Shown: piece after piece, positions 1-64,000 of the stretch | Numbering within the stretch: position 1 is the stretch's first letter | Layout: each line of letters opens with the position of its first letter | From: Povalibacter sp. | GTDB taxonomy: Bacteria; Pseudomonadota; Gammaproteobacteria; Steroidobacterales; Steroidobacteraceae | Assembly (NCBI RefSeq): GCF_036520495.1 | Contig: NZ_DATDJO010000016.1 | Location: 971 to 64,970 of the forward strand | Direction of reading: 5' to 3' | DNA: 64,000 nt | Notes under the pieces: generated by a model | Seen by the model: the letters and a program-made list of their open reading frames with translations, nothing else | Told to the model about the DNA's origin: nothing | Database searches by the model: none | Translations under genes and position numbers: made by a program

Positions 1-245
1 GCATGCAGCTTGGCGCGCTCCGACAGCTTGCCTTCACGCCCGACCATGGCATTGAGGCGCTCGAATTCGCGCGCCATGGAATCGTTGAGCTCGACTACCT
101 CATTGAAGATATTGGCGATTTCGCCATCTATATCGGAGAGATCGCCGGGTAGCCGGACCGAGAAATCGCCGCGCTTGAGTGCGCGAAGCGCCTTGAGGAT
201 GTCGCGACGTTGCAAGGACGTCGCATCACTGGCAGCCACAACCAC
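1..245 (-). CDS. HAMP-domain sensor protein, N-terminal fragment (runs off the window start)
   Basis: Not in the ORF track. Reverse-strand translation from GTG at 243-245 gives VVVAASDATSLQRRDILKALRALKRGDFSVRLPGDLSDIDGEIANIFNEVVELNDSMAREFERLNAMVGREGKLSERAKLH. This is a typical HAMP-linker pattern (L..L..GDFS.RLP ... GEIA..FN..V). No TM segment precedes it. It is divergent from a receiver gene. Confidence 0.5.
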   Translation of the reverse strand, partial: MVVAASDATSLQRRDILKALRALKRGDFSVRLPGDLSDIDGEIANIFNEVVELNDSMAREFERLNAMVGREGKLSERAKLH

Positions 246-586
246 TGGATCTCTCCGGAGTCAGATTCCGCGTAACCCAAAAGGAACCGTTAATTGTTCT
301 GCGCCCGGACAGACTCCCTGTCCGCAACGTGGCCCCTCTCCCGCGCCTGACGCGCATTGGCTCGGAATGTCCGGGAACCGTCGGCGGTTCCATTACGTTG
401 AGGAATTCGTCGCGCTGGTGAAGGTCCGACGTGCGATATTGGCTGGTATGGACCCGTGGATCCGGGACGTTCCTTACGGTCGCTCGGTATGGCGTAATGG
501 CCGTACGGCCGGCTCAGCAAGGCGTATAGCGGGCGTCGCAACCGACCGCGAACACAACAGGCATCAATAAAGGATTCGCATCACCT

Positions 587-991
587 ATGGGTGAAACTGC
601 CAACAAGACGGCCTTACTGCCGTGCGTCCTCGTCGTGGAGGATGAAATCCTCGTTCGCATGTTCGCCGTCGACGTGCTCGAAGAGGCGGGCTTCGAAGTC
701 ATTCAGGCCGGTAGCGGGGCCGAAGCACTGCAGGCGCTCGCCGAGCGCAAGGCCGACCTCAGCGCCGTGATCATCGATCTGGGACTGCCCGACCGGCGCG
801 GCGACGAGATTGCCGCGGAGATCCGCGCGCAGTGCCCGACATTGCCGATCATCATCGCCAGCGGACGTAGCGAGCGGGAACTGGTCGACCAGTTCGCATC
901 AGACAAGGCAGTGGCCATCCTGCCGAAGCCGTATACGGAACCCTTGATGCTGGAAGTCTTCGGCAGACTCGGGGTCCGCTCGGTGCAGTGA
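587..991 (+). CDS. Stand-alone response regulator receiver (CheY-like) protein
   Basis: 134 aa. VLVVEDEILVR...IIDLGLPDRRGDE...IIIASG...KPY matches the receiver acidic pocket, phospho-Asp and conserved Lys layout. No output domain. Confidence 0.85.
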   Translation: MGETANKTALLPCVLVVEDEILVRMFAVDVLEEAGFEVIQAGSGAEALQALAERKADLSAVIIDLGLPDRRGDEIAAEIRAQCPTLPIIIASGRSERELVDQFASDKAVAILPKPYTEPLMLEVFGRLGVRSVQ

Positions 992-992
992 G

Positions 993-1613
993 TTACGCCG
1001 CGACGGCGTAACTCACTCCTTCCGCCTGCAGCGCGGCGCGCACGGCAGGACGCGCCGCGACACGATCCAGGTAGTCGTGCAGCACCGGCCACGGCGCAAG
1101 ATCGATGGCGACCGAATCGCTCCAGCGCAGCACCGCGAAGAGATACGCATCGGCGATCGTGTAGCGATCGTCTGCGGCCCACGACCGCGACCAGAGTTCG
1201 GCGCTGATCCAGTCGAAGCGGCGCGTCAGTCGCTGCACCGACCATTCCTTCAGGTCTGATGAAGCACGATCCCCTGCCAGCAAGGGGATAAAGGGCTTGT
1301 GCAGCTCCGCCGCCACAAAGGCGAGCCATTCCAGCACCCTGTAACGCGCCAACCCGGCATGGGGAATCAATCCCGCAAGCGGATGCAGATCCGCCAGGTA
1401 CTGCAGGATCACGGGGCCTTCGGTGAGCCGCCGGCCATCGTCCAGTTCCAGGACGGGCACGTAGTTCTTGCCGTGAATCGCCTCGAAATCTTCTCCCGTG
1501 CTGGTGCGATGCGTCCGCAGATCGACGCACTCGAGTGTGAATTCCAGCCCGACGTCCCGCAGCACGATGTGCGGCGCGAGCGAACAGGCGCCGGGCGAGT
1601 AATACAGTTTCAT
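993..1613 (-). CDS. Glutathione S-transferase (beta-class-like)
   Basis: MKLYYSPGACSLAPHIVL...VPVLELDDGRRLTEGPVILQYLAD is the canonical GST N-terminal thioredoxin-like fold signature. Start trimmed to the MKLYY ATG at 1613; the track ORF begins 6 codons upstream. Confidence 0.85.
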   Translation of the reverse strand: MKLYYSPGACSLAPHIVLRDVGLEFTLECVDLRTHRTSTGEDFEAIHGKNYVPVLELDDGRRLTEGPVILQYLADLHPLAGLIPHAGLARYRVLEWLAFVAAELHKPFIPLLAGDRASSDLKEWSVQRLTRRFDWISAELWSRSWAADDRYTIADAYLFAVLRWSDSVAIDLAPWPVLHDYLDRVAARPAVRAALQAEGVSYAVAA

Positions 1614-1865
1614 GGGCGGCTCCCTGTGCATGTGGCAACTGTCGACAGGGCAACAGTAAACATCCGATGCTCAATCCAACAGGTTCGAGACGCTCGCGAG
1701 CTGCGCAAATCGTCTGAGAATCGACACTCAGTGCTGGATTGATGAAACCGCCGAAACAGTCAATTTCTGCGCGCCGCGTCTTTCGATGAGGGGTCGCGGG
1801 CGTAGGCTAGGTGCTTGTCCAAGTCATCGTCGCCCCTTCTCCACACTTCAGTCAGGGCTCTTCGC

Positions 1866-2873
1866 ATGGACGTACTGTCGAACGTTTTGAATGTCACCAG
1901 TCTCGCCACCAGCGTAATCGGATCGCGTGAGTTCCTGGCGCCATGGGCCATCGTCGTCGATGCTCCGCAGGAAACTGCCGTGCACATCATCAGACGCGGC
2001 GCCGCGTGGTTGCGCCACGGCGATGCCGAGCCGATCCGCCTGAATGCCGGCGACATCGTGCTGCTCGCCAGCGGCAGCAAGCACGTGTTGTCGTCGGATC
2101 GCGATCCGCGCGAGCCCGAACCCGTCACACAAGCCATCGCGCGCGCCCACAACAACGTAGTGCCGTCACTGCGCGGGCGCAATGACGGCAGCGGTGAATC
2201 GACGCTGCTGCAGTGTGCCGGCTACAGCTTCTCCAGCGATGGGTTTTCACCCGAGGGTGCGCACCCGCTGCTGTCGCTGCTGCCACCGGTCATCGTCGTA
2301 CCGGCGGATCGCGTTAACGAAGATCCGGAATTGCAACTGCTGCAACGCCTGCTGGCCCACGAGGCAGCGCGTCGTGAGGCCGGTGTCGAACTGGTGCTGC
2401 CGCGATTGATCGACACACTGTTCGTCTATGTGCTGCGCGTGTGGTTGCGCGATCAACCGGAAGGCACGGCGGGGTGGCTCGGCGCGTTGCGGGATCCGCA
2501 GATCCGCAAGGCATTGACCCTGATCCACGAATCGCCGCAGGCGCCGTGGACCGTGGAGTCGCTCGCACGTCAGGCCGCGATGTCACGGGCCGCCTTTGCG
2601 AAACGCTTCATGGACCTGGTGGGCCAGCCGCCGCTGGCGTATGTCACGCGCTGGCGCATGGATCTCGCAGCGAAGTTGCTGCGTGAGTCACGCGAGCCGG
2701 TGGCGCGCATCGCGAGCAAGGTCGGCTATCTGTCGGAGACGGCATTCGCAAAGGCCTTCCGTCGACGTCGCAAGATGCCGCCGGGCGCGTATCGCTTCCA
2801 ACGCACACGACGTGCACGTGCAGCAGAAATTGGCGTGCCCGAGGTCGCACGCGTGGATCAGCAGGGAGTGTGA
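1866..2873 (+). CDS. AraC-family transcriptional regulator with N-terminal cupin-like domain
   Basis: N-terminus MDVLSNVLNV... is typical of cupin-AraC regulators. The C-terminus carries a double HTH (WTVESLARQAAMSRAAFAKRF...IASKVGYLSETAFAKAFRR). Start chosen at the second ATG (1866). Confidence 0.85.
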   Translation: MDVLSNVLNVTSLATSVIGSREFLAPWAIVVDAPQETAVHIIRRGAAWLRHGDAEPIRLNAGDIVLLASGSKHVLSSDRDPREPEPVTQAIARAHNNVVPSLRGRNDGSGESTLLQCAGYSFSSDGFSPEGAHPLLSLLPPVIVVPADRVNEDPELQLLQRLLAHEAARREAGVELVLPRLIDTLFVYVLRVWLRDQPEGTAGWLGALRDPQIRKALTLIHESPQAPWTVESLARQAAMSRAAFAKRFMDLVGQPPLAYVTRWRMDLAAKLLRESREPVARIASKVGYLSETAFAKAFRRRRKMPPGAYRFQRTRRARAAEIGVPEVARVDQQGV

Positions 2874-2983
2874 ACTCGCAGCGGGGCGTGGGACTCGGGC
2901 CAGGGAAGAGCGCACCTTCCCTTCTGCCCGAGCCCCGCCTTGACGTTACTGACTTCTGGTGACGATCTCCTCGTCGACAGCGG

Positions 2984-3934
2984 TTAGAAACCCTTGGACG
3001 CAACCGTCCAGTTAGGGAGTTGACCGAGGTCGTTGTCCGGCCCTACGAGGAAGTCGAGTGCTTCCGTATTGCCGTTCAGAGTGCCGTCCAGAAACTCGAC
3101 GACTGCCTGCACGAGCTGGAGCTGCACCGCGCGAGAGGCCGTGCCGAAGAAACCACCGTGGCCGGCCGTAGCGTGCGACGCGAACACAGCGGGTACCGCC
3201 TCTGTGCGCTCGTAGCTTCCGATGGAATTCGGATAGGCGACGTCGCCCGTTCCACCGGCTACGAACATCACGGGGCCGGAAAGATTGTTCAGATACTGAC
3301 GACACACGGCGAGCGGACCCGATTGACCGCCGGTGCTGTCATCCGGGAAGCAACCACTGTTCAGACTGACGACTGATTTCACGCGCGCATCGTGCTCGCC
3401 TGTCCAAAGCGCATCGATGCCTCCGCAAGAGTGACCCATCGTCGCAACCCGGCTGGCGTCGAGATGATTGTGATACTTCGGGCCGCCGCGGCCGGGAGAG
3501 GAGGTCGCCCAATTGATCGCGTTCTTCAAGCGATCCTCCGTTGCTTGCGCACCGGGGGCGGAGGACGCATCAGGTTCACCGTAAGCGATGACGACGAATC
3601 CGCGGGCCGCGAGCTGCATCAGGAAGTAGAGGTGGCCATCGTTACTCGCGGAGCACGCGCCGTTGCTCCAGGCCACGATCGGGAACTTGTCCTTGGGCCC
3701 GTTCAGATCAGCGGGACGATACACCGTGAAACCCGCAAGCCCCGGCGCATCCTCGCGCACCACATCAAGAAACTGATCCATCGCCGCAGGACTGGAATGC
3801 GGGTGATGGTGATGGTGCTCGCCCTTGTCCTTGTCCTTATCCTTGTGAGCGTGAGAGACGGAAACGATCATCGCACCCGCGAGGATCATCAATGGAATGT
3901 GCGCCTTGCGGGAAAGCAAACCGAATGTACTCAT
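2984..3934 (-). CDS. Secreted alpha/beta hydrolase (dienelactone-hydrolase/chlorophyllase-like) with His-rich N-terminal linker
   Basis: Signal-like MSTFGLLSRKAHIPLMILAGAMIVSVSHA, followed by HKDKDKDKGEHHHHHPH. Nucleophile elbow GHSCGG, with later D and H candidates (GTGDVAY, ATAGHGGF). Start trimmed to 3934. Confidence 0.7.
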   Translation of the reverse strand: MSTFGLLSRKAHIPLMILAGAMIVSVSHAHKDKDKDKGEHHHHHPHSSPAAMDQFLDVVREDAPGLAGFTVYRPADLNGPKDKFPIVAWSNGACSASNDGHLYFLMQLAARGFVVIAYGEPDASSAPGAQATEDRLKNAINWATSSPGRGGPKYHNHLDASRVATMGHSCGGIDALWTGEHDARVKSVVSLNSGCFPDDSTGGQSGPLAVCRQYLNNLSGPVMFVAGGTGDVAYPNSIGSYERTEAVPAVFASHATAGHGGFFGTASRAVQLQLVQAVVEFLDGTLNGNTEALDFLVGPDNDLGQLPNWTVASKGF

Positions 3935-4386
3935 CGTTGTAGCCTCGTAGTTATCGTTGAGCGCTCTGGCAACTCGCCAACGAATGGCAACAACGAGCCC
4001 CCACACCGAAGACGCGCTGCAGCCATCCTCGGCGATACCCCCTGGGCTGGAAACTCCGGCCTTCTGGTGATCCCTTCAATATCGCGGACGAGCTGACATG
4101 TCGCGACGAAGCGGTGACGCGGCGATGGCAGCTCGCCATTAAAGCAGTTGATTCAAGCAGACGTTAGATACCCGTCCGATGCGTGTCAATAGGGCGTTTC
4201 GTCCGTGACAATACCGAAGCAGATCCTCGCAGCATTTGGCCTGTGCCAGGGTCAACTGCCTGTTCGCTTCGCGCGCGGCGCGCGAGAATTTGTTTATGGA
4301 TCCGCTAACATCCGCACTGATGCAGACCGTTGAGCTGAACATCCTGTGTCCGCGCTGCGGGCAGACGTTGGCACGGAGACGCACGC

Positions 4387-4773
4387 ATGGCAGTGCATAT
4401 CGTTCGGTTGGGCAGCGCTCGTGGCGCCAACGAAGGGCCCCGATTCGGGACCGTGCGACGCCCGCCGCGTGGCGTACCCAGGAGCGAATACGCATCGCGG
4501 GACCTTTACGATGTCTGGCTGCCGAATCTGGCGCCGAGTGAAGAACTGGTGAAACTGGCTCTGAGCGCGGACGAACGCGCCTGGAAAACATTCGTGCGGC
4601 GCTATCGCGCCGAAATGAAAACCCCGGATGTCTCGCGCGTTCTGGATGCGCTTGCCGCGCTGTCACATCAGACGGATTTCGCGGTCGGCTGCTACTGCGA
4701 GAACGAAGCTCGCTGCCATCGATCCGTACTGCGCGAGCTGTTCAGGGAACGTGGCGCCAGCGTCGCGGACTAA
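4387..4773 (+). CDS. DUF488-family protein
   Basis: 128 aa. ...YDVWLPNLAPSEELV...W..F..RY..EM......L..L.......F.VGCYCENEARCHRSVL matches my recollection of the DUF488 pattern. Confidence 0.7.
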   Translation: MAVHIVRLGSARGANEGPRFGTVRRPPRGVPRSEYASRDLYDVWLPNLAPSEELVKLALSADERAWKTFVRRYRAEMKTPDVSRVLDALAALSHQTDFAVGCYCENEARCHRSVLRELFRERGASVAD

Positions 4774-4805
4774 TCCAGCGTCGCTGACTGAGCAGTGGCG
4801 ACTCG

Positions 4806-4994
4806 TCAATGATTGCGGCTCCATTCGTCCGGCGGATTCTGCCGACGGGTTTCGGCCGGATTCTTCGCTTCGCCTTTGCGATAACCGCGTTCGAACCAGC
4901 GGCGTTTGAACGCCACGTATGTCAGAACCAGTGCCAGGCCGATGAGGATCAACACTCCCCAGAAATGACCGAGAAATTCAGTGATCGGACCCAT
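4806..4994 (-). CDS. Small single-pass membrane protein (hypothetical)
   Basis: 62 aa with one hydrophobic helix (FWGVLILIGLALVLTYVAF) then a basic tail. Good SD (GGGAGAG) 7 nt upstream of the ATG. Third-position GC is only moderate. Confidence 0.4.
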   Translation of the reverse strand: MGPITEFLGHFWGVLILIGLALVLTYVAFKRRWFERGYRKGEAKNPAETRRQNPPDEWSRNH

Positions 4995-5210
4995 GGTGCT
5001 CTCCCGCGTGCGGTGGACACGTCAGCAGAACAACGAGCCGGCGGATGAATAAGTTCAAATGCGCTGCGAACGGCACGATGTCAGCATTTCCATCACCGCA
5101 TGCCGCGGCCCGCTCGGCGCAGCCGGGTGATCGAGTTTGTTATTTTCGGCGCGCGCGCATCCAGATCACGGCCACGACGATGGCGATCAGGCTGAGGATG
5201 ATCAGTAGTC

Positions 5211-5828
5211 TCATGAGTCGGTCGTGCCCGGTGTTGTGCTGTTGAAACGCTGCGTAAGCGCAGCGAGGTCTTCCGGCGTGTCGAGATCCACGGCCGCGTT
5301 TGGCATGGGCACTCGCACGACGCGAAAGCTGTTGCGCTCCAGGATCTGTCGCGCGCCCTGATCGCCCCGCAACTCTGCCAGTTCGCCGAAGCACATGCGC
5401 GGGAAAATCGCCGGCACGGCCACACGCTGGTCGTAGGTCGCAGCCGCGATCACGCCATCGGCCTCCTTCCAGGAGGCCGCCAACCGCTTGAGATCGTCGG
5501 CGCTTACGGCCACCTGGTCCCCCAGCAGGATCAGCACCGCGTCGGTCGCCGCGGATAGCGAGCCGACACCGAGGCGGATCGACGAGGCCATGCCCTCCTC
5601 CCAGCGACGATTCACGATGACGGACGCCGGCGAATGCGCGAGCAGGCGCGTCACCTCGCTGGCATGAGCGCCCACGACCACCGTCACGCTATGACCCGCC
5701 AGCGCCGTCGCGGCCGCTACGACGCCATGCAGCACGGGGTGACCGCCGAGCTTGACCAGTTGCTTGGGTTGGCCAAGGCGACTCGACGCGCCGGCCGCGA
5801 GAATCAATACATGCAGGCTTGCCGTCAT
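5211..5828 (-). CDS. MobA/MocA-like nucleotidyltransferase (molybdenum cofactor cytidylyl/guanylyl-transferase family)
   Basis: LILAAGASSRLGQPKQL...GG.P.L is the NTP-transferase P-loop-like motif of the MobA-like family. 205 aa. Confidence 0.75.
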   Translation of the reverse strand: MTASLHVLILAAGASSRLGQPKQLVKLGGHPVLHGVVAAATALAGHSVTVVVGAHASEVTRLLAHSPASVIVNRRWEEGMASSIRLGVGSLSAATDAVLILLGDQVAVSADDLKRLAASWKEADGVIAAATYDQRVAVPAIFPRMCFGELAELRGDQGARQILERNSFRVVRVPMPNAAVDLDTPEDLAALTQRFNSTTPGTTDS

Positions 5829-5838
5829 GCAGTAATCC

Positions 5839-5920
5839 GGAAGGAATAAAGGGCCGCGAAAGACCGTGACCGCAAGGCGACCAACGGAAGTCCCAGTGGG
5901 GGAATCCCACGGGGCAAAGG
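5839..5920. repeat. Intergenic repeat, family D copy 1
   Basis: GGGCCGCGAAAGACCGTGACCGCAAGG-CGACCAACGGAAGTCCC-AGTGGGGGAATCCCACGGGG. Shares a 17-nt block with D3 and the CGACCAACGGAAGTCCC word with D2. Confidence 0.7.
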
Positions 5921-6068
5921 ACTGGGCATATATGCGACCGGAAGATCCGGGAAATCTCTGAAGTTACGGAGTAAAGCAGATCGGATGTGAATCGATCACC
6001 TTCTTTTATGCGGTCTTTTGCGGCGCTCCTCTCTTATCCTATGGGCCGTCCTTTTAGAGCGTAATCCC

Positions 6069-6602
6069 ATGGCCATCCGTCCCGTCCTGAAAATGGGTGA
6101 TCCCATCCTGCTGCAGGTCGCAAGCCCCGTGGTCGAATTCGACACGCCCGAGCTGCGTTCACTGCTGATAGACATGCACGACACCATGGAATCGTTGCAG
6201 GGCGCGGGACTCGCGGCGCCGCAAATCGGTGTGTCGCTGCAGGTCGTCGTCTTCGGTGTCGGCAGGAATCCCCGCTACCCACAGGCCGAGGAAGTGCCCT
6301 ACACCATCCTGATCAATCCGCAGCTCGATCCGGTGGACGACATCATGGAAGACGGCTGGGAGGGATGCCTGTCCGTCCCCGGCATGCGCGGCCTGGTGCC
6401 ACGACACAAACGCCTGCGCTACCGCGGATTCGATCCGATGGGCGCACCCATCGATCGCACTGTCAGCGATTTTCATGCGCGGGTCGTGCAGCACGAGGTC
6501 GATCACCTGCTCGGCGTGCTCTACCCCATGCGCATCCGCGACCTGCGCAATTTCGGATTCAACGAAACCCTGTTCCCGGGTCAGCAGCTCGTGGACGATT
6601 GA
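6069..6602 (+). CDS. def: Peptide deformylase
   Basis: All three deformylase motifs are present: [24 protein letters not shown]. Start trimmed to [12 protein letters not shown] at 6069. Confidence 0.9.
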
Positions 6603-6800
6603 AGAGGTCGAAGAAGAATCTCCACGGGGGACATGACCAAAAGGAAATCCCGCGGGACGGGGCACCACGGGGTAGGAAGACATCTGCCGGGTGAGTCCCT
6701 TTGGTTAGCTGGAATGGAGCGTTCGACGGGTGTAGCTGTCGCTCTTCCTGAGTTCTTCATCTGACCCTGTGTTACCCCGTGGAACTTCTCCTTCTCGACT
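6603..6800. repeat. Intergenic palindromic repeat, family A copy 1 (def|gabD)
   Basis: Left arm GAAGAAGAATCTCCACGGGGGACA. Right arm is its imperfect complement, TGTTACCCCGTGGAACTTCTCCTTCTC. Internal CGGGACGGGGCACCACGGGG words. Confidence 0.75.
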
Positions 6801-6881
6801 CCGCTCGTCCCGGGCTGGACGCGCCACCCGCTGCTTCCTAGACTCTCGTCCCCTCCTTGCTTCTGCTCACGGAGAATCGTT

Positions 6882-8360
6882 ATGGCCGCCCTCCCGCAAT
6901 CGCAACAGCCGATGTTGCGCGACATGTCCCTCTTCCGACAGCAAGCGTTCGTGGGTGGCCATTGGGAAGACGCGCCGGATGGCAAGGTCAAGCAGGTCTT
7001 CAACCCGGCGAACGGCGCACTGATCGGCACGATCCCGAATCTCGGGGCGGAGGCGGCGAAGCGCGCCATCGATGCTGCCAACAAGGCGCTTCCCGACTGG
7101 CGTTCGCGGACCGCAAAGGAGCGCGCACAGATTCTGCGCAAGTGGTTCGATCTGATGATGGCGAACCAGGAAGACCTCGCCATTCTGATGACGGTCGAGC
7201 AGGGCAAGCCGCTGGTCGAGAGCCGCGGCGAAATCGCGTATGCCGCATCGTTCATCGAGTGGTTTGCCGAGGAGGGCAAGCGCGCCTATGGCGATGTCAT
7301 TCCGGCGCACGGCCGCGACAAGCGCATCGTGGTGCTGAAGCAGCCGATCGGCGTGACAGCCGCCATCACGCCCTGGAACTTCCCGGCGGCCATGATCACC
7401 CGCAAAGCCGGTCCGGCCCTCGCCGCAGGCTGCACGATGGTGATCAAGCCGGCGGAACTCACACCGTATTCGGCGCTGGCCATGTGCGTGCTCGCGGAAC
7501 GCGCCGGCATTCCTGCTGGCGTCATCTCGGTCGTGACCGGCGACTCGCGTCCGATCGGTGCGGAGTTCACCAGCAATCCCATCGTGCGCAAGCTGAGCTT
7601 CACCGGGTCGACGGCCGTCGGCAAGGTGCTCATGTCGCAGTGCGCGACCAACATTACCAAGGTCTCGCTGGAACTCGGCGGCAACGCGCCGTTCATCGTG
7701 TTCAACGACGCTGACCTCGATGCCGCCGTCGCCGGTGCGCTCGCCTCCAAGTACCGCAATGCCGGCCAGACCTGCGTCTGTGCGAACCGTCTGTTCGTGC
7801 AAAGCGGCGTCTACGATCGCTTTGCCGAGAAGCTCGCCGAGGCCGTGAAAGCCATGAAGGTCGGTGATGGTCTCGACAAGGAGACGAAGATCGGGCCGAT
7901 GATCGACGACAAGGCCGTGCAGAAAGTGGAAGAGCACGTGGCCGACGCCGTCAGCAAGGGCGCGAAAGTTGTCTACGGCGGCAAGCGCGGCGATGCGGCC
8001 GGCAGTTTCTACATACCCACGGTGATGACTGGCGTCACCGCCGACATGCTGGTGATGCGCGAAGAGACCTTCGGCCCGCTGGCGCCGCTCATGAAGTTCG
8101 AGACCGACGAAGAAGTGATCCGGCTGGCCAACGCCACCGAGTTCGGCCTGGCGAGCTACTTCTACAGCCGCGACATCGGCCGCATCTGGCGAGTCGCCGA
8201 GGCGCTCGAGTGCGGCATCGTCGGCATCAACGAAGGCATCATTTCAACCGAAGTCGCGCCCTTCGGCGGCGTCAAGGAGAGCGGCATCGGCCGCGAAGGC
8301 TCCAGGTACGGCCTCGAGGAGTACATGGAGATCAAGTACCTCTGCTTCGGCGGGATCTGA
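6882..8360 (+). CDS. gabD: NAD(P)+-dependent succinate-semialdehyde dehydrogenase
   Basis: 492 aa aldehyde dehydrogenase with ITPWNFP, catalytic SLELGGNAP and NAGQTCVCANR. Overall collinear with GabD/SSADH as I recall it. Confidence 0.85.
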   Translation: MAALPQSQQPMLRDMSLFRQQAFVGGHWEDAPDGKVKQVFNPANGALIGTIPNLGAEAAKRAIDAANKALPDWRSRTAKERAQILRKWFDLMMANQEDLAILMTVEQGKPLVESRGEIAYAASFIEWFAEEGKRAYGDVIPAHGRDKRIVVLKQPIGVTAAITPWNFPAAMITRKAGPALAAGCTMVIKPAELTPYSALAMCVLAERAGIPAGVISVVTGDSRPIGAEFTSNPIVRKLSFTGSTAVGKVLMSQCATNITKVSLELGGNAPFIVFNDADLDAAVAGALASKYRNAGQTCVCANRLFVQSGVYDRFAEKLAEAVKAMKVGDGLDKETKIGPMIDDKAVQKVEEHVADAVSKGAKVVYGGKRGDAAGSFYIPTVMTGVTADMLVMREETFGPLAPLMKFETDEEVIRLANATEFGLASYFYSRDIGRIWRVAEALECGIVGINEGIISTEVAPFGGVKESGIGREGSRYGLEEYMEIKYLCFGGI

Positions 8361-8388
8361 TCTCATCATCACAACCCAGCAGGCGTCG

Positions 8389-9504
8389 ATGGATTCCATA
8401 GATTGTGTAGTGATCGGCGCCGGGGTCATCGGTCTCGCCGTGGCGCGCGCGCTCGCGCTCGACGGCCGTGAGGTCGTCATTCTCGAAGCCGCCGATGCCT
8501 TCGGCACGGGCGTCAGTGCCCGCAGCAGCGAAGTCATTCACGCCGGCATCTACTACCCGCGCGGTTCGCTCAAGGCGACGCTGTGCGTGGCGGGACGTGA
8601 ACTGCTGTATCCGTTCTGCGCACGCGCGGGCGTCGAGCATCGCTGCTGCGGCAAGCTCATCGTCGCGACGTCCGATGAACAGGTCGAAGATCTGCGACTC
8701 ATCGATGCCGCGGCGCGCGGCAACGGCGTCACGCTGGAATGGATGAGCGCAGCGACGGTTCGGGACCTGGAGCCCGAGCTGAACTGTCGCGCCGCCCTGT
8801 TCTCGCCGCTGACCGGCATCATCGATACCCATGGCTACATGCAGGCGCTGCTCGGCGAAGCCGAGCAGGCGGGTGCCATTCTTGCGGTACGTAACAGCGT
8901 CATGCGCATGTGGCTGGAAACATCGAGCGTCCTGCTCGCGGTCAATCAGAATGAGCGCCCGGATCTGCGTGCGAATCTCGTGATCAATTGCGCGGGCCTG
9001 CACGCCACCCAGGTCGCTGCCGGCATCGAAGGCTTTCCAGCGGAACACATTCCACGCGCGCATTACGCACGCGGTCACTATTTTTCGACGACGAGTCGCT
9101 CACCGTTCCGGCACCTGATCTATCCGGTACCCGAACCTGGCGGATTGGGCGTGCACCTCACGCTGGATCTCGCCGGCCAGGCCCGCTTCGGTCCGGACGT
9201 CGAGTGGGTGGAGCAGCTCGATTATTCCGTGAGCCTCGACCGCGCCGACCGCTTCTACGGTGCAATCCGTCGCTTCTGGCCCGCACTCAGCGATGGCAGC
9301 CTGGTCCCCGCGTATGCGGGCATCCGCCCCAAGATCAGCGGACCGGGCGAACCCGCCGCGGATTTCCGCATCGATGGACCCGCTCGTCACGGCATCGCCC
9401 AGGTCATCAACCTGTTCGGCATCGAATCGCCGGGCATTACCTCCTCACTGGCCATCGCCGATCATGTCGCTGCGCTCGCCCGTCACGATAAGCTCAGTCC
9501 ATGA
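8389..9504 (+). CDS. FAD-dependent oxidoreductase, L-2-hydroxyglutarate oxidase/dehydrogenase-like
   Basis: Rossmann VVIGAGVIGLAVA. SSEVIHAGIYYPRGSLKA and HLIYPVPEPGGLGVHLT blocks resemble the LhgO/L2HGDH family. Sits next to gabD, as in the csiD-lhgO-gabD context. Confidence 0.7.
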   Translation: MDSIDCVVIGAGVIGLAVARALALDGREVVILEAADAFGTGVSARSSEVIHAGIYYPRGSLKATLCVAGRELLYPFCARAGVEHRCCGKLIVATSDEQVEDLRLIDAAARGNGVTLEWMSAATVRDLEPELNCRAALFSPLTGIIDTHGYMQALLGEAEQAGAILAVRNSVMRMWLETSSVLLAVNQNERPDLRANLVINCAGLHATQVAAGIEGFPAEHIPRAHYARGHYFSTTSRSPFRHLIYPVPEPGGLGVHLTLDLAGQARFGPDVEWVEQLDYSVSLDRADRFYGAIRRFWPALSDGSLVPAYAGIRPKISGPGEPAADFRIDGPARHGIAQVINLFGIESPGITSSLAIADHVAALARHDKLSP

Positions 9505-9917
9505 AAGCCAAGGTCAAGTGGGTCCAGGACGTAACGTTCCTGGGTGAATCGGGATCCGGTCATAGCGTCGTGATGGACGGCGCTCCTGAAGCCGGTGGGC
9601 GCAACCTCGGTTTTCGACCGATGGAAATGCTGCTGATGGGACTGGCCGGCTGCTCGGCATTCGACGTCGTGCTGATCCTGAAGCGCGGCCGCGAGGACAT
9701 CACCGATTGCGTCGTCGACGTGGATGGCGATCGCGCCGAGACCGATCCGAAGGTGTTCACCCACGTGCGCATGCATTACATCGTCACGGGACGCAACCTC
9801 GATCCGAAGAAGGTCGAACGCGCAGTGAAACTGTCGGAAGAAAAATACTGCTCGGCGTCGGCGATGTTCGGCAAGACGGCGACGTTGAATCACACGATCG
9901 AGATTCGAGAAGCGTAA
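9501..9917 (+). CDS. OsmC-family protein (YhfA-like)
   Basis: 138 aa with GLAGCSAFDV and EEKYCSASAM, the paired Cys of the OsmC/Ohr fold. ATGA overlap with the upstream gene. Confidence 0.8.
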   Translation: MKAKVKWVQDVTFLGESGSGHSVVMDGAPEAGGRNLGFRPMEMLLMGLAGCSAFDVVLILKRGREDITDCVVDVDGDRAETDPKVFTHVRMHYIVTGRNLDPKKVERAVKLSEEKYCSASAMFGKTATLNHTIEIREA

Positions 9918-10030
9918 GAGAGAAAGAATCTCCACGGGGAACACGGGGTCAAAGAGCAACGGCACTCCCGGATCGACTTTGTTCCTACCCTGTGCCACCC
10001 CGTGCCCCCCGTGGAGACCTCTTCTCCTTG
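9918..10030. repeat. Intergenic palindromic repeat, family A copy 2 (between the two osmC paralogues)
   Basis: AGAAAGAATCTCCACGGGGAACACGGGGTC ... ACCCCGTGCCCCCCGTGGAGACCTCTTCTCC. Confidence 0.8.
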
Positions 10031-10063
10031 CCCGGTGAGTTTTCGCACAAGAGGGTAGCTACG

Positions 10064-10495
10064 ATGAAACGCACAGCAACGGCCGTCTGGAACGGCGGAC
10101 TGAAAGACGGCAAGGGTACGATCTCGACGGAGAGCGGCGTGCTCGAGAACACGCAGTATTCGTTCAGCACGCGCTTCGAGGAGGGTAAGGGTACGAATCC
10201 CGAGGAACTCATCGCGGCCGCGCATGCCGGGTGTTTCTCGATGGCGCTGTCGGCCCAACTCGGCAACGAAGGCAAGACAGCGGAATCCATCGAAACCGAA
10301 GCGGCCGTGACGCTGCTCAAGACCGATGCCGGCTTCACGATCACTGCCGTGCATCTCAAGGTGCGCGCAAAAATCCCCGGCATGACGCCGCCCGAATTTC
10401 AGCAAGTCGCGGAAGCGGCCAAGACCGGCTGCCCCGTATCGCGTCTGCTCAAGGCAGAAATCACGATGGAGACACGGCTCGCGGGATGGACCTGA
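10064..10495 (+). CDS. osmC: Peroxiredoxin OsmC
   Basis: 143 aa. MKRTATAVWNGGLKDGKGTIS...AAHAGCFSMAL...KTGCPVSRLL is the classic OsmC pattern. The track ORF (9707..) is an artificial N-terminal extension through a repeat element. Confidence 0.85.
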   Translation: MKRTATAVWNGGLKDGKGTISTESGVLENTQYSFSTRFEEGKGTNPEELIAAAHAGCFSMALSAQLGNEGKTAESIETEAAVTLLKTDAGFTITAVHLKVRAKIPGMTPPEFQQVAEAAKTGCPVSRLLKAEITMETRLAGWT

Positions 10496-10496
10496 A

Positions 10497-10660
10497 GAGT
10501 AGTTGAGAGTTGATAGTGGAAAGTGGATAGCGAAGAGCCGCATCTCTTCGCTGTCAACTTTCACCATGCCGCGCTTGCTCTTCGCTAACCACTATCAACT
10601 ATCCACTTTCAACTCTATCCCGGCCTCCTCGCTATCCACTATCGACTTTCAACTTTCACC
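10497..10660. repeat. Intergenic repeat cluster, family C copy 1
   Basis: One forward arm, AGTTGAGAGTTGATAGTGGAAAGTGGATAGCGAAGAG. Three reverse-type arms: CTCTTCGCTGTCAACTTTCACC; CTCTTCGCTAACCACTATCAACTATCCACTTTCAACTC; CTCGCTATCCACTATCGACTTTCAACTTTCACC. Confidence 0.8.
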
Positions 10661-11850
10661 TGTATCGCCGTCTTTTTCGCCCACAGATAACACGCCGCAG
10701 CGAGCACGACTCCGGCGGTCATCAGGATCGCGAGCGTTGCGAGCGTACCGTCATTGAAGATGGCGACGGCGATGCCGGCGCACGTGGCGATCAGCGACTG
10801 CAGCGAGCCCATCAGCGCGGCTGCGGCTCCCGCGTTTTTCCCGTGGGGCGCAAGACCGAGCGCCGTGACGTTCGGTGTCACTCGCGCCGTGCACAGGAAG
10901 AAAGCGAATTGCAGTGCGATGACCAGCCACAGCGACATGTGGATCAATGCGGCGGTGCCGGCCAGCAGCAGTCCGACGACGGGTGGCCACCAGATCGTGC
11001 GGGCCAGCGATTCAGCCGGCCCGAACTTGCGCAACGCGCGCACATTCAGACGACTCGCCAGCAGGAACGCGATGCCATTGAACCCGAGCAGCCAGCCGTA
11101 CTGCTGCGGCGTCAGTGCGTACAGCTCCTGCATCACAGTCGCGGAGCCTGTGACGTAGCAGAACAGCGCACCTACCGCGAACCCGCCCACCAGCGAATAT
11201 CCGACGAGCGTGGGATCCAGAATGAGGCGTGCATACGTGCGCGCAATGCGTGGCGTACTGAACGGCACGATGTTCAGGGCGCTGCGTGATTCCTGCAGCA
11301 GGCTGTGCATCATGACCAGCAGAGCGGCGCCGAGGGCCGCCTGGAAATAGAAGGTGCCGCGCCAGCCGACCAGGGTAATGACCCATCCTCCCAGCGTCGG
11401 CGCCACGATGGGCCCCAGCGAAACGATCGACATCAGGATCGCGAATGCGCGGGCCGCCTCGTGCGGCTGACACCGATCGCGAATGATCGCGCGTCCGATG
11501 ACCAGGCCGCCGCACGCACCCAGCGCCTGCACGACACGCATCACCGTAAGCATGGTCATGTTGGTCGCCAGCGCACAGCCGATGGCGCCGATCACATAGA
11601 GCACGAAGCCGACGTAAAGCGGCGGTTTGCGCCCGAACCGATCGCTGATCGGCCCATACACCAGCTGACCGAGCGTGATGCCGATCAGATAGGCCGCCAT
11701 CGTGCGCTCGACGCCTTGTTCCGCGAATTCCCGCTCGATCATCGGGAAGCCCGGCAGGTACATGTCGATCGAGAACGGCCCGACGCCACTCATGGCGCCG
11801 ACCAGCAGGAGCCAACCTGGAATACGATGCGGCCGCGAATCGAGTGTCAT
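10639..11850 (-). CDS. MFS drug efflux transporter, Bcr/CflA subfamily
   Basis: GVGPFSIDMYLPGFP...GPISDRFGRKPPL and 12 hydrophobic segments. Start trimmed to MTLDSRPH at 11850. The last ~8 codons are supplied by repeat element C1. Confidence 0.85.
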   Translation of the reverse strand: MTLDSRPHRIPGWLLLVGAMSGVGPFSIDMYLPGFPMIEREFAEQGVERTMAAYLIGITLGQLVYGPISDRFGRKPPLYVGFVLYVIGAIGCALATNMTMLTVMRVVQALGACGGLVIGRAIIRDRCQPHEAARAFAILMSIVSLGPIVAPTLGGWVITLVGWRGTFYFQAALGAALLVMMHSLLQESRSALNIVPFSTPRIARTYARLILDPTLVGYSLVGGFAVGALFCYVTGSATVMQELYALTPQQYGWLLGFNGIAFLLASRLNVRALRKFGPAESLARTIWWPPVVGLLLAGTAALIHMSLWLVIALQFAFFLCTARVTPNVTALGLAPHGKNAGAAAALMGSLQSLIATCAGIAVAIFNDGTLATLAILMTAGVVLAAACYLWAKKTAIQVKVESR

Positions 11851-11970
11851 GGATCGGAAGACAGGAAACGATACGCACAGAGTACACGACCAACGGAAGT
11901 CCCCAGGGGGACGACCAACGGAAGTGCCCAGGGACGGCCAGCGGAAGTCCAGGAGGCAACCCCTCGGCGT
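11851..11970. repeat. Tandem ~24-bp repeat x3, family D copy 2 (upstream of the MFS gene)
   Basis: CGACCAACGGAAGTCCCCAGGGGGA / CGACCAACGGAAGTGCCCAGGGA / CGGCCAGCGGAAGTCCAGGAGG. CGGAAGT recurs at 11894, 11919 and 11942. Confidence 0.8.
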
Positions 11971-12190
11971 TCGTCGGATCACAGATCACCTGCCACGACG
12001 CCGCGCCTGCGCTACCGATGTTTCAGCGCAGAGCCGTCCCTGAATCCGGGTGACTCCCGACCCCAACCCCAGGCTCGGGACGATTTGCATCCAGGGCCCC
12101 GTGATCGAAGACCGTTCAAAGCGCCCGGCGATCGGTGCATGATTCAGCCATTGATCCGCATTACAGCCCGACTCACAACGAGGACGAGTC

Positions 12191-13063
12191 ATGACCACCG
12201 GTTCCTGCCTTTGCGGCACCGTCCGCTACGAAATCAACGGTCCATATCAGTGGATGGCTCACTGTCACTGCTCGATGTGCCGCAAACATCACGGCTCGCT
12301 GTTCGGCACCACCGTGGGCGTGACAGGCGAAAACTTTCGCTGGCTCGCGGGAGAGGACGCCATCGTCCACTACCGTTCCTCCGCGGCGTATGAGCGTCCG
12401 TTCTGTTCGCAATGCGGCTCGCCGGTGCCTCACGCGGCAGGGCCGGTCGTCATTTGCCCCGCGGGTGGACTCGAGGACGATCTGGATGCGAAACCGCTGG
12501 CACACATCTTCGTCAGTTCGAAATCGCCGCTGCACGAGATCAACGACGATCTGCAGCGCTTCGATGAATATCCACCGGGCTACGGAACCGCCATGCCGAC
12601 TCCGCAGAATCCCGCGGTGACCGCCGGCGGAACAGCGCTCCATGGCGGCTGTCTGTGCGGCGCAGTTGCATTCGAGATCGACGAGCAGCCGCGCAATCTC
12701 GTGAACTGCCATTGTTCACGCTGTCGCAAAAGCCGCGGCGCGGCTCACGGTACGAACTTCTTCACCCGGCTGGAAAAACTGCGCTGGACTCGCGGCGAGG
12801 ACAGCATTCGAACCTACAAGGTGCCCGGCGCGGAACTGTTCGCTGTCAGTTTCTGCGCCGATTGCGGCAGCAGCCTGCCCGCGCCGTTCACACCGATCAA
12901 ACGCTTCATCGTGCCGGCCGGCGCAGTCGATACGCCATTGCCCATCAAGGTGGGCATCAACATCTGGGTGGGATCGAAAGCGCCCTGGTTCGACCTGGCC
13001 GACGGGCTGCCGCGGTTCGAGGCCATGCCGCCCATGGATCGCGTGCGTGAAGTGATGTTCTAA
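12191..13063 (+). CDS. Tandem-duplicated GFA (glutathione-dependent formaldehyde-activating/CENP-V-like) zinc protein
   Basis: Two copies of the GFA Cys pattern: CLCGTVRYE...CHCSMCRKHHG...CSQCG and CLCGAVAFE...CHCSRCRKSRG...CADCG. Confidence 0.8.
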   Translation: MTTGSCLCGTVRYEINGPYQWMAHCHCSMCRKHHGSLFGTTVGVTGENFRWLAGEDAIVHYRSSAAYERPFCSQCGSPVPHAAGPVVICPAGGLEDDLDAKPLAHIFVSSKSPLHEINDDLQRFDEYPPGYGTAMPTPQNPAVTAGGTALHGGCLCGAVAFEIDEQPRNLVNCHCSRCRKSRGAAHGTNFFTRLEKLRWTRGEDSIRTYKVPGAELFAVSFCADCGSSLPAPFTPIKRFIVPAGAVDTPLPIKVGINIWVGSKAPWFDLADGLPRFEAMPPMDRVREVMF

Positions 13064-13071
13064 AAGAGGCA

Positions 13072-13099
13072 GCGGTGGAGTCGCAGAGGACTCCACCGC
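13072..13099. terminator. Bidirectional hairpin between convergent genes
   Basis: GCGGTGGAGTC-gcagag-GACTCCACCGC, an 11-bp perfect stem between the GFA gene stop (13063) and the OMP gene stop (13110). The T-tracts are weak. Confidence 0.5.
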
Positions 13100-13109
13100 G
13101 CCGTTCGCA

Positions 13110-13805
13110 TCAGAAGCGATAGGCCGCCAGCAACGTTACGGATTCGACGTCGGTCTCGCCGGTGTCATCTTCGTTACCGACATCCTTGTACAGCAGATAG
13201 TCGAGGCCCAGCGTCCAGTTGGCGCCGATGAACCAGGACACGCCGGCGCCATAGAAGACGTCCGTGTCACTGCTGGAAATACCGTCGGAACCATTGCCAA
13301 CGTCACCCGCGACACTCACTTCAATCTCGGTCTCGGAGAAGAAGATCCCAAGCTTGCCGTGCAGATCGAACGATTCCCCGAGTGGGATGCCGCCGATGAC
13401 TGCCGTGGTGAAACCCGTTGAAGAGAAGTCGATTCCCAGATCAGCCTGTAGCGACGTGACCGGGCCTGGAGGATTCACGAGTCCCCCGGCGCGATATTCA
13501 AACGTGCCGAGATCCAGGTAACTGGCTTCGAGGGCGAGATATGGATTCAACCGATAGCCTGCAGTTACGGACCAGGTCGTGACCCCGTCGTCGAGTGACG
13601 AACTGCCGGTACCGGCAATCAGCGGCACACCCGCGAATAAAAAAACGTCCTCCGCCAGAAAATCCAGTTCCTCCTGATCGAGGTCCGCCGTGGCCTGCCC
13701 ACCCTGGACGCCTACATAAAAGCCCGCTTCCGCTGCGTTCGCCGACGAGAGCGCCATTGCCATTGCCAGTCCCACGGCCGAGACCAGATTCCTGTTGGTA
13801 ATCAT
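13110..13805 (-). CDS. Outer-membrane beta-barrel protein (OmpA-like/porin family)
   Basis: Signal peptide ...AMALSSANA, alternating beta-strand pattern, and terminal aromatic (..LLAAYRF). Confidence 0.7.
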   Translation of the reverse strand: MITNRNLVSAVGLAMAMALSSANAAEAGFYVGVQGGQATADLDQEELDFLAEDVFLFAGVPLIAGTGSSSLDDGVTTWSVTAGYRLNPYLALEASYLDLGTFEYRAGGLVNPPGPVTSLQADLGIDFSSTGFTTAVIGGIPLGESFDLHGKLGIFFSETEIEVSVAGDVGNGSDGISSSDTDVFYGAGVSWFIGANWTLGLDYLLYKDVGNEDDTGETDVESVTLLAAYRF

Positions 13806-13948
13806 TACCCACTCCCATTATTGGTTCGTTCCTTCGCCGCCAACACCGCGTCAGCGGTCGTGGCCATTGTAGGAGTGGCTCCAGGCAACTAGCGCTTTTT
13901 GTGCCTGGTCGTGACGGGCTCTCACTGCTCGTCCAACACGCAGAATCC

Positions 13949-14356
13949 TCAGGCCTGCAGCGATAGATCCCAGAACGCCGCTTCGATCTTGTGCCCGTCA
14001 GGATCGCGAACGAAGCAGCCGTAGTACGGCGCGCCATATTCTTCGCGCGGCCCGGGTGCGCCATCCGCTACCACGCCGGCGGATACCGCTGCCTCGTAGA
14101 AGGCATTCACCTCCTGCTTGCTGGCAGCGACGAAGCCGAAATGCGTGCCATTGCCGATCGACGCAGGCTTGCCATCGAACGGTGCTCCGATCCAGAACTC
14201 CGGATACTGCTTGCCATAAGCAATCGCGCCTGGATGCTGCATGATCCGCTTGCATCCGAGGGTCGCCAGCACGCGATCGTAGAAGGCACTGGCACGCTCG
14301 AAATCGTTGGTACCGATCGATACGTGCGACAGGATGCTGGGATTCTCGTCGCTCAT
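13949..14356 (-). CDS. VOC-family (glyoxalase/bleomycin-resistance fold) protein
   Basis: 135 aa. LSHVSIGTNDFERASAFYD...GTHFGF...DPDGHKIEA is the typical VOC metal-ligand spacing. Confidence 0.8.
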   Translation of the reverse strand: MSDENPSILSHVSIGTNDFERASAFYDRVLATLGCKRIMQHPGAIAYGKQYPEFWIGAPFDGKPASIGNGTHFGFVAASKQEVNAFYEAAVSAGVVADGAPGPREEYGAPYYGCFVRDPDGHKIEAAFWDLSLQA

Positions 14357-14629
14357 GGCGGGCTCCTTGTTGGTTACGTGTTGTCAGCGCACGTTAGCAG
14401 CTGAACACGACAACCCATGGCAACTTTGTTTGCCCGGGTTGTATGTGCAGATCGCAGCGGTAAGGAAAGCGAAGTCGCCGCCGTCATCGGCAATGCCGCC
14501 ACGGCCGTGCATGTCGACCTCGGCGTGAGCGGGCAGGCTCAGCACATGATCGCCAGCGCCGAGAAAAGCGGACGGTCCGATGATGCCGCTGCACGAGCAG
14601 ACCGAGGAGAACTTCGATACCGTACACGG

Positions 14630-15280
14630 ATGCTGCCAATCCTGTACTCGTTCCGCCGCTGTCCCTACGCAATGCGGGCACGCCTGGCGCTCGATGCGAG
14701 CGCACAGGCGTGCGAACTTCGTGAGGTGGTACTGAAGCACAAGCCCGACGCCATGCTGCAGGCATCGCCGAAAGGCACCGTGCCGGTGCTGATCGTCAGC
14801 GACGGTACGGTCATCGACGAGAGCCTCGACATCATGACGTGGGCGCTGGATCGCAACGATCCCGAGCAGTGGCTGACGCCCGAGATGGAATCACACACGC
14901 AGATGCTGTCGCTGGTCCGGCAATTCGACACACATTTCAAATTCCATCTCGATCGCTACAAATATCCCACCCGTTACGCGGACGCCGATGCCGATGCCAG
15001 TCGTGACGAGGCCAGTGCGGACTTGCAGTCGCTGGAAGTCAGACTGACCGGCACCCGCTGGCTGTACGGCGAACGCACCGCCCTTGCCGATATGGCCATC
15101 GCGCCGTTCGTGCGTCAGTTCGCGAGCGTGGATGCAAGCTGGTTCGCAAGCCAGCCGTGGCCACAGGTGCGACGCTGGCTCGCAACGATCGTCGCCTCTG
15201 CACGATTCCAGCGCGTCATGCGACCAGTCGATGCGTGGATTGCAGGCGCACCGGGCATCGCTTTTCCATTCGATCACTGA
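14630..15280 (+). CDS. Glutathione S-transferase-like protein
   Basis: MLPILYSFRRCPYAMRARLAL...GTVPVLIVSDGTVIDESLDIM is a GST/glutaredoxin-like N-domain. Start trimmed to 14630 because the upstream 71 codons of the track ORF look non-coding. Confidence 0.7.
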   Translation: MLPILYSFRRCPYAMRARLALDASAQACELREVVLKHKPDAMLQASPKGTVPVLIVSDGTVIDESLDIMTWALDRNDPEQWLTPEMESHTQMLSLVRQFDTHFKFHLDRYKYPTRYADADADASRDEASADLQSLEVRLTGTRWLYGERTALADMAIAPFVRQFASVDASWFASQPWPQVRRWLATIVASARFQRVMRPVDAWIAGAPGIAFPFDH

Positions 15281-15604
15281 CCCATCTCACGGATGAATCT
15301 GCGGAGGTTTGCCGGTAACGTCCGCGGCGCCCGAATCCGTTCGTCGCCGACCGGCTGTTTGCCACGTGACCTGCCCGGGATATCGCGCGGCTCCTGCAGA
15401 ACAGGGCAGAACGAGGCTCGATGGTTGACGAATTCCGCAAGCTGCTCGGCTCGTTCTCGCATGGAGCACTTCGATATGTATTGAGGCATCAAAGCGCTGA
15501 CGCAGACGAGCGGGCGAACGGAACGCCTCCCGGAAGGGCAGTGGCATTCCCCCACCGATCCGTCCGGGATACTCTCCGCAGCAGGCGCTTCGGAGTCGAC
15601 ACGT

Positions 15605-16219
15605 ATGCCGTCACAGAGCTTTGTATCCGCACTTCCCTTCGTGCTGCGCTGGGAGGGCGGCTACGTCAACCATCGCAATGATCCCGGCGGTCCGACCAAT
15701 CGCGGCGTCACCCAGAAGGTGTACGACGACTGGCGCACGCGACAGGGATTACCGCCGCGCGACGTGCAGCAGCTCGAAGACGCCGAGATGCACGCCATCT
15801 ACGAAGCCGGCTACTGGATTCCTCCGCGCTGCGATCTGCTGCAAGGCAGCCTCGACCTGGTTCACTTCGATACCGCCGTCAACATGGGCGTGGGTCGTGC
15901 CGTGCGCTTCCTGCAGACGGTCGTGAAATGTCCTGCCGATGGCGACTTCGGCCCGGGCACTGAAAAGGCCGTCGCCGGCTGCGATCACGGAGCGGCCGTT
16001 GCCGCGTATTGCGACACGCGCGAGCAGTTCTACCGACGGCTCGTCGAGAAAGACGCCAAATTCGGCGACTTCCTCAAGGGTTGGCTGAACCGGTTGAATG
16101 CATTGCGTCGCGAAGTCGGCTTGCCCGGCTTCGAAGCCGCGGCGTCGCTGGATTTCGGCGACACCCATTACATCTATAACGTGTCCGGACTGGACCGGAT
16201 ACCCGGCGTAGATCGCTGA
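15605..16219 (+). CDS. GH108-type muramidase with C-terminal peptidoglycan-binding (PG_binding_3-like) domain
   Basis: LRWEGGYVNHRNDPGGPTNRGVTQ is the GH108 catalytic-Glu block. C-terminal DGDFGPGTEKA...FYRRLV...FLKGWLNRL matches the associated PG-binding domain. No signal peptide. Confidence 0.8.
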   Translation: MPSQSFVSALPFVLRWEGGYVNHRNDPGGPTNRGVTQKVYDDWRTRQGLPPRDVQQLEDAEMHAIYEAGYWIPPRCDLLQGSLDLVHFDTAVNMGVGRAVRFLQTVVKCPADGDFGPGTEKAVAGCDHGAAVAAYCDTREQFYRRLVEKDAKFGDFLKGWLNRLNALRREVGLPGFEAAASLDFGDTHYIYNVSGLDRIPGVDR

Positions 16220-16236
16220 ATCCCACGGGAGATCCC

Positions 16237-17175
16237 ATGCCGCACGTCACGTTCATACATGGCATCGCCAACAAACCGCCCGCGGACGACTTGCTGCGCA
16301 TCTGGCGCCGCACGCTCGCCGACGCCGCCGAGCCGCTGCCGCTCGGTGATCTCGGCGTCACGAGTTCTCTCGTCTACTGGGCCGACCTGATGTACGGCGA
16401 TCCCGACAGCGATCTGTCCGCGCACGAGGGCGTGCTGGAAAACACACCGCAGGCGGTGGACGCGAGCGGCGGCGAATCGCCACCACAGCCACGCAACGCC
16501 GAAGAAGCCGCATTCCTCGCCCGCCTGCGCAGCGAGATGACGGAATTGTCCGATGCAGAAATGGCGGCTCCCGATGCGCCTGCCGTACCGGCGCAGCCGC
16601 AGGGAGCACTCGAACGGGTACCGCTGCCATGGTTTCTCAAGAAACGCATCATGAATGCCTTCCTGCGCGACGTGCATCACTACCTGTTCGATGTCGAGTA
16701 CGCGCCGCCGGGGCGCAGCGCCGTGCACATCCAGCAGACGATCCGCCAACGATTCATCGATACGGTGTGTGATGCCGCGGTGACCCGGCCGCACATCGTC
16801 GTCTCGCACAGCATGGGCACCGTAATCGCCTACGACTGTCTCAAACGCGTCGGTACCTGCGCCAATGTCGATGGGTTCATCACCATCGGCAGCCCGCTGG
16901 GACTTGATGAAATCCAGGACAAGCTGCGTCCGGAATGGAATCGCGCAAACGGCTTTCCGCGCAGCAAGGTGGCCAGGGACTGGGTGAACATTTTCGACCG
17001 GCTCGATCCGGTGTGCGGCTTCGATCCCGCGCTCGCCAACGACTATCGTGACAACGACGTCGGCACGATCAAGGACCAGGTCGTCGTGAACGATGGCGCG
17101 TGGCGTCACTCGGCCACGAAGTACCTGCGGCAACCGGTGTTCGGCGCCACGCTGCGCGGCATGCTCGACCTGTAA
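16237..17175 (+). CDS. Lipase/esterase-like alpha/beta hydrolase (Ser-Asp-His)
   Basis: Oxyanion-type FIHGI at the N-terminus, nucleophile elbow VSHSMGT, later FDRLDPV and WRHS as Asp/His candidates. No signal peptide. Starts 18 nt after the upstream stop. Confidence 0.65.
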   Translation: MPHVTFIHGIANKPPADDLLRIWRRTLADAAEPLPLGDLGVTSSLVYWADLMYGDPDSDLSAHEGVLENTPQAVDASGGESPPQPRNAEEAAFLARLRSEMTELSDAEMAAPDAPAVPAQPQGALERVPLPWFLKKRIMNAFLRDVHHYLFDVEYAPPGRSAVHIQQTIRQRFIDTVCDAAVTRPHIVVSHSMGTVIAYDCLKRVGTCANVDGFITIGSPLGLDEIQDKLRPEWNRANGFPRSKVARDWVNIFDRLDPVCGFDPALANDYRDNDVGTIKDQVVVNDGAWRHSATKYLRQPVFGATLRGMLDL

Positions 17176-17179
17176 CCGC

Positions 17180-18772
17180 ATGGTCAACGACAGCGCTACG
17201 ACCGAGTTGCGCGCAACGGCGCAGCGCGTGCTCGATCAGCTCAGCGGTCTGAACGCGGCAGCGGCGCTGCCCGAGGCACGCAAGCTGGTGGAAACATTGC
17301 GCGATGCGCGCGAGTACGAGTGCCTCATTCAGCTGGCCGAAAGCCTGGGTCGCCTCGATCCGAAGGATGCAAAGACCCGGCGCCTGTACGCACAGGCGCT
17401 CATCGAGATGGGCCAGGTCAGCGTCGCCATCGATGTGCTGCAGGCGCTGGCCCATCGGCTCGACAAGGACGATCACGAACTCGCCGAAGCGACCGGATTG
17501 CTCGGGCGCGCATACAAGCAGATATTCTTCGATGCGCGCGACAAGACGGGCGCGGGCGCAAGGCATGCGCTGCAGCAGGCGATCGCCGCGTATCGCAAGC
17601 CGTTCGAAAACAATCCGGCCAATGTCTGGCATGGCGCCAACGTCGTCGCGCTGATCGCCAACTGCAAGCGCCTGGGCATTCCCATTGCCACCGACCTGAA
17701 TCCCGTCGCCGTCGCCACGCAGCTGGTGAACTCCCTCGAGTCGATGCCCGAGGCAAATCGCGATCAGTGGTATCTGCCTTCGCTGGCCGAGGCCTACCTG
17801 GGACTCGAGCGCTGGGACGATGTCGAACGCACCGTGCGTGCCTACGCCGCGGGTCCCGATGCCAAGGCATTCCTGATGGCGAGTTCCCTGCGTCAGTTCA
17901 CCAGGGTCTGGAATCTGGAAGACACGGAGCGCGGCCGTGGCCTGGTGTCGATCCTGCGCGCACGGCTGCTGGAAATGCAGGGTGGCGAGTTGCGACTGGA
18001 AGCGGCCGATCTGCAACGACTGCATCGACAGGCACCGCCGAGCGATGTGCAGCTCGAAGCCATTCTCGGCAAGCGCGGTGCGCAGACGTTCAAGTGGTGG
18101 AAGATGGGTGTGGCGCGGGCTCAGTCGGTGGCATCGATCCGTCCGCGCCTGGGCAGCCGCATTGGTACGGGCTTTCTGGTGAAAGCCGGCGACCTCGGCC
18201 TTATGCCACCCGACGAACTCGTGCTGCTCACCAACTTCCACGTCGTGAATCCGAACGGTGCGAGCCCCGGCATCCGTCCCGAAGATGCAGAGATCATTTT
18301 CGAGGCGGCGGATGCAGAAACGGTCTACGAAATCGACAAGTTGCTGTGGAGCTCACCGCCGGAACAATGCGACGCCAGTATTTTGCGACTCAACAAATCC
18401 GTCACCGGCATCGAGCCATTGCCGATCGCAAGAGCGCTGCCCGTGCTCGACGATTCGCCACAGGTGTACGTCGTCGGTTATCCGGGCGGCCGCGACCTGT
18501 CGTTCTCGTTCCAGGACAACGAACTGCTCGATCACGAGGGCCCGCCCGCCGGCAAGCCACAGATTCCGGATGTCTGTCGCGTGCATTACACCGCGCCGAC
18601 GGAAGGCGGCAGTTCCGGCAGTCCCGTGTTCAACGCAGCGTTGTGGCAGGTCATCGCCCTGCATCACAAGGGCGGCAAGATCGGCATGCCGCGACTGAAT
18701 GGCGCGACCGGCACCTATGCCGCCAATGAAGGCATTTCGATCCAGTCGATCGCAGCGTTTCCCAAACAGTAG
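17180..18772 (+). CDS. TPR-like (DUF4071/ASK1-type) regulatory domain fused to an S1 (trypsin-like) serine protease
   Basis: C-terminal triad blocks GTGFLV...LLTNFHVV, CDASILRL, GGSSGSPVF. The N-terminal ~330 aa are helical, with GLLGRAYKQ...AIAAYRKPFE...WHGANVVAL recalling DUF4071. ATG at 17180 lies 5 nt after the upstream stop. Start trimmed from the track ORF. Confidence 0.75.
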   Translation: MVNDSATTELRATAQRVLDQLSGLNAAAALPEARKLVETLRDAREYECLIQLAESLGRLDPKDAKTRRLYAQALIEMGQVSVAIDVLQALAHRLDKDDHELAEATGLLGRAYKQIFFDARDKTGAGARHALQQAIAAYRKPFENNPANVWHGANVVALIANCKRLGIPIATDLNPVAVATQLVNSLESMPEANRDQWYLPSLAEAYLGLERWDDVERTVRAYAAGPDAKAFLMASSLRQFTRVWNLEDTERGRGLVSILRARLLEMQGGELRLEAADLQRLHRQAPPSDVQLEAILGKRGAQTFKWWKMGVARAQSVASIRPRLGSRIGTGFLVKAGDLGLMPPDELVLLTNFHVVNPNGASPGIRPEDAEIIFEAADAETVYEIDKLLWSSPPEQCDASILRLNKSVTGIEPLPIARALPVLDDSPQVYVVGYPGGRDLSFSFQDNELLDHEGPPAGKPQIPDVCRVHYTAPTEGGSSGSPVFNAALWQVIALHHKGGKIGMPRLNGATGTYAANEGISIQSIAAFPKQ

Positions 18773-18780
18773 CGCACGCC

Positions 18781-19545
18781 TCAGATCTCGATGTTCTTCA
18801 CATAGTCGCTGACGAAGCTCTGCACACGTCCGGCGATCACATCCTTGTCCGCCTTCAGGCGCTCCGCCGTAGTCGCAAGTGCCGCCGTGCTCTTGCGCAG
18901 CTCGGCCTTCTGGTTCGAGAACTTGAAGAACAGCACCTGCGTGATCGATTTCTCCGCAGTGACGCTACAGGCCAGCAGCGAAATGACCGGCTGCCCGTGT
19001 GCGTCGGCATCGATATAGCTGATCTGGAACTTCGCGCCGCTGGCGTGCTGGCTCGACTGATCGAACAGCGTGATCCACGGCGTCTGCGCATCCATTTCAT
19101 TCAGACCCTGCAACACCGACACGACCAGCGACGTGGCTGCAGCGGCCGGCCCCAGCATGGCGGTCAGCACCGGAATGATCGCCTTGTGCACGCCGAGATT
19201 CCGGTTGTTCACTTCCTGGACCTGTTCTTCGCTGGCGTGGACCGTCCAACCGATGTTGCTCAGCACATCGCGATACTTGCGATGCCAGTCGAACACCGAA
19301 CCCGCCTGGGCGTTGGCCTTGTTGGCTGCGAGCTGCGCGAGCAGCATGGAATTGGCGATCAGCGGGCGCAGCTCGGTTGCGACGGACGGGCTGAACTCCG
19401 CCAGTTGCGCCCCCACCGTGACGACTTCCTGATGATCCGTGAACTGCGGCAGCGCAGGCGGCGCGGCACTTTCGAACTGCGGCCCGAGATCGGGCAGATC
19501 CAGCGCCACGACAAAATCGCGAATGAACTGTGCGGAGCGGCTCAT
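18781..19545 (-). CDS. Hypothetical protein (orphan, 254 aa)
   Basis: Clean ORF with normal amino-acid composition, convergent with the protease gene. The stop codons are 8 nt apart. I recognise no motif, TM segment or signal peptide. Confidence 0.55.
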   Translation of the reverse strand: MSRSAQFIRDFVVALDLPDLGPQFESAAPPALPQFTDHQEVVTVGAQLAEFSPSVATELRPLIANSMLLAQLAANKANAQAGSVFDWHRKYRDVLSNIGWTVHASEEQVQEVNNRNLGVHKAIIPVLTAMLGPAAAATSLVVSVLQGLNEMDAQTPWITLFDQSSQHASGAKFQISYIDADAHGQPVISLLACSVTAEKSITQVLFFKFSNQKAELRKSTAALATTAERLKADKDVIAGRVQSFVSDYVKNIEI

Positions 19546-19654
19546 GCGTATCCCGGGAAGCTGCAGTGCTGATAGCGCTCGAGCTTACGCCCGCAAACGG
19601 AAATGAGGCCAGCGCGAAAATTGGCAGTGGGACTTTCGATTCGACGTCACAGAA

Positions 19655-19766
19655 AGGGACTCTCCACGAGGTACACGGGGAGACACGGGGTGGAAGAATC
19701 GCATTCTTGGTGTTTCCTTCCCCGTGTCCCCCCGTGTCCCCCGTGGAAATCTTCGATTCTTTCTCC
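19655..19766. repeat. Intergenic palindromic repeat, family A copy 3
   Basis: CTCTCCACGAGGTACACGGGGAGACACGGGGTGGAAGAATCGC|ATTCTTGG...CCCCGTGTCCCCCCGTGTCCCCCGTGGAAATCTTCGATTCTTTCTCC. Near-perfect long hairpin centred on AAGAATcgcATTCTT. Confidence 0.8.
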
Positions 19767-19785
19767 GCTGATGCCACTGCAAGTG

Positions 19786-20598
19786 CTAGAACCGCAACCG
19801 CCACTGCAACGTCGCGCCGCCGTCGGCGGCCTGCATGGCCAGCGATGTGCCGCTGCCCTGTTCAAGTCCCAGGAATGCGTCGTTGAAGAATGAGGCAAGG
19901 AAGTTGCCGATCGCCATACCGACCAGCGTGTCGGACGGATAGTGCCAGCCCGCTTCGATGCGTGCCCAGGACGTGCCGAGCGTGAGCGCTGTCAGCCCGG
20001 CGTCGGCGGCGCCGCGCCAGCCGTCGCTCATGTCGATGGATTGCAGATTGCGCGACGCCAGGCGCGTATGCACGGCCGAGGCCGAGGTGTGCCCGGACGG
20101 GAAGCTCGCACTGTCGTCACCGTTCGGTCGCTCGCGATCGGCGACATCCTTCAGGCCGTTGGTGACCAGCACCGTGGAACTCACCGCCGCGATGCCGACC
20201 AGCGTTCCCTTGGCCTTGTTGACGAGCCAATCGCCAGCGTCCGGTCCACTCGGAGTCGCCGCGATCGTAATGTAGTGAGCGAGCGCCGAGGCATTGCGCA
20301 GATCGTCACTCCAGTTCTCGGCATTGCGTTGTGAGCCAAAGACCGGCGTATGGTCGCGTGCCCAATCGGAGGTGCGCCGATCCCAGTCATCGATCTGGAA
20401 GACCGCGGCACCGACGAGCGGCGCCCAGACCCAGGGATCTTTCGCGGCAATGGTCGCGGCACTGCGTACGCGATCCCAGCCGGGGGCGATGGTCGCGTCT
20501 TCGCCCCAGTCGCGGCCATTGGGAAGCGTGGCGCAGCCGGTGATGCTGCAACACAGTAGTACGAATGAGGCTCGTGAGACGCAGGTTGAGCGGTTCAT
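19786..20598 (-). CDS. PAP2-family (acid) phosphatase lipoprotein
   Basis: Lipobox LLCCSITGCA. PAP2 motifs DRERPNG, SFPSGHTS, SWARIEAGWHYPSD. Confidence 0.8.
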   Translation of the reverse strand: MNRSTCVSRASFVLLCCSITGCATLPNGRDWGEDATIAPGWDRVRSAATIAAKDPWVWAPLVGAAVFQIDDWDRRTSDWARDHTPVFGSQRNAENWSDDLRNASALAHYITIAATPSGPDAGDWLVNKAKGTLVGIAAVSSTVLVTNGLKDVADRERPNGDDSASFPSGHTSASAVHTRLASRNLQSIDMSDGWRGAADAGLTALTLGTSWARIEAGWHYPSDTLVGMAIGNFLASFFNDAFLGLEQGSGTSLAMQAADGGATLQWRLRF

Positions 20599-20650
20599 TG
20601 GACAGGATTCTACAACCGGCCCGCGGCGTCGTTCTCGGCTTCAGCGGAAC

Positions 20651-20708
20651 CACAAGACCGTGACCGCAAGGGAATCGGTCTTTCGCGGCCCCTGTCCCTT
20701 CTGGCCAG
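20651..20708. repeat. Intergenic repeat, family D copy 3
   Basis: AAGACCG-TGACCGCAAGGGAAT-CGGTCTT-TCGCGGCCCC. The reverse complement matches D1 (GGGCCGCGAAAGACCG ... TGACCGCAAGG). Confidence 0.65.
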
Positions 20709-20709
20709 G

Positions 20710-21921
20710 CTACTCGTGCCGCAACGCTTCGATCGGATCGAGCTGCGCAGCGCGTCGGGCCGGGAAGTAACCGAAAACGATGCCCACCGCCGCCGAGAAC
20801 GTGAATGAAAGAATCACGATCGAGGGATTCAGCACGAACGGTACATTGAAGGCATTGGTGGCGAGTGCGCCGGCCGTAAGTCCGAGGACGATGCCAATCA
20901 GACCGCCGAGTGCGGCGAGCACTACGGCTTCGACCAGGAACTGCAGCAGCACGTCGCGCGCCATCGCACCGACGGCGAGCCGCGTGCCGATCTCACGCGT
21001 GCGCTCAGTGACCGAGACCAGCATGATGTTCATGATGCCGACGCCGCCGACGATGAGGCTGACGGCGGCGACCGCACCAAGCAACGCCGTCAACACACGC
21101 GTCGAACTGGTGAAGGTGCTGGCGACTTCCTTCAGATCGCGAACATTGAAATTGTCGCTCGTACCGGCGCGGACCTTGCGGCGCTCGCGCAGCAGGTTCT
21201 CGAGGTCCTTCTGCACCTTCTCCGTCGACACGCCGTCGCGCGCCGACACGAGAATGGCACCCACATCGGAGTTGCCGGCCATGCGCCGTTGCAGCGTACG
21301 CAATGGAATCACCACCAGATCGTCCTGATCCTGACCGAAGCCCGACTGCCCTTTCGTCTCCAGCAGGCCGATGACATTGCACGAGAGTTTGCCGAGACGG
21401 ATCGTGGCGCCGATCGGATCCTGATTCTCGAACAGCTCGCGGCGCACGGTATTGCCGATGATGCAGACAGCGGCGCCGGCGCGCAGCTCCGATTCCGAGA
21501 AGTTGCGACCCGCGGCGAGCGCCCAGTCGCGCACCTGAAGGAATTTGTCGGTGGTGCCGGTCACCTGCGTCTGCCAGTTGTTGTTGCCGTAGATCGCCTG
21601 CGCACTGCTGTTCGATGAAGGCGCAACTGCCGCGACTCCGGAAATCTGGTTCTCGATCGCCTGCACGTCGGCAAGTTCGAAGGGCGGCGCTGCGACCCGT
21701 GCGCCCCCGGGACCGCCGAATCCCTGGCCGCGAAAGACCTGCAACAGGTTCGTGCCAAGCTTGCTGATGTCGGCCTGCACCTGCGCCGTGGCGCCCTCGC
21801 CGATCGTGACCATGGTGATCACCGCCGCAACGCCGATGACGATGCCGAGTATGGTCAGCGAAGACCGCAGCACGTTGCGGCGGATTTCGCGCAGGGCGAG
21901 GATGATGGCGTTCAGGAACAT
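20710..21921 (-). CDS. ABC transporter permease, MacB/FtsX type
   Basis: N-terminal TM (LRSSLTILGIVIGVAAVITMV), large periplasmic domain, then a C-terminal FtsX 3-TM bundle (TREIGTRLAVGA..D). Start trimmed to MFLNAIILAL at 21921. The upstream part of the track ORF reads through repeat C2. Confidence 0.85.
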   Translation of the reverse strand: MFLNAIILALREIRRNVLRSSLTILGIVIGVAAVITMVTIGEGATAQVQADISKLGTNLLQVFRGQGFGGPGGARVAAPPFELADVQAIENQISGVAAVAPSSNSSAQAIYGNNNWQTQVTGTTDKFLQVRDWALAAGRNFSESELRAGAAVCIIGNTVRRELFENQDPIGATIRLGKLSCNVIGLLETKGQSGFGQDQDDLVVIPLRTLQRRMAGNSDVGAILVSARDGVSTEKVQKDLENLLRERRKVRAGTSDNFNVRDLKEVASTFTSSTRVLTALLGAVAAVSLIVGGVGIMNIMLVSVTERTREIGTRLAVGAMARDVLLQFLVEAVVLAALGGLIGIVLGLTAGALATNAFNVPFVLNPSIVILSFTFSAAVGIVFGYFPARRAAQLDPIEALRHE

Positions 21922-21928
21922 GGAAGCC

Positions 21929-22066
21929 AGTTGATAGTGGCGGGTTGAAAGTGGATAGCGAAAGACCGTCGGCACCGCGGTTCGAATCGCAACACCTGAG
22001 GAAGGCTGGACGTCATCGATCTCATTCAATCACTCCGCGTCGCTCTCAACTATCCACTATCAACTC
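21929..22066. repeat. Intergenic palindromic repeat, family C copy 2 (inside the macAB-type operon)
   Basis: Left arm AGTTGATAGTGGCGGGTTGAAAGTGGATAGCGAAAG, right arm CGCTCTCAACTATCCACTATCAACTC, unique spacer of about 75 nt. Lies between the ATPase stop (22065) and the permease ATG (21921). Confidence 0.8.
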
Positions 22067-22793
22067 AGACGGTGCTGCGCACCGGCCGATTCTGCTCGTC
22101 GCTTTCGATCGAACCGTCGCGAAACCGCACTATGCGCCGGGTCCACGCCGCGATATCCGGTTCGTGCGTCACCATCGCAATGGTGATGCCGCGCTCCTCG
22201 TTGAGCACAGTCAGGACTTTCATGATTTCGACGCTGGTGGCCGTGTCGAGGTTGCCCGTCGGCTCGTCGGCGAAGAGTACTCGCGGTTCCGAAACGATCG
22301 CACGTGCGATCGCGACGCGCTGCTGCTGGCCGCCAGACAGCTCGCTCGGAACGTGCGTCTCACGTCCGCTCAGACCCACTTCGCGCAGCGCCTTGCGTGC
22401 TCGCTCATGACGCTCTTCCTTCGACACGTGTCGATACACCAGCGGCAGTTCGACATTCTCGAGGGCGCTGGTGCGGCTCAGCAGGTTGAATCCCTGGAAC
22501 ACGAAGCCAAGGTAGTTGCGTCGGAGCAGCGCCCGCTGATCGGCGGTCATGGTGCCGACCGGCACGCCGAGAAACCGGTAGTTGCCGCTGGTCGGCGTGT
22601 CGAGACAGCCCAGGATATTCATACACGTCGATTTGCCACCGCCGCTCGGTCCCATCACGGCCACGAACTCGCCAGCGTGGATGCGCAAGTCGATGCCGCG
22701 CAGCGCGCGCACCTCGCCTTCGCCATGGCCATAGACCTTGGTGACCTGCGAGAGGTCGATGATGGGTTGCGGCGCTTCAGGCATGCCGGTCAT
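22065..22793 (-). CDS. ABC transporter ATP-binding protein (MacB/LolD type)
   Basis: Walker A GPSGGGKST, signature LSGGQQQRVAIARA, Walker B LFADEPTGNLD. Confidence 0.9.
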   Translation of the reverse strand: MTGMPEAPQPIIDLSQVTKVYGHGEGEVRALRGIDLRIHAGEFVAVMGPSGGGKSTCMNILGCLDTPTSGNYRFLGVPVGTMTADQRALLRRNYLGFVFQGFNLLSRTSALENVELPLVYRHVSKEERHERARKALREVGLSGRETHVPSELSGGQQQRVAIARAIVSEPRVLFADEPTGNLDTATSVEIMKVLTVLNEERGITIAMVTHEPDIAAWTRRIVRFRDGSIESDEQNRPVRSTV

Positions 22794-24211
22794 GACTTCG
22801 GTAGTTCGGCATCGACGATGACGGCGCTGCCAGGTTCCAGCTTGCGTGCGCGTGCCTGCTTCATACGCTCGGCGACTTCTGGCGGCATGTTGCTCATGCG
22901 TTGCGCATCGTCCGGCGTATCGGGTAACTGCAGCACCTGTGTCATGCGCCCGTCCGTCGGGCCGGTCCGGAACATGACCATCGCCGGCTTGCCGTTCTCG
23001 AGGATCCAGGCGCGTCCCACACGACGATTGGCACCCTGTTGTTGACCCCCTGAACCACCCATGCGACGCGGCATCTGCGGAATGATGGCCGTCAGGGCGC
23101 TGCGCTGCGCTGGCGCTGCGCCGGTAGCGTCTGCGTCCTCGGGAGTGAAGCGTAGGGCCGCATTGGGAATGAGGACGGCGTCGGGAATATTGGTCGTGAC
23201 GATCTCCGCCGTCGCGGTCATGCCGGGGCGCAGCAGCAACTCGCTGTTGTCGACTTCCAGGACGGTTTCATACGTCACCACACCCGTGGACGTCGCGCTC
23301 GACGCGCCGCTGCTCGTCGAGGACGAACTCTTCTGCGTGTTGTTGGACGCGAAATGCACCTGCGTGATATGCGCGGAAAAACGTCGATTGGGAAACGCAT
23401 CGACGGTGAAGGTCGCGCTCTGGCCGTTTTCCACGGCGCCGACGTCGGCTTCATCGACCGCTACGTGCAGCTCCATTTTCCTCAGATCTTCGGCGAGCGT
23501 GAACAGCACCGGCGCCTGCAGGGACGAGGCGACCGTCTGACCCGGCTCCACGGAACGCACCAGCACCACTCCATTGATGGGCGAGCGGATCTCGGCCTTG
23601 GACAGATCGGTCAGCACGGTTTCGAGACTGGCTTTGGCCTGCTCGACGGAAGCTTTCGCTGCGGCCAACTCACCCTTGGATTGCGCGACCGACGCTTCGG
23701 CCACGTCGAGATCCTGCTGCGAAGGAATCTTGTTGTTGCTGAGCTCACGGACCTTGAGCAGGCGCTGATAGTTCGCCGTCGACTGCTTTTCGCCGGCATT
23801 GGCCTGCAGCACGCGGGCTTCTGCCGAGGCCAGTGAGCTGCGTGCCTGCAGCACCTGCGCATTGAGTCGCGTCGTATCGAGCACGGCGAGCAGCTCGCCT
23901 TTCTTGACGACGTCGTTCACATCGACGTTGACGGCACGCACGGTGCCCGACAGTTCGACGCCGATGTCGACCTGGTTGCGCGGCTCGAGGTTGCCCGTAG
24001 CCGTTACCGTGACAGTGAGATCGCCCTGGGTGACTTCCTGCGTGACGTAGTATGGCTGACGCGAGCCGCCACGATTCAGCAAGTAGTAGCCGATGAGCAG
24101 CACCACGAACGCGGCGATGATCCATTTGAGCCAGCGCTGCCAGGGCTGCCGTGGACGCGTGCCGTACTGCAGCGTCTGCGCGACGTCGTTGTTGGTCGTA
24201 ACTGTATCCAT
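22790..24211 (-). CDS. Efflux periplasmic adaptor (MacA/HlyD family)
   Basis: N-terminal TM, lipoyl/barrel blocks (G.V..V.V..GD.VKKGELLA.LD) and a long coiled coil. ATGA overlap with the ATPase gene. Start trimmed to MDTVTTNN at 24211. Confidence 0.85.
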   Translation of the reverse strand: MDTVTTNNDVAQTLQYGTRPRQPWQRWLKWIIAAFVVLLIGYYLLNRGGSRQPYYVTQEVTQGDLTVTVTATGNLEPRNQVDIGVELSGTVRAVNVDVNDVVKKGELLAVLDTTRLNAQVLQARSSLASAEARVLQANAGEKQSTANYQRLLKVRELSNNKIPSQQDLDVAEASVAQSKGELAAAKASVEQAKASLETVLTDLSKAEIRSPINGVVLVRSVEPGQTVASSLQAPVLFTLAEDLRKMELHVAVDEADVGAVENGQSATFTVDAFPNRRFSAHITQVHFASNNTQKSSSSTSSGASSATSTGVVTYETVLEVDNSELLLRPGMTATAEIVTTNIPDAVLIPNAALRFTPEDADATGAAPAQRSALTAIIPQMPRRMGGSGGQQQGANRRVGRAWILENGKPAMVMFRTGPTDGRMTQVLQLPDTPDDAQRMSNMPPEVAERMKQARARKLEPGSAVIVDAELPKS

Positions 24212-24216
24212 GATGT

Positions 24217-25659
24217 TCAGGGTGCTTCGTTGGAGGCGGTCGCCGGCGGCGGAAAGACCGACCAGCCGCCGCCGAGTGCCTTGTAGAGTCGAATCAGATT
24301 GGAGGTCATTTCGCCGTCGCTCACGGCCAGCGCGTCCTCCGCGGAGATCAGCTGCCGGTCGGCCGTCAGCACGGTCTGGAAATCCACCAACCCCGAGTTG
24401 TACTGCATGAGTGCAAGTTCGCTCGCCAGTCTCGCGCTTCCGGCGGAATCGATCAGCGCGGCGTGACGGCGCTGTTCGTTGACCCACTGCGTCAAGGAGT
24501 TTTCGACTTCTTCGTAGGCGGCGAGCACCGTGGCCTCGTACGTGGCGAGCGCCTGGTCCACCTGCGCATTGGTGGCCTTGATGTTCTGGCGCAGCGCGCC
24601 TGCGCTGAAGATTGGCATGCTCAGGGACAGGCCGTAACGGGTGGCCTCGAGTCCACCCGAGAACAGATCGCTCGCCACGGCGGCCGTGACGCCGATGGAG
24701 CCGCTGAGCGAGAGCCTCGGATACAACTCGGCCGTCGCCACGCCAACCTGCGCCGTCTGCGCGGCAAGGCGTCGTTCGGCCGCGCGAATATCGGGCCGGC
24801 GGCGCATCACATCGGCCGGGACGCTCGACACCACCTCGGCCGGCGCCACGGGAATCGGTTTGCGCTCGGCGAGGATCTGTTCGAGGGAGCCCGGTGTCTG
24901 ACCCGTCAGTACGGCGAGTCGGTTCTTGCCGGCTTCGAGCGCTGAATCAAGCGATGGCAAGGCGGCGAGCGTCGTCGAATAACTGCTCTTGGCCTGCTCG
25001 ACGTCGAGCACTGTGGCCAGGCCGGCGTCTGCGCGCCACGTAGTGATGTCGACCACTTCGCGTTGCGATTCCAGATTGCGCTCGGCATACGAGAGTCGCG
25101 ATTGCGAGGTGCGCACATCGACGTAGGCCAATGCGACTTCACCGAGCAGCGACACCAGCACGTCGCGCAGATCGGCATCGACAGCGGCGAGCTGTGCCGT
25201 CGACGACTCGAAGGCGCGGCGCTGGCCGCCGAACAGATCGATTTCCCAGCTCGCATCGACGCCGCCGTCCCAGGTTTCCCGATCACCGGAGACGTCGGAA
25301 TCCGAACGACTGCCGCCCGCAGACGCACCGACGGCCGGCCAGAAGGACGCGCCGGAAATGGCACGTCGCGCACGCGCTTCGACGACCCGGGCCTGAGCCT
25401 GCTTGACGGTCCGGTTCTCGGCGAGCGCCTGGTCGATGAGTTGATTCAGTGTGGGGTCGTCGAGCACCGTCCACCAGCTGGCCAGCAAAGGGGCTTCAAC
25501 GTTGTCCGTTCGCACGCCAGTCTGTGGCTGCGAATGCCACTCATCGGGAACCGCCATGTCCGGAGCGCGATAGTCCGGCCCGACGGCACACGCCGTCAGC
25601 CAGCACGTCAGCGACAGGCAACCTATGTTTCTACCGATTCTGGAGTTCAGAAAATCCAA
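24217..25659 (-). CDS. Efflux outer-membrane factor lipoprotein, NodT family
   Basis: Lipobox LTACAVGPDYRAP, duplicated OEP repeats, 480 aa. Confidence 0.85.
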   Translation of the reverse strand: MDFLNSRIGRNIGCLSLTCWLTACAVGPDYRAPDMAVPDEWHSQPQTGVRTDNVEAPLLASWWTVLDDPTLNQLIDQALAENRTVKQAQARVVEARARRAISGASFWPAVGASAGGSRSDSDVSGDRETWDGGVDASWEIDLFGGQRRAFESSTAQLAAVDADLRDVLVSLLGEVALAYVDVRTSQSRLSYAERNLESQREVVDITTWRADAGLATVLDVEQAKSSYSTTLAALPSLDSALEAGKNRLAVLTGQTPGSLEQILAERKPIPVAPAEVVSSVPADVMRRRPDIRAAERRLAAQTAQVGVATAELYPRLSLSGSIGVTAAVASDLFSGGLEATRYGLSLSMPIFSAGALRQNIKATNAQVDQALATYEATVLAAYEEVENSLTQWVNEQRRHAALIDSAGSARLASELALMQYNSGLVDFQTVLTADRQLISAEDALAVSDGEMTSNLIRLYKALGGGWSVFPPPATASNEAP

Positions 25660-26054
25660 CGATGTTCCTTCCCGGGTGGCGGCACGGTCACAGTCCTCGC
25701 GGAATGCCGCGGCATGATGACCAAGTCATCCTGGACCGTTTGCGACGAAGTGTTACCGATCGTAAAAGTGCAGGTTCCTGAAATTACGTGAATTTCCAGT
25801 CATCTCGCCGAGCTTTGCCTATGGCAGGCGACGGCCCGCGTTGCGCAGGATGGCTGACGCAGGAGGGCCAGACCTGGAAAGAATGCTTGCCACAATGACA
25901 CTCACGAACTGCGCAGTCATGCGCCCGATCGTCGCTGAACCTGCCGCCGGCCGTCTCCTGCTGCGTCTGCAGCCTTCCCGACGAAGGCTGCCGTCTGATT
26001 TTCGATCACAGTTCATGCCGGTATGCTGCGTCCCGCTGACGATCTTTCAAGCCT

Positions 26055-26870
26055 ATGAGTACATCCACCGTGTCGACGCTCCTTGCTGAAATTTCCCGGA
26101 TCGCGCGCAACGCGGGCGACGAGATTCTCGACGTCTATCGACAGCCCATCGATGTCGAGAGCAAGAAGGACAGCTCGCCGCTGACACAGGCCGATCTGCG
26201 CGCCCACGCGGTGATCATGCAAGGTCTCGCCGCACTGACCCCGGATACGCCGGTGCTCTCGGAAGAAGCGAGCGACATCGGCTTCGACGTCCGCAGTCAG
26301 TGGCGTCGCTACTGGCTGGTCGATCCGCTCGACGGGACCAGGGAATTCATCTCGCGCAATGGCGAGTTCACGGTGAACATCGCGCTCATCGAGGATCATG
26401 AGCCGGTGCTGGGTGTGGTGCACGTGCCGGTGAAGAACTCGACGTTTTCGGGCGCACGCGGCGCAGGCGCATTTCTCCAGTCAGGCGAGAGTTCGCCGGT
26501 GCGAATCGCGGTGCGGACCCCGGCGGCGACGCCGTTGCGTGTCGTCGGCAGTCGTTCGCATGCGAGCGTCGGTCCGCTGGAGGCGTACCTCGACAAGCTG
26601 GGCGCTCATACGCTGCTCAGCGTCGGCAGTTCGCTCAAGTTCTGTTTCGTCGCAGAAGGCAGTGCCGATTTCTATCCCCGCTTCGGCCCGACCAGTGAAT
26701 GGGATACGGCAGCGGCGCACGCCGTCGTCGACGCTGCTGGTGGCGCAGTCGTGGACCTGCAGGGTCAGCCGCTGCGCTACAACACCAGGGACAGTTTGCT
26801 GAACCCGCACTTCCTGGTGTTCGGCGATCGCACTCGCGACTGGGTGGGTGTGCTCAGGTCCATCGCCTGA
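26055..26870 (+). CDS. cysQ: 3'(2'),5'-bisphosphate nucleotidase
   Basis: Inositol-monophosphatase fold motifs: LSEE, WLVDPLDGTREF, GSSLKF, WDTAAAHAV. Confidence 0.85.
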   Translation: MSTSTVSTLLAEISRIARNAGDEILDVYRQPIDVESKKDSSPLTQADLRAHAVIMQGLAALTPDTPVLSEEASDIGFDVRSQWRRYWLVDPLDGTREFISRNGEFTVNIALIEDHEPVLGVVHVPVKNSTFSGARGAGAFLQSGESSPVRIAVRTPAATPLRVVGSRSHASVGPLEAYLDKLGAHTLLSVGSSLKFCFVAEGSADFYPRFGPTSEWDTAAAHAVVDAAGGAVVDLQGQPLRYNTRDSLLNPHFLVFGDRTRDWVGVLRSIA

Positions 26871-27455
26871 TCAGAGCTTTGGCGCAGGTTCGGTCGGTTC
26901 AGCCTCGCCGCCGCTTACCGCGGGGTCAGCCACGCGCAGGAAAATCTGCGCGCCGCGCATGGACCCGTCGGACGCGGGAAGCAGGCTGGCAAATCTCACC
27001 GGGTATTCGCCGGCCGCGCTGGGCCGCATGCAGATATCGCGGTCGCGGTATTCGAGTTTCAGGGTATCGCGATGATCCTGCCGTACGCTGACCGATAAGG
27101 GCGCACGCTTGATCATGGAGCCATCGGCTCCGGCAGCGCTGATCCGCAGTGAACTCAGACAGAAACGCTCGCCGAGCTTGATTGCCGTGACGGTAGGGTC
27201 GGCGTCGACCCGGGCGATCCTGACCTGCTTCAGGGATAGGTCGGCGAGATGGTTCGCCATGAACAGATGCTTGCCGGCCTGGACAGGCCGATCGCCGGCC
27301 GACGTGGCCACATCACCGACGACGACCCAGACGATTTGAAAATCGACGATCTGCGCCTGAGCCCAACCCCCGACCAGCAGTAGGGCAACGCCAGTCAACC
27401 GCACCATTCGTAGGCTGATTCGCCGGCTCATCGGAGCAAGTGCGGTCAGATTCAT
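26871..27455 (-). CDS. Hypothetical exported protein
   Basis: Signal-like MSRRISLRMVRLTGVALLLVGGWAQA, then beta-rich sequence and an acidic Pro-rich tail. Start uncertain (27455 or 27431). No recognisable motif. Confidence 0.45.
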   Translation of the reverse strand: MNLTALAPMSRRISLRMVRLTGVALLLVGGWAQAQIVDFQIVWVVVGDVATSAGDRPVQAGKHLFMANHLADLSLKQVRIARVDADPTVTAIKLGERFCLSSLRISAAGADGSMIKRAPLSVSVRQDHRDTLKLEYRDRDICMRPSAAGEYPVRFASLLPASDGSMRGAQIFLRVADPAVSGGEAEPTEPAPKL

Positions 27456-27612
27456 CGCATGGGCCCTGAATAATCGGTGACTATTTCTATTCTCAATCCG
27501 GCCTAAGCCCGGCAGGTTCCGGCAAGAGCGCCCGCAAATCAGCAACATTCAGGCGGATTTATGCAACTTTGCGCCTTGCAATAGGCGCGGAACTGCTGCT
27601 AGATTCCAAGCC

Positions 27613-27693
27613 ATGCGCATTCACCAGCAAAATTCGGCCCTGCCCCTTCGTGGCGGCCTGCTGCTGCGTGCGCGCCTGCACCTGCGTCGCTAG
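27613..27693 (+). promoter_or_regulatory. Candidate leuA leader peptide (Leu-rich mini-ORF)
   Basis: ATG at 27613 to TAG at 27691 encodes MRIHQQNSALPLRGGLLLRARLHLRR: 6 Leu in 26 residues, including an LLL run. It ends 124 nt upstream of the leuA ATG. I could not find a convincing downstream terminator hairpin. Confidence 0.3.
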
Positions 27694-29514
<1,821 letters not shown>

Positions 29515-29522
29515 TGTCAGCG

Positions 29523-29554
29523 GTTGGCGATCGAGCTGTCTCGATCGCCAACCT
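29523..29554. terminator. Bidirectional hairpin between leuA and the TonB-dependent receptor gene
   Basis: GGTTGGCGATCGAG-ctgt-CTCGATCGCCAACC, a 14-bp perfect stem followed by tcgttctcgtc. Confidence 0.6.
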
Positions 29555-29562
29555 CGTTCTCG

Positions 29563-31920
29563 TCAGAAATCGTAGCTCGCGGACAGGAACCAGTTGCGCG
29601 GGCGCGAGTAGATGACTTCCGCATACCCTGCGGACGTGCTGTACGACGAGTTGCCCGCCACCCGATACAGCTCGTCGGTCACGTTGTTGACGCCGCCGCG
29701 GAATTTCCAGGACTTCAGCTGGAGCGTGACCAGCGCATTCAGTAGCGTCACATCGTCCAGCTGCGCGACTTCGACCGAGTTGGCTGCATCGAAATACTGC
29801 TCGGCCGTGTAGGACACGTTGACTCGCGGCGTCAGCGTCGCCTCGCCGATCGGGATGTCGTAGCCGATGCCGACATTGGCCTGCCACTCCGGCGTGAAGG
29901 GAAGCCGGTTGTCGGGACCGACGGTCTGCGTGGTTCCCGGCACGATGGCGATCTCCTCGAACTTATTGTCGAGATAGCCGACGCTGCCCTCGATGATCAG
30001 ATTTCCCGGAGCGAAGGTGAATTCCACTTCGCCGCCCTCGATCGACGACTTGCCCGCATTGAACAGCAGCGGCACGATGCCGAGCCGGTACGTGAGCTGC
30101 ATGTCATCGTAGTCGGTCGAGAACACGGCTGCGTTGATGCGGATATTGCCGCCGAATTCCGACTTGAAACCGATCTCCCAGGTTTCCGCAGTTTCCTCAT
30201 CGAACGCGACCGGCAGATTGTCCGGAGGTGCAAGGTTGTAGCGCTGGTTGAATCCACCGCTCTTGAAGCCTTGCGACCAGCTCACGTACGTCATGATCGC
30301 GTCGTTCCAGCGGTACTGCAGGCTCGCGGAGCCGGTCGTGGACTGGTACTTGTTCTTGAACGGCTCGGGAATGATATTGAGCCCGGGACCTGCAACGCCA
30401 GGAGTGTTGAGCGTCGTGGGAATCACGGTCGGCGCAGTCAGCGGCGTCGTCGTGAACGAAGTGATATCGATGCCCTTGGTTTCTTCCGTGTAGCGCGCCC
30501 CGGCCGTCAGGCTCAGCGAACTCGTGAAGTCATACGTCCATTGTGTGAACGCCGCCCAATTGTCGTTGTCGACGAGTGCCCGCTGATAGTCCCGGGAACC
30601 GGGAATGGCGCCCGATGCGACCAGCGGCGGTGGTGCCGCGAATGGCACCTGCAGGAAATCGTCGACGGATTCTTCGAAGTAGAACAGCCCGACGACGCCT
30701 TTGAGGGGGCCGCTGTCCACCAGCGCCTGGAACTCCTGACTCCACTGATCGCCGTCGCTGACATAATCGGTGTGCAACACCAGCAAGCCGGTGTTGTCAG
30801 CATCGCGGCTGCCGCTCCAGGAAAGCTCGCGGTAGGCAGTGATGGATTTGAGAGTGAACGCGTCATTCAACTTCCAATTCATCACGGCCGACAGACCCCA
30901 GTTCTCGGTGCTGCTTTCCGCCGGCGCATTGCCGCCATTGGTGAATTCACCGAGCCGCCACGTGGCGTCATTGGCACAGCGCGAATCGACGACATTCTGC
31001 GGTACGAAAGGCGGCGGGAAGGTGGCGCCGGGACAACCTGAGCCGCGACTGATGGCCGCCGGGAAAGCCTGGCGACCGTTGATGGTTTCGAATACGAAGG
31101 GCGAACCGTTCTCGTCCTCCTTGGTGTAATCCCCACGCAAGGTCAGCGAAAACGCATCGGACGCGAGCCAACGCAGCGATGACTGCACCGTATAACTGTC
31201 TTCGTCGCCCAGATCCATGCCGTCGAAGATTCGCGTGACATAGCCGTCCCGCTGGCGCGCTCCTACGGAGACACGGGCTGCAAGCGCGTCTGTCATCGGC
31301 AGATCGACTGCGGCGAACCCTTCGCGCAGATTGTCATCACCCACGCCTACGCGCACCGTGCCCCCAAACTCGTCGCCCGGCAGAGTGGTGGTGAGCAGTA
31401 CCGCGCCGCCGATGGTGTTGCGACCGAACAGCGTGCCCTGCGGTCCGCGCAGCACCTGCACGTTGGCGATATCGCGAAAGTCCATGACGCCGCCGACGGA
31501 GCGGCCCATGTAGACCTCATCGATATACAAACCCACACCGGGATCCACACCGGACGAGCCGTCGCTCTGACCGATACCACGGATGTAAACCTGAGCGGCC
31601 GAATTATTGCCTGTCAGTGGTCCGTAGCTTGCGAATTGCAGGTTCGGTGCAACCTGATCGAGATCGTCCGTGCTGACGATCTGTTGACGCTCCAACGCCG
31701 CCGCGGTGAACGCCGATATTGCGATCGGAGTTTCCTGCAATGATTCTTCGCGACGACGGGCGGTGACAACGATTTCTTCGAGAGCGGCTGCGGCTGTGGA
31801 TTCAGCCGCGAATACCGTGGGCGTGCCGGACATCAGCGCGGCAGCGACTACAACGGCATTCGATCCAATGGCGGCGGCCAGCCGAAGAGAAGCGACGGGA
31901 CGAGACTGTTCCTTCATCAC
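29563..31920 (-). CDS. TonB-dependent receptor
   Basis: Signal peptide. Plug domain EEIVVTARRREESLQETPIAISAF...VQVLRGPQGTLFGRNTIGG. 22-strand-sized barrel with terminal ...SASYDF. Confidence 0.9.
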   Translation of the reverse strand: MMKEQSRPVASLRLAAAIGSNAVVVAAALMSGTPTVFAAESTAAAALEEIVVTARRREESLQETPIAISAFTAAALERQQIVSTDDLDQVAPNLQFASYGPLTGNNSAAQVYIRGIGQSDGSSGVDPGVGLYIDEVYMGRSVGGVMDFRDIANVQVLRGPQGTLFGRNTIGGAVLLTTTLPGDEFGGTVRVGVGDDNLREGFAAVDLPMTDALAARVSVGARQRDGYVTRIFDGMDLGDEDSYTVQSSLRWLASDAFSLTLRGDYTKEDENGSPFVFETINGRQAFPAAISRGSGCPGATFPPPFVPQNVVDSRCANDATWRLGEFTNGGNAPAESSTENWGLSAVMNWKLNDAFTLKSITAYRELSWSGSRDADNTGLLVLHTDYVSDGDQWSQEFQALVDSGPLKGVVGLFYFEESVDDFLQVPFAAPPPLVASGAIPGSRDYQRALVDNDNWAAFTQWTYDFTSSLSLTAGARYTEETKGIDITSFTTTPLTAPTVIPTTLNTPGVAGPGLNIIPEPFKNKYQSTTGSASLQYRWNDAIMTYVSWSQGFKSGGFNQRYNLAPPDNLPVAFDEETAETWEIGFKSEFGGNIRINAAVFSTDYDDMQLTYRLGIVPLLFNAGKSSIEGGEVEFTFAPGNLIIEGSVGYLDNKFEEIAIVPGTTQTVGPDNRLPFTPEWQANVGIGYDIPIGEATLTPRVNVSYTAEQYFDAANSVEVAQLDDVTLLNALVTLQLKSWKFRGGVNNVTDELYRVAGNSSYSTSAGYAEVIYSRPRNWFLSASYDF

Positions 31921-31973
31921 AAGCCCCCTGCTGATTCTGTTTATGCATTGCCACTGAAGGGCAACGTCTGATT

Positions 31974-32001
31974 ATTGTATGGGTGCCTGACAATGTGTCA
32001 A
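31974..32001 (-). promoter_or_regulatory. Near-consensus sigma70 promoter for the TonB-dependent receptor gene
   Basis: On the minus strand: TTGACA (31996-32001), 16 nt spacer, TACAAT (31974-31979). It lies about 55 nt upstream of the receptor ATG, in a locally AT-richer stretch. Confidence 0.45.
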
Positions 32002-32090
32002 TAAAATTGCAGTCGTCAGCACCTTTTACCGCAATGCATCAGAATAACTCATGGCGATGACGAGACAACGCGATGACAAGGCAACGGCGG

Positions 32091-32519
32091 TCAGCTGACG
32101 ATATACCGCTCGAGCTGATCGATGGTCTGCTGCTGTTCTTCGATGACCGCCTTCACCAGATCGCCGATGGAGATCATGCCGACCACGGCGCCACGCTCCA
32201 CCACCGGCAGATGCCGGATGCGTTGCTGAGTCATGACTTCCATGCAGTTGTGCACCGCTTCGTCCGGACCAATGGTCGTGACCGGTGTCGTCATGATGTC
32301 GCGCACGGGAGTGTCGGCGCTGGAACGATGCTTGAGGATGACTTTGCGGGCGTAATCCCGTTCCGACACGATCCCGAGAAGCTTGCCGTCGCGAATGACC
32401 GGCAAGGCCCCGATGCCGCGATCCGCCATGATCTCGATAGCTTCCAGGACAGGAGAGTCCGGGTCGATGGACCAGACATCCTTGCCCTTCAGCGCCAGCA
32501 GGTACGTAACTCGCAGCAT
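32091..32519 (-). CDS. CBS-domain pair protein
   Basis: 142 aa with two CBS repeats (GIGALPVI..GKLLGIVSERD and IRHLPVVE.G.VVGMISIGD). Confidence 0.85.
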   Translation of the reverse strand: MLRVTYLLALKGKDVWSIDPDSPVLEAIEIMADRGIGALPVIRDGKLLGIVSERDYARKVILKHRSSADTPVRDIMTTPVTTIGPDEAVHNCMEVMTQQRIRHLPVVERGAVVGMISIGDLVKAVIEEQQQTIDQLERYIVS

Positions 32520-32601
32520 GTGCTACCCCTCCGTGCCGAAGGATTGGCTGGATCGGGTGGCGAGTTCAATCTCGGCAACCCGCAGAGTGCGGGCGGCGAA
32601 T

Positions 32602-32886
32602 CTAAGAGGCGGCGAACAGCGCCTGTACCCGCCGCTCGGCTTCCAACCAGTCGTCGAGTTCGCGGCCCACCGCGAAATGGCGCTCTGCAGCAATGAAGTA
32701 GGCCGCCGTCGCAATCATGCCGGCCATTTCTTCTGGCGTCGGGTGCAGGGCGATCACGTCGACTTCAGCGGCCGGGAGCGCTTTCTTGCGCGAGCGACCC
32801 GGCTTCGTGGCAACCGCCGCAGTCTTGGTCTTGGCCCTGGAGCGTGGTGCCTTCGCGGCCGGTTCGGTGGGAGGGGATGTGTGCAT
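32602..32886 (-). CDS. DUF2934-family small basic protein
   Basis: C-terminal IATAAYFIAAERHFAVGRELDDWLEAE matches the DUF2934 motif as I recall it. The N-terminus is Lys/Ala/Pro-rich. Start trimmed to MHTSPP. Confidence 0.55.
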   Translation of the reverse strand: MHTSPPTEPAAKAPRSRAKTKTAAVATKPGRSRKKALPAAEVDVIALHPTPEEMAGMIATAAYFIAAERHFAVGRELDDWLEAERRVQALFAAS

Positions 32887-33103
32887 GGTGCCTCCGGCGA
32901 TCGGGATGTCGGTCACGACAAGCACGGACTGTGCCAGTCGGTCTCACAATTTCAGGCAGCCCGCACGAAGGGAAAATGTCGATGTAGATCGACTTGCGCC
33001 GGGTTGAGTGCGCTGCGCCCAGCGTGGCGATGATTGTTCGGAGTGCGCCGCACCGCGGCGAACGCACACCCGCGGTGCGACTCCGCCGGACAGTCAGGCG
33101 CTC

Positions 33104-33586
33104 TCAGTGATGATGGCCACCCGGACCGTGCACGTGGCCGTGCGCGATTTCTTCTTCACTCGCTTCACGCACCTCGGTGATCTCGACATCGAACGTCAGA
33201 TCCTGGCCAGCCAGCGCATGATTGCCGTCGATCGTGACCATGTCGCCCTGCACCTGCGTCACCGTGACCATGCGCGGACCCGTATTCGACTGGACCTGGA
33301 ACTGCATGCCCACATTCACGTCGGCGACACCGCGAAACGAACGGCGCGGCACCTTCTGGATGAGCGATTTGTCGTGCTCGCCGTAGGCGTCGACAGCCGC
33401 GACTTTTGCCTGCAGCTTGTCGCCAGCCTGCTTGCCTTCGAGCTGGCTTTCCAACCCCGGAATGAGATTGCCGTTGCCGTGCAGGTAGGTAAGGGGCTCC
33501 CCTCCGGCCGACGAATCGAGCGTCTCGCCCTTGTCGTTCGTCAGGGTGTAGTGGATGGAAACGACGGCGTTCTGGGTGACTTGCAT
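33104..33586 (-). CDS. slyD: FKBP-type peptidyl-prolyl isomerase SlyD
   Basis: VSIHYTLTNDKGETLDSS...PL.YLHG.G.LIPGLE, an IF-domain insert, and a His-rich tail HGHVHGPGGHHH. Confidence 0.85.
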   Translation of the reverse strand: MQVTQNAVVSIHYTLTNDKGETLDSSAGGEPLTYLHGNGNLIPGLESQLEGKQAGDKLQAKVAAVDAYGEHDKSLIQKVPRRSFRGVADVNVGMQFQVQSNTGPRMVTVTQVQGDMVTIDGNHALAGQDLTFDVEITEVREASEEEIAHGHVHGPGGHHH

Positions 33587-33690
33587 GATGAGCGCAATCT
33601 ATCGGAAGAAGAAATGAGCGGCGATTATGCCAACTTAGGTGGCATGGCCGCGACAACAAAATTGTCGGTGCCGCGCAAAGGGACTGCGGA

Positions 33691-35526
33691 CTATTCCACG
33701 GTCACCGACTTGGCCAGATTGCGCGGCTGATCGACGTCGGTGCCGCGCAGGATGGCGCAATGATAGGCAAGCAACTGCAGCGGCACGCTGTAGACCGCGG
33801 AGGCCTGGAAGTGACTCACGTGCTTCGGCATCGTGATCACGGTGACGCCTTCCGACGACTGCATCCCTGAATCCGGATCGGCAAATACATACAGCTCACC
33901 GCCGCGAGCGCGCACTTCCTGCAGATTGGATTTGAGTTTCTCGAGCAAGTCGTTATTCGGCGCCACTGCGATGACCGGCATATCGGCATCGACGAGCGCC
34001 AGCGGCCCATGCTTCAGCTCACCGGCTGCATAGGCTTCGGCATGAATGTAAGAGATTTCCTTCAGCTTGAGCGCACCTTCCATCGCGATCGGGTGCATCT
34101 GGCCCCGGCCCAGGAACAACGCGTGATGCTTATCGGCGAAGCGCTTCGCGAGTTCCTTGATGATGGGCTCGAGGTGCAGGGTCTTCTCGATGAGTCCGGG
34201 AATCTCGATCAGGCGCTGCACGAGTCCTCGCTCGCGCTCGCTGTCTGTGCCGTTGAACTTTGCGAGCGCGATGACGAGCATGCCCAGGCCGACGAGCTGC
34301 GTCGTAAAGGCCTTGGTGGACGCCACACCGATCTCCGGGCCCGCGCGCGTCAGCAGCACGAGTTCCGATTCACGGACGAGCGAGCTCTCCGGTACGTTGC
34401 ATATGGATAACGTCGACAGATACCCCGACTGCTTCGCCATCCGCAGCGCGGCCAGCGTGTCGGCAGTTTCACCGGACTGCGAGATCGTGACGAACAAAGT
34501 GTTCTTCGGCACCACCGGATTGCGGTAGCGATATTCGCTGGCGATTTCGACCCAGCAAGGCAGGCGCGCGATCTGTTCGATGTAGTACTTCGCCACTGCG
34601 CCGGCATGAAAGCTCGTGCCGCAGGCAATGATCTGGACCGCTTCGGTACGACGGAATACCTCGGAAGCCAGCGGACCGAAGGCGGCTTCGAGCAACTTGC
34701 CGCCCGCCACGCGCTCTTCGAGCGTCTGGGCGATAGCGCGCGGTTGTTCGAAAATTTCCTTGAGCATGAAGTGCGGATAGTCGCCCTTCTCCGCGGCATC
34801 GGCCGACAGCGAGCTTTCGCGGATCGGTCGCTGTGCGGTGTTGCCTTCGCTGTCGAGCACACGCACGCCCTGGCGGCGAATTTCCGCGACGTCGCCCTCC
34901 TCGAGGAAGATGAACTTGCGCGTGACCGGCAACAACGCCGAGACATCGGAAGCGACAAAATTCTCGTTCTCGCCGACGCCGATCACGACGGGACAGCCGG
35001 CGCGAGCGAGGATGATCTGGTCTGGACTGTCTTCGGACACGACAGCGAGCGCATAGGCGCCTTCGAGTTCGGCGACCGTCGCGCGCACGGCGCGAAAAAT
35101 ATCGCCCAGCTTCTGCTTGTGATGATGAATGCGATGCGCGATGACTTCGGTATCGGTCTCGGATGTAAATACATAGCCGAGTTTCGTCAGCTCTTCGCGC
35201 AGCTCTTCGTGATTCTCGATGATGCCGTTGTGCACGATGGCGATGCCGTCGCGCGAAATGTGCGGGTGTGCGTTGCGTTCGGAAGGCACGCCATGCGTGG
35301 CCCAGCGCGTGTGAGCGATGCCCAGCAGACCGTCGGTCGGCGTCTCGGCAATGGCGTCCTGCAGCATCTTCACCTTGCCGACCGTGCGCAGGCGACGCAG
35401 ATGACCATCGGCATTCAACACCGCAATGCCGGCGGAATCGTAGCCACGATATTCCAGTCGTCGCAGCCCCTCGATCAGGATCGGGACGATGTTGCGATCA
35501 GCGATGGCGCCGACGATTCCGCACAT
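33691..35526 (-). CDS. glmS: Glutamine--fructose-6-phosphate aminotransferase
   Basis: MCGIVGAI N-terminal nucleophile, two SIS domains, C-terminal ...NLAKSVTVE. 611 aa. Confidence 0.95.
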
Positions 35527-35674
35527 GAAGCTGGGGTTCCTGAACTGTGGGCTTGTGACCGGAGGTCAGAGCGGCCATGCCACTCTGGCTCCTGATTCTA
35601 CCCAGCAAATCGGCCGGTTAATGGGAGATATCGCACGCCTTGCAAGGTCGGTCCGGAGCTTTCCGATCTGCGAG

Positions 35675-37039
35675 CTAGTTTTTCTTCTGCGGCCGCTGCC
35701 AGCCTTCGATGGTGACCTGACGGGCACGCGCCAGGGTGAGCTTGCCTTCCGGTGCGTCCCTGGTCACTGTCGAACCGGCGCCGGTGTTGGCATTGGCACC
35801 GATTTTTACCGGCGCCACCAGCATCGAGCCCGATCCGATGAAGGCGCCATCGCCGATCTCGGTCCGGTGCTTGTTCGCGCCGTCGTAATTTACGGTCACG
35901 GTGCCGGCGCCGACATTGACCTTCCGACCGACCGTGGCATCACCGAGATAGGTCAGGTGATTGGCCTTGCTGCCTGCGCCGATTTCACTCTTTTTTACTT
36001 CGACGAAATTGCCGATATGGACGTCTTCATGAAGCACGGCGTCCGGGCGCAGACGCGCGAACGGCCCGATCGAATTGCGTGGACCGATGACCGCCCGATC
36101 GATCACGCAGTTCGGATGGATCTGCGTATCGGCGCCGATGCGACAGTCCTTCAGATAGCTGTTGGGCCCGATGTGCGCCCGATCGCCGAGATGCACATCT
36201 CCGACGAGCGTCACGTTGGCGTCAATGAAGACATCGCGGCCCACAGTGACCGTGCCCCGTATGTCGATGCGGGCCGGATCAACGATGGTGACGCCTTGCA
36301 ACATGAGTTGCGTAGCGCGTTCCAGACGCAGCGTTGTTTCCAGCTGCGCCAGTTGCACCTTGTCGTTGACACCCAGTACCTCGGTTTCCGTCGGCGCAAC
36401 GACCGCACCGATCTTTGCGCCATCGCGCACGGCCATGACAATGACGTCGGTAAGGTAGTACTCGCCTTGCGAGTTGTCGTTCTTGAGCGCAGCGAGCCAT
36501 TTGCGCAGCGAACCCGCCGGCATCGCCATCAGTCCGGTGTTGCCTTCTTTGATGGCGCGTTCCTTCGTATTCGCGTCCTTTTGCTCGACGATACGCACCA
36601 CACTGCCGGCACCATCACGCACGACACGACCGTAGCCGGTCGGATCGGACAGAACGACGGTCAGCAGGCCCAGCGACTTCTCGCCGCTGCGTTCCAGCAA
36701 TTGTTCCAACGACGATTTGCGGATCAACGGCACGTCGCCATAGAGGATCAGGACCTGGTGATCGTCCGGTATGTGCGGCATTGCCTGCGCAACGGCGTGG
36801 CCAGTACCCAGCTGTTCTGCCTGCAGCACCCAGTTCACGGGCTCGTCCACCAGACGCTCGCGAACCTGATCACCGCCATGCCCATACACGACATGGATCG
36901 AATCCGCACCAAGCGACTTTGCCGTAGCCAGCACGTGCGACAACAGCGGCTGACCGGCCAACGGCTGCAACACCTTCGGCAGGTCGGACTTCATCCGCTT
37001 GCCCTGACCGGCGGCAAGAATGACGATGGAGAGGGGCAT
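35675..37039 (-). CDS. glmU: Bifunctional UDP-GlcNAc diphosphorylase / GlcN-1-P N-acetyltransferase
   Basis: ILAAGQGKRMKSDLPKVL plus C-terminal left-handed beta-helix hexapeptide repeats. 454 aa. Confidence 0.95.
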   Translation of the reverse strand: MPLSIVILAAGQGKRMKSDLPKVLQPLAGQPLLSHVLATAKSLGADSIHVVYGHGGDQVRERLVDEPVNWVLQAEQLGTGHAVAQAMPHIPDDHQVLILYGDVPLIRKSSLEQLLERSGEKSLGLLTVVLSDPTGYGRVVRDGAGSVVRIVEQKDANTKERAIKEGNTGLMAMPAGSLRKWLAALKNDNSQGEYYLTDVIVMAVRDGAKIGAVVAPTETEVLGVNDKVQLAQLETTLRLERATQLMLQGVTIVDPARIDIRGTVTVGRDVFIDANVTLVGDVHLGDRAHIGPNSYLKDCRIGADTQIHPNCVIDRAVIGPRNSIGPFARLRPDAVLHEDVHIGNFVEVKKSEIGAGSKANHLTYLGDATVGRKVNVGAGTVTVNYDGANKHRTEIGDGAFIGSGSMLVAPVKIGANANTGAGSTVTRDAPEGKLTLARARQVTIEGWQRPQKKN

Positions 37040-37047
37040 GGGTGGCC

Positions 37048-37208
37048 TTCTGGCTAACTGGCTAACTGGCTAACTGGCTAACTGGTGAGAATGGCTGCGA
37101 GGGTATTACGGGGGCAACGGTCGGATCTAAAAAAAATGCGCCCCGCAGGGCGCACTTTTCGCATTTTTCAGGCCGGTCAGCCGGTGAGCCGGTGAGCCCG
37201 TTGGCCAA
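37048..37208. repeat. Intergenic palindromic repeat, family B copy 1 (atpC|glmU)
   Basis: Four perfect tandem GGCTAACT units at 37052-37083. The opposing arm is GGCCGGTCAGCCGGTGAGCCGGTGAGCCCGTTGGCC (37171-37206). The atp terminator lies in the spacer. Confidence 0.85.
37129..37160 (-). terminator. Rho-independent terminator of the atp operon (usable in both directions)
   Basis: Minus strand reads GAAAAG-TGCGCCC-tgcg-GGGCGCA-TTTTTTTT, a 7-bp GC stem followed by T8, about 52 nt after the atpC stop. The plus strand also has a T-rich tail. Confidence 0.8.
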
Positions 37209-37211
37209 ATC

Positions 37212-37631
37212 TCACTGCTTTATCTTCCGCAGCTTCTCCAGCATCTTCAGCTGAGCCGCGGCGCGCAGCAGCTCGGCCTGCGCCTTGGCGCTGTCGATCG
37301 TGTCGCCACGATTGCGCAGGGCTTCCTCAGCAGCCTGTTTGGCGCTGAGGGCGGCTGCTTCATCGAGATCCTTCGCACGCACCGCCGTGTCCGCAAGGAC
37401 CGTCACGACATGTGGCTGAATTTCGATCGCACCGCCCGAGACGTAGAAGAACTGCTCGCCGCCATCCGGTGTCTGCACACGGACTTCGCCCGGCTTGAGC
37501 GTCGTCAGCAGCGGTGCGTGACGCGGCGCAATGCCGATCTCGCCCATGACGGCCGGCGCGAACACCATCGAGGCCTCGCCCGAGAAGATCTCGCCTTCGG
37601 CGCTGACGATGTCGACGTGAATTGTGGCCAT
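37212..37631 (-). CDS. atpC: F1 ATP synthase epsilon subunit
   Basis: 139 aa. ...[18 protein letters not shown]...GEIGI.P.H.PLLT.LKPG.VR. Confidence 0.9.
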
Positions 37632-37669
37632 ATCTCTTCCTGACTAGCGACTGACAGCTCGTCGCTGCA

Positions 37670-39260
<1,591 letters not shown>

Positions 39261-40130
39261 TCAAACCGCCGCCGCGCCACCCACGATTTCACTGATCTCT
39301 TTGGTGATCGCAGCCTGACGAGCCTTGTTGTAAATCAACTGCAGCTCTTCGATCAGTTTGCCGGCGTTGTCGGTGGCGCTCTGCATGGCGACCATGCGGG
39401 CGGCCATTTCACAGGCGACGTTCTCGACGGCGCCCTGATAAACCTGCGATTCGATGTAGCGCATCAGCACGCCGTCCAGCAGTTCGCTGGCCGACGGCTC
39501 GTAGATGTAATCCCACAGCTTCTGCAGCTTGCTCTCGTCGGTTCCCTCAGTGACCACCGGCAACAGCTGATGCACGGTCGGCTTCTGCGTCATGGTGTTC
39601 ACGAGTACGTTGTTCACGACGTACAGGCGATCGAGCTTGCCTTCGTGATACAGGTCGAGCATGACTTTCACTGTACCGATCAGGTCCGCAACGTGCGGAC
39701 GATCGCCGAGATGCGTGACGGTCGCGAGCGTCTTCACATTGCTTAAGCGGCGGAAGAAGTTCACCGCCTTCGCGCCGATCAGACACGCCGACACATCCAC
39801 ACCCTGCTTCTGCCAGTCGCGCATCGCCGCGAGTGTGGTCTTGAACAGGTTGACGTTGAGGCCACCGCACAAGCCGCGATCCGTGCTGATGATGATGAAG
39901 CCGACGGCCTTGGCCGGCCGCTCGATCATGAACGGATGCTTGTAATCAGGGTTCGCGTGGCGCAGGTGACCAATCACCCGGCGGATTTTCTCCGCGTACG
40001 GGCGCGTCGCGCTCATGCGCTCCTGCGCACGACGCATCTTGCTCGCCGCGACCATTTTCATGGCCTTGGTGATCTTCTGCGTGCTTTTGAAGCTCGCAAT
40101 CTTGACGCGGATTTCTTTGATGCTGGGCAT
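39261..40130 (-). CDS. atpG: F1 ATP synthase gamma subunit
   Basis: [31 protein letters not shown]...[12 protein letters not shown]. Confidence 0.9.
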
Positions 40131-40145
40131 GGGTCGCTTCGCTCA

Positions 40146-40233
40146 GGGCTAACTGGCTAACTGGCTTACCGGCAAACTGGAAGGAGCTGCTTCATCTGGC
40201 CGGTTTGCCAGTTGGCCTGTCGGCCGATCGGCC
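40146..40233. repeat. Family B copy 3 (atpA|atpG)
   Basis: GGGCTAACTGGCTAACTGGCTTACCGGCAAACTGG - 15-nt loop - CTGGCCGGTTTGCCAGTTGGCCTGTCGGCCGATCGGCC. A compact long hairpin. Confidence 0.85.
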
Positions 40234-40238
40234 ATTTC

Positions 40239-41780
40239 TCAGTACGTTCCCGTCGCCACGAACTCTTCGCAGAGCTTCCTCAAGCTCGCGTCGACTTCCT
40301 TGCTCAGTTCCGGCTTGGCGTTGATGCCGTCGATCAACTCTTTGTAGTTGGTCTTGGCGAATGCCTGCAGTGCGACTTCGAAGGCGCCGACCTTCTTCAG
40401 GTCCACCTTGTCGAGGAAGCCGTTGTTCACGGCGTACAGCGACAGGGCCATTTCGGCGACCGACATCGGCGCGTACTGCTTCTGCTTCATGAGCTCGGTC
40501 GTGCGCTGACCGCGTTCGAGCTGGCTGCGGGTCGCCTGATCGAGATCGGAGGCGAACTGCGAGAAGGCCGCGAGTTCGCGGTACTGCGCGAGGGCGAGAC
40601 GGATACCGCCGCCGAGCTTCTTGATGATGCCGGTCTGTGCGGCGCCACCGACGCGCGACACCGAGATACCGGCGTTCATCGCAGGACGGATACCGGCGTT
40701 GAACAGATCGCCTTCGAGGAAGATCTGACCGTCGGTGATCGAGATCACGTTGGTCGGCACGAATGCCGTCACGTCACCCGCCTGGGTTTCGATGATCGGC
40801 AGGCCCGTGAGCGAGCCGGTCTTGCCCTTCACGCGGCCGTTGGTCTTCTTCTCCACATACTCTTCGTTGACGCGAGCGGAACGCTCGAGCAGACGCGAGT
40901 GCAGGTAGAACACGTCGCCGGGATACGCTTCGCGGCCCGGCGGGCGACGCAGCAGCAGCGAGATCTGGCGATAGGCCCAGGCCTGCTTGGTGAGATCGTC
41001 ATAGATGATCAGCGCGTCTTCGCCCTGGTCCATGAAGTACTCGCCCATCGTGCAGCCCGCGTACGGCGCGAGGTACTGCAGCGAAGCCGGCGTCGACGCG
41101 GAAGCGGCCACGATGATCGTGTGCTTCATCGCATCGTGTTCCTCGAGCTTGCGCACGACGTTGGCGATGGATGACTGCTTCTGGCCGATCGCGACGTAGA
41201 TGCACTTGATGCCGCTGTTCTTCTGGTTGATGATCGTGTCGATCGCCATCGCGGTCTTGCCGGTCTGACGGTCGCCGATGATCAGTTCGCGCTGGCCGCG
41301 GCCAACGGGGACCATCGCATCGACGGCCTTGTAACCGGTCTGCACCGGCTGGCTGACCGACTTGCGGAACACCACGCCCGGCGCAACACGCTCGATCGGC
41401 GCCTTCTGGGTGGTCGCGATCGGGCCCTTGCCGTCGATCGGGATACCGAGTGAGTCGACGACGCGACCCAGCAGGGCTTCGCCCACGGGCACTTCGAGGA
41501 TGCGACCGGTGGTCTTCACCGTGGCGCCTTCGGCGATGTGCTTGTATTCGCCCAGCACCACCGCGCCGACCGAATCCTGCTCGAGGTTCAGCGCCAGGCC
41601 GAAGCTGCCGCCGGGAAATTCGAGCATTTCGCCGTATTTCGCATCGGCGAGACCGTGAATGCGCACGATACCGTCCGTCACCGTGACGACGGTGCCGACG
41701 TTGCGCTCTTCGGTCGCGCTCGCGAACTTCTCGATGCGAGCCTTGATCAGGTCGCTGATTTCAGATGCCTTGATGGACAT
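40239..41780 (-). CDS. atpA: F1 ATP synthase alpha subunit
   Basis: Walker A GDRQTGKT. 513 aa, collinear with AtpA. Confidence 0.95.
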
Positions 41781-41879
41781 TGCCGCTTTCCTCGGTCCGC
41801 TATCTTGATGAAGCTCGGCACCCTATCGCCGTCACTTCTGAATACTTGTCGCGGCAGCGCTCAGGCGCTGCCCTCATGC

Positions 41880-42416
41880 TCAGTGAGCGAGCTCGCTGGC
41901 GAGACGCTCGAGACCTGCTTTCAGGGAACCATCGATGACCAGATCGCCGGAGCGCACGACCGCGCCGCCGAGCAATGCAGGATCGACCTCGCAGTGCAGA
42001 CGAACTTCGCGCTTCATACGCTTGCTCAACGCTGCGGAGAGCCGTTCGCGCTGTGCGTCGCTGAGCGCCACCGCAGACGTGATCTGCACGTCGGCGATGT
42101 TCTCGACGTCGGCGCGCAGGATCTCGTACATCGCTGCGATTTCCGGGAGCAGTCCGAGCCGGCGATTGTGTGCCAGCGTCTTCAGGAAGTTCTTCCCGTT
42201 CTCGTCCAGCGCGACGCCGGTGCTTTCGCCGATCAGCTCGACCAGTTGCGCCGGCGTGACCGCCGGGCTGGTCAACAGCCGCGCGACGCGCTCATCGGCA
42301 ACGACTGCCGAGGCATTGCCCAGCAGTTCTGACCACTTCGCCAATGCCTTCTGCTCCTGCGCGAAGCCAAAGGCAGCGCGGGCATAGGGCCGGGCGATTG
42401 TGACTTTCTCAGCCAT
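41880..42416 (-). CDS. atpH: F1 ATP synthase delta (OSCP) subunit
   Basis: MAEKVTIARPYARAAF... at the conserved position between atpF and atpA. Start trimmed to 42416. Confidence 0.85.
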   Translation of the reverse strand: MAEKVTIARPYARAAFGFAQEQKALAKWSELLGNASAVVADERVARLLTSPAVTPAQLVELIGESTGVALDENGKNFLKTLAHNRRLGLLPEIAAMYEILRADVENIADVQITSAVALSDAQRERLSAALSKRMKREVRLHCEVDPALLGGAVVRSGDLVIDGSLKAGLERLASELAH

Positions 42417-42432
42417 CGTTGCTCCGGTGCGG

Positions 42433-42912
42433 TCAGCCGCGTTCGATTTCGAGCGCCAGCTTGTCGAGCAGATCCGCGTGCGTACGCGCATCGATCTCGC
42501 GACCCAGCAGCTTGCTCGCGCCGCTCACTGCAATCGCAGCGACCTCTTTACTCAGTTCGGCGCGCGCGCGGTTCGAATCGAGTTCGACCTGCTCACGAGC
42601 CGAGCCAATGAGACGCTGACCTTCGGCGATCGCCGTGCCGCGCGCTTCCTCGACGAGCTCATTCGAGCGGCGGTTGGCCTGCTCGATGATCTTGCTCGCC
42701 TGGACATGCGCTTCCTTCAGCACGACCGTAGCGCCTGCCTTGGCCTCCGCGAGACTCTTGTCCGCTTTTTCGGCGGACGCCAGCCCGTCGGCGATCTTCT
42801 TGCGACGCTCGTCGATGGCTGCGATCAGCGGCGGCCAGATGAACTTCATCGTCACCCAGGACAAGATGAAGAACACCGCCAACTGCACGAACAGTGTTGC
42901 GTTCAGATTCAT
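42433..42912 (-). CDS. atpF: F0 ATP synthase b subunit
   Basis: Single N-terminal TM (NATLFVQLAVFFILSWVTMKFIWPP), then a long charged helix. Confidence 0.85.
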   Translation of the reverse strand: MNLNATLFVQLAVFFILSWVTMKFIWPPLIAAIDERRKKIADGLASAEKADKSLAEAKAGATVVLKEAHVQASKIIEQANRRSNELVEEARGTAIAEGQRLIGSAREQVELDSNRARAELSKEVAAIAVSGASKLLGREIDARTHADLLDKLALEIERG

Positions 42913-42983
42913 GGAAATTACTGCCTAAGCTGCAATCGACCTGCCGTCAGCGCGCACGCAGGGTTGCGGCGCGCCGAATGACT

Positions 42984-43262
<279 letters not shown>

Positions 43263-43281
43263 TCAGTGTTGAAAGAAAGCC

Positions 43282-44157
43282 TTAGTGATGCTCGTGCGCC
43301 TGGCCGATGTAGACCAGCGTCAGCATCATGAAAATGAATGCCTGCAGCAGGACGATCAGGATGTGGAAGATCGCCCACACCGTGCCTGTGAACAGGTGCA
43401 TACCGATGCCGAAAGCAGTCGCTGTGCCGCCCAGGCCGGCGATCAGGAAGAAGATCAGCTCGCCAGCATACATGTTGCCGAACAGACGCATGCCGTGTGA
43501 GAAGGTGTTGCCCACGTATTCGATGATGGTGAAGGCGATGTTGACCACGGCCAGCACCAGGAAGGCGATCCAGGTGAGCGGATTGCCCGTCAGCTTCACG
43601 TTGCCGAATGGTGCCGTGATCCACTGGTGCAGGAAGCCGCCGACGCCTTTCACCTTGAAGTTGTAATAGAACACCAGCAGCAACACGCCAACGGCGATGC
43701 CGAACGTGCCGTTGATATCAGCGGTCGGCAGCGGGCGCAGGTAGTCGATGTGGAAAATGTTGTGCGCGACCCAGGGGAACAGATCCACCGGAATCAGGTC
43801 GACTGCATTCATCATCGCAACCCAGACGAAGACCGTCAGGGCGAGCGGCGCGATGTAGCTGAGATTGCCATGCACCATGCCCTTGGCCTGTTCCTCGACG
43901 AACTCCACCAGCATTTCGACGAATGCCTGGAAGCGGCCGGGTACGCCCGAAGTGGCGCGACGCGCAGCGAAGAAGAACGGGATCAGGAAGAGAACGCCGC
44001 AAAGAATCGAGAAGAAGACGGTATCGAGGTGCAGGACATTGATGTCGAAGAGCCCGTCCTGGGTCTTCGAAGCCAGATGATGCAAGTGATGGGAGATATA
44101 GCCCGACATTCCGCCGGATTCGGTCCCGCCCTCGCTTGCCATCAACAGACTTTGCAT
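43282..44157 (-). CDS. atpB: F0 ATP synthase a subunit
   Basis: Conserved SHGMRLFGNMYAGE (essential Arg) and multiple TM segments. Confidence 0.9.
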   Translation of the reverse strand: MQSLLMASEGGTESGGMSGYISHHLHHLASKTQDGLFDINVLHLDTVFFSILCGVLFLIPFFFAARRATSGVPGRFQAFVEMLVEFVEEQAKGMVHGNLSYIAPLALTVFVWVAMMNAVDLIPVDLFPWVAHNIFHIDYLRPLPTADINGTFGIAVGVLLLVFYYNFKVKGVGGFLHQWITAPFGNVKLTGNPLTWIAFLVLAVVNIAFTIIEYVGNTFSHGMRLFGNMYAGELIFFLIAGLGGTATAFGIGMHLFTGTVWAIFHILIVLLQAFIFMMLTLVYIGQAHEHH

Positions 44158-44187
44158 GACTTACCCTTTAACTTCCCGAACCGCGGA

Positions 44188-44592
44188 CTACTTGCCCGTG
44201 GCTGATTTGTTCTGCGACAGCCCGAAGGCCAGACAGACCCAATACGCGATCAGTGCGCCGAACAATCCAGCGATCAACCCCAGTGGCGCCATCGCTGTGG
44301 AGCGAAAGGCGATCACCAGCAATCCAAACGTGACGACCAGCTTCACCAGCCAGGCCATCACAAAACTCGCGGCGCCCAGCTGCGCGCCATGATTCAGGCT
44401 GTGTCGAAACAGCGTAAAGGCCATGTAGGCCGTCCACAGCAGCCCGATGCCACCGCCTGCCAGTACCGACCATCCGGCGCGCGCGCCGAACACTGCGCCG
44501 CCGATGGCTGCCATCGCGACGACCCCGGCCAGCTGCCACAGCAGGATCCTCACGGACTGGCGTGCCGCGCTGCCCAGAGAGTTGTTGCTCAT
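44188..44592 (-). CDS. atpI: ATP synthase protein I
   Basis: 134-aa four-helix hydrophobic protein at the first position of the atp operon. Confidence 0.6.
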   Translation of the reverse strand: MSNNSLGSAARQSVRILLWQLAGVVAMAAIGGAVFGARAGWSVLAGGGIGLLWTAYMAFTLFRHSLNHGAQLGAASFVMAWLVKLVVTFGLLVIAFRSTAMAPLGLIAGLFGALIAYWVCLAFGLSQNKSATGK

Positions 44593-44903
44593 GACCTTGC
44601 CCTGAGCCTCTCTGCGGACACCGCCCCGACTACGACGCCCATCTGATCGACGGACAACAAAAATGCCACTGCGTGGACCGATGTGTCGGCGACGTGTGGC
44701 ATTACGACGAACCCACCCCCGACCGAAGTTTACTCGGCCGGAAAAGGCGGCGGATTATACGCAGCGTTTTGCAGTGCTTCAAGAAATCACAGCCGGCATT
44801 TCGCGACAACCTGCATTCGCACCTGCCGCACCGCGTGAGATCCCCGCCGCAGGCCTGACTCGCCGACGTACGTGGGGAAATTTTTGCCGGAACTGGCGAT
44901 GGA

Positions 44904-47207
44904 CTACAGGCGATAGCTGAACTTGATCAGAAACTGGTCGGAGCTCCGGACCTCATCCATATCCCTGAACAACTGCCCGACCTCGCGATCGTCGTCATTC
45001 AGCAGATCAAAACCGCCGCGGGCATATACCACATAGATGTCGGACTGCGGGGCAAATGAGTATCGATAGCGCAGTTGCACGCCCAGACTGTTGACGGAGA
45101 ACGGTTCGAGAACGGTGGCAGTGCGCTGCAGGACACCGTCGGCGTCAGTCTGCCAGGCCTGGCGCGCATCGGCCGCGATGCCGATCCACTGCCAGCGCAG
45201 TCGCAGTTCATGACGAAGCGCGGGAATCCAGTCGAGGCGAAAGTCGAGATCGAGGCGGGGCGCGCGATAGGTGCCGAAGTCGTTGTCCTGCAGCCAGAGC
45301 AACCAGTCATCGGTGTATTGGGGCTTCAGGTCCAGCCGCAGCGTCAGCCGCTCGATCGGATACCACGCCGCCGTCAACTGCAGCCAGCCGGAGTAGTCCT
45401 CGATGCCCTGCTGGAACAGATAACCACCGAAAACGAACTGCCATGCGCCCAGTCGCGGCGAGGTGAAGTCCGCATACGCGCTGTAACGCGTATCGAGCAT
45501 CACGGGGCCGTTGCCGCGCGAGATCAGATCATCGATACCGCGCGGGATCACCCGCAATTCCTCATAGGCGAGCCAGCGGCTGCGAAAGTTCACTTCCCGT
45601 ATCAGCTGGATGCGCGACTGCAGGCGCTCGCCCGCGTCGTTCTCGCGATACTGCAGGTGCAGCTCCTGGGTTTCACCATTCACGCGACCGTTGGACGGAG
45701 CGAGCCGCCGCAGCGCCACCCACTCGGCCTGCCGCAGTGAATTGCGCTCCATGTAGCCGAGATCGTTGAGATCGAATTCATCGTCGATGTACAGCAAGGT
45801 CAGCGTGTGCGAGAGGGGCGCGGACCGATTGAAGTCCGTCTGTACCCACGCCTGATAGCCATCGGAGCGCACGCCCCCGGCGTTGATGTCACTGCGAATC
45901 ACCTGACCTGCAACGCGCCACCAGTCGTTCGGCGTCAGGTCATAGTCGAGCGCGTTGACGGCCGCCTCGCGATCGAGGAGCGGACGATCGGTCCAGCTGC
46001 CGAGGTAGCCGACACGTCCGACGGGAAGCGTCACGCGCGCCCGCGCCGCGCCGAATAATCTGCCGCTACCATCCTCGTACTCATGCTCCTGCGCGGCAAA
46101 GGTCCCGTAGTCGAGCGAGCCTGCGCTGCCCGAAATCTTCAGGGCCGCATCGATATCGCTGGACCCGGCACTGCCATCGTCCGGAGCCGCGCCAACGCGT
46201 CGCGTATAGATGAGCTGGCCGTTGGCGGGTGTCGCGAGCGCGAACAGGTTCTGGTTCTCGGTGAAGAAGGGACGCTTGTCCGTGAACACGGTTTCGACCG
46301 CAGAGAAGTCGACGACCAGTTCGTCGCTCTCGACCTGCCCGAAGTCCGGATTCACGGTGGCGGTCAGCCAGAAGTGCGGCGATGGCTTCCAGCTGACATC
46401 GACACCGGCTTTCGTATCGACCGAATCGCTCCGGTTGTCGCGCACGACCGTGAGGTAAGGCACGACGTCGAGCGCCGCGGCGGCGCTGTATTGCGCTACT
46501 TCGATACGACGGAAATCGGCCAGGAACGCCGGCGAATCGACGGAGATGCCAGGACAGGCATCGCGCTCGTTGCGGTCGAACAGATAGCGCGTCGCATATA
46601 CACCGATCTCACGCATCGGCTTGCTGGTGGGCCGCATGTTCACGGCCTGCCACGGCACCAGGATCTCGACGAACCATTGATCCCCGGTTTCACGGATGGC
46701 GTGTTGCCAGGTGCCGTCCCAGTCGCGGTTGAATTCGTTCTGATTCGTGATGGTGCCATCACGTACGCCGCCGCCCAAGCCGACGGAAAACTCGTAGCCC
46801 ACCTGTCCCGTGGCATCGAAGTCGATCATGAGACTGACGGAGTCACCGGCCAGCGCTTCGGAATCGCGCGGTGTGCGAGGCTTGATGCGCCGCTCGCCCG
46901 GCGGCTGATCGATGGTGAATGCGGCTGCAAGTCCCTCAGGGGTTGCAACGATGCGCACGTCATTGGGGTAGCGCGGTTCGACGCGCGCAAACGGTTCGGT
47001 ACGCCGCCATTGACCGCAGGTCACGGCCTGCTGCCATTCGACCTCATCGAATTGACCGTCGGCCTGGATCGCGCCCAGAGCCAGGGAGGGCAGCAAAGCG
47101 GCTGTATACAGTGCGATTGCGCCGCAGAGATTCGTTCGAGTTATGGTAACGGCGAGCGCGTCGATTACGAACCGCGCGAATGGCATTTCGCAAACGCTTC
47201 CCTGCAA
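44904..47207 (-). CDS. Large exported protein, CBM9/DOMON-like N-domain plus DUF5916-like beta-rich body
   Basis: N-terminal signal-like segment. ADGQFDEVEWQQA...VRIVATPEGLAAAFT resembles a CBM9-like module. The long Tyr/Asp/Arg-rich beta body ends ...LIKFSYRL. Assignment is from memory of the family. Confidence 0.5.
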   Translation of the reverse strand: MQGSVCEMPFARFVIDALAVTITRTNLCGAIALYTAALLPSLALGAIQADGQFDEVEWQQAVTCGQWRRTEPFARVEPRYPNDVRIVATPEGLAAAFTIDQPPGERRIKPRTPRDSEALAGDSVSLMIDFDATGQVGYEFSVGLGGGVRDGTITNQNEFNRDWDGTWQHAIRETGDQWFVEILVPWQAVNMRPTSKPMREIGVYATRYLFDRNERDACPGISVDSPAFLADFRRIEVAQYSAAAALDVVPYLTVVRDNRSDSVDTKAGVDVSWKPSPHFWLTATVNPDFGQVESDELVVDFSAVETVFTDKRPFFTENQNLFALATPANGQLIYTRRVGAAPDDGSAGSSDIDAALKISGSAGSLDYGTFAAQEHEYEDGSGRLFGAARARVTLPVGRVGYLGSWTDRPLLDREAAVNALDYDLTPNDWWRVAGQVIRSDINAGGVRSDGYQAWVQTDFNRSAPLSHTLTLLYIDDEFDLNDLGYMERNSLRQAEWVALRRLAPSNGRVNGETQELHLQYRENDAGERLQSRIQLIREVNFRSRWLAYEELRVIPRGIDDLISRGNGPVMLDTRYSAYADFTSPRLGAWQFVFGGYLFQQGIEDYSGWLQLTAAWYPIERLTLRLDLKPQYTDDWLLWLQDNDFGTYRAPRLDLDFRLDWIPALRHELRLRWQWIGIAADARQAWQTDADGVLQRTATVLEPFSVNSLGVQLRYRYSFAPQSDIYVVYARGGFDLLNDDDREVGQLFRDMDEVRSSDQFLIKFSYRL

Positions 47208-47230
47208 GTGCTCATCCGTGCGTCCTCGAA

Positions 47231-48133
47231 CTAGCGAATGTGACCGATGATACCGTCGAGTTCGTCGAGCGAGTGATAGGTGATCACCAGTTTGCCCTTG
47301 CCCGACCCGGAATGCTGCACCTGCACCTTGGCGCCAAGCTTATCGGAGAGGTCGCCCTCGAGCTTGCGGATGTTCGGATCTGCCTTCGGCGCGGGCGCCG
47401 ATCCCTGCGGACCCGCGATCATGCGGCGCACGAGCGCTTCGGTTTCACGCACTGACAATTTCTTGTTCGCAACCTGCGCGGCAACTTCGGCCTGCTGTCG
47501 CTTGTTCTCCAGCCCCAGCAACGCGCGTGCGTGGCCCATTTCCAGTTCGCCGCGCTCGACAAGCCCTTTCGCTTCGTCGCACAGATCGAGCAGTCGCAGC
47601 AGATTCGACACCGTGGCACGCGAACGACCGACCGCTTCGGCGGCTGTCGCATGCGTCATGTCGAACTCGGAGATCAGTCGTCCCAGCGCACGCGCTTCTT
47701 CCAGCGGATTCAGGTCCTCGCGCTGAATGTTTTCGATCAGGGCCATCGCCACCGCGGCTTCATCGCCCACGCGACGGACGATCGCAGGGATTTCGTGCAG
47801 GCCTGCGAGCTGCGCGGCGCGCCAGCGACGTTCGCCCGCGATGATCTCGTAGCGACGCGGTTGCCCCGGTTGCGGATCGCCCAGAGGACGCACGAGGATG
47901 GGTTGAATCAGTCCCTGCGCCTTGATCGACTGGGCCAGCTCCTGCAGCGTGTCCATGTGCATATCGATGCGCGGCTGATATTTGCCGCGCTGGAGCAGAT
48001 CGACAGGTAGTTTCAGCAGTTCTTCGTCGGGGCGCAGCTGCGCTACCGCAGGCGCTGCGGCGTTATCGACGGCTGCAGGCTGACCGAGTAAGGCGCCGAG
48101 TCCGCGACCGAGGCTGGGACGTTTGGTGGACAT
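47231..48133 (-). CDS. parB: Chromosome partitioning protein ParB
   Basis: GLIQPILVRP..., YEIIAGERRWRAA, HTH, and C-terminal KGKLVITYHSLDELD. Confidence 0.9.
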   Translation of the reverse strand: MSTKRPSLGRGLGALLGQPAAVDNAAAPAVAQLRPDEELLKLPVDLLQRGKYQPRIDMHMDTLQELAQSIKAQGLIQPILVRPLGDPQPGQPRRYEIIAGERRWRAAQLAGLHEIPAIVRRVGDEAAVAMALIENIQREDLNPLEEARALGRLISEFDMTHATAAEAVGRSRATVSNLLRLLDLCDEAKGLVERGELEMGHARALLGLENKRQQAEVAAQVANKKLSVRETEALVRRMIAGPQGSAPAPKADPNIRKLEGDLSDKLGAKVQVQHSGSGKGKLVITYHSLDELDGIIGHIR

Positions 48134-48143
48134 GGGTTCTAGA

Positions 48144-48278
48144 GGCCGACTGGCGTACTGGCCGACTGGTCAACTGGCCAGACGAGAGAATGAACTGACG
48201 AAACGAACGTGGCACTGCGGCAGTCTGCCGCGTCTCTGCTCTGGCCGATTGGCCAGTAGGCCGGTTGGCCGGCTGGCC
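48144..48278. repeat. Family B copy 4 (parA|parB)
   Basis: GGCCGACTGGCGTACTGGCCGACTGGTCAACTGGCCAG ... CTGGCCGATTGGCCAGTAGGCCGGTTGGCCGGCTGGCC. Confidence 0.85.
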
Positions 48279-48284
48279 ACCTTC

Positions 48285-49088
48285 TCATGTTCCCACCGCA
48301 CCGACGCTCGGCGTCGTCGCTTCGTCCTCGGACCTGCGGATCATCTCGCCGGCGAGCGCGAGATACGCGAGCGCGCCGCGGGATTCGCGGTCGAAATACA
48401 GCGCGGGCTTGCCAAAGCTCGGCGCTTCCGCGAGCCGCACGTTGCGCGGAATGATGGTGCGGAACACACGGCCAGGAAAATGCTCCGTCAGCTGTGCCGA
48501 AACTTCGTTGGCGAGATTGTTTCGCGGATCGAACATGGTGCGCAGGATGCCGTGAATCTCCAGGCGCGGATTGGGACCGGCCTTGATCTGCTCGATGGTG
48601 CCCACCAGGGCAGTCAGACCTTCGAGTGCGTAGTACTCACACTGCATCGGGATCAGCACGCCATCAGCGGCGACCAATGCGTTGAGCGTCAGCATGTTGA
48701 GCGAAGGCGGGCAGTCGATCAGCACGATGTCGAACTGCTCCAGCATCGGTTGCAGGGCGTCGCGCAGCCGCGTTTCGCAGCCGGGTTTACCCATCAGCTC
48801 GACTTCGGCCGCCACGAGATCCTGATTGGCGGGCAGCAGCTTGAAATCCGAGTAGTCGACCGACACGAGCGCCGAATTGATGTCGCAGTCGCCCAGCAAT
48901 ACGTCCGTCGTCGTTAGTTCCACGGTGCGTTTGTCGACGCCACAACCCATGGTCGCATTGCCCTGCGGATCGCAATCGATCAGCAGCACGCGCCGCTTCG
49001 TCGCGGCGAGCGACGCTGCGAGATTCACACTCGTCGTCGTCTTGCCGACGCCGCCTTTCTGATTGGTGATGGCGAGAATGCGGTGCAT
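48285..49088 (-). CDS. parA: Chromosome partitioning ATPase ParA/Soj
   Basis: Deviant Walker A NQKGGVGKTT. LLIDCDPQGNAT. Confidence 0.9.
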   Translation of the reverse strand: MHRILAITNQKGGVGKTTTSVNLAASLAATKRRVLLIDCDPQGNATMGCGVDKRTVELTTTDVLLGDCDINSALVSVDYSDFKLLPANQDLVAAEVELMGKPGCETRLRDALQPMLEQFDIVLIDCPPSLNMLTLNALVAADGVLIPMQCEYYALEGLTALVGTIEQIKAGPNPRLEIHGILRTMFDPRNNLANEVSAQLTEHFPGRVFRTIIPRNVRLAEAPSFGKPALYFDRESRGALAYLALAGEMIRRSEDEATTPSVGAVGT

Positions 49089-49095
49089 GAGTAGT

Positions 49096-49255
49096 GGCCG
49101 ACTGGCTTGCTGGCTAACGGGTCGGCTGCCCGGACAAAGAGATGATCATCGGACGGATCCCTGAATGAATTAGGTGAGATGCGGGCGAGACGTATTCGCG
49201 AGAGGGCGGAACTCTATTCCGCCCAGCTGCCAGTTGGCCAGCTTGCCAGTTGGCC
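49096..49255. repeat. Family B copy 5 (rsmG|parA)
   Basis: GGCCGACTGGCTTGCTGGCTAACGGGTCGGC ... GCTGCCAGTTGGCCAGCTTGCCAGTTGGCC. The spacer has an extra hairpin, GGGCGGAactctatTCCGCCC. Confidence 0.75.
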
Positions 49256-49887
49256 TAGACTTTGTCGTGCGAGCGGCAGATTTCCACAAGATGCCGCTCT
49301 TCGTCCAGACCGGGAACCTCAAGTCGATGGATCGCCGCGACTTTCCAGCCATTCGGCAGTTGCCTGACTTCCTCGTCAGGGGATTTGCCCTTCATCGCCA
49401 GTAGTCGCCCGCCGCCGACAGCGAGATGGCCCGCCCATTTGACGAACTGCACCACCGGCCCGACCGCGCGTGACACGACCACATCGAATCGTTCCTCGGG
49501 ACGAAAATCTTCCGCGCGCGTATGCACCGTGACGATGTTGCTCAAGTCGAGCAGTTGCGCGACGTGGTCGATGAACTTCAATTTCTTGGCGGTCGAGTCC
49601 ACCAGCGTGAATTGCAGTTCCGGATTGACGATTGCCAGCGGAATGCCGGGAAACCCCGCACCCGTGCCGACATCGCATACGCGCGAACCGCGCAGATACG
49701 GCTGAATCGACAGGCTGTCCAGCAAATGCTTGGTGATCTGCGCGGATCGCTCACGAATCGCCGTGAGATTCATGCGCTGATTCCAGTCGTCGAGCTCATC
49801 GAGCAGGCGCAGCAGCCTCGCGGCCTGGTCATCGCTCAGTGCAATGCCCAGTTGGTTCGCGCCTGCGGTGAGAGCGACGGAGTTCAT
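49255..49887 (-). CDS. rsmG: 16S rRNA (guanine527-N7)-methyltransferase
   Basis: W..R.NLT.I....... HLLDSL, SAM motif DVGTGAGFPGIPLAI. Directly upstream of parAB. Confidence 0.9.
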   Translation of the reverse strand: MNSVALTAGANQLGIALSDDQAARLLRLLDELDDWNQRMNLTAIRERSAQITKHLLDSLSIQPYLRGSRVCDVGTGAGFPGIPLAIVNPELQFTLVDSTAKKLKFIDHVAQLLDLSNIVTVHTRAEDFRPEERFDVVVSRAVGPVVQFVKWAGHLAVGGGRLLAMKGKSPDEEVRQLPNGWKVAAIHRLEVPGLDEERHLVEICRSHDKV

Positions 49888-50045
49888 GAATTCGACGGGG
49901 AAAATTTCACGCGAGAGATCACTCGAAGTGCACAGAGGTTGGGGAATCCGGACTCAGACACTCTGTGACCGCTCCATGATGGCGTCAGGGAGCCGGCCTC
50001 CGGTGGAAAGCACGCCCTGCGCGGATACGCAGGGCGCGCGTCAGA

Positions 50046-50678
50046 TCACTTCTGGCTGCACTTGCCGTGCTTGCGAATCTCTTCCGTGCCGCACAGTCCC
50101 TTCTGCTGCGCGAAGAACTGGGCGAGGGCGTCAAAGTCCTTTTCATCCACGCCCGCGATGATGCCGGCCATGATCGGGTTCTTGCGCTTGCCGCTCTTGT
50201 AATCCTTCAGAGCATGCACGAGGTAGTTCGCGTACTGGCCTGCCAGCACCGGATAGTCGTCCGAGAGCGGCTTGGCGCCATTGGCGCCGTGGCACTGCAC
50301 GCAGGTCTGCGTCGCTGGCGGCGGCGTACCGATCACGTCGGCCTCCGGATTGGCGCCTTCGGCATGCAGGAAGGCGGCAATATCTTCGCGATCCTGCGCC
50401 GACAGGCTCACTGCCTGCGAACGCATGGTCGGATGGGAGCGTTCGCCCGACGCGTATTCCGCCAGGGCGACCGAAATGTATTTCAGGCTCTGGTTGCCCA
50501 GGCGCGGGACGGTAAAGCTGGGCCAGGCGTTCCTGTAGTTGGGAATACCGTGGCAGCCGTGGCAGGTGTAGGCGAGCGTCTTGCCGTTCTCCACATTTCC
50601 TTCGGCAGTCGCACCGGCGCTCATGGCGATCGCGATTGCACCCAGGCCGAGCGCCAGCAGGGTCGGTCGAAACTTCAT
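50046..50678 (-). CDS. Di-haem cytochrome c4
   Basis: Signal peptide plus two CxxCH sites (CHGCHG, CVQCHG), each with a distal Met region. Start trimmed to MKFRPTLL, which has a strong SD GGAGACGAGGA. Confidence 0.85.
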   Translation of the reverse strand: MKFRPTLLALGLGAIAIAMSAGATAEGNVENGKTLAYTCHGCHGIPNYRNAWPSFTVPRLGNQSLKYISVALAEYASGERSHPTMRSQAVSLSAQDREDIAAFLHAEGANPEADVIGTPPPATQTCVQCHGANGAKPLSDDYPVLAGQYANYLVHALKDYKSGKRKNPIMAGIIAGVDEKDFDALAQFFAQQKGLCGTEEIRKHGKCSQK

Positions 50679-50925
50679 TCCTCGTCTCCGCACTTTCTTG
50701 AGCAAATTCTTGCGCTGCCGGCGTAGGCCAGGGGGTTACCGGTCAGCGGGGGGGCGCAATGGTAGCCCGCGATATTGTTCATGAATAGCGCCAATTCACG
50801 GGTTTACGTCAGGTTTCCCATGAATCCGGCCGCTTGCGGCTCACATCCACGGGGTGGCTCGGCTATACTTTTCGCGCTCCCGGCACTCACCGGGCGTCTC
50901 TCCCGCTCCCCGTCTGAGGTTTCGC

Positions 50926-51213
50926 ATGGCCCGCATCACTGTCGAAGACTGCCTGCAGCACGTCCCGAACCTGTTCCAGCTGATCATGGTTGCAGCCAAG
51001 CGTGCGCGCAAGCTGGCCAATGGCGCAGAACCCACGGTGGACAGCGAGAACGACAAGGTGACCGTCGTGGCCTTGCGCGAGATCGCCGCCGGTCATATCG
51101 GCCCGGAAATTCTGGAAGAGGTCGAACAGCGACCGATGCCGGAAATGATGCCGGACGCCGACATGATGATGTCTGGCGAGATCCGCGCGCCGCACCTCGG
51201 GCTGGGGGATTGA
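50926..51213 (+). CDS. rpoZ: RNA polymerase omega subunit
   Basis: [10 protein letters not shown]....N.F.L...AAKRAR.L. Start trimmed to 50926. Confidence 0.9.
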
Positions 51214-51239
51214 CCGGCCACTGAGATTCCCCGCCGGCC

Positions 51240-53399
51240 ATGGACTATGCGTCCTCCATTCTCGGTCTGCTGCCGACCGGAAGACGCTCGATAGGCGTCA
51301 CCCAGCTTCTCAACAAGCTTGAAACATACCTGCCGCCGGCGCAGGTCGACCGGGTTCGGGATGCATATGAATTCGGAGCGCAGGCCCATCAGGGCCAGAA
51401 GCGCTTAAGCGGCGAACCCTACATCGCACATCCGGTGGCGGTGGCCGACATCCTGGCCGACCTGCACCTCGATGCGCAGACCATCGTCGCTGCGATCCTG
51501 CACGACGTCATCGAAGACACTGCGAGCTCCAAGGAAGAAATCGCCGAGCGCTTCGGCGCGGAAGTCGCCGAGCTGGTCGACGGTGTCTCCAAACTCGATC
51601 AGATCCAGTTTCGCAGTCGCGCCGAGGCGCAGGCCGAATCCTTCCGCAAGATGCTGCTGGCCATGGTTCGCGATATTCGCGTGGTCATGGTCAAACTCGC
51701 CGATCGCACGCACAACATGCGCACGCTGGGCGCGATGCCGCCGGCGAAGCGCCGCACGATTGCGCGCGAGACCCTGGAAATCTACGCGCCGATCGCGAAT
51801 CGCCTGGGCATTCACTCGGTCAAGTCGGAGCTCGAGGATCTCGGGTTCAAGTCCTTGTACCCGGGTCGCTATCGCATCATCGAGCGTGCGCTGAAGAAGG
51901 CGCGCGGCAACCAGAAGCAGTTCGTCGGCAAGATCGCGGACAATCTGCGCGGCGGACTGGCCAAGGCCGACATCAAAGGGCGCGTCGAAGGTCGCGAGAA
52001 GCACCTCTACAGCGTCTACCAGAAAATGCGGCGCAAGCGCGCACCGCTGACCTCCATCGTCGACGTCTTCGGCTTCCGCATCGTCGTCGACAGCGTCGAT
52101 ACCTGTTATCGAACGCTCGGCCTGGTGCACGGCCTGTATCGGCCGATGCCGGGCCGCTTCAAGGACTACATCGCGATTCCGCGCGTCAACGGCTACCAGT
52201 CGTTGCACACGACGCTCTTCGGGCCGAACGGCATGCCCATCGAAGTGCAGATCCGCACCGAGGAAATGAATAGCGTCGCCGAATCCGGCATTGCGGCCCA
52301 CTGGGGTTACAAGTCCGGCGAAGACCAGGGGCGCGCTTATCGCGACCGGGCAAGCGAGTGGCTGCAGCAGCTGATGGAGATTCAGCACGGCGGCAACTCC
52401 GAAGAATTCATGGAGAGCGTGAAAGTCGACCTGTTCCCCGACAAGGTCTATGTCTTCACGCCGCGCGGCGAAATCCGTCGCCTGCCGCGCAACGCCACCG
52501 CGGTCGACTTCGCCTACAGCGTGCACACCGACATCGGCAATCACTGCGTTGCCGCCAAGGTCGATCGCCGGCTCGTGCCACTGCGCACACCGCTGCGCAA
52601 TGGTCAGACCGTGGAAATCATCACCGCGAAGGGTGCTACGCCGAATCCGGCGTGGGTGAATTTCGTGGTGACGGCCAAGGCGCGCGCCGCGATTCGTCAC
52701 TATTTAAAGAGCTTGAAGCATTCCGAAGCCGTCGAGCTCGGCAAACGCATGCTGAACCAGGCGCTCAGCGATCTGGGGCTGGCACTCAAGAAGGTCCCGG
52801 ACGAACGCGTCCAGGCCGCAGCGAGCGATCTCAATCTCAAGAGCGCGGAAGAATTGTTTGAGCGCATCGGCCTGGGTGAGCGGCTTGCGCCGCTGGTCGC
52901 GCGTCGTCTGTTGCCTGCGGATACTGCGCCTCCCGCCGAGCCCGTGCCGCAATCGGGTCCGCTGGCCATCGCCGGCACCGAAGGCATGGTCGTGACCTAC
53001 GCGCGCTGCTGCTTCCCGATTCCCAATGATCCGATCATGGCCTACCTGTCGAGCGGCCGCGGCGTCGTGATCCACCGCGAGGTCTGCGGCAATCTGCGCA
53101 ACTACCGCAAGCAACCCGACAAATGGCTGTCCGTATCCTGGCAGCCAAGCCTCGACCGCCTGTTCAATGTCGAAATCCGTATCGACGTCAGCAATCGCAT
53201 GGGCGCACTGGCCGCGATCGCGTCCAACATCGCCTCGACCGATACCAACATCGAGCACGTGGCGGTGGATGAACGCGACGGCGACGCGTCGACCCTGGTC
53301 TTCGACCTGCAGGTCCGCAATCGCAAACACCTGGCGGGCGTGATCAAGAATCTGCGCAAGATGGCGGAGGTGTTGAGGGTCACTCGAGTACTCGCATGA
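51240..53399 (+). CDS. spoT: Bifunctional (p)ppGpp synthetase/hydrolase
   Basis: HD hydrolase (HPVAVA...LHDVIEDT), synthetase block (YKSLH...RTEEM), TGS and ACT domains. Follows rpoZ. Confidence 0.9.
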   Translation: MDYASSILGLLPTGRRSIGVTQLLNKLETYLPPAQVDRVRDAYEFGAQAHQGQKRLSGEPYIAHPVAVADILADLHLDAQTIVAAILHDVIEDTASSKEEIAERFGAEVAELVDGVSKLDQIQFRSRAEAQAESFRKMLLAMVRDIRVVMVKLADRTHNMRTLGAMPPAKRRTIARETLEIYAPIANRLGIHSVKSELEDLGFKSLYPGRYRIIERALKKARGNQKQFVGKIADNLRGGLAKADIKGRVEGREKHLYSVYQKMRRKRAPLTSIVDVFGFRIVVDSVDTCYRTLGLVHGLYRPMPGRFKDYIAIPRVNGYQSLHTTLFGPNGMPIEVQIRTEEMNSVAESGIAAHWGYKSGEDQGRAYRDRASEWLQQLMEIQHGGNSEEFMESVKVDLFPDKVYVFTPRGEIRRLPRNATAVDFAYSVHTDIGNHCVAAKVDRRLVPLRTPLRNGQTVEIITAKGATPNPAWVNFVVTAKARAAIRHYLKSLKHSEAVELGKRMLNQALSDLGLALKKVPDERVQAAASDLNLKSAEELFERIGLGERLAPLVARRLLPADTAPPAEPVPQSGPLAIAGTEGMVVTYARCCFPIPNDPIMAYLSSGRGVVIHREVCGNLRNYRKQPDKWLSVSWQPSLDRLFNVEIRIDVSNRMGALAAIASNIASTDTNIEHVAVDERDGDASTLVFDLQVRNRKHLAGVIKNLRKMAEVLRVTRVLA

Positions 53400-53400
53400 C

Positions 53401-53496
53401 CCGGCTAACTGGCAAACTGGCCAGAGCCAGAACCAAGCCGCATTGATGATTCTCTGTCCGGATTCTGGCCAGCAGACCGGTTTGCCAGTCGGCCAG
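53401..53496. repeat. Family B copy 6 (spoT|ridA)
   Basis: CCGGCTAACTGGCAAACTGGCCAG ... CTGGCCAGCAGACCGGTTTGCCAGTCGGCCAG. Confidence 0.8.
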
Positions 53497-53520
53497 TAAG
53501 CCTTCTTTATCGAGGTCCTC

Positions 53521-53907
53521 ATGTCGTCCCGCACCATCATCTCGACCCCCGACGCTCCCGCCGCTGTCGGCACTTACTCGCAGGCCGTGAAGGTCGGCAA
53601 CACCGTGTATGTCTCGGGCCAGATTCCCCTCGATCCCAGGTCGGGACAGCTGGTGACGAGTTCGATGGACGCACAGATCCGGCGGGTTTTCGACAATCTC
53701 AATGCCATCATCACGGCGTCGGGCGGTACGTTTGCGAGCGTGACCAAGCTCAACGTGTTCCTGACGGACCTCTCGCACTTTGCGCTGCTGAACCAGATCA
53801 TGGCGGAGTACTTCCAGGAACCGTATCCCGCGCGTGCGGCGATCCAGGTCGCGGCATTGCCGAAGGGCGCGGCCGTTGAGATGGATTGCGTGCTGGAACT
53901 CGGCTGA
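53521..53907 (+). CDS. ridA: RidA-family reactive-intermediate deaminase
   Basis: APAAVGTYSQAVKVGNTVYVSGQIPLDP...PARAAIQVAALPKGA.VE. Confidence 0.85.
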   Translation: MSSRTIISTPDAPAAVGTYSQAVKVGNTVYVSGQIPLDPRSGQLVTSSMDAQIRRVFDNLNAIITASGGTFASVTKLNVFLTDLSHFALLNQIMAEYFQEPYPARAAIQVAALPKGAAVEMDCVLELG

Positions 53908-53909
53908 TT

Positions 53910-54037
53910 GGCGTACGGGCTAGCCGGCCAACGGCCAACTGGCCAACTGGCGTACTGGCAAGATCAAGAGCACAGAACCTCCGGCTTCTGGCCGGTCGGC
54001 CAGTTAGCCCGTTAGCCAGTCCGCCAGTTGGCCGGCC
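53910..54037. repeat. Family B copy 7 (ridA|recG)
   Basis: GGCGTACGGGCTAGCCGGCCAACGGCCAACTGGCCAACTGGCGTACTGGC ... CTGGCCGGTCGGCCAGTTAGCCCGTTAGCCAGTCCGCCAGTTGGCCGGCC. Arms of about 50 nt. Confidence 0.85.
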
Positions 54038-54068
54038 GACTCACATACACTCGCCACGGACGGCGCTC

Positions 54069-56174
54069 ATGAATATTTCTGCCAAATCACAACCTGTATC
54101 CGCGGCCGAACACCGGCCCGTCACTGTATTGCGCGGTGTGGGCGCAGCGTTGGCACAGAAACTGCTGAAGCTGGGCGTCTCCACCATCCAGGATCTGCTG
54201 TTCCTGTTGCCTCTGCGCTATGAAGATCGCACGCAGGTCGTACCTATTGGGGCGCTGCGGATCGGTGATCGCTCGGTGGTGGAAGGAGAAGTGCGGCTCG
54301 CCGAAGTGGCCTTTCGCGGCCGACGTCAGCTGCTGTGCCGGATCGCCGATAGCTCCGGCTCGCTGACGCTGCGGTTCTTCTATTTCAGCTCCGGTCAGCA
54401 ACAGGCGCTGACGCCCGGCGTGCGCATTCGCTGTTACGGCGAGATCCGCCGCGGCCCGGGCGGGTTGGAAATAGTGCATCCGGAGTATCGGCGCGTGGCA
54501 GGCGATGCGGCTGACCCCGTCGAAGCAACGCTCACACCCATCTACCCGCTGACCGAAGGTATGCAGCAGGGACGGTTGCGGCAGCTCACGTCGATGGCGC
54601 TGCGCGAGCTCGCGAACGAAACGATTCGCGACTGGCTGCCGGCATCGACGCTGCGCGAGTTGAACCTGCCGTCGCTGCGCGAGGCGCTCGAGTACGTGCA
54701 CCGGCCACCGCCCGACGCCAGTCTCGAATTGCTTTCGACATACCGGCATCCGTCGCAACGGCGGCTCGCGTTCGAGGAACTGCTTGCGCACCACCTGAGC
54801 CTGCGTCTGTTACGCCGCGAAGTGCAGCGCGACCCCGGCTGGGCCTTTCAGCCGCAACGCAACCTCATCGAGGGATTTCTGCGCTCGCTGCCGTTCTCCC
54901 CGACGGGGGCACAGCAACGGACCTGGGCTGAGATCGAGCGCGACCTGCAGCAATCGAGCCCGATGCTGCGACTCGTGCAAGGCGACGTGGGCAGCGGCAA
55001 GACCCTGGTGGCGGCGCTCGCTGCCGTGCGCGCCGTCGAATCCGGATTTCAGGCGGCTGTGATGGCCCCCACTGAACTGCTGGCCGAACAGCACGGCCGC
55101 AATTTCGTCACGTGGCTGTCGCCGTTGAATCTCCAGGTCGTCCTGCTCACCGGCAAGCGTTCAGGCGCCGCGCGAACACGCGCGTTCAGTGATGTGTCCT
55201 CGGGCGCCGCGCAGATCGTCATCGGCACGCACGCTCTGTTCCAGGAGCAGGTGCAGTTTCATCGCCTGGGCCTGGTGATCATCGATGAGCAGCACCGTTT
55301 CGGCGTGCACCAGCGGTTGTTGCTGCGCGAGAAGGGGGCGAGTGCGGGGCGTTTTCCGCACCAGCTCATCATGACCGCCACGCCCATTCCGCGCACGTTG
55401 GCGATGACGGCTTATGCGGACCTGGATGTGTCGATCATCGACGAGTTGCCGCCGGGAAGAACCCCGGTCAAGACCGTGGTGCTCACCGAGAGCCGCCGCG
55501 ACGAAGTGGTCATGCGCATTCGCGATGCCTGTCGGCAGAAGCGGCAAGCGTACTGGGTCTGCCCGCTCGTCGAAGAATCGGCAGAACTCGATGCACAGGC
55601 CGCCGAGGAGACCGCGCACACCCTGGCAGAGGCTCTGTCGGAGCTGCGCGTCGGTCTCGTGCATGGGCGCATGACGTCACGCGACAAGGACGCCGTCATG
55701 AGCGAGTTCAAGGCGGGCAACATCGATCTGCTCGTCGCCACCACAGTCATCGAGGTTGGCGTCGATGTGCCGAATGCCAGCCTGATGGTGATCGAGAATT
55801 CCGAGCGCATGGGACTGGCACAGCTGCATCAGCTGCGCGGTCGCGTCGGCCGCGGCTCGGCGGAAAGCAACTGCGTGCTGCTGTATCGCCCGCCACTGAC
55901 CGAAGTTGCACGCGAGCGTCTGAGCGTCATGCGTGCGACCAACGATGGCTTCGAGATTTCACGCCGCGACCTGGAACTGCGGGGTCCCGGTGAACTGCTC
56001 GGCACGAAGCAGACTGGTCTGATGCAGATGCGAGTCGCCGATCTGATGCGCGATGCGGATCTGTTGCCGCGCGTACAGCAGACCGCGGAATTGATGCTGG
56101 CGGAGAATGAGGCCAACATAGCGCCGCTGCTGCGCCGCTGGACGGGGCAGGGCGAGCAGTTTGGAAAAGTGTGA
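54069..56174 (+). CDS. recG: ATP-dependent DNA helicase RecG
   Basis: Wedge domain, helicase motif I GDVGSGKT, DEQHRFG, and TATPIPRTL. Start trimmed to MNISAKSQ at 54069 because the track ORF reads through repeat B7. Confidence 0.9.
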   Translation: MNISAKSQPVSAAEHRPVTVLRGVGAALAQKLLKLGVSTIQDLLFLLPLRYEDRTQVVPIGALRIGDRSVVEGEVRLAEVAFRGRRQLLCRIADSSGSLTLRFFYFSSGQQQALTPGVRIRCYGEIRRGPGGLEIVHPEYRRVAGDAADPVEATLTPIYPLTEGMQQGRLRQLTSMALRELANETIRDWLPASTLRELNLPSLREALEYVHRPPPDASLELLSTYRHPSQRRLAFEELLAHHLSLRLLRREVQRDPGWAFQPQRNLIEGFLRSLPFSPTGAQQRTWAEIERDLQQSSPMLRLVQGDVGSGKTLVAALAAVRAVESGFQAAVMAPTELLAEQHGRNFVTWLSPLNLQVVLLTGKRSGAARTRAFSDVSSGAAQIVIGTHALFQEQVQFHRLGLVIIDEQHRFGVHQRLLLREKGASAGRFPHQLIMTATPIPRTLAMTAYADLDVSIIDELPPGRTPVKTVVLTESRRDEVVMRIRDACRQKRQAYWVCPLVEESAELDAQAAEETAHTLAEALSELRVGLVHGRMTSRDKDAVMSEFKAGNIDLLVATTVIEVGVDVPNASLMVIENSERMGLAQLHQLRGRVGRGSAESNCVLLYRPPLTEVARERLSVMRATNDGFEISRRDLELRGPGELLGTKQTGLMQMRVADLMRDADLLPRVQQTAELMLAENEANIAPLLRRWTGQGEQFGKV

Positions 56175-56183
56175 ATAGAAAGA

Positions 56184-56288
56184 GAGGTGCTAGGGACTAG
56201 GCTCCAGGCCCCAGCAGGAAAAATCGATGCGATCAAAGTCATCATGTACTGTTCCCACCAGCGCCTAGGGCGTAGCACCTAGAGCCTG
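56184..56288. repeat. Intergenic palindromic element, family E (recG|ubiA), single copy in the window
   Basis: GAGGTGCTAGGGACTAGGCTCCAGG ... CGCCTAGGGCGTAGCACCTAGAGCCTG. The arms are built around CTAGG/TAGCACCT words, with a unique spacer of about 53 nt. Confidence 0.55.
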
Positions 56289-56293
56289 TTCCA

Positions 56294-57244
56294 ATGTCCT
56301 CTCCTCCAACCGTCACTAATCGTCTGCGCTGGCTGGGCCATCGCATCGCATCGACCCCTTTCGTCGCGGAGATTCTGCCCGCAGCAACCAAACGCGCCGG
56401 CGCTTACGCACGGCTGCTGCGTCTCGACAAGCCAATCGGCATCTGGCTGCTGCTGTGGCCGGTGCTGTGGGCCTTGTGGCTGTCTTCGGGCGGTAAGCCG
56501 GATCCGCAGGTGTTCGTCGTGTTCGTGCTGGGCACCGTGCTGACGCGGTCCGCCGGCTGCGCCATGAATGACTTTGCGGATCGCGATTTCGATGCTCATG
56601 TGAAGCGGACTCGCAATCGTCCGCTGGCCACGGGCGAACTCGATCCGATCGAGGCGCTCGCGCTGTGCGTCAGCCTCGGCCTCGTGGCGATCGGCCTCGT
56701 GCTGACCCTGAATCGACTCACGCAGCTCATGGCCATTGGCGGCGCCGTGCTGCTACTGACGTACCCGTTCATGAAGCGTTTCTTTCCGCTGCCGCAGTTC
56801 TATCTGGGCGCCGCGTTCACCTGGTCGGTGCCGATGGCTTATGTGGCTCACACCGGCGAGTATCCGCCGCGCATGGCATGGCTGCTGTTCATCGCCGGGC
56901 TGCTGTGGACGATGGCCTACGACACCATGTATGCCATGGTCGACCGCGAGGACGACAAGAAGCTGGGCATCCGTTCCAGCGCCATCCTGTTCGGCGACGC
57001 CGACCGATTCGTCATCGGCGTCATGCAACTCATGTCGCTCTATGCGCTGTGGCTCGCCGGATACGAACTCGACCTCGGCCTCTGGTTCGGCCTGGGGCTC
57101 AGCGTGGCCGCCGTCTTCGCCCTGTACCAGCAGTACCTGATCCGTGACCGCAAACCCGAGGAATGTCTCAAGGCATTCCTCAACAACAATTACTTCGGCA
57201 TGGCGATCTTCATCGGGATCGCGCTGGAGTACGTGTTCCGGTGA
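56294..57244 (+). CDS. ubiA: 4-hydroxybenzoate polyprenyltransferase
   Basis: RLDKPIG..LL, NDFADRDFD and DREDD Asp-rich motifs, about 9 TM segments. Confidence 0.85.
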   Translation: MSSPPTVTNRLRWLGHRIASTPFVAEILPAATKRAGAYARLLRLDKPIGIWLLLWPVLWALWLSSGGKPDPQVFVVFVLGTVLTRSAGCAMNDFADRDFDAHVKRTRNRPLATGELDPIEALALCVSLGLVAIGLVLTLNRLTQLMAIGGAVLLLTYPFMKRFFPLPQFYLGAAFTWSVPMAYVAHTGEYPPRMAWLLFIAGLLWTMAYDTMYAMVDREDDKKLGIRSSAILFGDADRFVIGVMQLMSLYALWLAGYELDLGLWFGLGLSVAAVFALYQQYLIRDRKPEECLKAFLNNNYFGMAIFIGIALEYVFR

Positions 57245-57260
57245 AGTGACGAGGGTCACG

Positions 57261-58013
57261 TCACTTCATTCTCCCTGCCCGCGCCACTGCCCACACATCG
57301 ACCCGACGCGCTCCCGCGCGCCGTAGCACACGTGCAAGTTCATTGACCGTACTGCCCGTCGTCACGACATCGTCGATGATGGCGACATGCCGGCCGCGCA
57401 GTTCGCCGGACAGCGAGAAGGCGCCGCGCACATTTCTGCTTCGCTGCTTGCGGTCGAGCTCCGCCTGTTCGAGGGTTTCGCGCGAGCGCACGACAAGATC
57501 CGTGCGCACCCGCACCGGCAAACGCCGCTCGATCACGGCGGCCAGTTCGATGGCCTGGTTGTAGCCGCGTTGTTCAAAGCGCTTCTGCGCCAGCGGCATG
57601 GGCACGACGCAGTCGGGCCACGGTCCGCAATGCATGCGACCCACGTACGCCGCCATGATTTCGCCCAGTACCCGCCCGTGAATCACGGCATTGCCGTACT
57701 TCAGCTGCCGGATCATGCGATCGACAGGGTAGGCATAGCGCAGTGCGCACAGCGCCGCGTCGAAACGCGGCACCCGCTGCAGACAAAGGCCGCACAGCAG
57801 CGGCGCGACGCTGATTCCGCGGGCCAGCGGCTCCGCGCAGCGCGCGCAGGCGGAGTCGTTCTTCGGCAGATCGGCATGACACTCCGCGCACAGATCGAGC
57901 AGCGGGTTGGCGCCGCGGCCGCTGCACAGCACGCAGACCGACGGCCACCAGCGGGCGGCGATTCGCCGGCCCTGCTGCCACAGGGGGAAATGAGCGCGAG
58001 CTACGTCGACCAT
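57261..58013 (-). CDS. ComF-family phosphoribosyltransferase-like protein
   Basis: N-terminal CxxC...CxxC zinc-finger pattern and C-terminal PRTase motif [14 protein letters not shown]. Start trimmed to MVDVARAH at 58013. Confidence 0.75.
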
Positions 58014-58141
58014 TTTTTGAATCGTTGGTTGACAGTGGATCGGGTGGCTGGAAATACTTGCCGGCCGTCGTGGCAAGTCTGTCTGACCAGATGCGCTGCG
58101 CTGAATGCTATTTCTGTTCCCTTCTGCTGGAAAAGACACCC

Positions 58142-59176
58142 ATGACCCAAACAGCCGGACTTGAAGCAATGCGACTCGGCGATGTGCGCACGGACTGGCG
58201 CCTCGACGACGTCCGCGCCCTGTTTGCGCTGCCCTTCGCGGACCTGCTGTTCCATGCACAACGCGTCCATCGCGACAACTTCGACCCGAACGAAGTGCAG
58301 ATCAGCACGCTGCTGTCGATCAAGACCGGCGCCTGCCCGGAAGATTGCGCGTATTGCTCACAGAGCATTCGCTTCGAGACCGGCCTCAAGTCGGAGCCGC
58401 TCATGGATCTCGAGGAAGTCATGCAGAAGGCCCGCGCCGCGCGCGCCAATGGCGCCACGCGCTTTTGCATGGGCGCGGCCTATCGCAGCCCGAAGCCGAA
58501 GCAGCTCGCGCAAATCGCCGAGATGGTGAAGGGCGTACGCGAGCTCGGCATGGAAACCTGCGTGACGCTGGGAATGCTCAATGCCCAGCAGGCGCAGGAC
58601 CTGAAGGACGCCGGACTCGATTACTACAACCACAACCTCGACACGTCCGAGTCCCATTACAAGGAGATCATCACGACCCGCAGCTACCAGGATCGCCTGG
58701 ATACGCTGCAGGCCGTGCGGCAGGCGGGCATCAAGGTCTGTTGCGGCGGCATTCTCGGCATGGGCGAAACGGAACTCGATCGCGCCCAGCTGCTGCACAC
58801 ACTGGCAACGTTGCCGCAGCATCCGGAAAGTGTGCCGATCAACCAGCTCATGCAGGTGGCTGGAACGCCGTTGCACGGGGTGGACAAAGTCGAGCCGCTC
58901 GAATTCATCCGGACCATCGCCGTCGCACGCCTGCTCATGCCGCGCTCGCACGTGCGCCTGTCGGCCGGCCGTTCCGAGATGAGCGATGAAACCCAGGCTC
59001 TGTGCTTCCTGGCCGGCGCGAACTCGATCTTCTACGGCGACAAGCTGCTGACGACCGAAAATCCGGACGAGAACCACGACCTGCAGCTGTTTGCGCGGCT
59101 CGGGATCCAGCGGGAGGAAGCACGCCAACCCCGCAGCTGCCGTGCGCCTGCGCCGCAAGTCGCGGCAACTGCCTGA
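58142..59176 (+). CDS. bioB: Biotin synthase
   Basis: Radical-SAM [10 protein letters not shown] plus the YNHNLDTS block. Start trimmed to MTQTAGLE at 58142. Confidence 0.9.
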
Positions 59177-59232
59177 CCCGGCTGTTGCCACAAGGAAGCC
59201 GGGCCTGCGAAAAGCGGCTATCTTCGCCGCCC

Positions 59233-60120
59233 ATGCCCAGGCCCGCCGCTTCCGACGACTACTTTCTCGATCCGCGCAGCATCCGCCGCGCGTTCGACAA
59301 CGCTGCTGCGACGTTCGACTCTGCGGCCGTCGTGCATGCGGAGATCCGCACGCGATTGCTTGAAAGACTGGATGTCGTCCGTCTCGATCCCTCGCTGATC
59401 GTCGATCTCGGTGCAGCCACCGGCCACGGTAGCCGGGCTTTGAAGGATCGCTATCCGCGATCGCAGGTACTGGCGGTCGATATGTCGACTCGCATGCTCG
59501 CGGAGGCGCGTCGGCAGCAACGCTGGCTGCGGCGTTTTCAGCTCGTAGCCGCCGATGCGAGCCACCTGCCCCTGCGCGACGGCAGCGCGGAACTGGCCTT
59601 CAGCAACCTGATGCTGCAGTGGTGCAACGACCCCGATGCGATTTTCAGGGAAACCCGGCGCGTGCTGCGTCCGGGCGGATTATTCACGTTCGCGAGCCTC
59701 GGACCGGACTCTCTGCGTGAACTGCGCAATGCCTGGAACGCCATCGACGCGCATGTCCATGTGCATCGATTCATCGATATGCACGACCTTGGCGATGCCC
59801 TGATGCGCGCGGGCTTCGCCGAACCGGTCATGGACACGGAGCGACTGACGATCACCTATCGCTCGATCGACACCTTGTTGCAGGAGCTGAAGCACAGCGG
59901 CTCGGGGAACGTGGCGGCAGGCCGCGGTCGAGGGCTGACACCGCGGACTGCGCGGCGACGTCTCGAGACGGCACTGGACGCCGCACGGGTGAAGGACCTT
60001 CTCCCGATAACCCTAGAGGTGGTGTACGGGCATGCATGGACGGTAGAGAAGCCCGAAGCCCGGCGCGATCGGTCCGAGATGGTAGTTCCAATCGCCAGCA
60101 TCAAGCGGCGAACCATTTAA
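59233..60120 (+). CDS. bioC: Malonyl-[acp] O-methyltransferase
   Basis: RRAFDNAAATFDSAAVVH.EI...LL.RL, SAM motif DLGAATG, follows bioB. Start trimmed to 59233. Confidence 0.8.
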   Translation: MPRPAASDDYFLDPRSIRRAFDNAAATFDSAAVVHAEIRTRLLERLDVVRLDPSLIVDLGAATGHGSRALKDRYPRSQVLAVDMSTRMLAEARRQQRWLRRFQLVAADASHLPLRDGSAELAFSNLMLQWCNDPDAIFRETRRVLRPGGLFTFASLGPDSLRELRNAWNAIDAHVHVHRFIDMHDLGDALMRAGFAEPVMDTERLTITYRSIDTLLQELKHSGSGNVAAGRGRGLTPRTARRRLETALDAARVKDLLPITLEVVYGHAWTVEKPEARRDRSEMVVPIASIKRRTI

Positions 60121-60196
60121 ATATTCTTGTTTAATAACAACGGGTAGTGGATTTATTCCTTAAATCAATCATTTTTTATTTATTGAAATTTTCGAC
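60117..60196. other. Isolated AT-rich island (18 G/C in 80 nt)
   Basis: ttaaatattcttgtttaataacaacgggtagtggatttattccttaaatcaatcattttttatttattgaaattttcgac. It starts at the bioC stop codon and is flanked by GGTAGT/ACTACC. GC is counted by hand at about 22%, against about 65% in the surroundings. Confidence 0.9.
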
Positions 60197-60421
60197 TACC
60201 GCGACCCTGACAAGCCTCGGCGGCAGCATCGTCGGCCCAGTGACCCGCCGCGACGCAGGCAGAAGGAGCACCAATCCGGGCCTCACAGCGACGATAGCGC
60301 CAGAACTGTAGAAATCCCTTTTCCATCCGTGATTTATGCGTTGCATAGGCCGCTTGCGGCCGTTAGCATGGCGACCCGTTTCAGGGCGCCCGCGTGTCGC
60401 CAGCCACTCCCCGTAAATTCG

Positions 60422-60955
60422 ATGAATCATGGCGTCGCAATGGGGCCGCCGCTGAGCCCACCCACCCCGATCCGCATCGGGAATGGCACGCACCGTTTCG
60501 AACTGAAGGCGCGCTGTTCGCTGACTCCGCGCACGGCCCGGACGTTCATCGCCAGCATGGCGCTCGGCACGTTTGGCGTCTCGGGGTTCTTCGCGTTGCA
60601 GGGCTTCTGGCCTGTCCTGCCGTTTGCCGGCGCCGAGATTGCCTTACTGACCTGGGCCGTACGGGCGTCGATGCGCAAGGGACAGGAGCGGGAAACCATT
60701 ACGATCACCGAGGAATCGGTGCTCATCGAACGACTGACGATGCAGAACGAGCATCGCTCGGTATTTCCTCGTCATTGGGCGAAGGTTAAACTCCACGCCC
60801 CGGCGACGGCGCTGCATCCGAGCCGACTCACTCTCGAGTCGTCAGGCCGCGCCTGTGAAGTGGGCAGGTTTCTCACAGAAGACGAGCGCCGCGGACTAGC
60901 GGTGCGTTTACAGCAGCTGGTGGGGAATGTGAATGAGTCACCCGCGCTCAGGTAA
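60422..60955 (+). CDS. DUF2244-like integral membrane protein associated with cytochrome oxidase operons
   Basis: Two TM segments (FIASMALGTFGVSGFFALQGFWPVLPFAGAEIALLTWAV) followed by a soluble domain, directly upstream of coxB. Start uncertain (60422 or 60440). Confidence 0.55.
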   Translation: MNHGVAMGPPLSPPTPIRIGNGTHRFELKARCSLTPRTARTFIASMALGTFGVSGFFALQGFWPVLPFAGAEIALLTWAVRASMRKGQERETITITEESVLIERLTMQNEHRSVFPRHWAKVKLHAPATALHPSRLTLESSGRACEVGRFLTEDERRGLAVRLQQLVGNVNESPALR

Positions 60956-61076
60956 CTGGGCTGTGGGGCATCATCGCGGGCGAACGCCAGCAGTTCATCC
61001 GCGGTTGCAGATTTTGCGGTACCGGCTTGTGCGGACTGGCAATGCATAGAACGAAGCAATGGGAGCATTGGCGACA

Positions 61077-61934
61077 ATGTCGAAGATTCTGAAATACGCC
61101 GCAGCCGGCGCCGCAGCGTGTCTGCCTACCGGGGCAGCGCTGGCCGCCTGGGACCTGAACATGCCAGTCGGCGTCACCGAACTGAGTCGGGACATCCACG
61201 GGCTGCACATGCTGATCCTCTGGATCTGCGTGCTCATCGGAGTGGCGGTCTTCGGCGTGATGATCTACTCGATCATCAAATTCCGTCATTCGCAGGGAGC
61301 GGTGCCAGCGAAGTTCGATCACAGCACCCGCGCTGAGATCATCTGGACCACCATCCCCATCCTGATCCTGGTCGGCATGGCCATCCCCGCCGCCGAAACC
61401 CTGATCCGCATCGAGGACACCCGGAATTCGGAACTGTCCATCAAGGTGACTGGCTACCAGTGGAAGTGGCAGTACGAATACCTCGATCAAAAGGTCGATT
61501 TCTTCTCGACGTTGTCGCGCGACAGCGATGCGGCCCGCCAGCTCCACTCCGGCATCGACCCCAACACCGTCGACAACTACCTGCTGAGCGTCGACAAGCC
61601 GCTGGTCGTGCCGGTCGACACCAAGGTGCGCCTGCTGCTGACGTCCGCGGACGTGATTCACGCCTGGTGGGTGCCGACCTTCGGCATGAAGAAGGATGCA
61701 ATCCCCGGCTTCGTCAATGAAATCTGGTTCCGGGCGGATAAGGTCGGCGTGTATCGCGGCCAGTGCGCCGAGCTGTGCGGTCGCGATCACGGCTTCATGC
61801 CGATCGTCGTCGAAGTGAAGTCCAAGGAAGACTACGCAGCGTGGCTGAAGACACAGCAGGACGGCGAAGCGGCACCGGCAGCGGCACAGACGAACGAGAG
61901 CGCAACGACTGCAGTCGTTGCCAAGGCGGAGTAA
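61077..61934 (+). CDS. coxB: Cytochrome c oxidase subunit II
   Basis: Two N-terminal TM segments and the CuA site HAWWVP...CAELCGRDHGFM. Start chosen at MSKILKY (61077). Confidence 0.9.
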   Translation: MSKILKYAAAGAAACLPTGAALAAWDLNMPVGVTELSRDIHGLHMLILWICVLIGVAVFGVMIYSIIKFRHSQGAVPAKFDHSTRAEIIWTTIPILILVGMAIPAAETLIRIEDTRNSELSIKVTGYQWKWQYEYLDQKVDFFSTLSRDSDAARQLHSGIDPNTVDNYLLSVDKPLVVPVDTKVRLLLTSADVIHAWWVPTFGMKKDAIPGFVNEIWFRADKVGVYRGQCAELCGRDHGFMPIVVEVKSKEDYAAWLKTQQDGEAAPAAAQTNESATTAVVAKAE

Positions 61935-61940
61935 GAGTCA

Positions 61941-63551
61941 ATGAGCACGACACACACTCACGAAATTGCTGGTCATCAGGCCGGCGATCACGCGCACGAC
62001 GATCACGGTCCGGCCAAGGGCTGGCGCCGCTGGCTGCTGGCGACCAACCACAAGGACATCGGCACGATGTACCTGGTGTTCAGTCTGACGATGTTCTTCA
62101 TCGGCGGCGCCATGGCCATGGTCATCCGCGCCGAACTGTTCCAGCCTGGTCTGCAGCTGGTCGATCCGGGCTTCTTCAATTCCATGACGACCATGCATGC
62201 GCTGGTCATGATCTTCGGCGCCGTCATGCCGGCGTTCGTCGGTCTCGCCAACTGGATGGTGCCGCTGCAGATCGGCGCGCCGGACATGGCGCTGCCGCGC
62301 ATGAACAACTTCAGCTTCTGGATCATGCCGTTCGCGTTCGCTTTGCTGCTGGCGACGCTGTTCGTGCCTGGCGGCGCGCCGGCCGGTGGCTGGACGATGT
62401 ATCCGCCGCTGGTCCTGCAGAACGGCACGTCGTTCCCGATGCTGATCTTCGCCGTTCACCTCATGGGTGCGTCGTCGATCATGGGTGCGATCAACGTGGT
62501 GGTGACGATCATGAACATGCGCGCTCCTGGCATGTCGCTGCTGAAGATGCCGCTGTTCGTGTGGAGCTGGCTGATCACTGCGTACCTGCTGGTCGCCGTG
62601 ATGCCGGTGCTCGCAGGTGCGGTGACGATGCTGCTGACCGACCACTACGCCGGCACGACCTTCTTCCAGGCGGCGGGCGGCGGCGATCCGGTGATGTTCC
62701 AGCACATCTTCTGGTTCTTCGGGCATCCCGAGGTTTACATCATGATCCTGCCGGCCTTCGGCGTGGTCTCGGAGATCATCCCGACCTTCTCGCGCAAGCC
62801 GCTGTTCGGCTACGACGCGATGGTGTACGCGACCGCCTCGATCGCGTTCCTGTCGTTCATCGTGTGGGCGCACCACATGTTCACGGTGGGCATGCCGCTC
62901 GCCGGTCAGTTGTTCTTCATGCTCGCGACGATGCTGATCGCGGTACCGACGGGCGTGAAGGTGTTCAACTGGACTGCGACCATGTTCAAGGGCTCGATCA
63001 GTTTCGAACCGCCGATGCTGTTCGCGCTGTCGTTCCTGTTCCTGTTCACGATCGGCGGTTTCTCCGGCCTGATGCTCGCGATCGTGCCGGCCGACTTCCA
63101 GTATCACGACACCTACTTCGTGGTCGCGCACTTCCACTACGTGCTGGTGCCGGGTGCGGTGTTCGGCATCATGGCGGCGGTGTACTACTGGCTGCCGAAG
63201 TGGACCGGGCACATGTACAGCATGAAGCTCGCCAAGTGGCACTTCTGGCTGTCGACGATCTTCGTGAACGTCCTGTTCTTCCCGCAGCACTTCCTGGGTC
63301 TCGCCGGCATGCCGCGTCGTATCCCTGACTACTCCACGCAGTTCACCGACTGGAACATGGTTTCGTCGATCGGCGCGTTCGGCTTCGGTCTGTCGCAGCT
63401 GCTGTTCGCCTACATCGTGTGGCAGACGACCCGCGGCGGCGTGAAGGCTTCCGACAAGGTCTGGGATACGGCAGCACCGCACGGTCTGGAATGGACCCTG
63501 AGCTCGCCACCGCCGTATCACAGCTTCGAAGTCGCTCCTGAAGTGAAGTAA
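61941..63551 (+). CDS. ctaD: Cytochrome c oxidase subunit I
   Basis: [26 protein letters not shown] and 12 TM segments. 536 aa. Confidence 0.95.
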
Positions 63552-63679
63552 TGATGGCTGCTCAGATCAACGACGCAGATCGCAAGCGCGGCATCCGCAG
63601 GACAGCCCTGTGGACGTCGCTGCTGGCGCTCGCGTTCTACGTGGGATTCATCCTGCTGGGCGTGTTGAATTCGAGATGA
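63551..63679 (+). CDS. Small membrane protein between coxA and cox11 (hypothetical)
   Basis: Not in the track (42 aa): [42 protein letters not shown], with one TM segment. Its ATG overlaps the coxA stop (TAATG). Its stop lies just before the cox11 start. Confidence 0.4.
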   Translation: MMAAQINDADRKRGIRRTALWTSLLALAFYVGFILLGVLNSR

Positions 63680-63710
63680 AGCATTGAGCACCAATAAACG
63701 CAACCGCTCG

Positions 63711-64000
63711 ATGGCCCGCAACCTGTGGATCTTCGCAGCGGGCAGCTTCGCGTTCGGTTTTGCGCTCGTGCCGCTGTATCGGGTTCTCTGCGATGTCACT
63801 GGCTACGGTGACCGCTCGCAGCTCGAGCAGGCCGCGAACATCGTCGAGGCGCCGGTGCTGGATCGCGAGGTGACGGTGGAGTTCGTCTCCGCGACACCGA
63901 CGTACGGCGAGTGGGAATTTCGCCCGGAGGCTTCGAGCATCAAGGTGCAGCCGGGGCGCTTGTACGAAGCGAAGTTCTACGCGAAGAACCTGCGCTCCCA
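63711..64000 (+). CDS. ctaG: Cytochrome c oxidase assembly protein Cox11/CtaG, N-terminal part (runs off the window)
   Basis: Open frame to the window end: MARNLWIFAAGSFAFGFALVPLYRVLCDVTGYG...VTVEF...W.F.P....I.V.PG. An alternative TTG start lies at 63684. Confidence 0.8.
   Translation, partial: MARNLWIFAAGSFAFGFALVPLYRVLCDVTGYGDRSQLEQAANIVEAPVLDREVTVEFVSATPTYGEWEFRPEASSIKVQPGRLYEAKFYAKNLRS

Follow-up and report, generated by a model that had tools for sequence, protein, structure and literature searches.

Do a muramidase, a lipase-like hydrolase and a protease joined to a presumed sensor, encoded side by side in Povalibacter sp., form a functional unit, and what would such a unit do? The three genes lie on the + strand of contig NZ_DATDJO010000016.1, within the stretch of 64,000 nt that was analysed as a whole (the window), and are spaced by 17 nt and 4 nt in the ORF list; a fourth ORF converges on the protease gene, and the two stop codons are 8 nt apart (Table 1). 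No signal peptide or TM segment was found in the three + strand proteins, for which the maximum Kyte-Doolittle 19-residue scores are 0.78–1.42. The flanking genes in the window are of housekeeping type (DAO, OsmC, MFS, GFA, VOC, GST, OMP, PAP2, and MacAB/TolC-type efflux). The original prediction, made from the nucleotide sequence and its ORFs, had described this tight arrangement, the convergent ORF, the lack of export signals, and the unrelated housekeeping surroundings, and each of these descriptions holds. We think it rather probable that the four genes constitute one protease-gated envelope-lysis suicide module, belonging to the bacterial "protease-effector" conflict class. An imperfect inverted repeat upstream of the convergent gene may be a PAP2 terminator or a regulatory site, its membership in the module being uncertain.

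Table 1. Features of the locus (positions are those of the window).
Feature	Position	Strand	Basis
GH108 N-acetylmuramidase with PG_binding_3 and clade-specific C-terminal extension, 204 aa	15605..16219	+	Pfam
GH108 linker GLPGFE (residues 172-177) and 27-residue tail (178-204)	16118..16216	+	homologue alignment
Alpha/beta-hydrolase, lipase/phospholipase-like, 312 aa	16237..17175	+	AF2, Foldseek, homologue alignment
Hydrolase internal insert (~residues 55-130), variable in sequence and length	16399..16626	+	alignment of 51 homologues
TPR-S / MAP3K-TRAF-binding-like helical repeat domain of protease (~residues 1-331)	17180..18172	+	Pfam, profile search
S1 trypsin-fold, V8-like serine protease domain, C-terminal	18164..18772	+	Trypsin_2 70 bits, triad
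Fourth component, 254 aa, predicted Cyt-toxin fold	18781..19545	-	AF2, Foldseek, linkage
Candidate propeptide of Cyt-like protein (residues 1-25), ending LDLP..GPQFE before SA	19545-19471	-	conserved motif
Imperfect inverted repeat, 28 nt	19663..19747	none	arms 19663-19690 and 19720-19747, 89% complementary (repeat search)

Protease homologues led to 65 loci in other taxa with enough flanking sequence; in 59 of these the protease gene adjoins a GH108, hydrolase, and/or Cyt-like gene, a recurrence that places the arrangement far beyond chance. The partner sets are GH108 with hydrolase (27 loci), hydrolase only (11), GH108 with Cyt-like (8), all three (7), GH108 only (5), Cyt-like only (1), and none (6). 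The hydrolase gene thus adjoins the protease gene in 45/65 loci; the Cyt-like gene is its immediate neighbour (15–380 nt) in 16/65, overlapping the protease start in loci L022 and L085; and 42 of the 47 GH108-containing loci also hold a hydrolase and/or Cyt-like gene. GH108 and/or hydrolase genes precede the protease gene at 36–77% protease identity, and the cassette occurs in Alpha-, Beta-, and Gammaproteobacteria, Acidobacteriota, Verrucomicrobiota, and Nitrospira, as well as on rhizobial and Agrobacterium plasmids; the synteny outside close relatives on which the original prediction depended therefore spans several phyla. GH108, PG_binding_3, TPR-S, and Trypsin_2 domains are also found in single polypeptides (P0029, P0089, P0101, P0106).

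The protease itself comprises 530 aa from the ATG at 17180; the 559 aa first assigned to it represent a longest-ORF extension from 17093 that overlaps the hydrolase gene, and this length is contradicted by homologues of 529–535 aa that align from residue 1. Its N-terminal domain, the presumed sensor or regulatory module, matches TPR-S (64.5 bits) and MAP3K_TRAF_bd (46.5 bits) in Pfam and, by profile search, the TPR region of ASK1/MAP3K5 (5ulm; E 0.004); it is strongly conserved, its alignment columns averaging 72% identity between taxa. The anticipated trypsin-fold protease behind a ~330-aa helical repeat is confirmed by these matches, together with Trypsin_2 and an invariant His354, Asp398, and Ser479 triad in the homologue alignment. 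The only PDB sequence relatives of the protease domain are glutamyl endopeptidases (E about 1e-3), with which it shares the motifs T..GG.SGSPVFN and HxxGG. As invariant Glu motifs occur in low-confidence linkers of all three partners (GH108, hydrolase, and Cyt-like), cleavage after Glu is a candidate specificity. V8-type Glu specificity normally requires a free N-terminus, and a C-terminal protease domain lacking one counts against a suicide module operating by Glu cleavage. PADLOC returned only weak trypsin-domain matches, with no models for the module components beyond these, which also counts against the suicide-module reading.

The muramidase was correctly predicted as a GH108-type lysozyme with a peptidoglycan-binding domain (Glyco_hydro_108, 100.8 bits; PG_binding_3, 43.3 bits); against the NCBIfam holin-associated muramidase it scores 56 bits, the cut-off being 240. 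Its WEGG catalytic motif (residues 16–19) is invariant in an alignment of 54 homologues, and the enzyme, being without a signal peptide, may lie latent in the cytoplasm. Phage endolysin homologues, at no more than 44% identity, align to residues 1–168 only, and the GLPGFE linker/tail segment was not found in phage GH108 endolysins. In contrast, GLPG[FYHQ]E is present in 50/54 GH108 homologues, and the GLPG linker motif with a DFGDT..I tail is kept at the junction of the GH108–TPR-S–trypsin fusion proteins. Judging by this conservation, Glu177 is a candidate protease cut site, and the tail may serve as a tether or inhibitory segment.

For the second partner, Pfam yields Abhydrolase_6, Hydrolase_4, and LCAT matches, all sub-threshold. 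The proposed Ser-Asp-His alpha/beta-hydrolase is nevertheless confirmed by the AF2 model (pLDDT 75, pTM 0.81), its Foldseek matches (Nir2 DDHD domain, esterases, LipA, and oligopeptidase B), and the invariance of S192, D254/D257, and H291 among homologues; the nucleophile Ser192 lies within SHSMG, and the oxyanion-hole HG at residues 8–9. The protein is a probable zymogen. Its insert is edged by invariant Glu64/Glu68 on one side and Glu126 (in the LER.PLPW motif) on the other, i.e., [HYF]E[GST] in 45/51 homologues and [LFYE]ER.P[LI]P in 51/51, and AF2 confidence falls to pLDDT 46–59 at residues 61–80 and 111–130. Glu64/Glu68 and Glu126 are thus candidate double cleavage sites by sequence conservation. 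Within the insert, D75 and E90 are also invariant, so that the Glu sites are not unique, which counts against the suicide-module reading.

The convergent gene, originally labelled an orphan, proves to be a conserved partner. Its product has no Pfam match; the AF2 model (pLDDT 79.6, pTM 0.82) matches the Cyt1Aa protoxin in Foldseek (E 2e-6), as well as Cyt2Ba, Evf, volvatoxin A2, and CytC, and a single hydrophobic stretch (residues 119–150, score 1.79) forms a buried helical hairpin in the model. The modelled fold makes this protein a probable latent membrane-disrupting protoxin. The Cyt-like family numbers 1380 clusters, some fused to Peptidase_C14 (caspase), TIR, DUF4062, or NucA. Three points count against its place in a suicide module: TM-scores to Cyt toxins are moderate (0.4–0.5), no sequence-level similarity to these toxins was detected, and the gene is on the opposite strand and hence not co-transcribed with the other three.

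The analysis establishes how the genes are linked and fused, which domains and folds their products have, which motifs are conserved, and in what surroundings the cassette lies; from this we infer the following trigger, cleavage events, order, and role. All four proteins would be made in the cytoplasm in harmless form. The trigger of the TPR-S-protease may be a nucleotide-derived signal made by enzymes of the TIR type, which often lie nearby in other genomes, or a different infection or stress cue. The protease would then cleave its partners within exposed linkers, probably on the C-terminal side of the conserved Glu: excision of the ~60-residue insert would yield an active lipase- or phospholipase-like hydrolase, removal of the ~25-residue N-terminal propeptide would convert the Cyt-like protein to a membrane permeabiliser, and the muramidase would be severed from its C-terminal tail. 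Inner-membrane damage would let the muramidase through to the peptidoglycan, much as holins open the way for endolysins, and the cell would lyse. In the five loci with GH108 as sole partner, passage across the membrane is left unexplained, which counts against this scheme.

A parallel version of the system, in which the Cyt-like gene lies beside a giant CHAT(caspase)-LCAT-TPR-S protein, bears on this reading in two ways. The candidate cut position of the Cyt-like protein is Arg-Gly in 5/5 CHAT-linked and Phe/Leu-Glu in 20/20 trypsin-linked members, i.e., the candidate site residue covaries with protease class. Moreover, the peptidoglycan hydrolase that accompanies the Cyt-like gene in the CHAT version is of another type, either a Peptidase_M15_3 or a PG_binding_1 protein, such that non-homologous parts repeat the same theme. 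Both observations argue for the suicide module.

The GH108/PG_binding_3 protein could instead be an input or tethered adaptor (e.g., for sensing cytosolic muropeptides or wall damage), with killing left to the hydrolase and/or Cyt-like protein. The N-terminal position of GH108 in the fusion proteins is a frequent place of sensor domains, peptidoglycan-binding domains are one kind of sensor found joined to Pepco-linked proteases (PMC12642450), the hydrolase-only loci make GH108 dispensable, and a muramidase in the cytoplasm meets no substrate before the membrane has been breached. We consider this unlikely: the invariance of WEGG argues that enzymatic activity is retained, the GLPGFE linker is conserved as are the sites in the other partners, and Peptidase_M15_3 in the CHAT version is a non-homologous, phage-endolysin-type hydrolase, the common property being wall hydrolysis.

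Less likely again is housekeeping or developmental autolysis and wall remodelling, in which the protease would govern the cell's own autolysins (e.g., to separate cells, to set free DNA, vesicles, or public goods, or to lyse under stress) with no phage or mobile-element conflict. The housekeeping neighbours, with no TIR, SLOG, STAND, or other signal-generating gene within the window, count against the suicide module, as does a conservation of ~60% identity across phyla, sensor domain included, which is unusual for an arms-race system; according to PMC12642450, general stress may be a further cue for protease-effector modules. However, the distribution is sporadic (230 relatives among 185,579 species genomes), the neighbourhood of the cassette differs even among its closest relatives, and the cassette also lies on conjugative or mega-plasmids. 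Its surroundings elsewhere are enriched for conflict-system genes (top Pfam families of the 130 nearest neighbours: TIR_2 11, TPR-S 10, Patatin 8, FGE-sulfatase 4, ThsB_TIR 3, nSTAND1 2), and the TIR, caspase, and NucA fusions of the Cyt-like domain likewise oppose a housekeeping role.

We give little credence to an exported toxin set that kills other cells (e.g., Tge/Tle-like type VI effectors, or a cytolysin of the Cyt type) with the protease as maturation or immunity factor. Muramidases, lipases, and Cyt-fold toxins each occur as secreted weapons, and a contact-dependent delivery apparatus needs no signal peptide; however, genes for a secretion system, PAAR/VgrG, or periplasmic immunity are lacking next to the cassette, both in the window and among recurrent neighbours, and the joining of GH108 with a cytoplasmic TPR-S protease in one polypeptide, and of Cyt-like domains with caspase or TIR, fits intracellular regulation. 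A degraded prophage lysis cassette or chance juxtaposition, suggested by the typical endolysin architecture of GH108/PG_binding_3 and its 523 matching phage records, is effectively refuted, in line with the original prediction, by the 59/65 linkage and the fusion proteins, by the lack of any match to the protease in 50,697 phage genomes or IMG/VR and to the Cyt-like protein in phage genomes, and by the lack of phage structural or integrase genes among recurrent neighbours, which are conflict-system genes instead.

The suicide module has close published counterparts. Latent envelope effectors under a sensor-protease, as originally proposed, match a published class for which experiments exist with other effectors, an alpha/beta-hydrolase zymogen among them (PMC12642450); the accompanying suggestion of a "contact-independent toxin set" is unsupported. 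Kaur et al. 2020 (PMC7159879) were the first to note the pairing of alpha/beta-hydrolases with caspase-like proteases, and in Lysobacter capsici the LcHydrolase beside the sensor-protease LcCaspase is a zymogen, from which a double cut (R73, R117) frees an internal fragment and causes cell death (Evans et al. 2025 preprint, PMC12642450). Both hydrolases are of ~300 aa, have lipase/oligopeptidase-like fold matches, are encoded directly upstream of a sensor-fused protease, and carry an internal segment between two conserved sites (fragments of ~73 + 44 + 180 aa for LcHydrolase versus ~64 + 62 + 186 aa proposed here), a likeness of fold, gene order, and fragment sizes. The protease here is instead a trypsin-fold (V8-like) serine type rather than a caspase, the site residues are Glu rather than Arg-Gly, the sensor is TPR-S, and GH108 and the Cyt-like protein are further partners.

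The pore-forming gasdermin-protease and Pepco/EACC1-protease modules likewise place a latent membrane permeabiliser, from which a short terminal peptide is removed, beside a sensor-protease; here, that protein has a predicted Cyt-toxin fold in place of a gasdermin, Pepco, or EACC1 fold. With Cyt delta-endotoxins, volvatoxin A2, and Evf it shares a size of ~250 aa and, in the model, a mixed beta-sheet overlaid by two layers of helical hairpins, and its N-terminal extension sits where Cyt1Aa has a propeptide of about 30 residues, loss of which activates the protoxin (PMC7052140). Known members are secreted or crystalline, are directed against eukaryotic membranes, and are activated by host gut proteases, whereas this one would be cytoplasmic, self-directed, and activated by a dedicated neighbouring protease. 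The GH108–PG_binding_3 domains recall phage holin-endolysin cassettes, in which a muramidase without export signal also needs a partner-made membrane lesion; here, there is neither phage nor holin, the membrane attackers would be the hydrolase and Cyt-like protein, and the muramidase bears the GLPGFE linker with its tail as an addition and in some cases shares a polypeptide with the protease. The TPR-S sensor is shared with the ASK-signalosome-like conflict systems of Burroughs & Aravind 2020, in the summary given by bioRxiv 10.1101/2023.05.26.542521, and the cassette often has such TPR-S "core" proteins nearby, together with their patatin, TIR, and SLOG partners; relative to the systems described in that summary, TPR-S here shares a polypeptide with a trypsin-fold protease and is coupled to envelope attackers.

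Ultimately, the cassette is probably an anti-phage self-destruct device, for which abortive infection would be the most likely biological role. Neither the Cyt-like nor the GH108 protein is among the ten protease-associated effector families of PMC12642450; this widespread and unnamed cassette would add two new weapon types to the recently described protease-effector class.

In a scan of one genome per species, 230 relatives of the cassette protease were recovered and 80 of their loci fetched; a tblastn search of these loci with the four window proteins placed at least one of the three partner genes (encoding the GH108 muramidase, the alpha/beta-hydrolase or the 254-aa protein, termed Cyt-like here after its modeled fold) beside the protease gene in 59 of the 65 loci with adequate flanks. 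The gene-neighborhood survey proposed in the original prediction thus confirms co-occurrence in unrelated taxa. The partners were GH108 plus hydrolase (27 of the 65 loci), hydrolase only (11), GH108 plus the 254-aa gene (8), all three (7), GH108 only (5) and the 254-aa gene only (1), with no partner in the remaining 6. Cassette-bearing taxa include Alpha-, Beta- and Gammaproteobacteria, Acidobacteriota, Chthoniobacteraceae and Nitrospira, as well as Sinorhizobium and Agrobacterium plasmids, on which RefSeq labels the genes [quoted passage not shown]. The protease family comprises >1100 clusters, with ~60% identity across phyla, and in four clusters GH108, PG_binding_3, TPR-S and Trypsin_2 are united in a single polypeptide.

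The hydrolase and/or Cyt-like gene is also present in 42/47 GH108-containing loci, which fits a scheme in which the membrane would be breached before the wall is attacked. The Cyt-like gene is always an immediate neighbor of the cassette (distance 15-380 nt), as a rule diverging from GH108, with occasional convergent cases such as that of the window; in two loci (L022 and L085) it lies directly upstream, its stop codon overlapping the protease start in L085. Among the protease-seeded loci, it is over-represented alongside GH108 (15/47 versus 1/18, p=0.03) and under-represented alongside the hydrolase (p=0.03); as loci seeded from the Cyt-like protein contain Cyt-like/protease pairs lacking GH108, an obligate GH108/Cyt-like pairing is not claimed.

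Cassette genes, candidate cleavage sites, nearby features and related loci
Feature	Location	Strand	Description
GH108 gene	window 15605-16219	+	204 aa, from ORF table
Hydrolase gene	window 16237-17175	+	312 aa; 17-nt gap after GH108
Protease gene	window 17180-18772	+	530 aa; ATG 4 nt past hydrolase stop
Cyt-like 254-aa gene	window 18781-19545	-	stop codon 8 nt from protease stop
Antisense ORFs	window 16174-17187 and 17069-18241		long high-GC shadow ORFs
Tandem-GFA gene	window 12191-13063		two tandem glutathione-dependent formaldehyde-activating domains
Inverted repeat	window 19663-19690 and 19720-19747 (arms)		28 nt, imperfect, 89% complementary, internal CCCCGTGTCC tandem
Cyt-like candidate site	Glu25, disordered loop before first hairpin		LDLP..(G)P.[FLY]E[STAG]; 18/18 protease-adjacent copies
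Hydrolase candidate site 1	Glu64, upstream insert border		[HYF]E[GST]; 45/51 homologues
Hydrolase candidate site 2	Glu126, downstream insert border		[LFY]ER.PLPW; 51/51 homologues
GH108 candidate site	residues 172-177 (candidate Glu177), directly after PG_binding_3		GLPG[FY]E[AS]; 50/54 homologues
Loci with TPR-S/PGDYG/patatin trio	e.g., L043 about 1600-8415; L045, L048, L050, L052, L059, L072, L073
TIR-flanked cassette	L082 1-13077		Sinorhizobium sp. K101 plasmid pK101b
NucA-peptidase type protein	L040 7367-9445	-	692 aa, Trypsin_2 + Endonuclease_NS
CHAT loci	L083 6001-12762; L086 4625-12762; L087 6001-12756; L088 1-6762

The tight packing of the three plus-strand genes, as first read, is borne out by the ORF table, as is the close convergence of the fourth. 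The length of 559 aa given for the protease was an overestimate: the longest ORF does begin at an ATG at 17093, sharing its first 83 nt with the 3' end of the hydrolase gene, but >100 homologues are 529-535 aa long and their alignments start at the Met at 17180, which gives a protein of 530 aa. Its Pfam architecture consists of TPR-S (PF20308, 64.5 bits against a cut-off of 27.6), MAP3K_TRAF_bd and, C-terminal to TPR-S, Trypsin_2; the TPR-S domain gives a profile match to the TPR region of ASK1. The His-Asp-Ser triad is invariant, and the sole PDB sequence matches of the protease domain are S1B glutamyl endopeptidases of the V8/Esp family, with weak similarity (E 9e-4 to 6e-3; 9e-4 with a profile) spanning the T..GG.SGSPVFN and HxxGG segments. 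Judging from the conserved Glu in the linkers of its partners, the protease would cut after Glu.

For the hydrolase, all Pfam alpha/beta-hydrolase matches are subthreshold. Its AF2 model (pLDDT 75, pTM 0.81) is matched in Foldseek by the Nir2 DDHD domain, esterases, minimal lipases and oligopeptidase B; the DDHD family is related to phospholipase A1. Residues S192 (in SHSMG), D254/D257 and H291 are invariant, and residues 55-130 form an insert of low model confidence that varies in sequence and length; the homologues among the matches listed all have at least 68% identity to the query. The pairing of an alpha/beta-hydrolase with a protease was first noted by Kaur et al. (PMC7159879). In the published LcHydrolase/LcCaspase module of Lysobacter capsici, the alpha/beta-hydrolase, whose gene adjoins that of a sensor-protease, is made as a zymogen and cut twice to release an internal fragment, with cell death following, and by HHpred it is nearest to lipases and oligopeptidases (PMC12642450). 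Window hydrolase and LcHydrolase share the alpha/beta fold, catalytic Ser and lipase/oligopeptidase-like matches, a likeness of architecture only: the LcHydrolase partner is a caspase-like cysteine protease rather than a Trypsin_2 protein, and its fragment is flanked by two conserved Arg|Gly motifs, whereas the window hydrolase lacks a conserved Arg-Gly and carries [HYF]E[GST] and [LFY]ER.PLP instead.

The 254-aa protein, originally labeled an orphan, is a recurrent immediate neighbor of the protease cassette with a predicted Cyt fold. The family carries no annotation anywhere, a Pfam search of the protein gave no family at E<=0.1, and a 36-sequence profile gave no PDB sequence match at E<=10. 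An AF2 model built from 36 homologues (pLDDT 79.6, pTM 0.82) was compared with the PDB by Foldseek, and the top 11 matches are all Cyt-fold (probability 1.00, E 2e-6 to 2e-3, TM-score 0.3-0.5), among them the Cyt1Aa protoxin (E 2e-6), Cyt2Ba, Evf, volvatoxin A2 and Dickeya CytC; the structural checks suggested for this protein and the 312-aa one thus yielded a Cyt fold and an alpha/beta-hydrolase, respectively. The modeled order of elements is that published for Cyt1Aa, i.e., N-terminal extension, beta-hairpin, alphaA/alphaB hairpin, strand, hydrophobic alphaC/alphaD hairpin, three long strands and C-terminal helices. With Cyt1/Cyt2, volvatoxin A2 and Evf sharing the modeled fold and no link found at the sequence level, we claim the fold and not membership in the Cyt family. 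No gasdermin is among the Foldseek matches, which sets this ~250-aa protease-adjacent protein apart from bacterial gasdermin systems; viral structures returned only low-TM giant-virus unknowns, which say little about the protein. A profile search of 1.84 billion representative proteins gave 1380 clusters, some of them fused to Peptidase_C14 caspases (in both orders), TIR plus receiver, DUF4062 or Endonuclease_NS, so that the domain recurs, in association with proteases, as a component of conflict systems. Cyt1Aa is made as a protoxin and becomes active once ~30 N-terminal residues are removed (PMC7052140); by analogy only, the Cyt-like protein may permeabilize membranes after loss of a candidate propeptide.

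The GH108 protein has Glyco_hydro_108 (100.8 bits) and PG_binding_3 (43.3 bits) domains, both above cut-offs, and falls below the NCBIfam equivalog for phage-type holin-associated N-acetylmuramidase (56 bits versus a cut-off of 240). Phage GH108 endolysins align only to window residues 1-168 and lack the GLPG[FY]E[AS] motif, which is kept at the junction of the fusion proteins. In the tail beyond it (residues 178-204), most homologues end in a conserved acidic peptide (e.g., GEDPSYDF), resembling the C-terminal peptides that TPR domains bind; the window protein and its L003 counterpart end in GVDR and GLDR. Of the alternatives to a lytic role under protease control, one has GH108 serving as a sensor or tether, for which its PG_binding_3 domain and covalent fusion to the TPR-S protease could be cited; against this stands an intact catalytic motif.

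In each of the three partners, a short invariant motif lies at the border of folded domain and linker, from which we infer that the partners are latent and would be activated by site-specific cleavage at the predicted Glu25 (Cyt-like), Glu64/68 and Glu126 (hydrolase) and Glu177 (GH108). The strongest support for these candidate sites is their covariation with protease class. Cyt-like copies with Phe/Leu-Glu in the linker lie beside a trypsin-type protease in 20/20 cases, and those with Arg-Gly lie in 5/5 cases beside a ~1850-aa protein combining DUF7379, LCAT, CHAT and TPR-S; the nominal p of 2e-5 overstates independence, the sequences being related. CHAT is a caspase-type protease. Cutting at Arg|Gly has been shown for a caspase-type protease (PMC12642450). 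At these CHAT loci, TPR-S sensor, caspase-like protease and LCAT-like hydrolase are fused in one protein, accompanied by the Cyt-like gene and either a Peptidase_M15_3 protein (no signal peptide, polybasic C-terminal tail) or a PG_binding_1 protein, often with a TIR_2/FGE-sulfatase gene. The theme of the trypsin-type cassette is here repeated in nonhomologous form, with a peptidoglycan hydrolase different from GH108; the recurrence of a sensor-protease, lipase-like hydrolase, wall hydrolase and Cyt-like protein speaks for the combination itself as the functional unit.

Around the related loci, a second TPR-S protein (~676 aa, SLOG-like C-terminus) is encoded in 22/80, alongside recurring patatin, PGDYG-like, TIR+FGE, nSTAND1 and ParA-TIR-STAND genes. 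A Pfam census of the 130 nearest noncore neighbors counted TIR_2 (11), TPR-S (10), Patatin (8), FGE-sulfatase (4), PGDYG (4), ThsB_TIR (3), nSTAND1 (2) and pYEATS (2). The ~676-aa protein recurs in a trio with a ~140-aa PGDYG-like protein and a ~392-aa patatin-like phospholipase, probably a separate TPR-S-centered conflict system co-located with the cassette. On plasmid pK101b, large TIR-domain proteins are encoded to either side of the cassette (1422 aa for the one immediately downstream), candidate signal generators for the TPR-S sensor. At L040, a protein of the NucA-peptidase type of Kaur et al. 2020 (PMC7159879) adjoins a TPR-S protease without a GH108, hydrolase or Cyt-like partner; NucA-type matches to the protease domain also occur on several plasmids. 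These neighborhoods resemble the TPR-centered assemblies of Burroughs & Aravind 2020, as far as these are relayed in a 2023 preprint; a full-text literature search for TPR-S with SLOG/TIR found nothing.

The window differs from many related loci, and from TPR-S systems despite a TPR-S domain above gathering score, in having no TIR/SLOG, STAND, patatin or adjacent nucleotide-signal gene and no second TPR-S. The surroundings are housekeeping in character, as originally described: DAO, OsmC, MFS, GFA, VOC, GST, OMP, PAP2 and MacAB/TolC-type efflux genes, of which VOC and GST genes after the tandem-GFA gene form a small detoxification cluster upstream of the cassette. Base composition shows no change along the region. 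A housekeeping autolysis role would suit such flanks but is unlikely, the TIR, STAND and second TPR-S genes at the related loci telling against it. The inverted repeat, in the 240-nt spacer from Cyt-like gene start to PAP2 gene stop, could be a terminator or operator; a promoter/terminator consensus scan of 15200-19900 gave nothing above shuffle expectation.

An exported toxin set would accord with the Cyt fold, which mosquitocidal Bt toxins and the fungal volvatoxin also have. Fusion of GH108 to the TPR-S protease, and of the Cyt-like domain to caspases and TIR, sits better with regulation inside the cell. As first read, the three plus-strand products lack signal peptides and hydrophobic segments; the 254-aa protein has one hydrophobic stretch (residues 119-150). 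A prophage remnant or chance juxtaposition fares worst: GH108 and PG_binding_3 are shared with phage-type endolysins, but no phage lysis context was found for the cassette enzyme, phage genomes yielded no match to either the protease or the Cyt-like protein, IMG/VR likewise yielded none to the protease, and partners adjoin the protease in so many loci. The proposed HMM searches succeeded in part, with Pfam domains found in GH108 and the protease and no PADLOC system model recovered: for the protease, PADLOC-DB 2.0 gave only weak trypsin-domain matches (to RT-Protease_XI and LmuA, with E about 1e-6), for its three partners it gave no match, and an NCBIfam scan of the four gave no equivalog match.

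On hand are four linked genes with cytoplasmic products, a sensor-protease whose catalytic triad is intact, a muramidase that keeps its catalytic motif, a Ser-Asp-His hydrolase with a flexible insert, a protein modeled with a Cyt fold, linker motifs that are conserved and covary with protease class, and conflict-island surroundings in other genomes. In the lytic scheme we favor, (i) TPR-S would sense a trigger and the protease become activated; (ii) the protease would cut its three partners after Glu; (iii) the processed hydrolase and/or Cyt-like protein would breach the inner membrane; and (iv) once released from its tail or from the protease, the muramidase would reach the wall and the cell would lyse. 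Such lysis would most plausibly serve as abortive infection, with the cassette conferring phage resistance. More broadly, we tentatively propose, at a little short of an even chance, an unnamed and widespread class of self-lysis immunity in which a TPR-S-regulated trypsin or CHAT protease unlocks a Cyt-fold pore-former, a lipase and a peptidoglycan hydrolase together.

Several elements of this scheme are already known, namely, the logic of protease-licensed death effectors, the alpha/beta-hydrolase/protease pairing and the TPR-S domain. With published protease-effector modules (PMC12642450; PMC7159879), the cassette shares conserved effector-protease adjacency and a sensor-fused protease, here with TPR-S. 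The original TPR-S description may hold an earlier mention; the literature searched offered no precedent for (i) a peptidoglycan hydrolase as protease-coupled partner, covalent fusions included, (ii) a Cyt-fold protein in that role or (iii) a multi-effector, envelope-layered combination, and no paper was found tying GH108 or Cyt-family toxins to phage defense.

Protease-licensed death effectors have only lately been seen as a major logic of prokaryotic immunity, and a 2025 survey lists ten effector families, with no wall hydrolase or Cyt-like toxin among them (PMC12642450). The cassette and its CHAT counterpart would add both, and would show several effectors acting on successive envelope layers under one protease. 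The cassette is directly testable through its predicted cleavage sites, mutable catalytic residues and natural fusion proteins, and a ligand could be sought for the conserved TPR-S sensor, related as it is to the ASK1 TPR region. If the proposal is true, the cassette would be the host's own, protease-gated counterpart to the holin-endolysin pair of phages, peptidoglycan hydrolases would form a new category of protease-licensed death effector, and the Cyt cytolysin fold would be an ancient bacterial suicide effector, suggesting an evolutionary source for the Cyt-type cytolysins.
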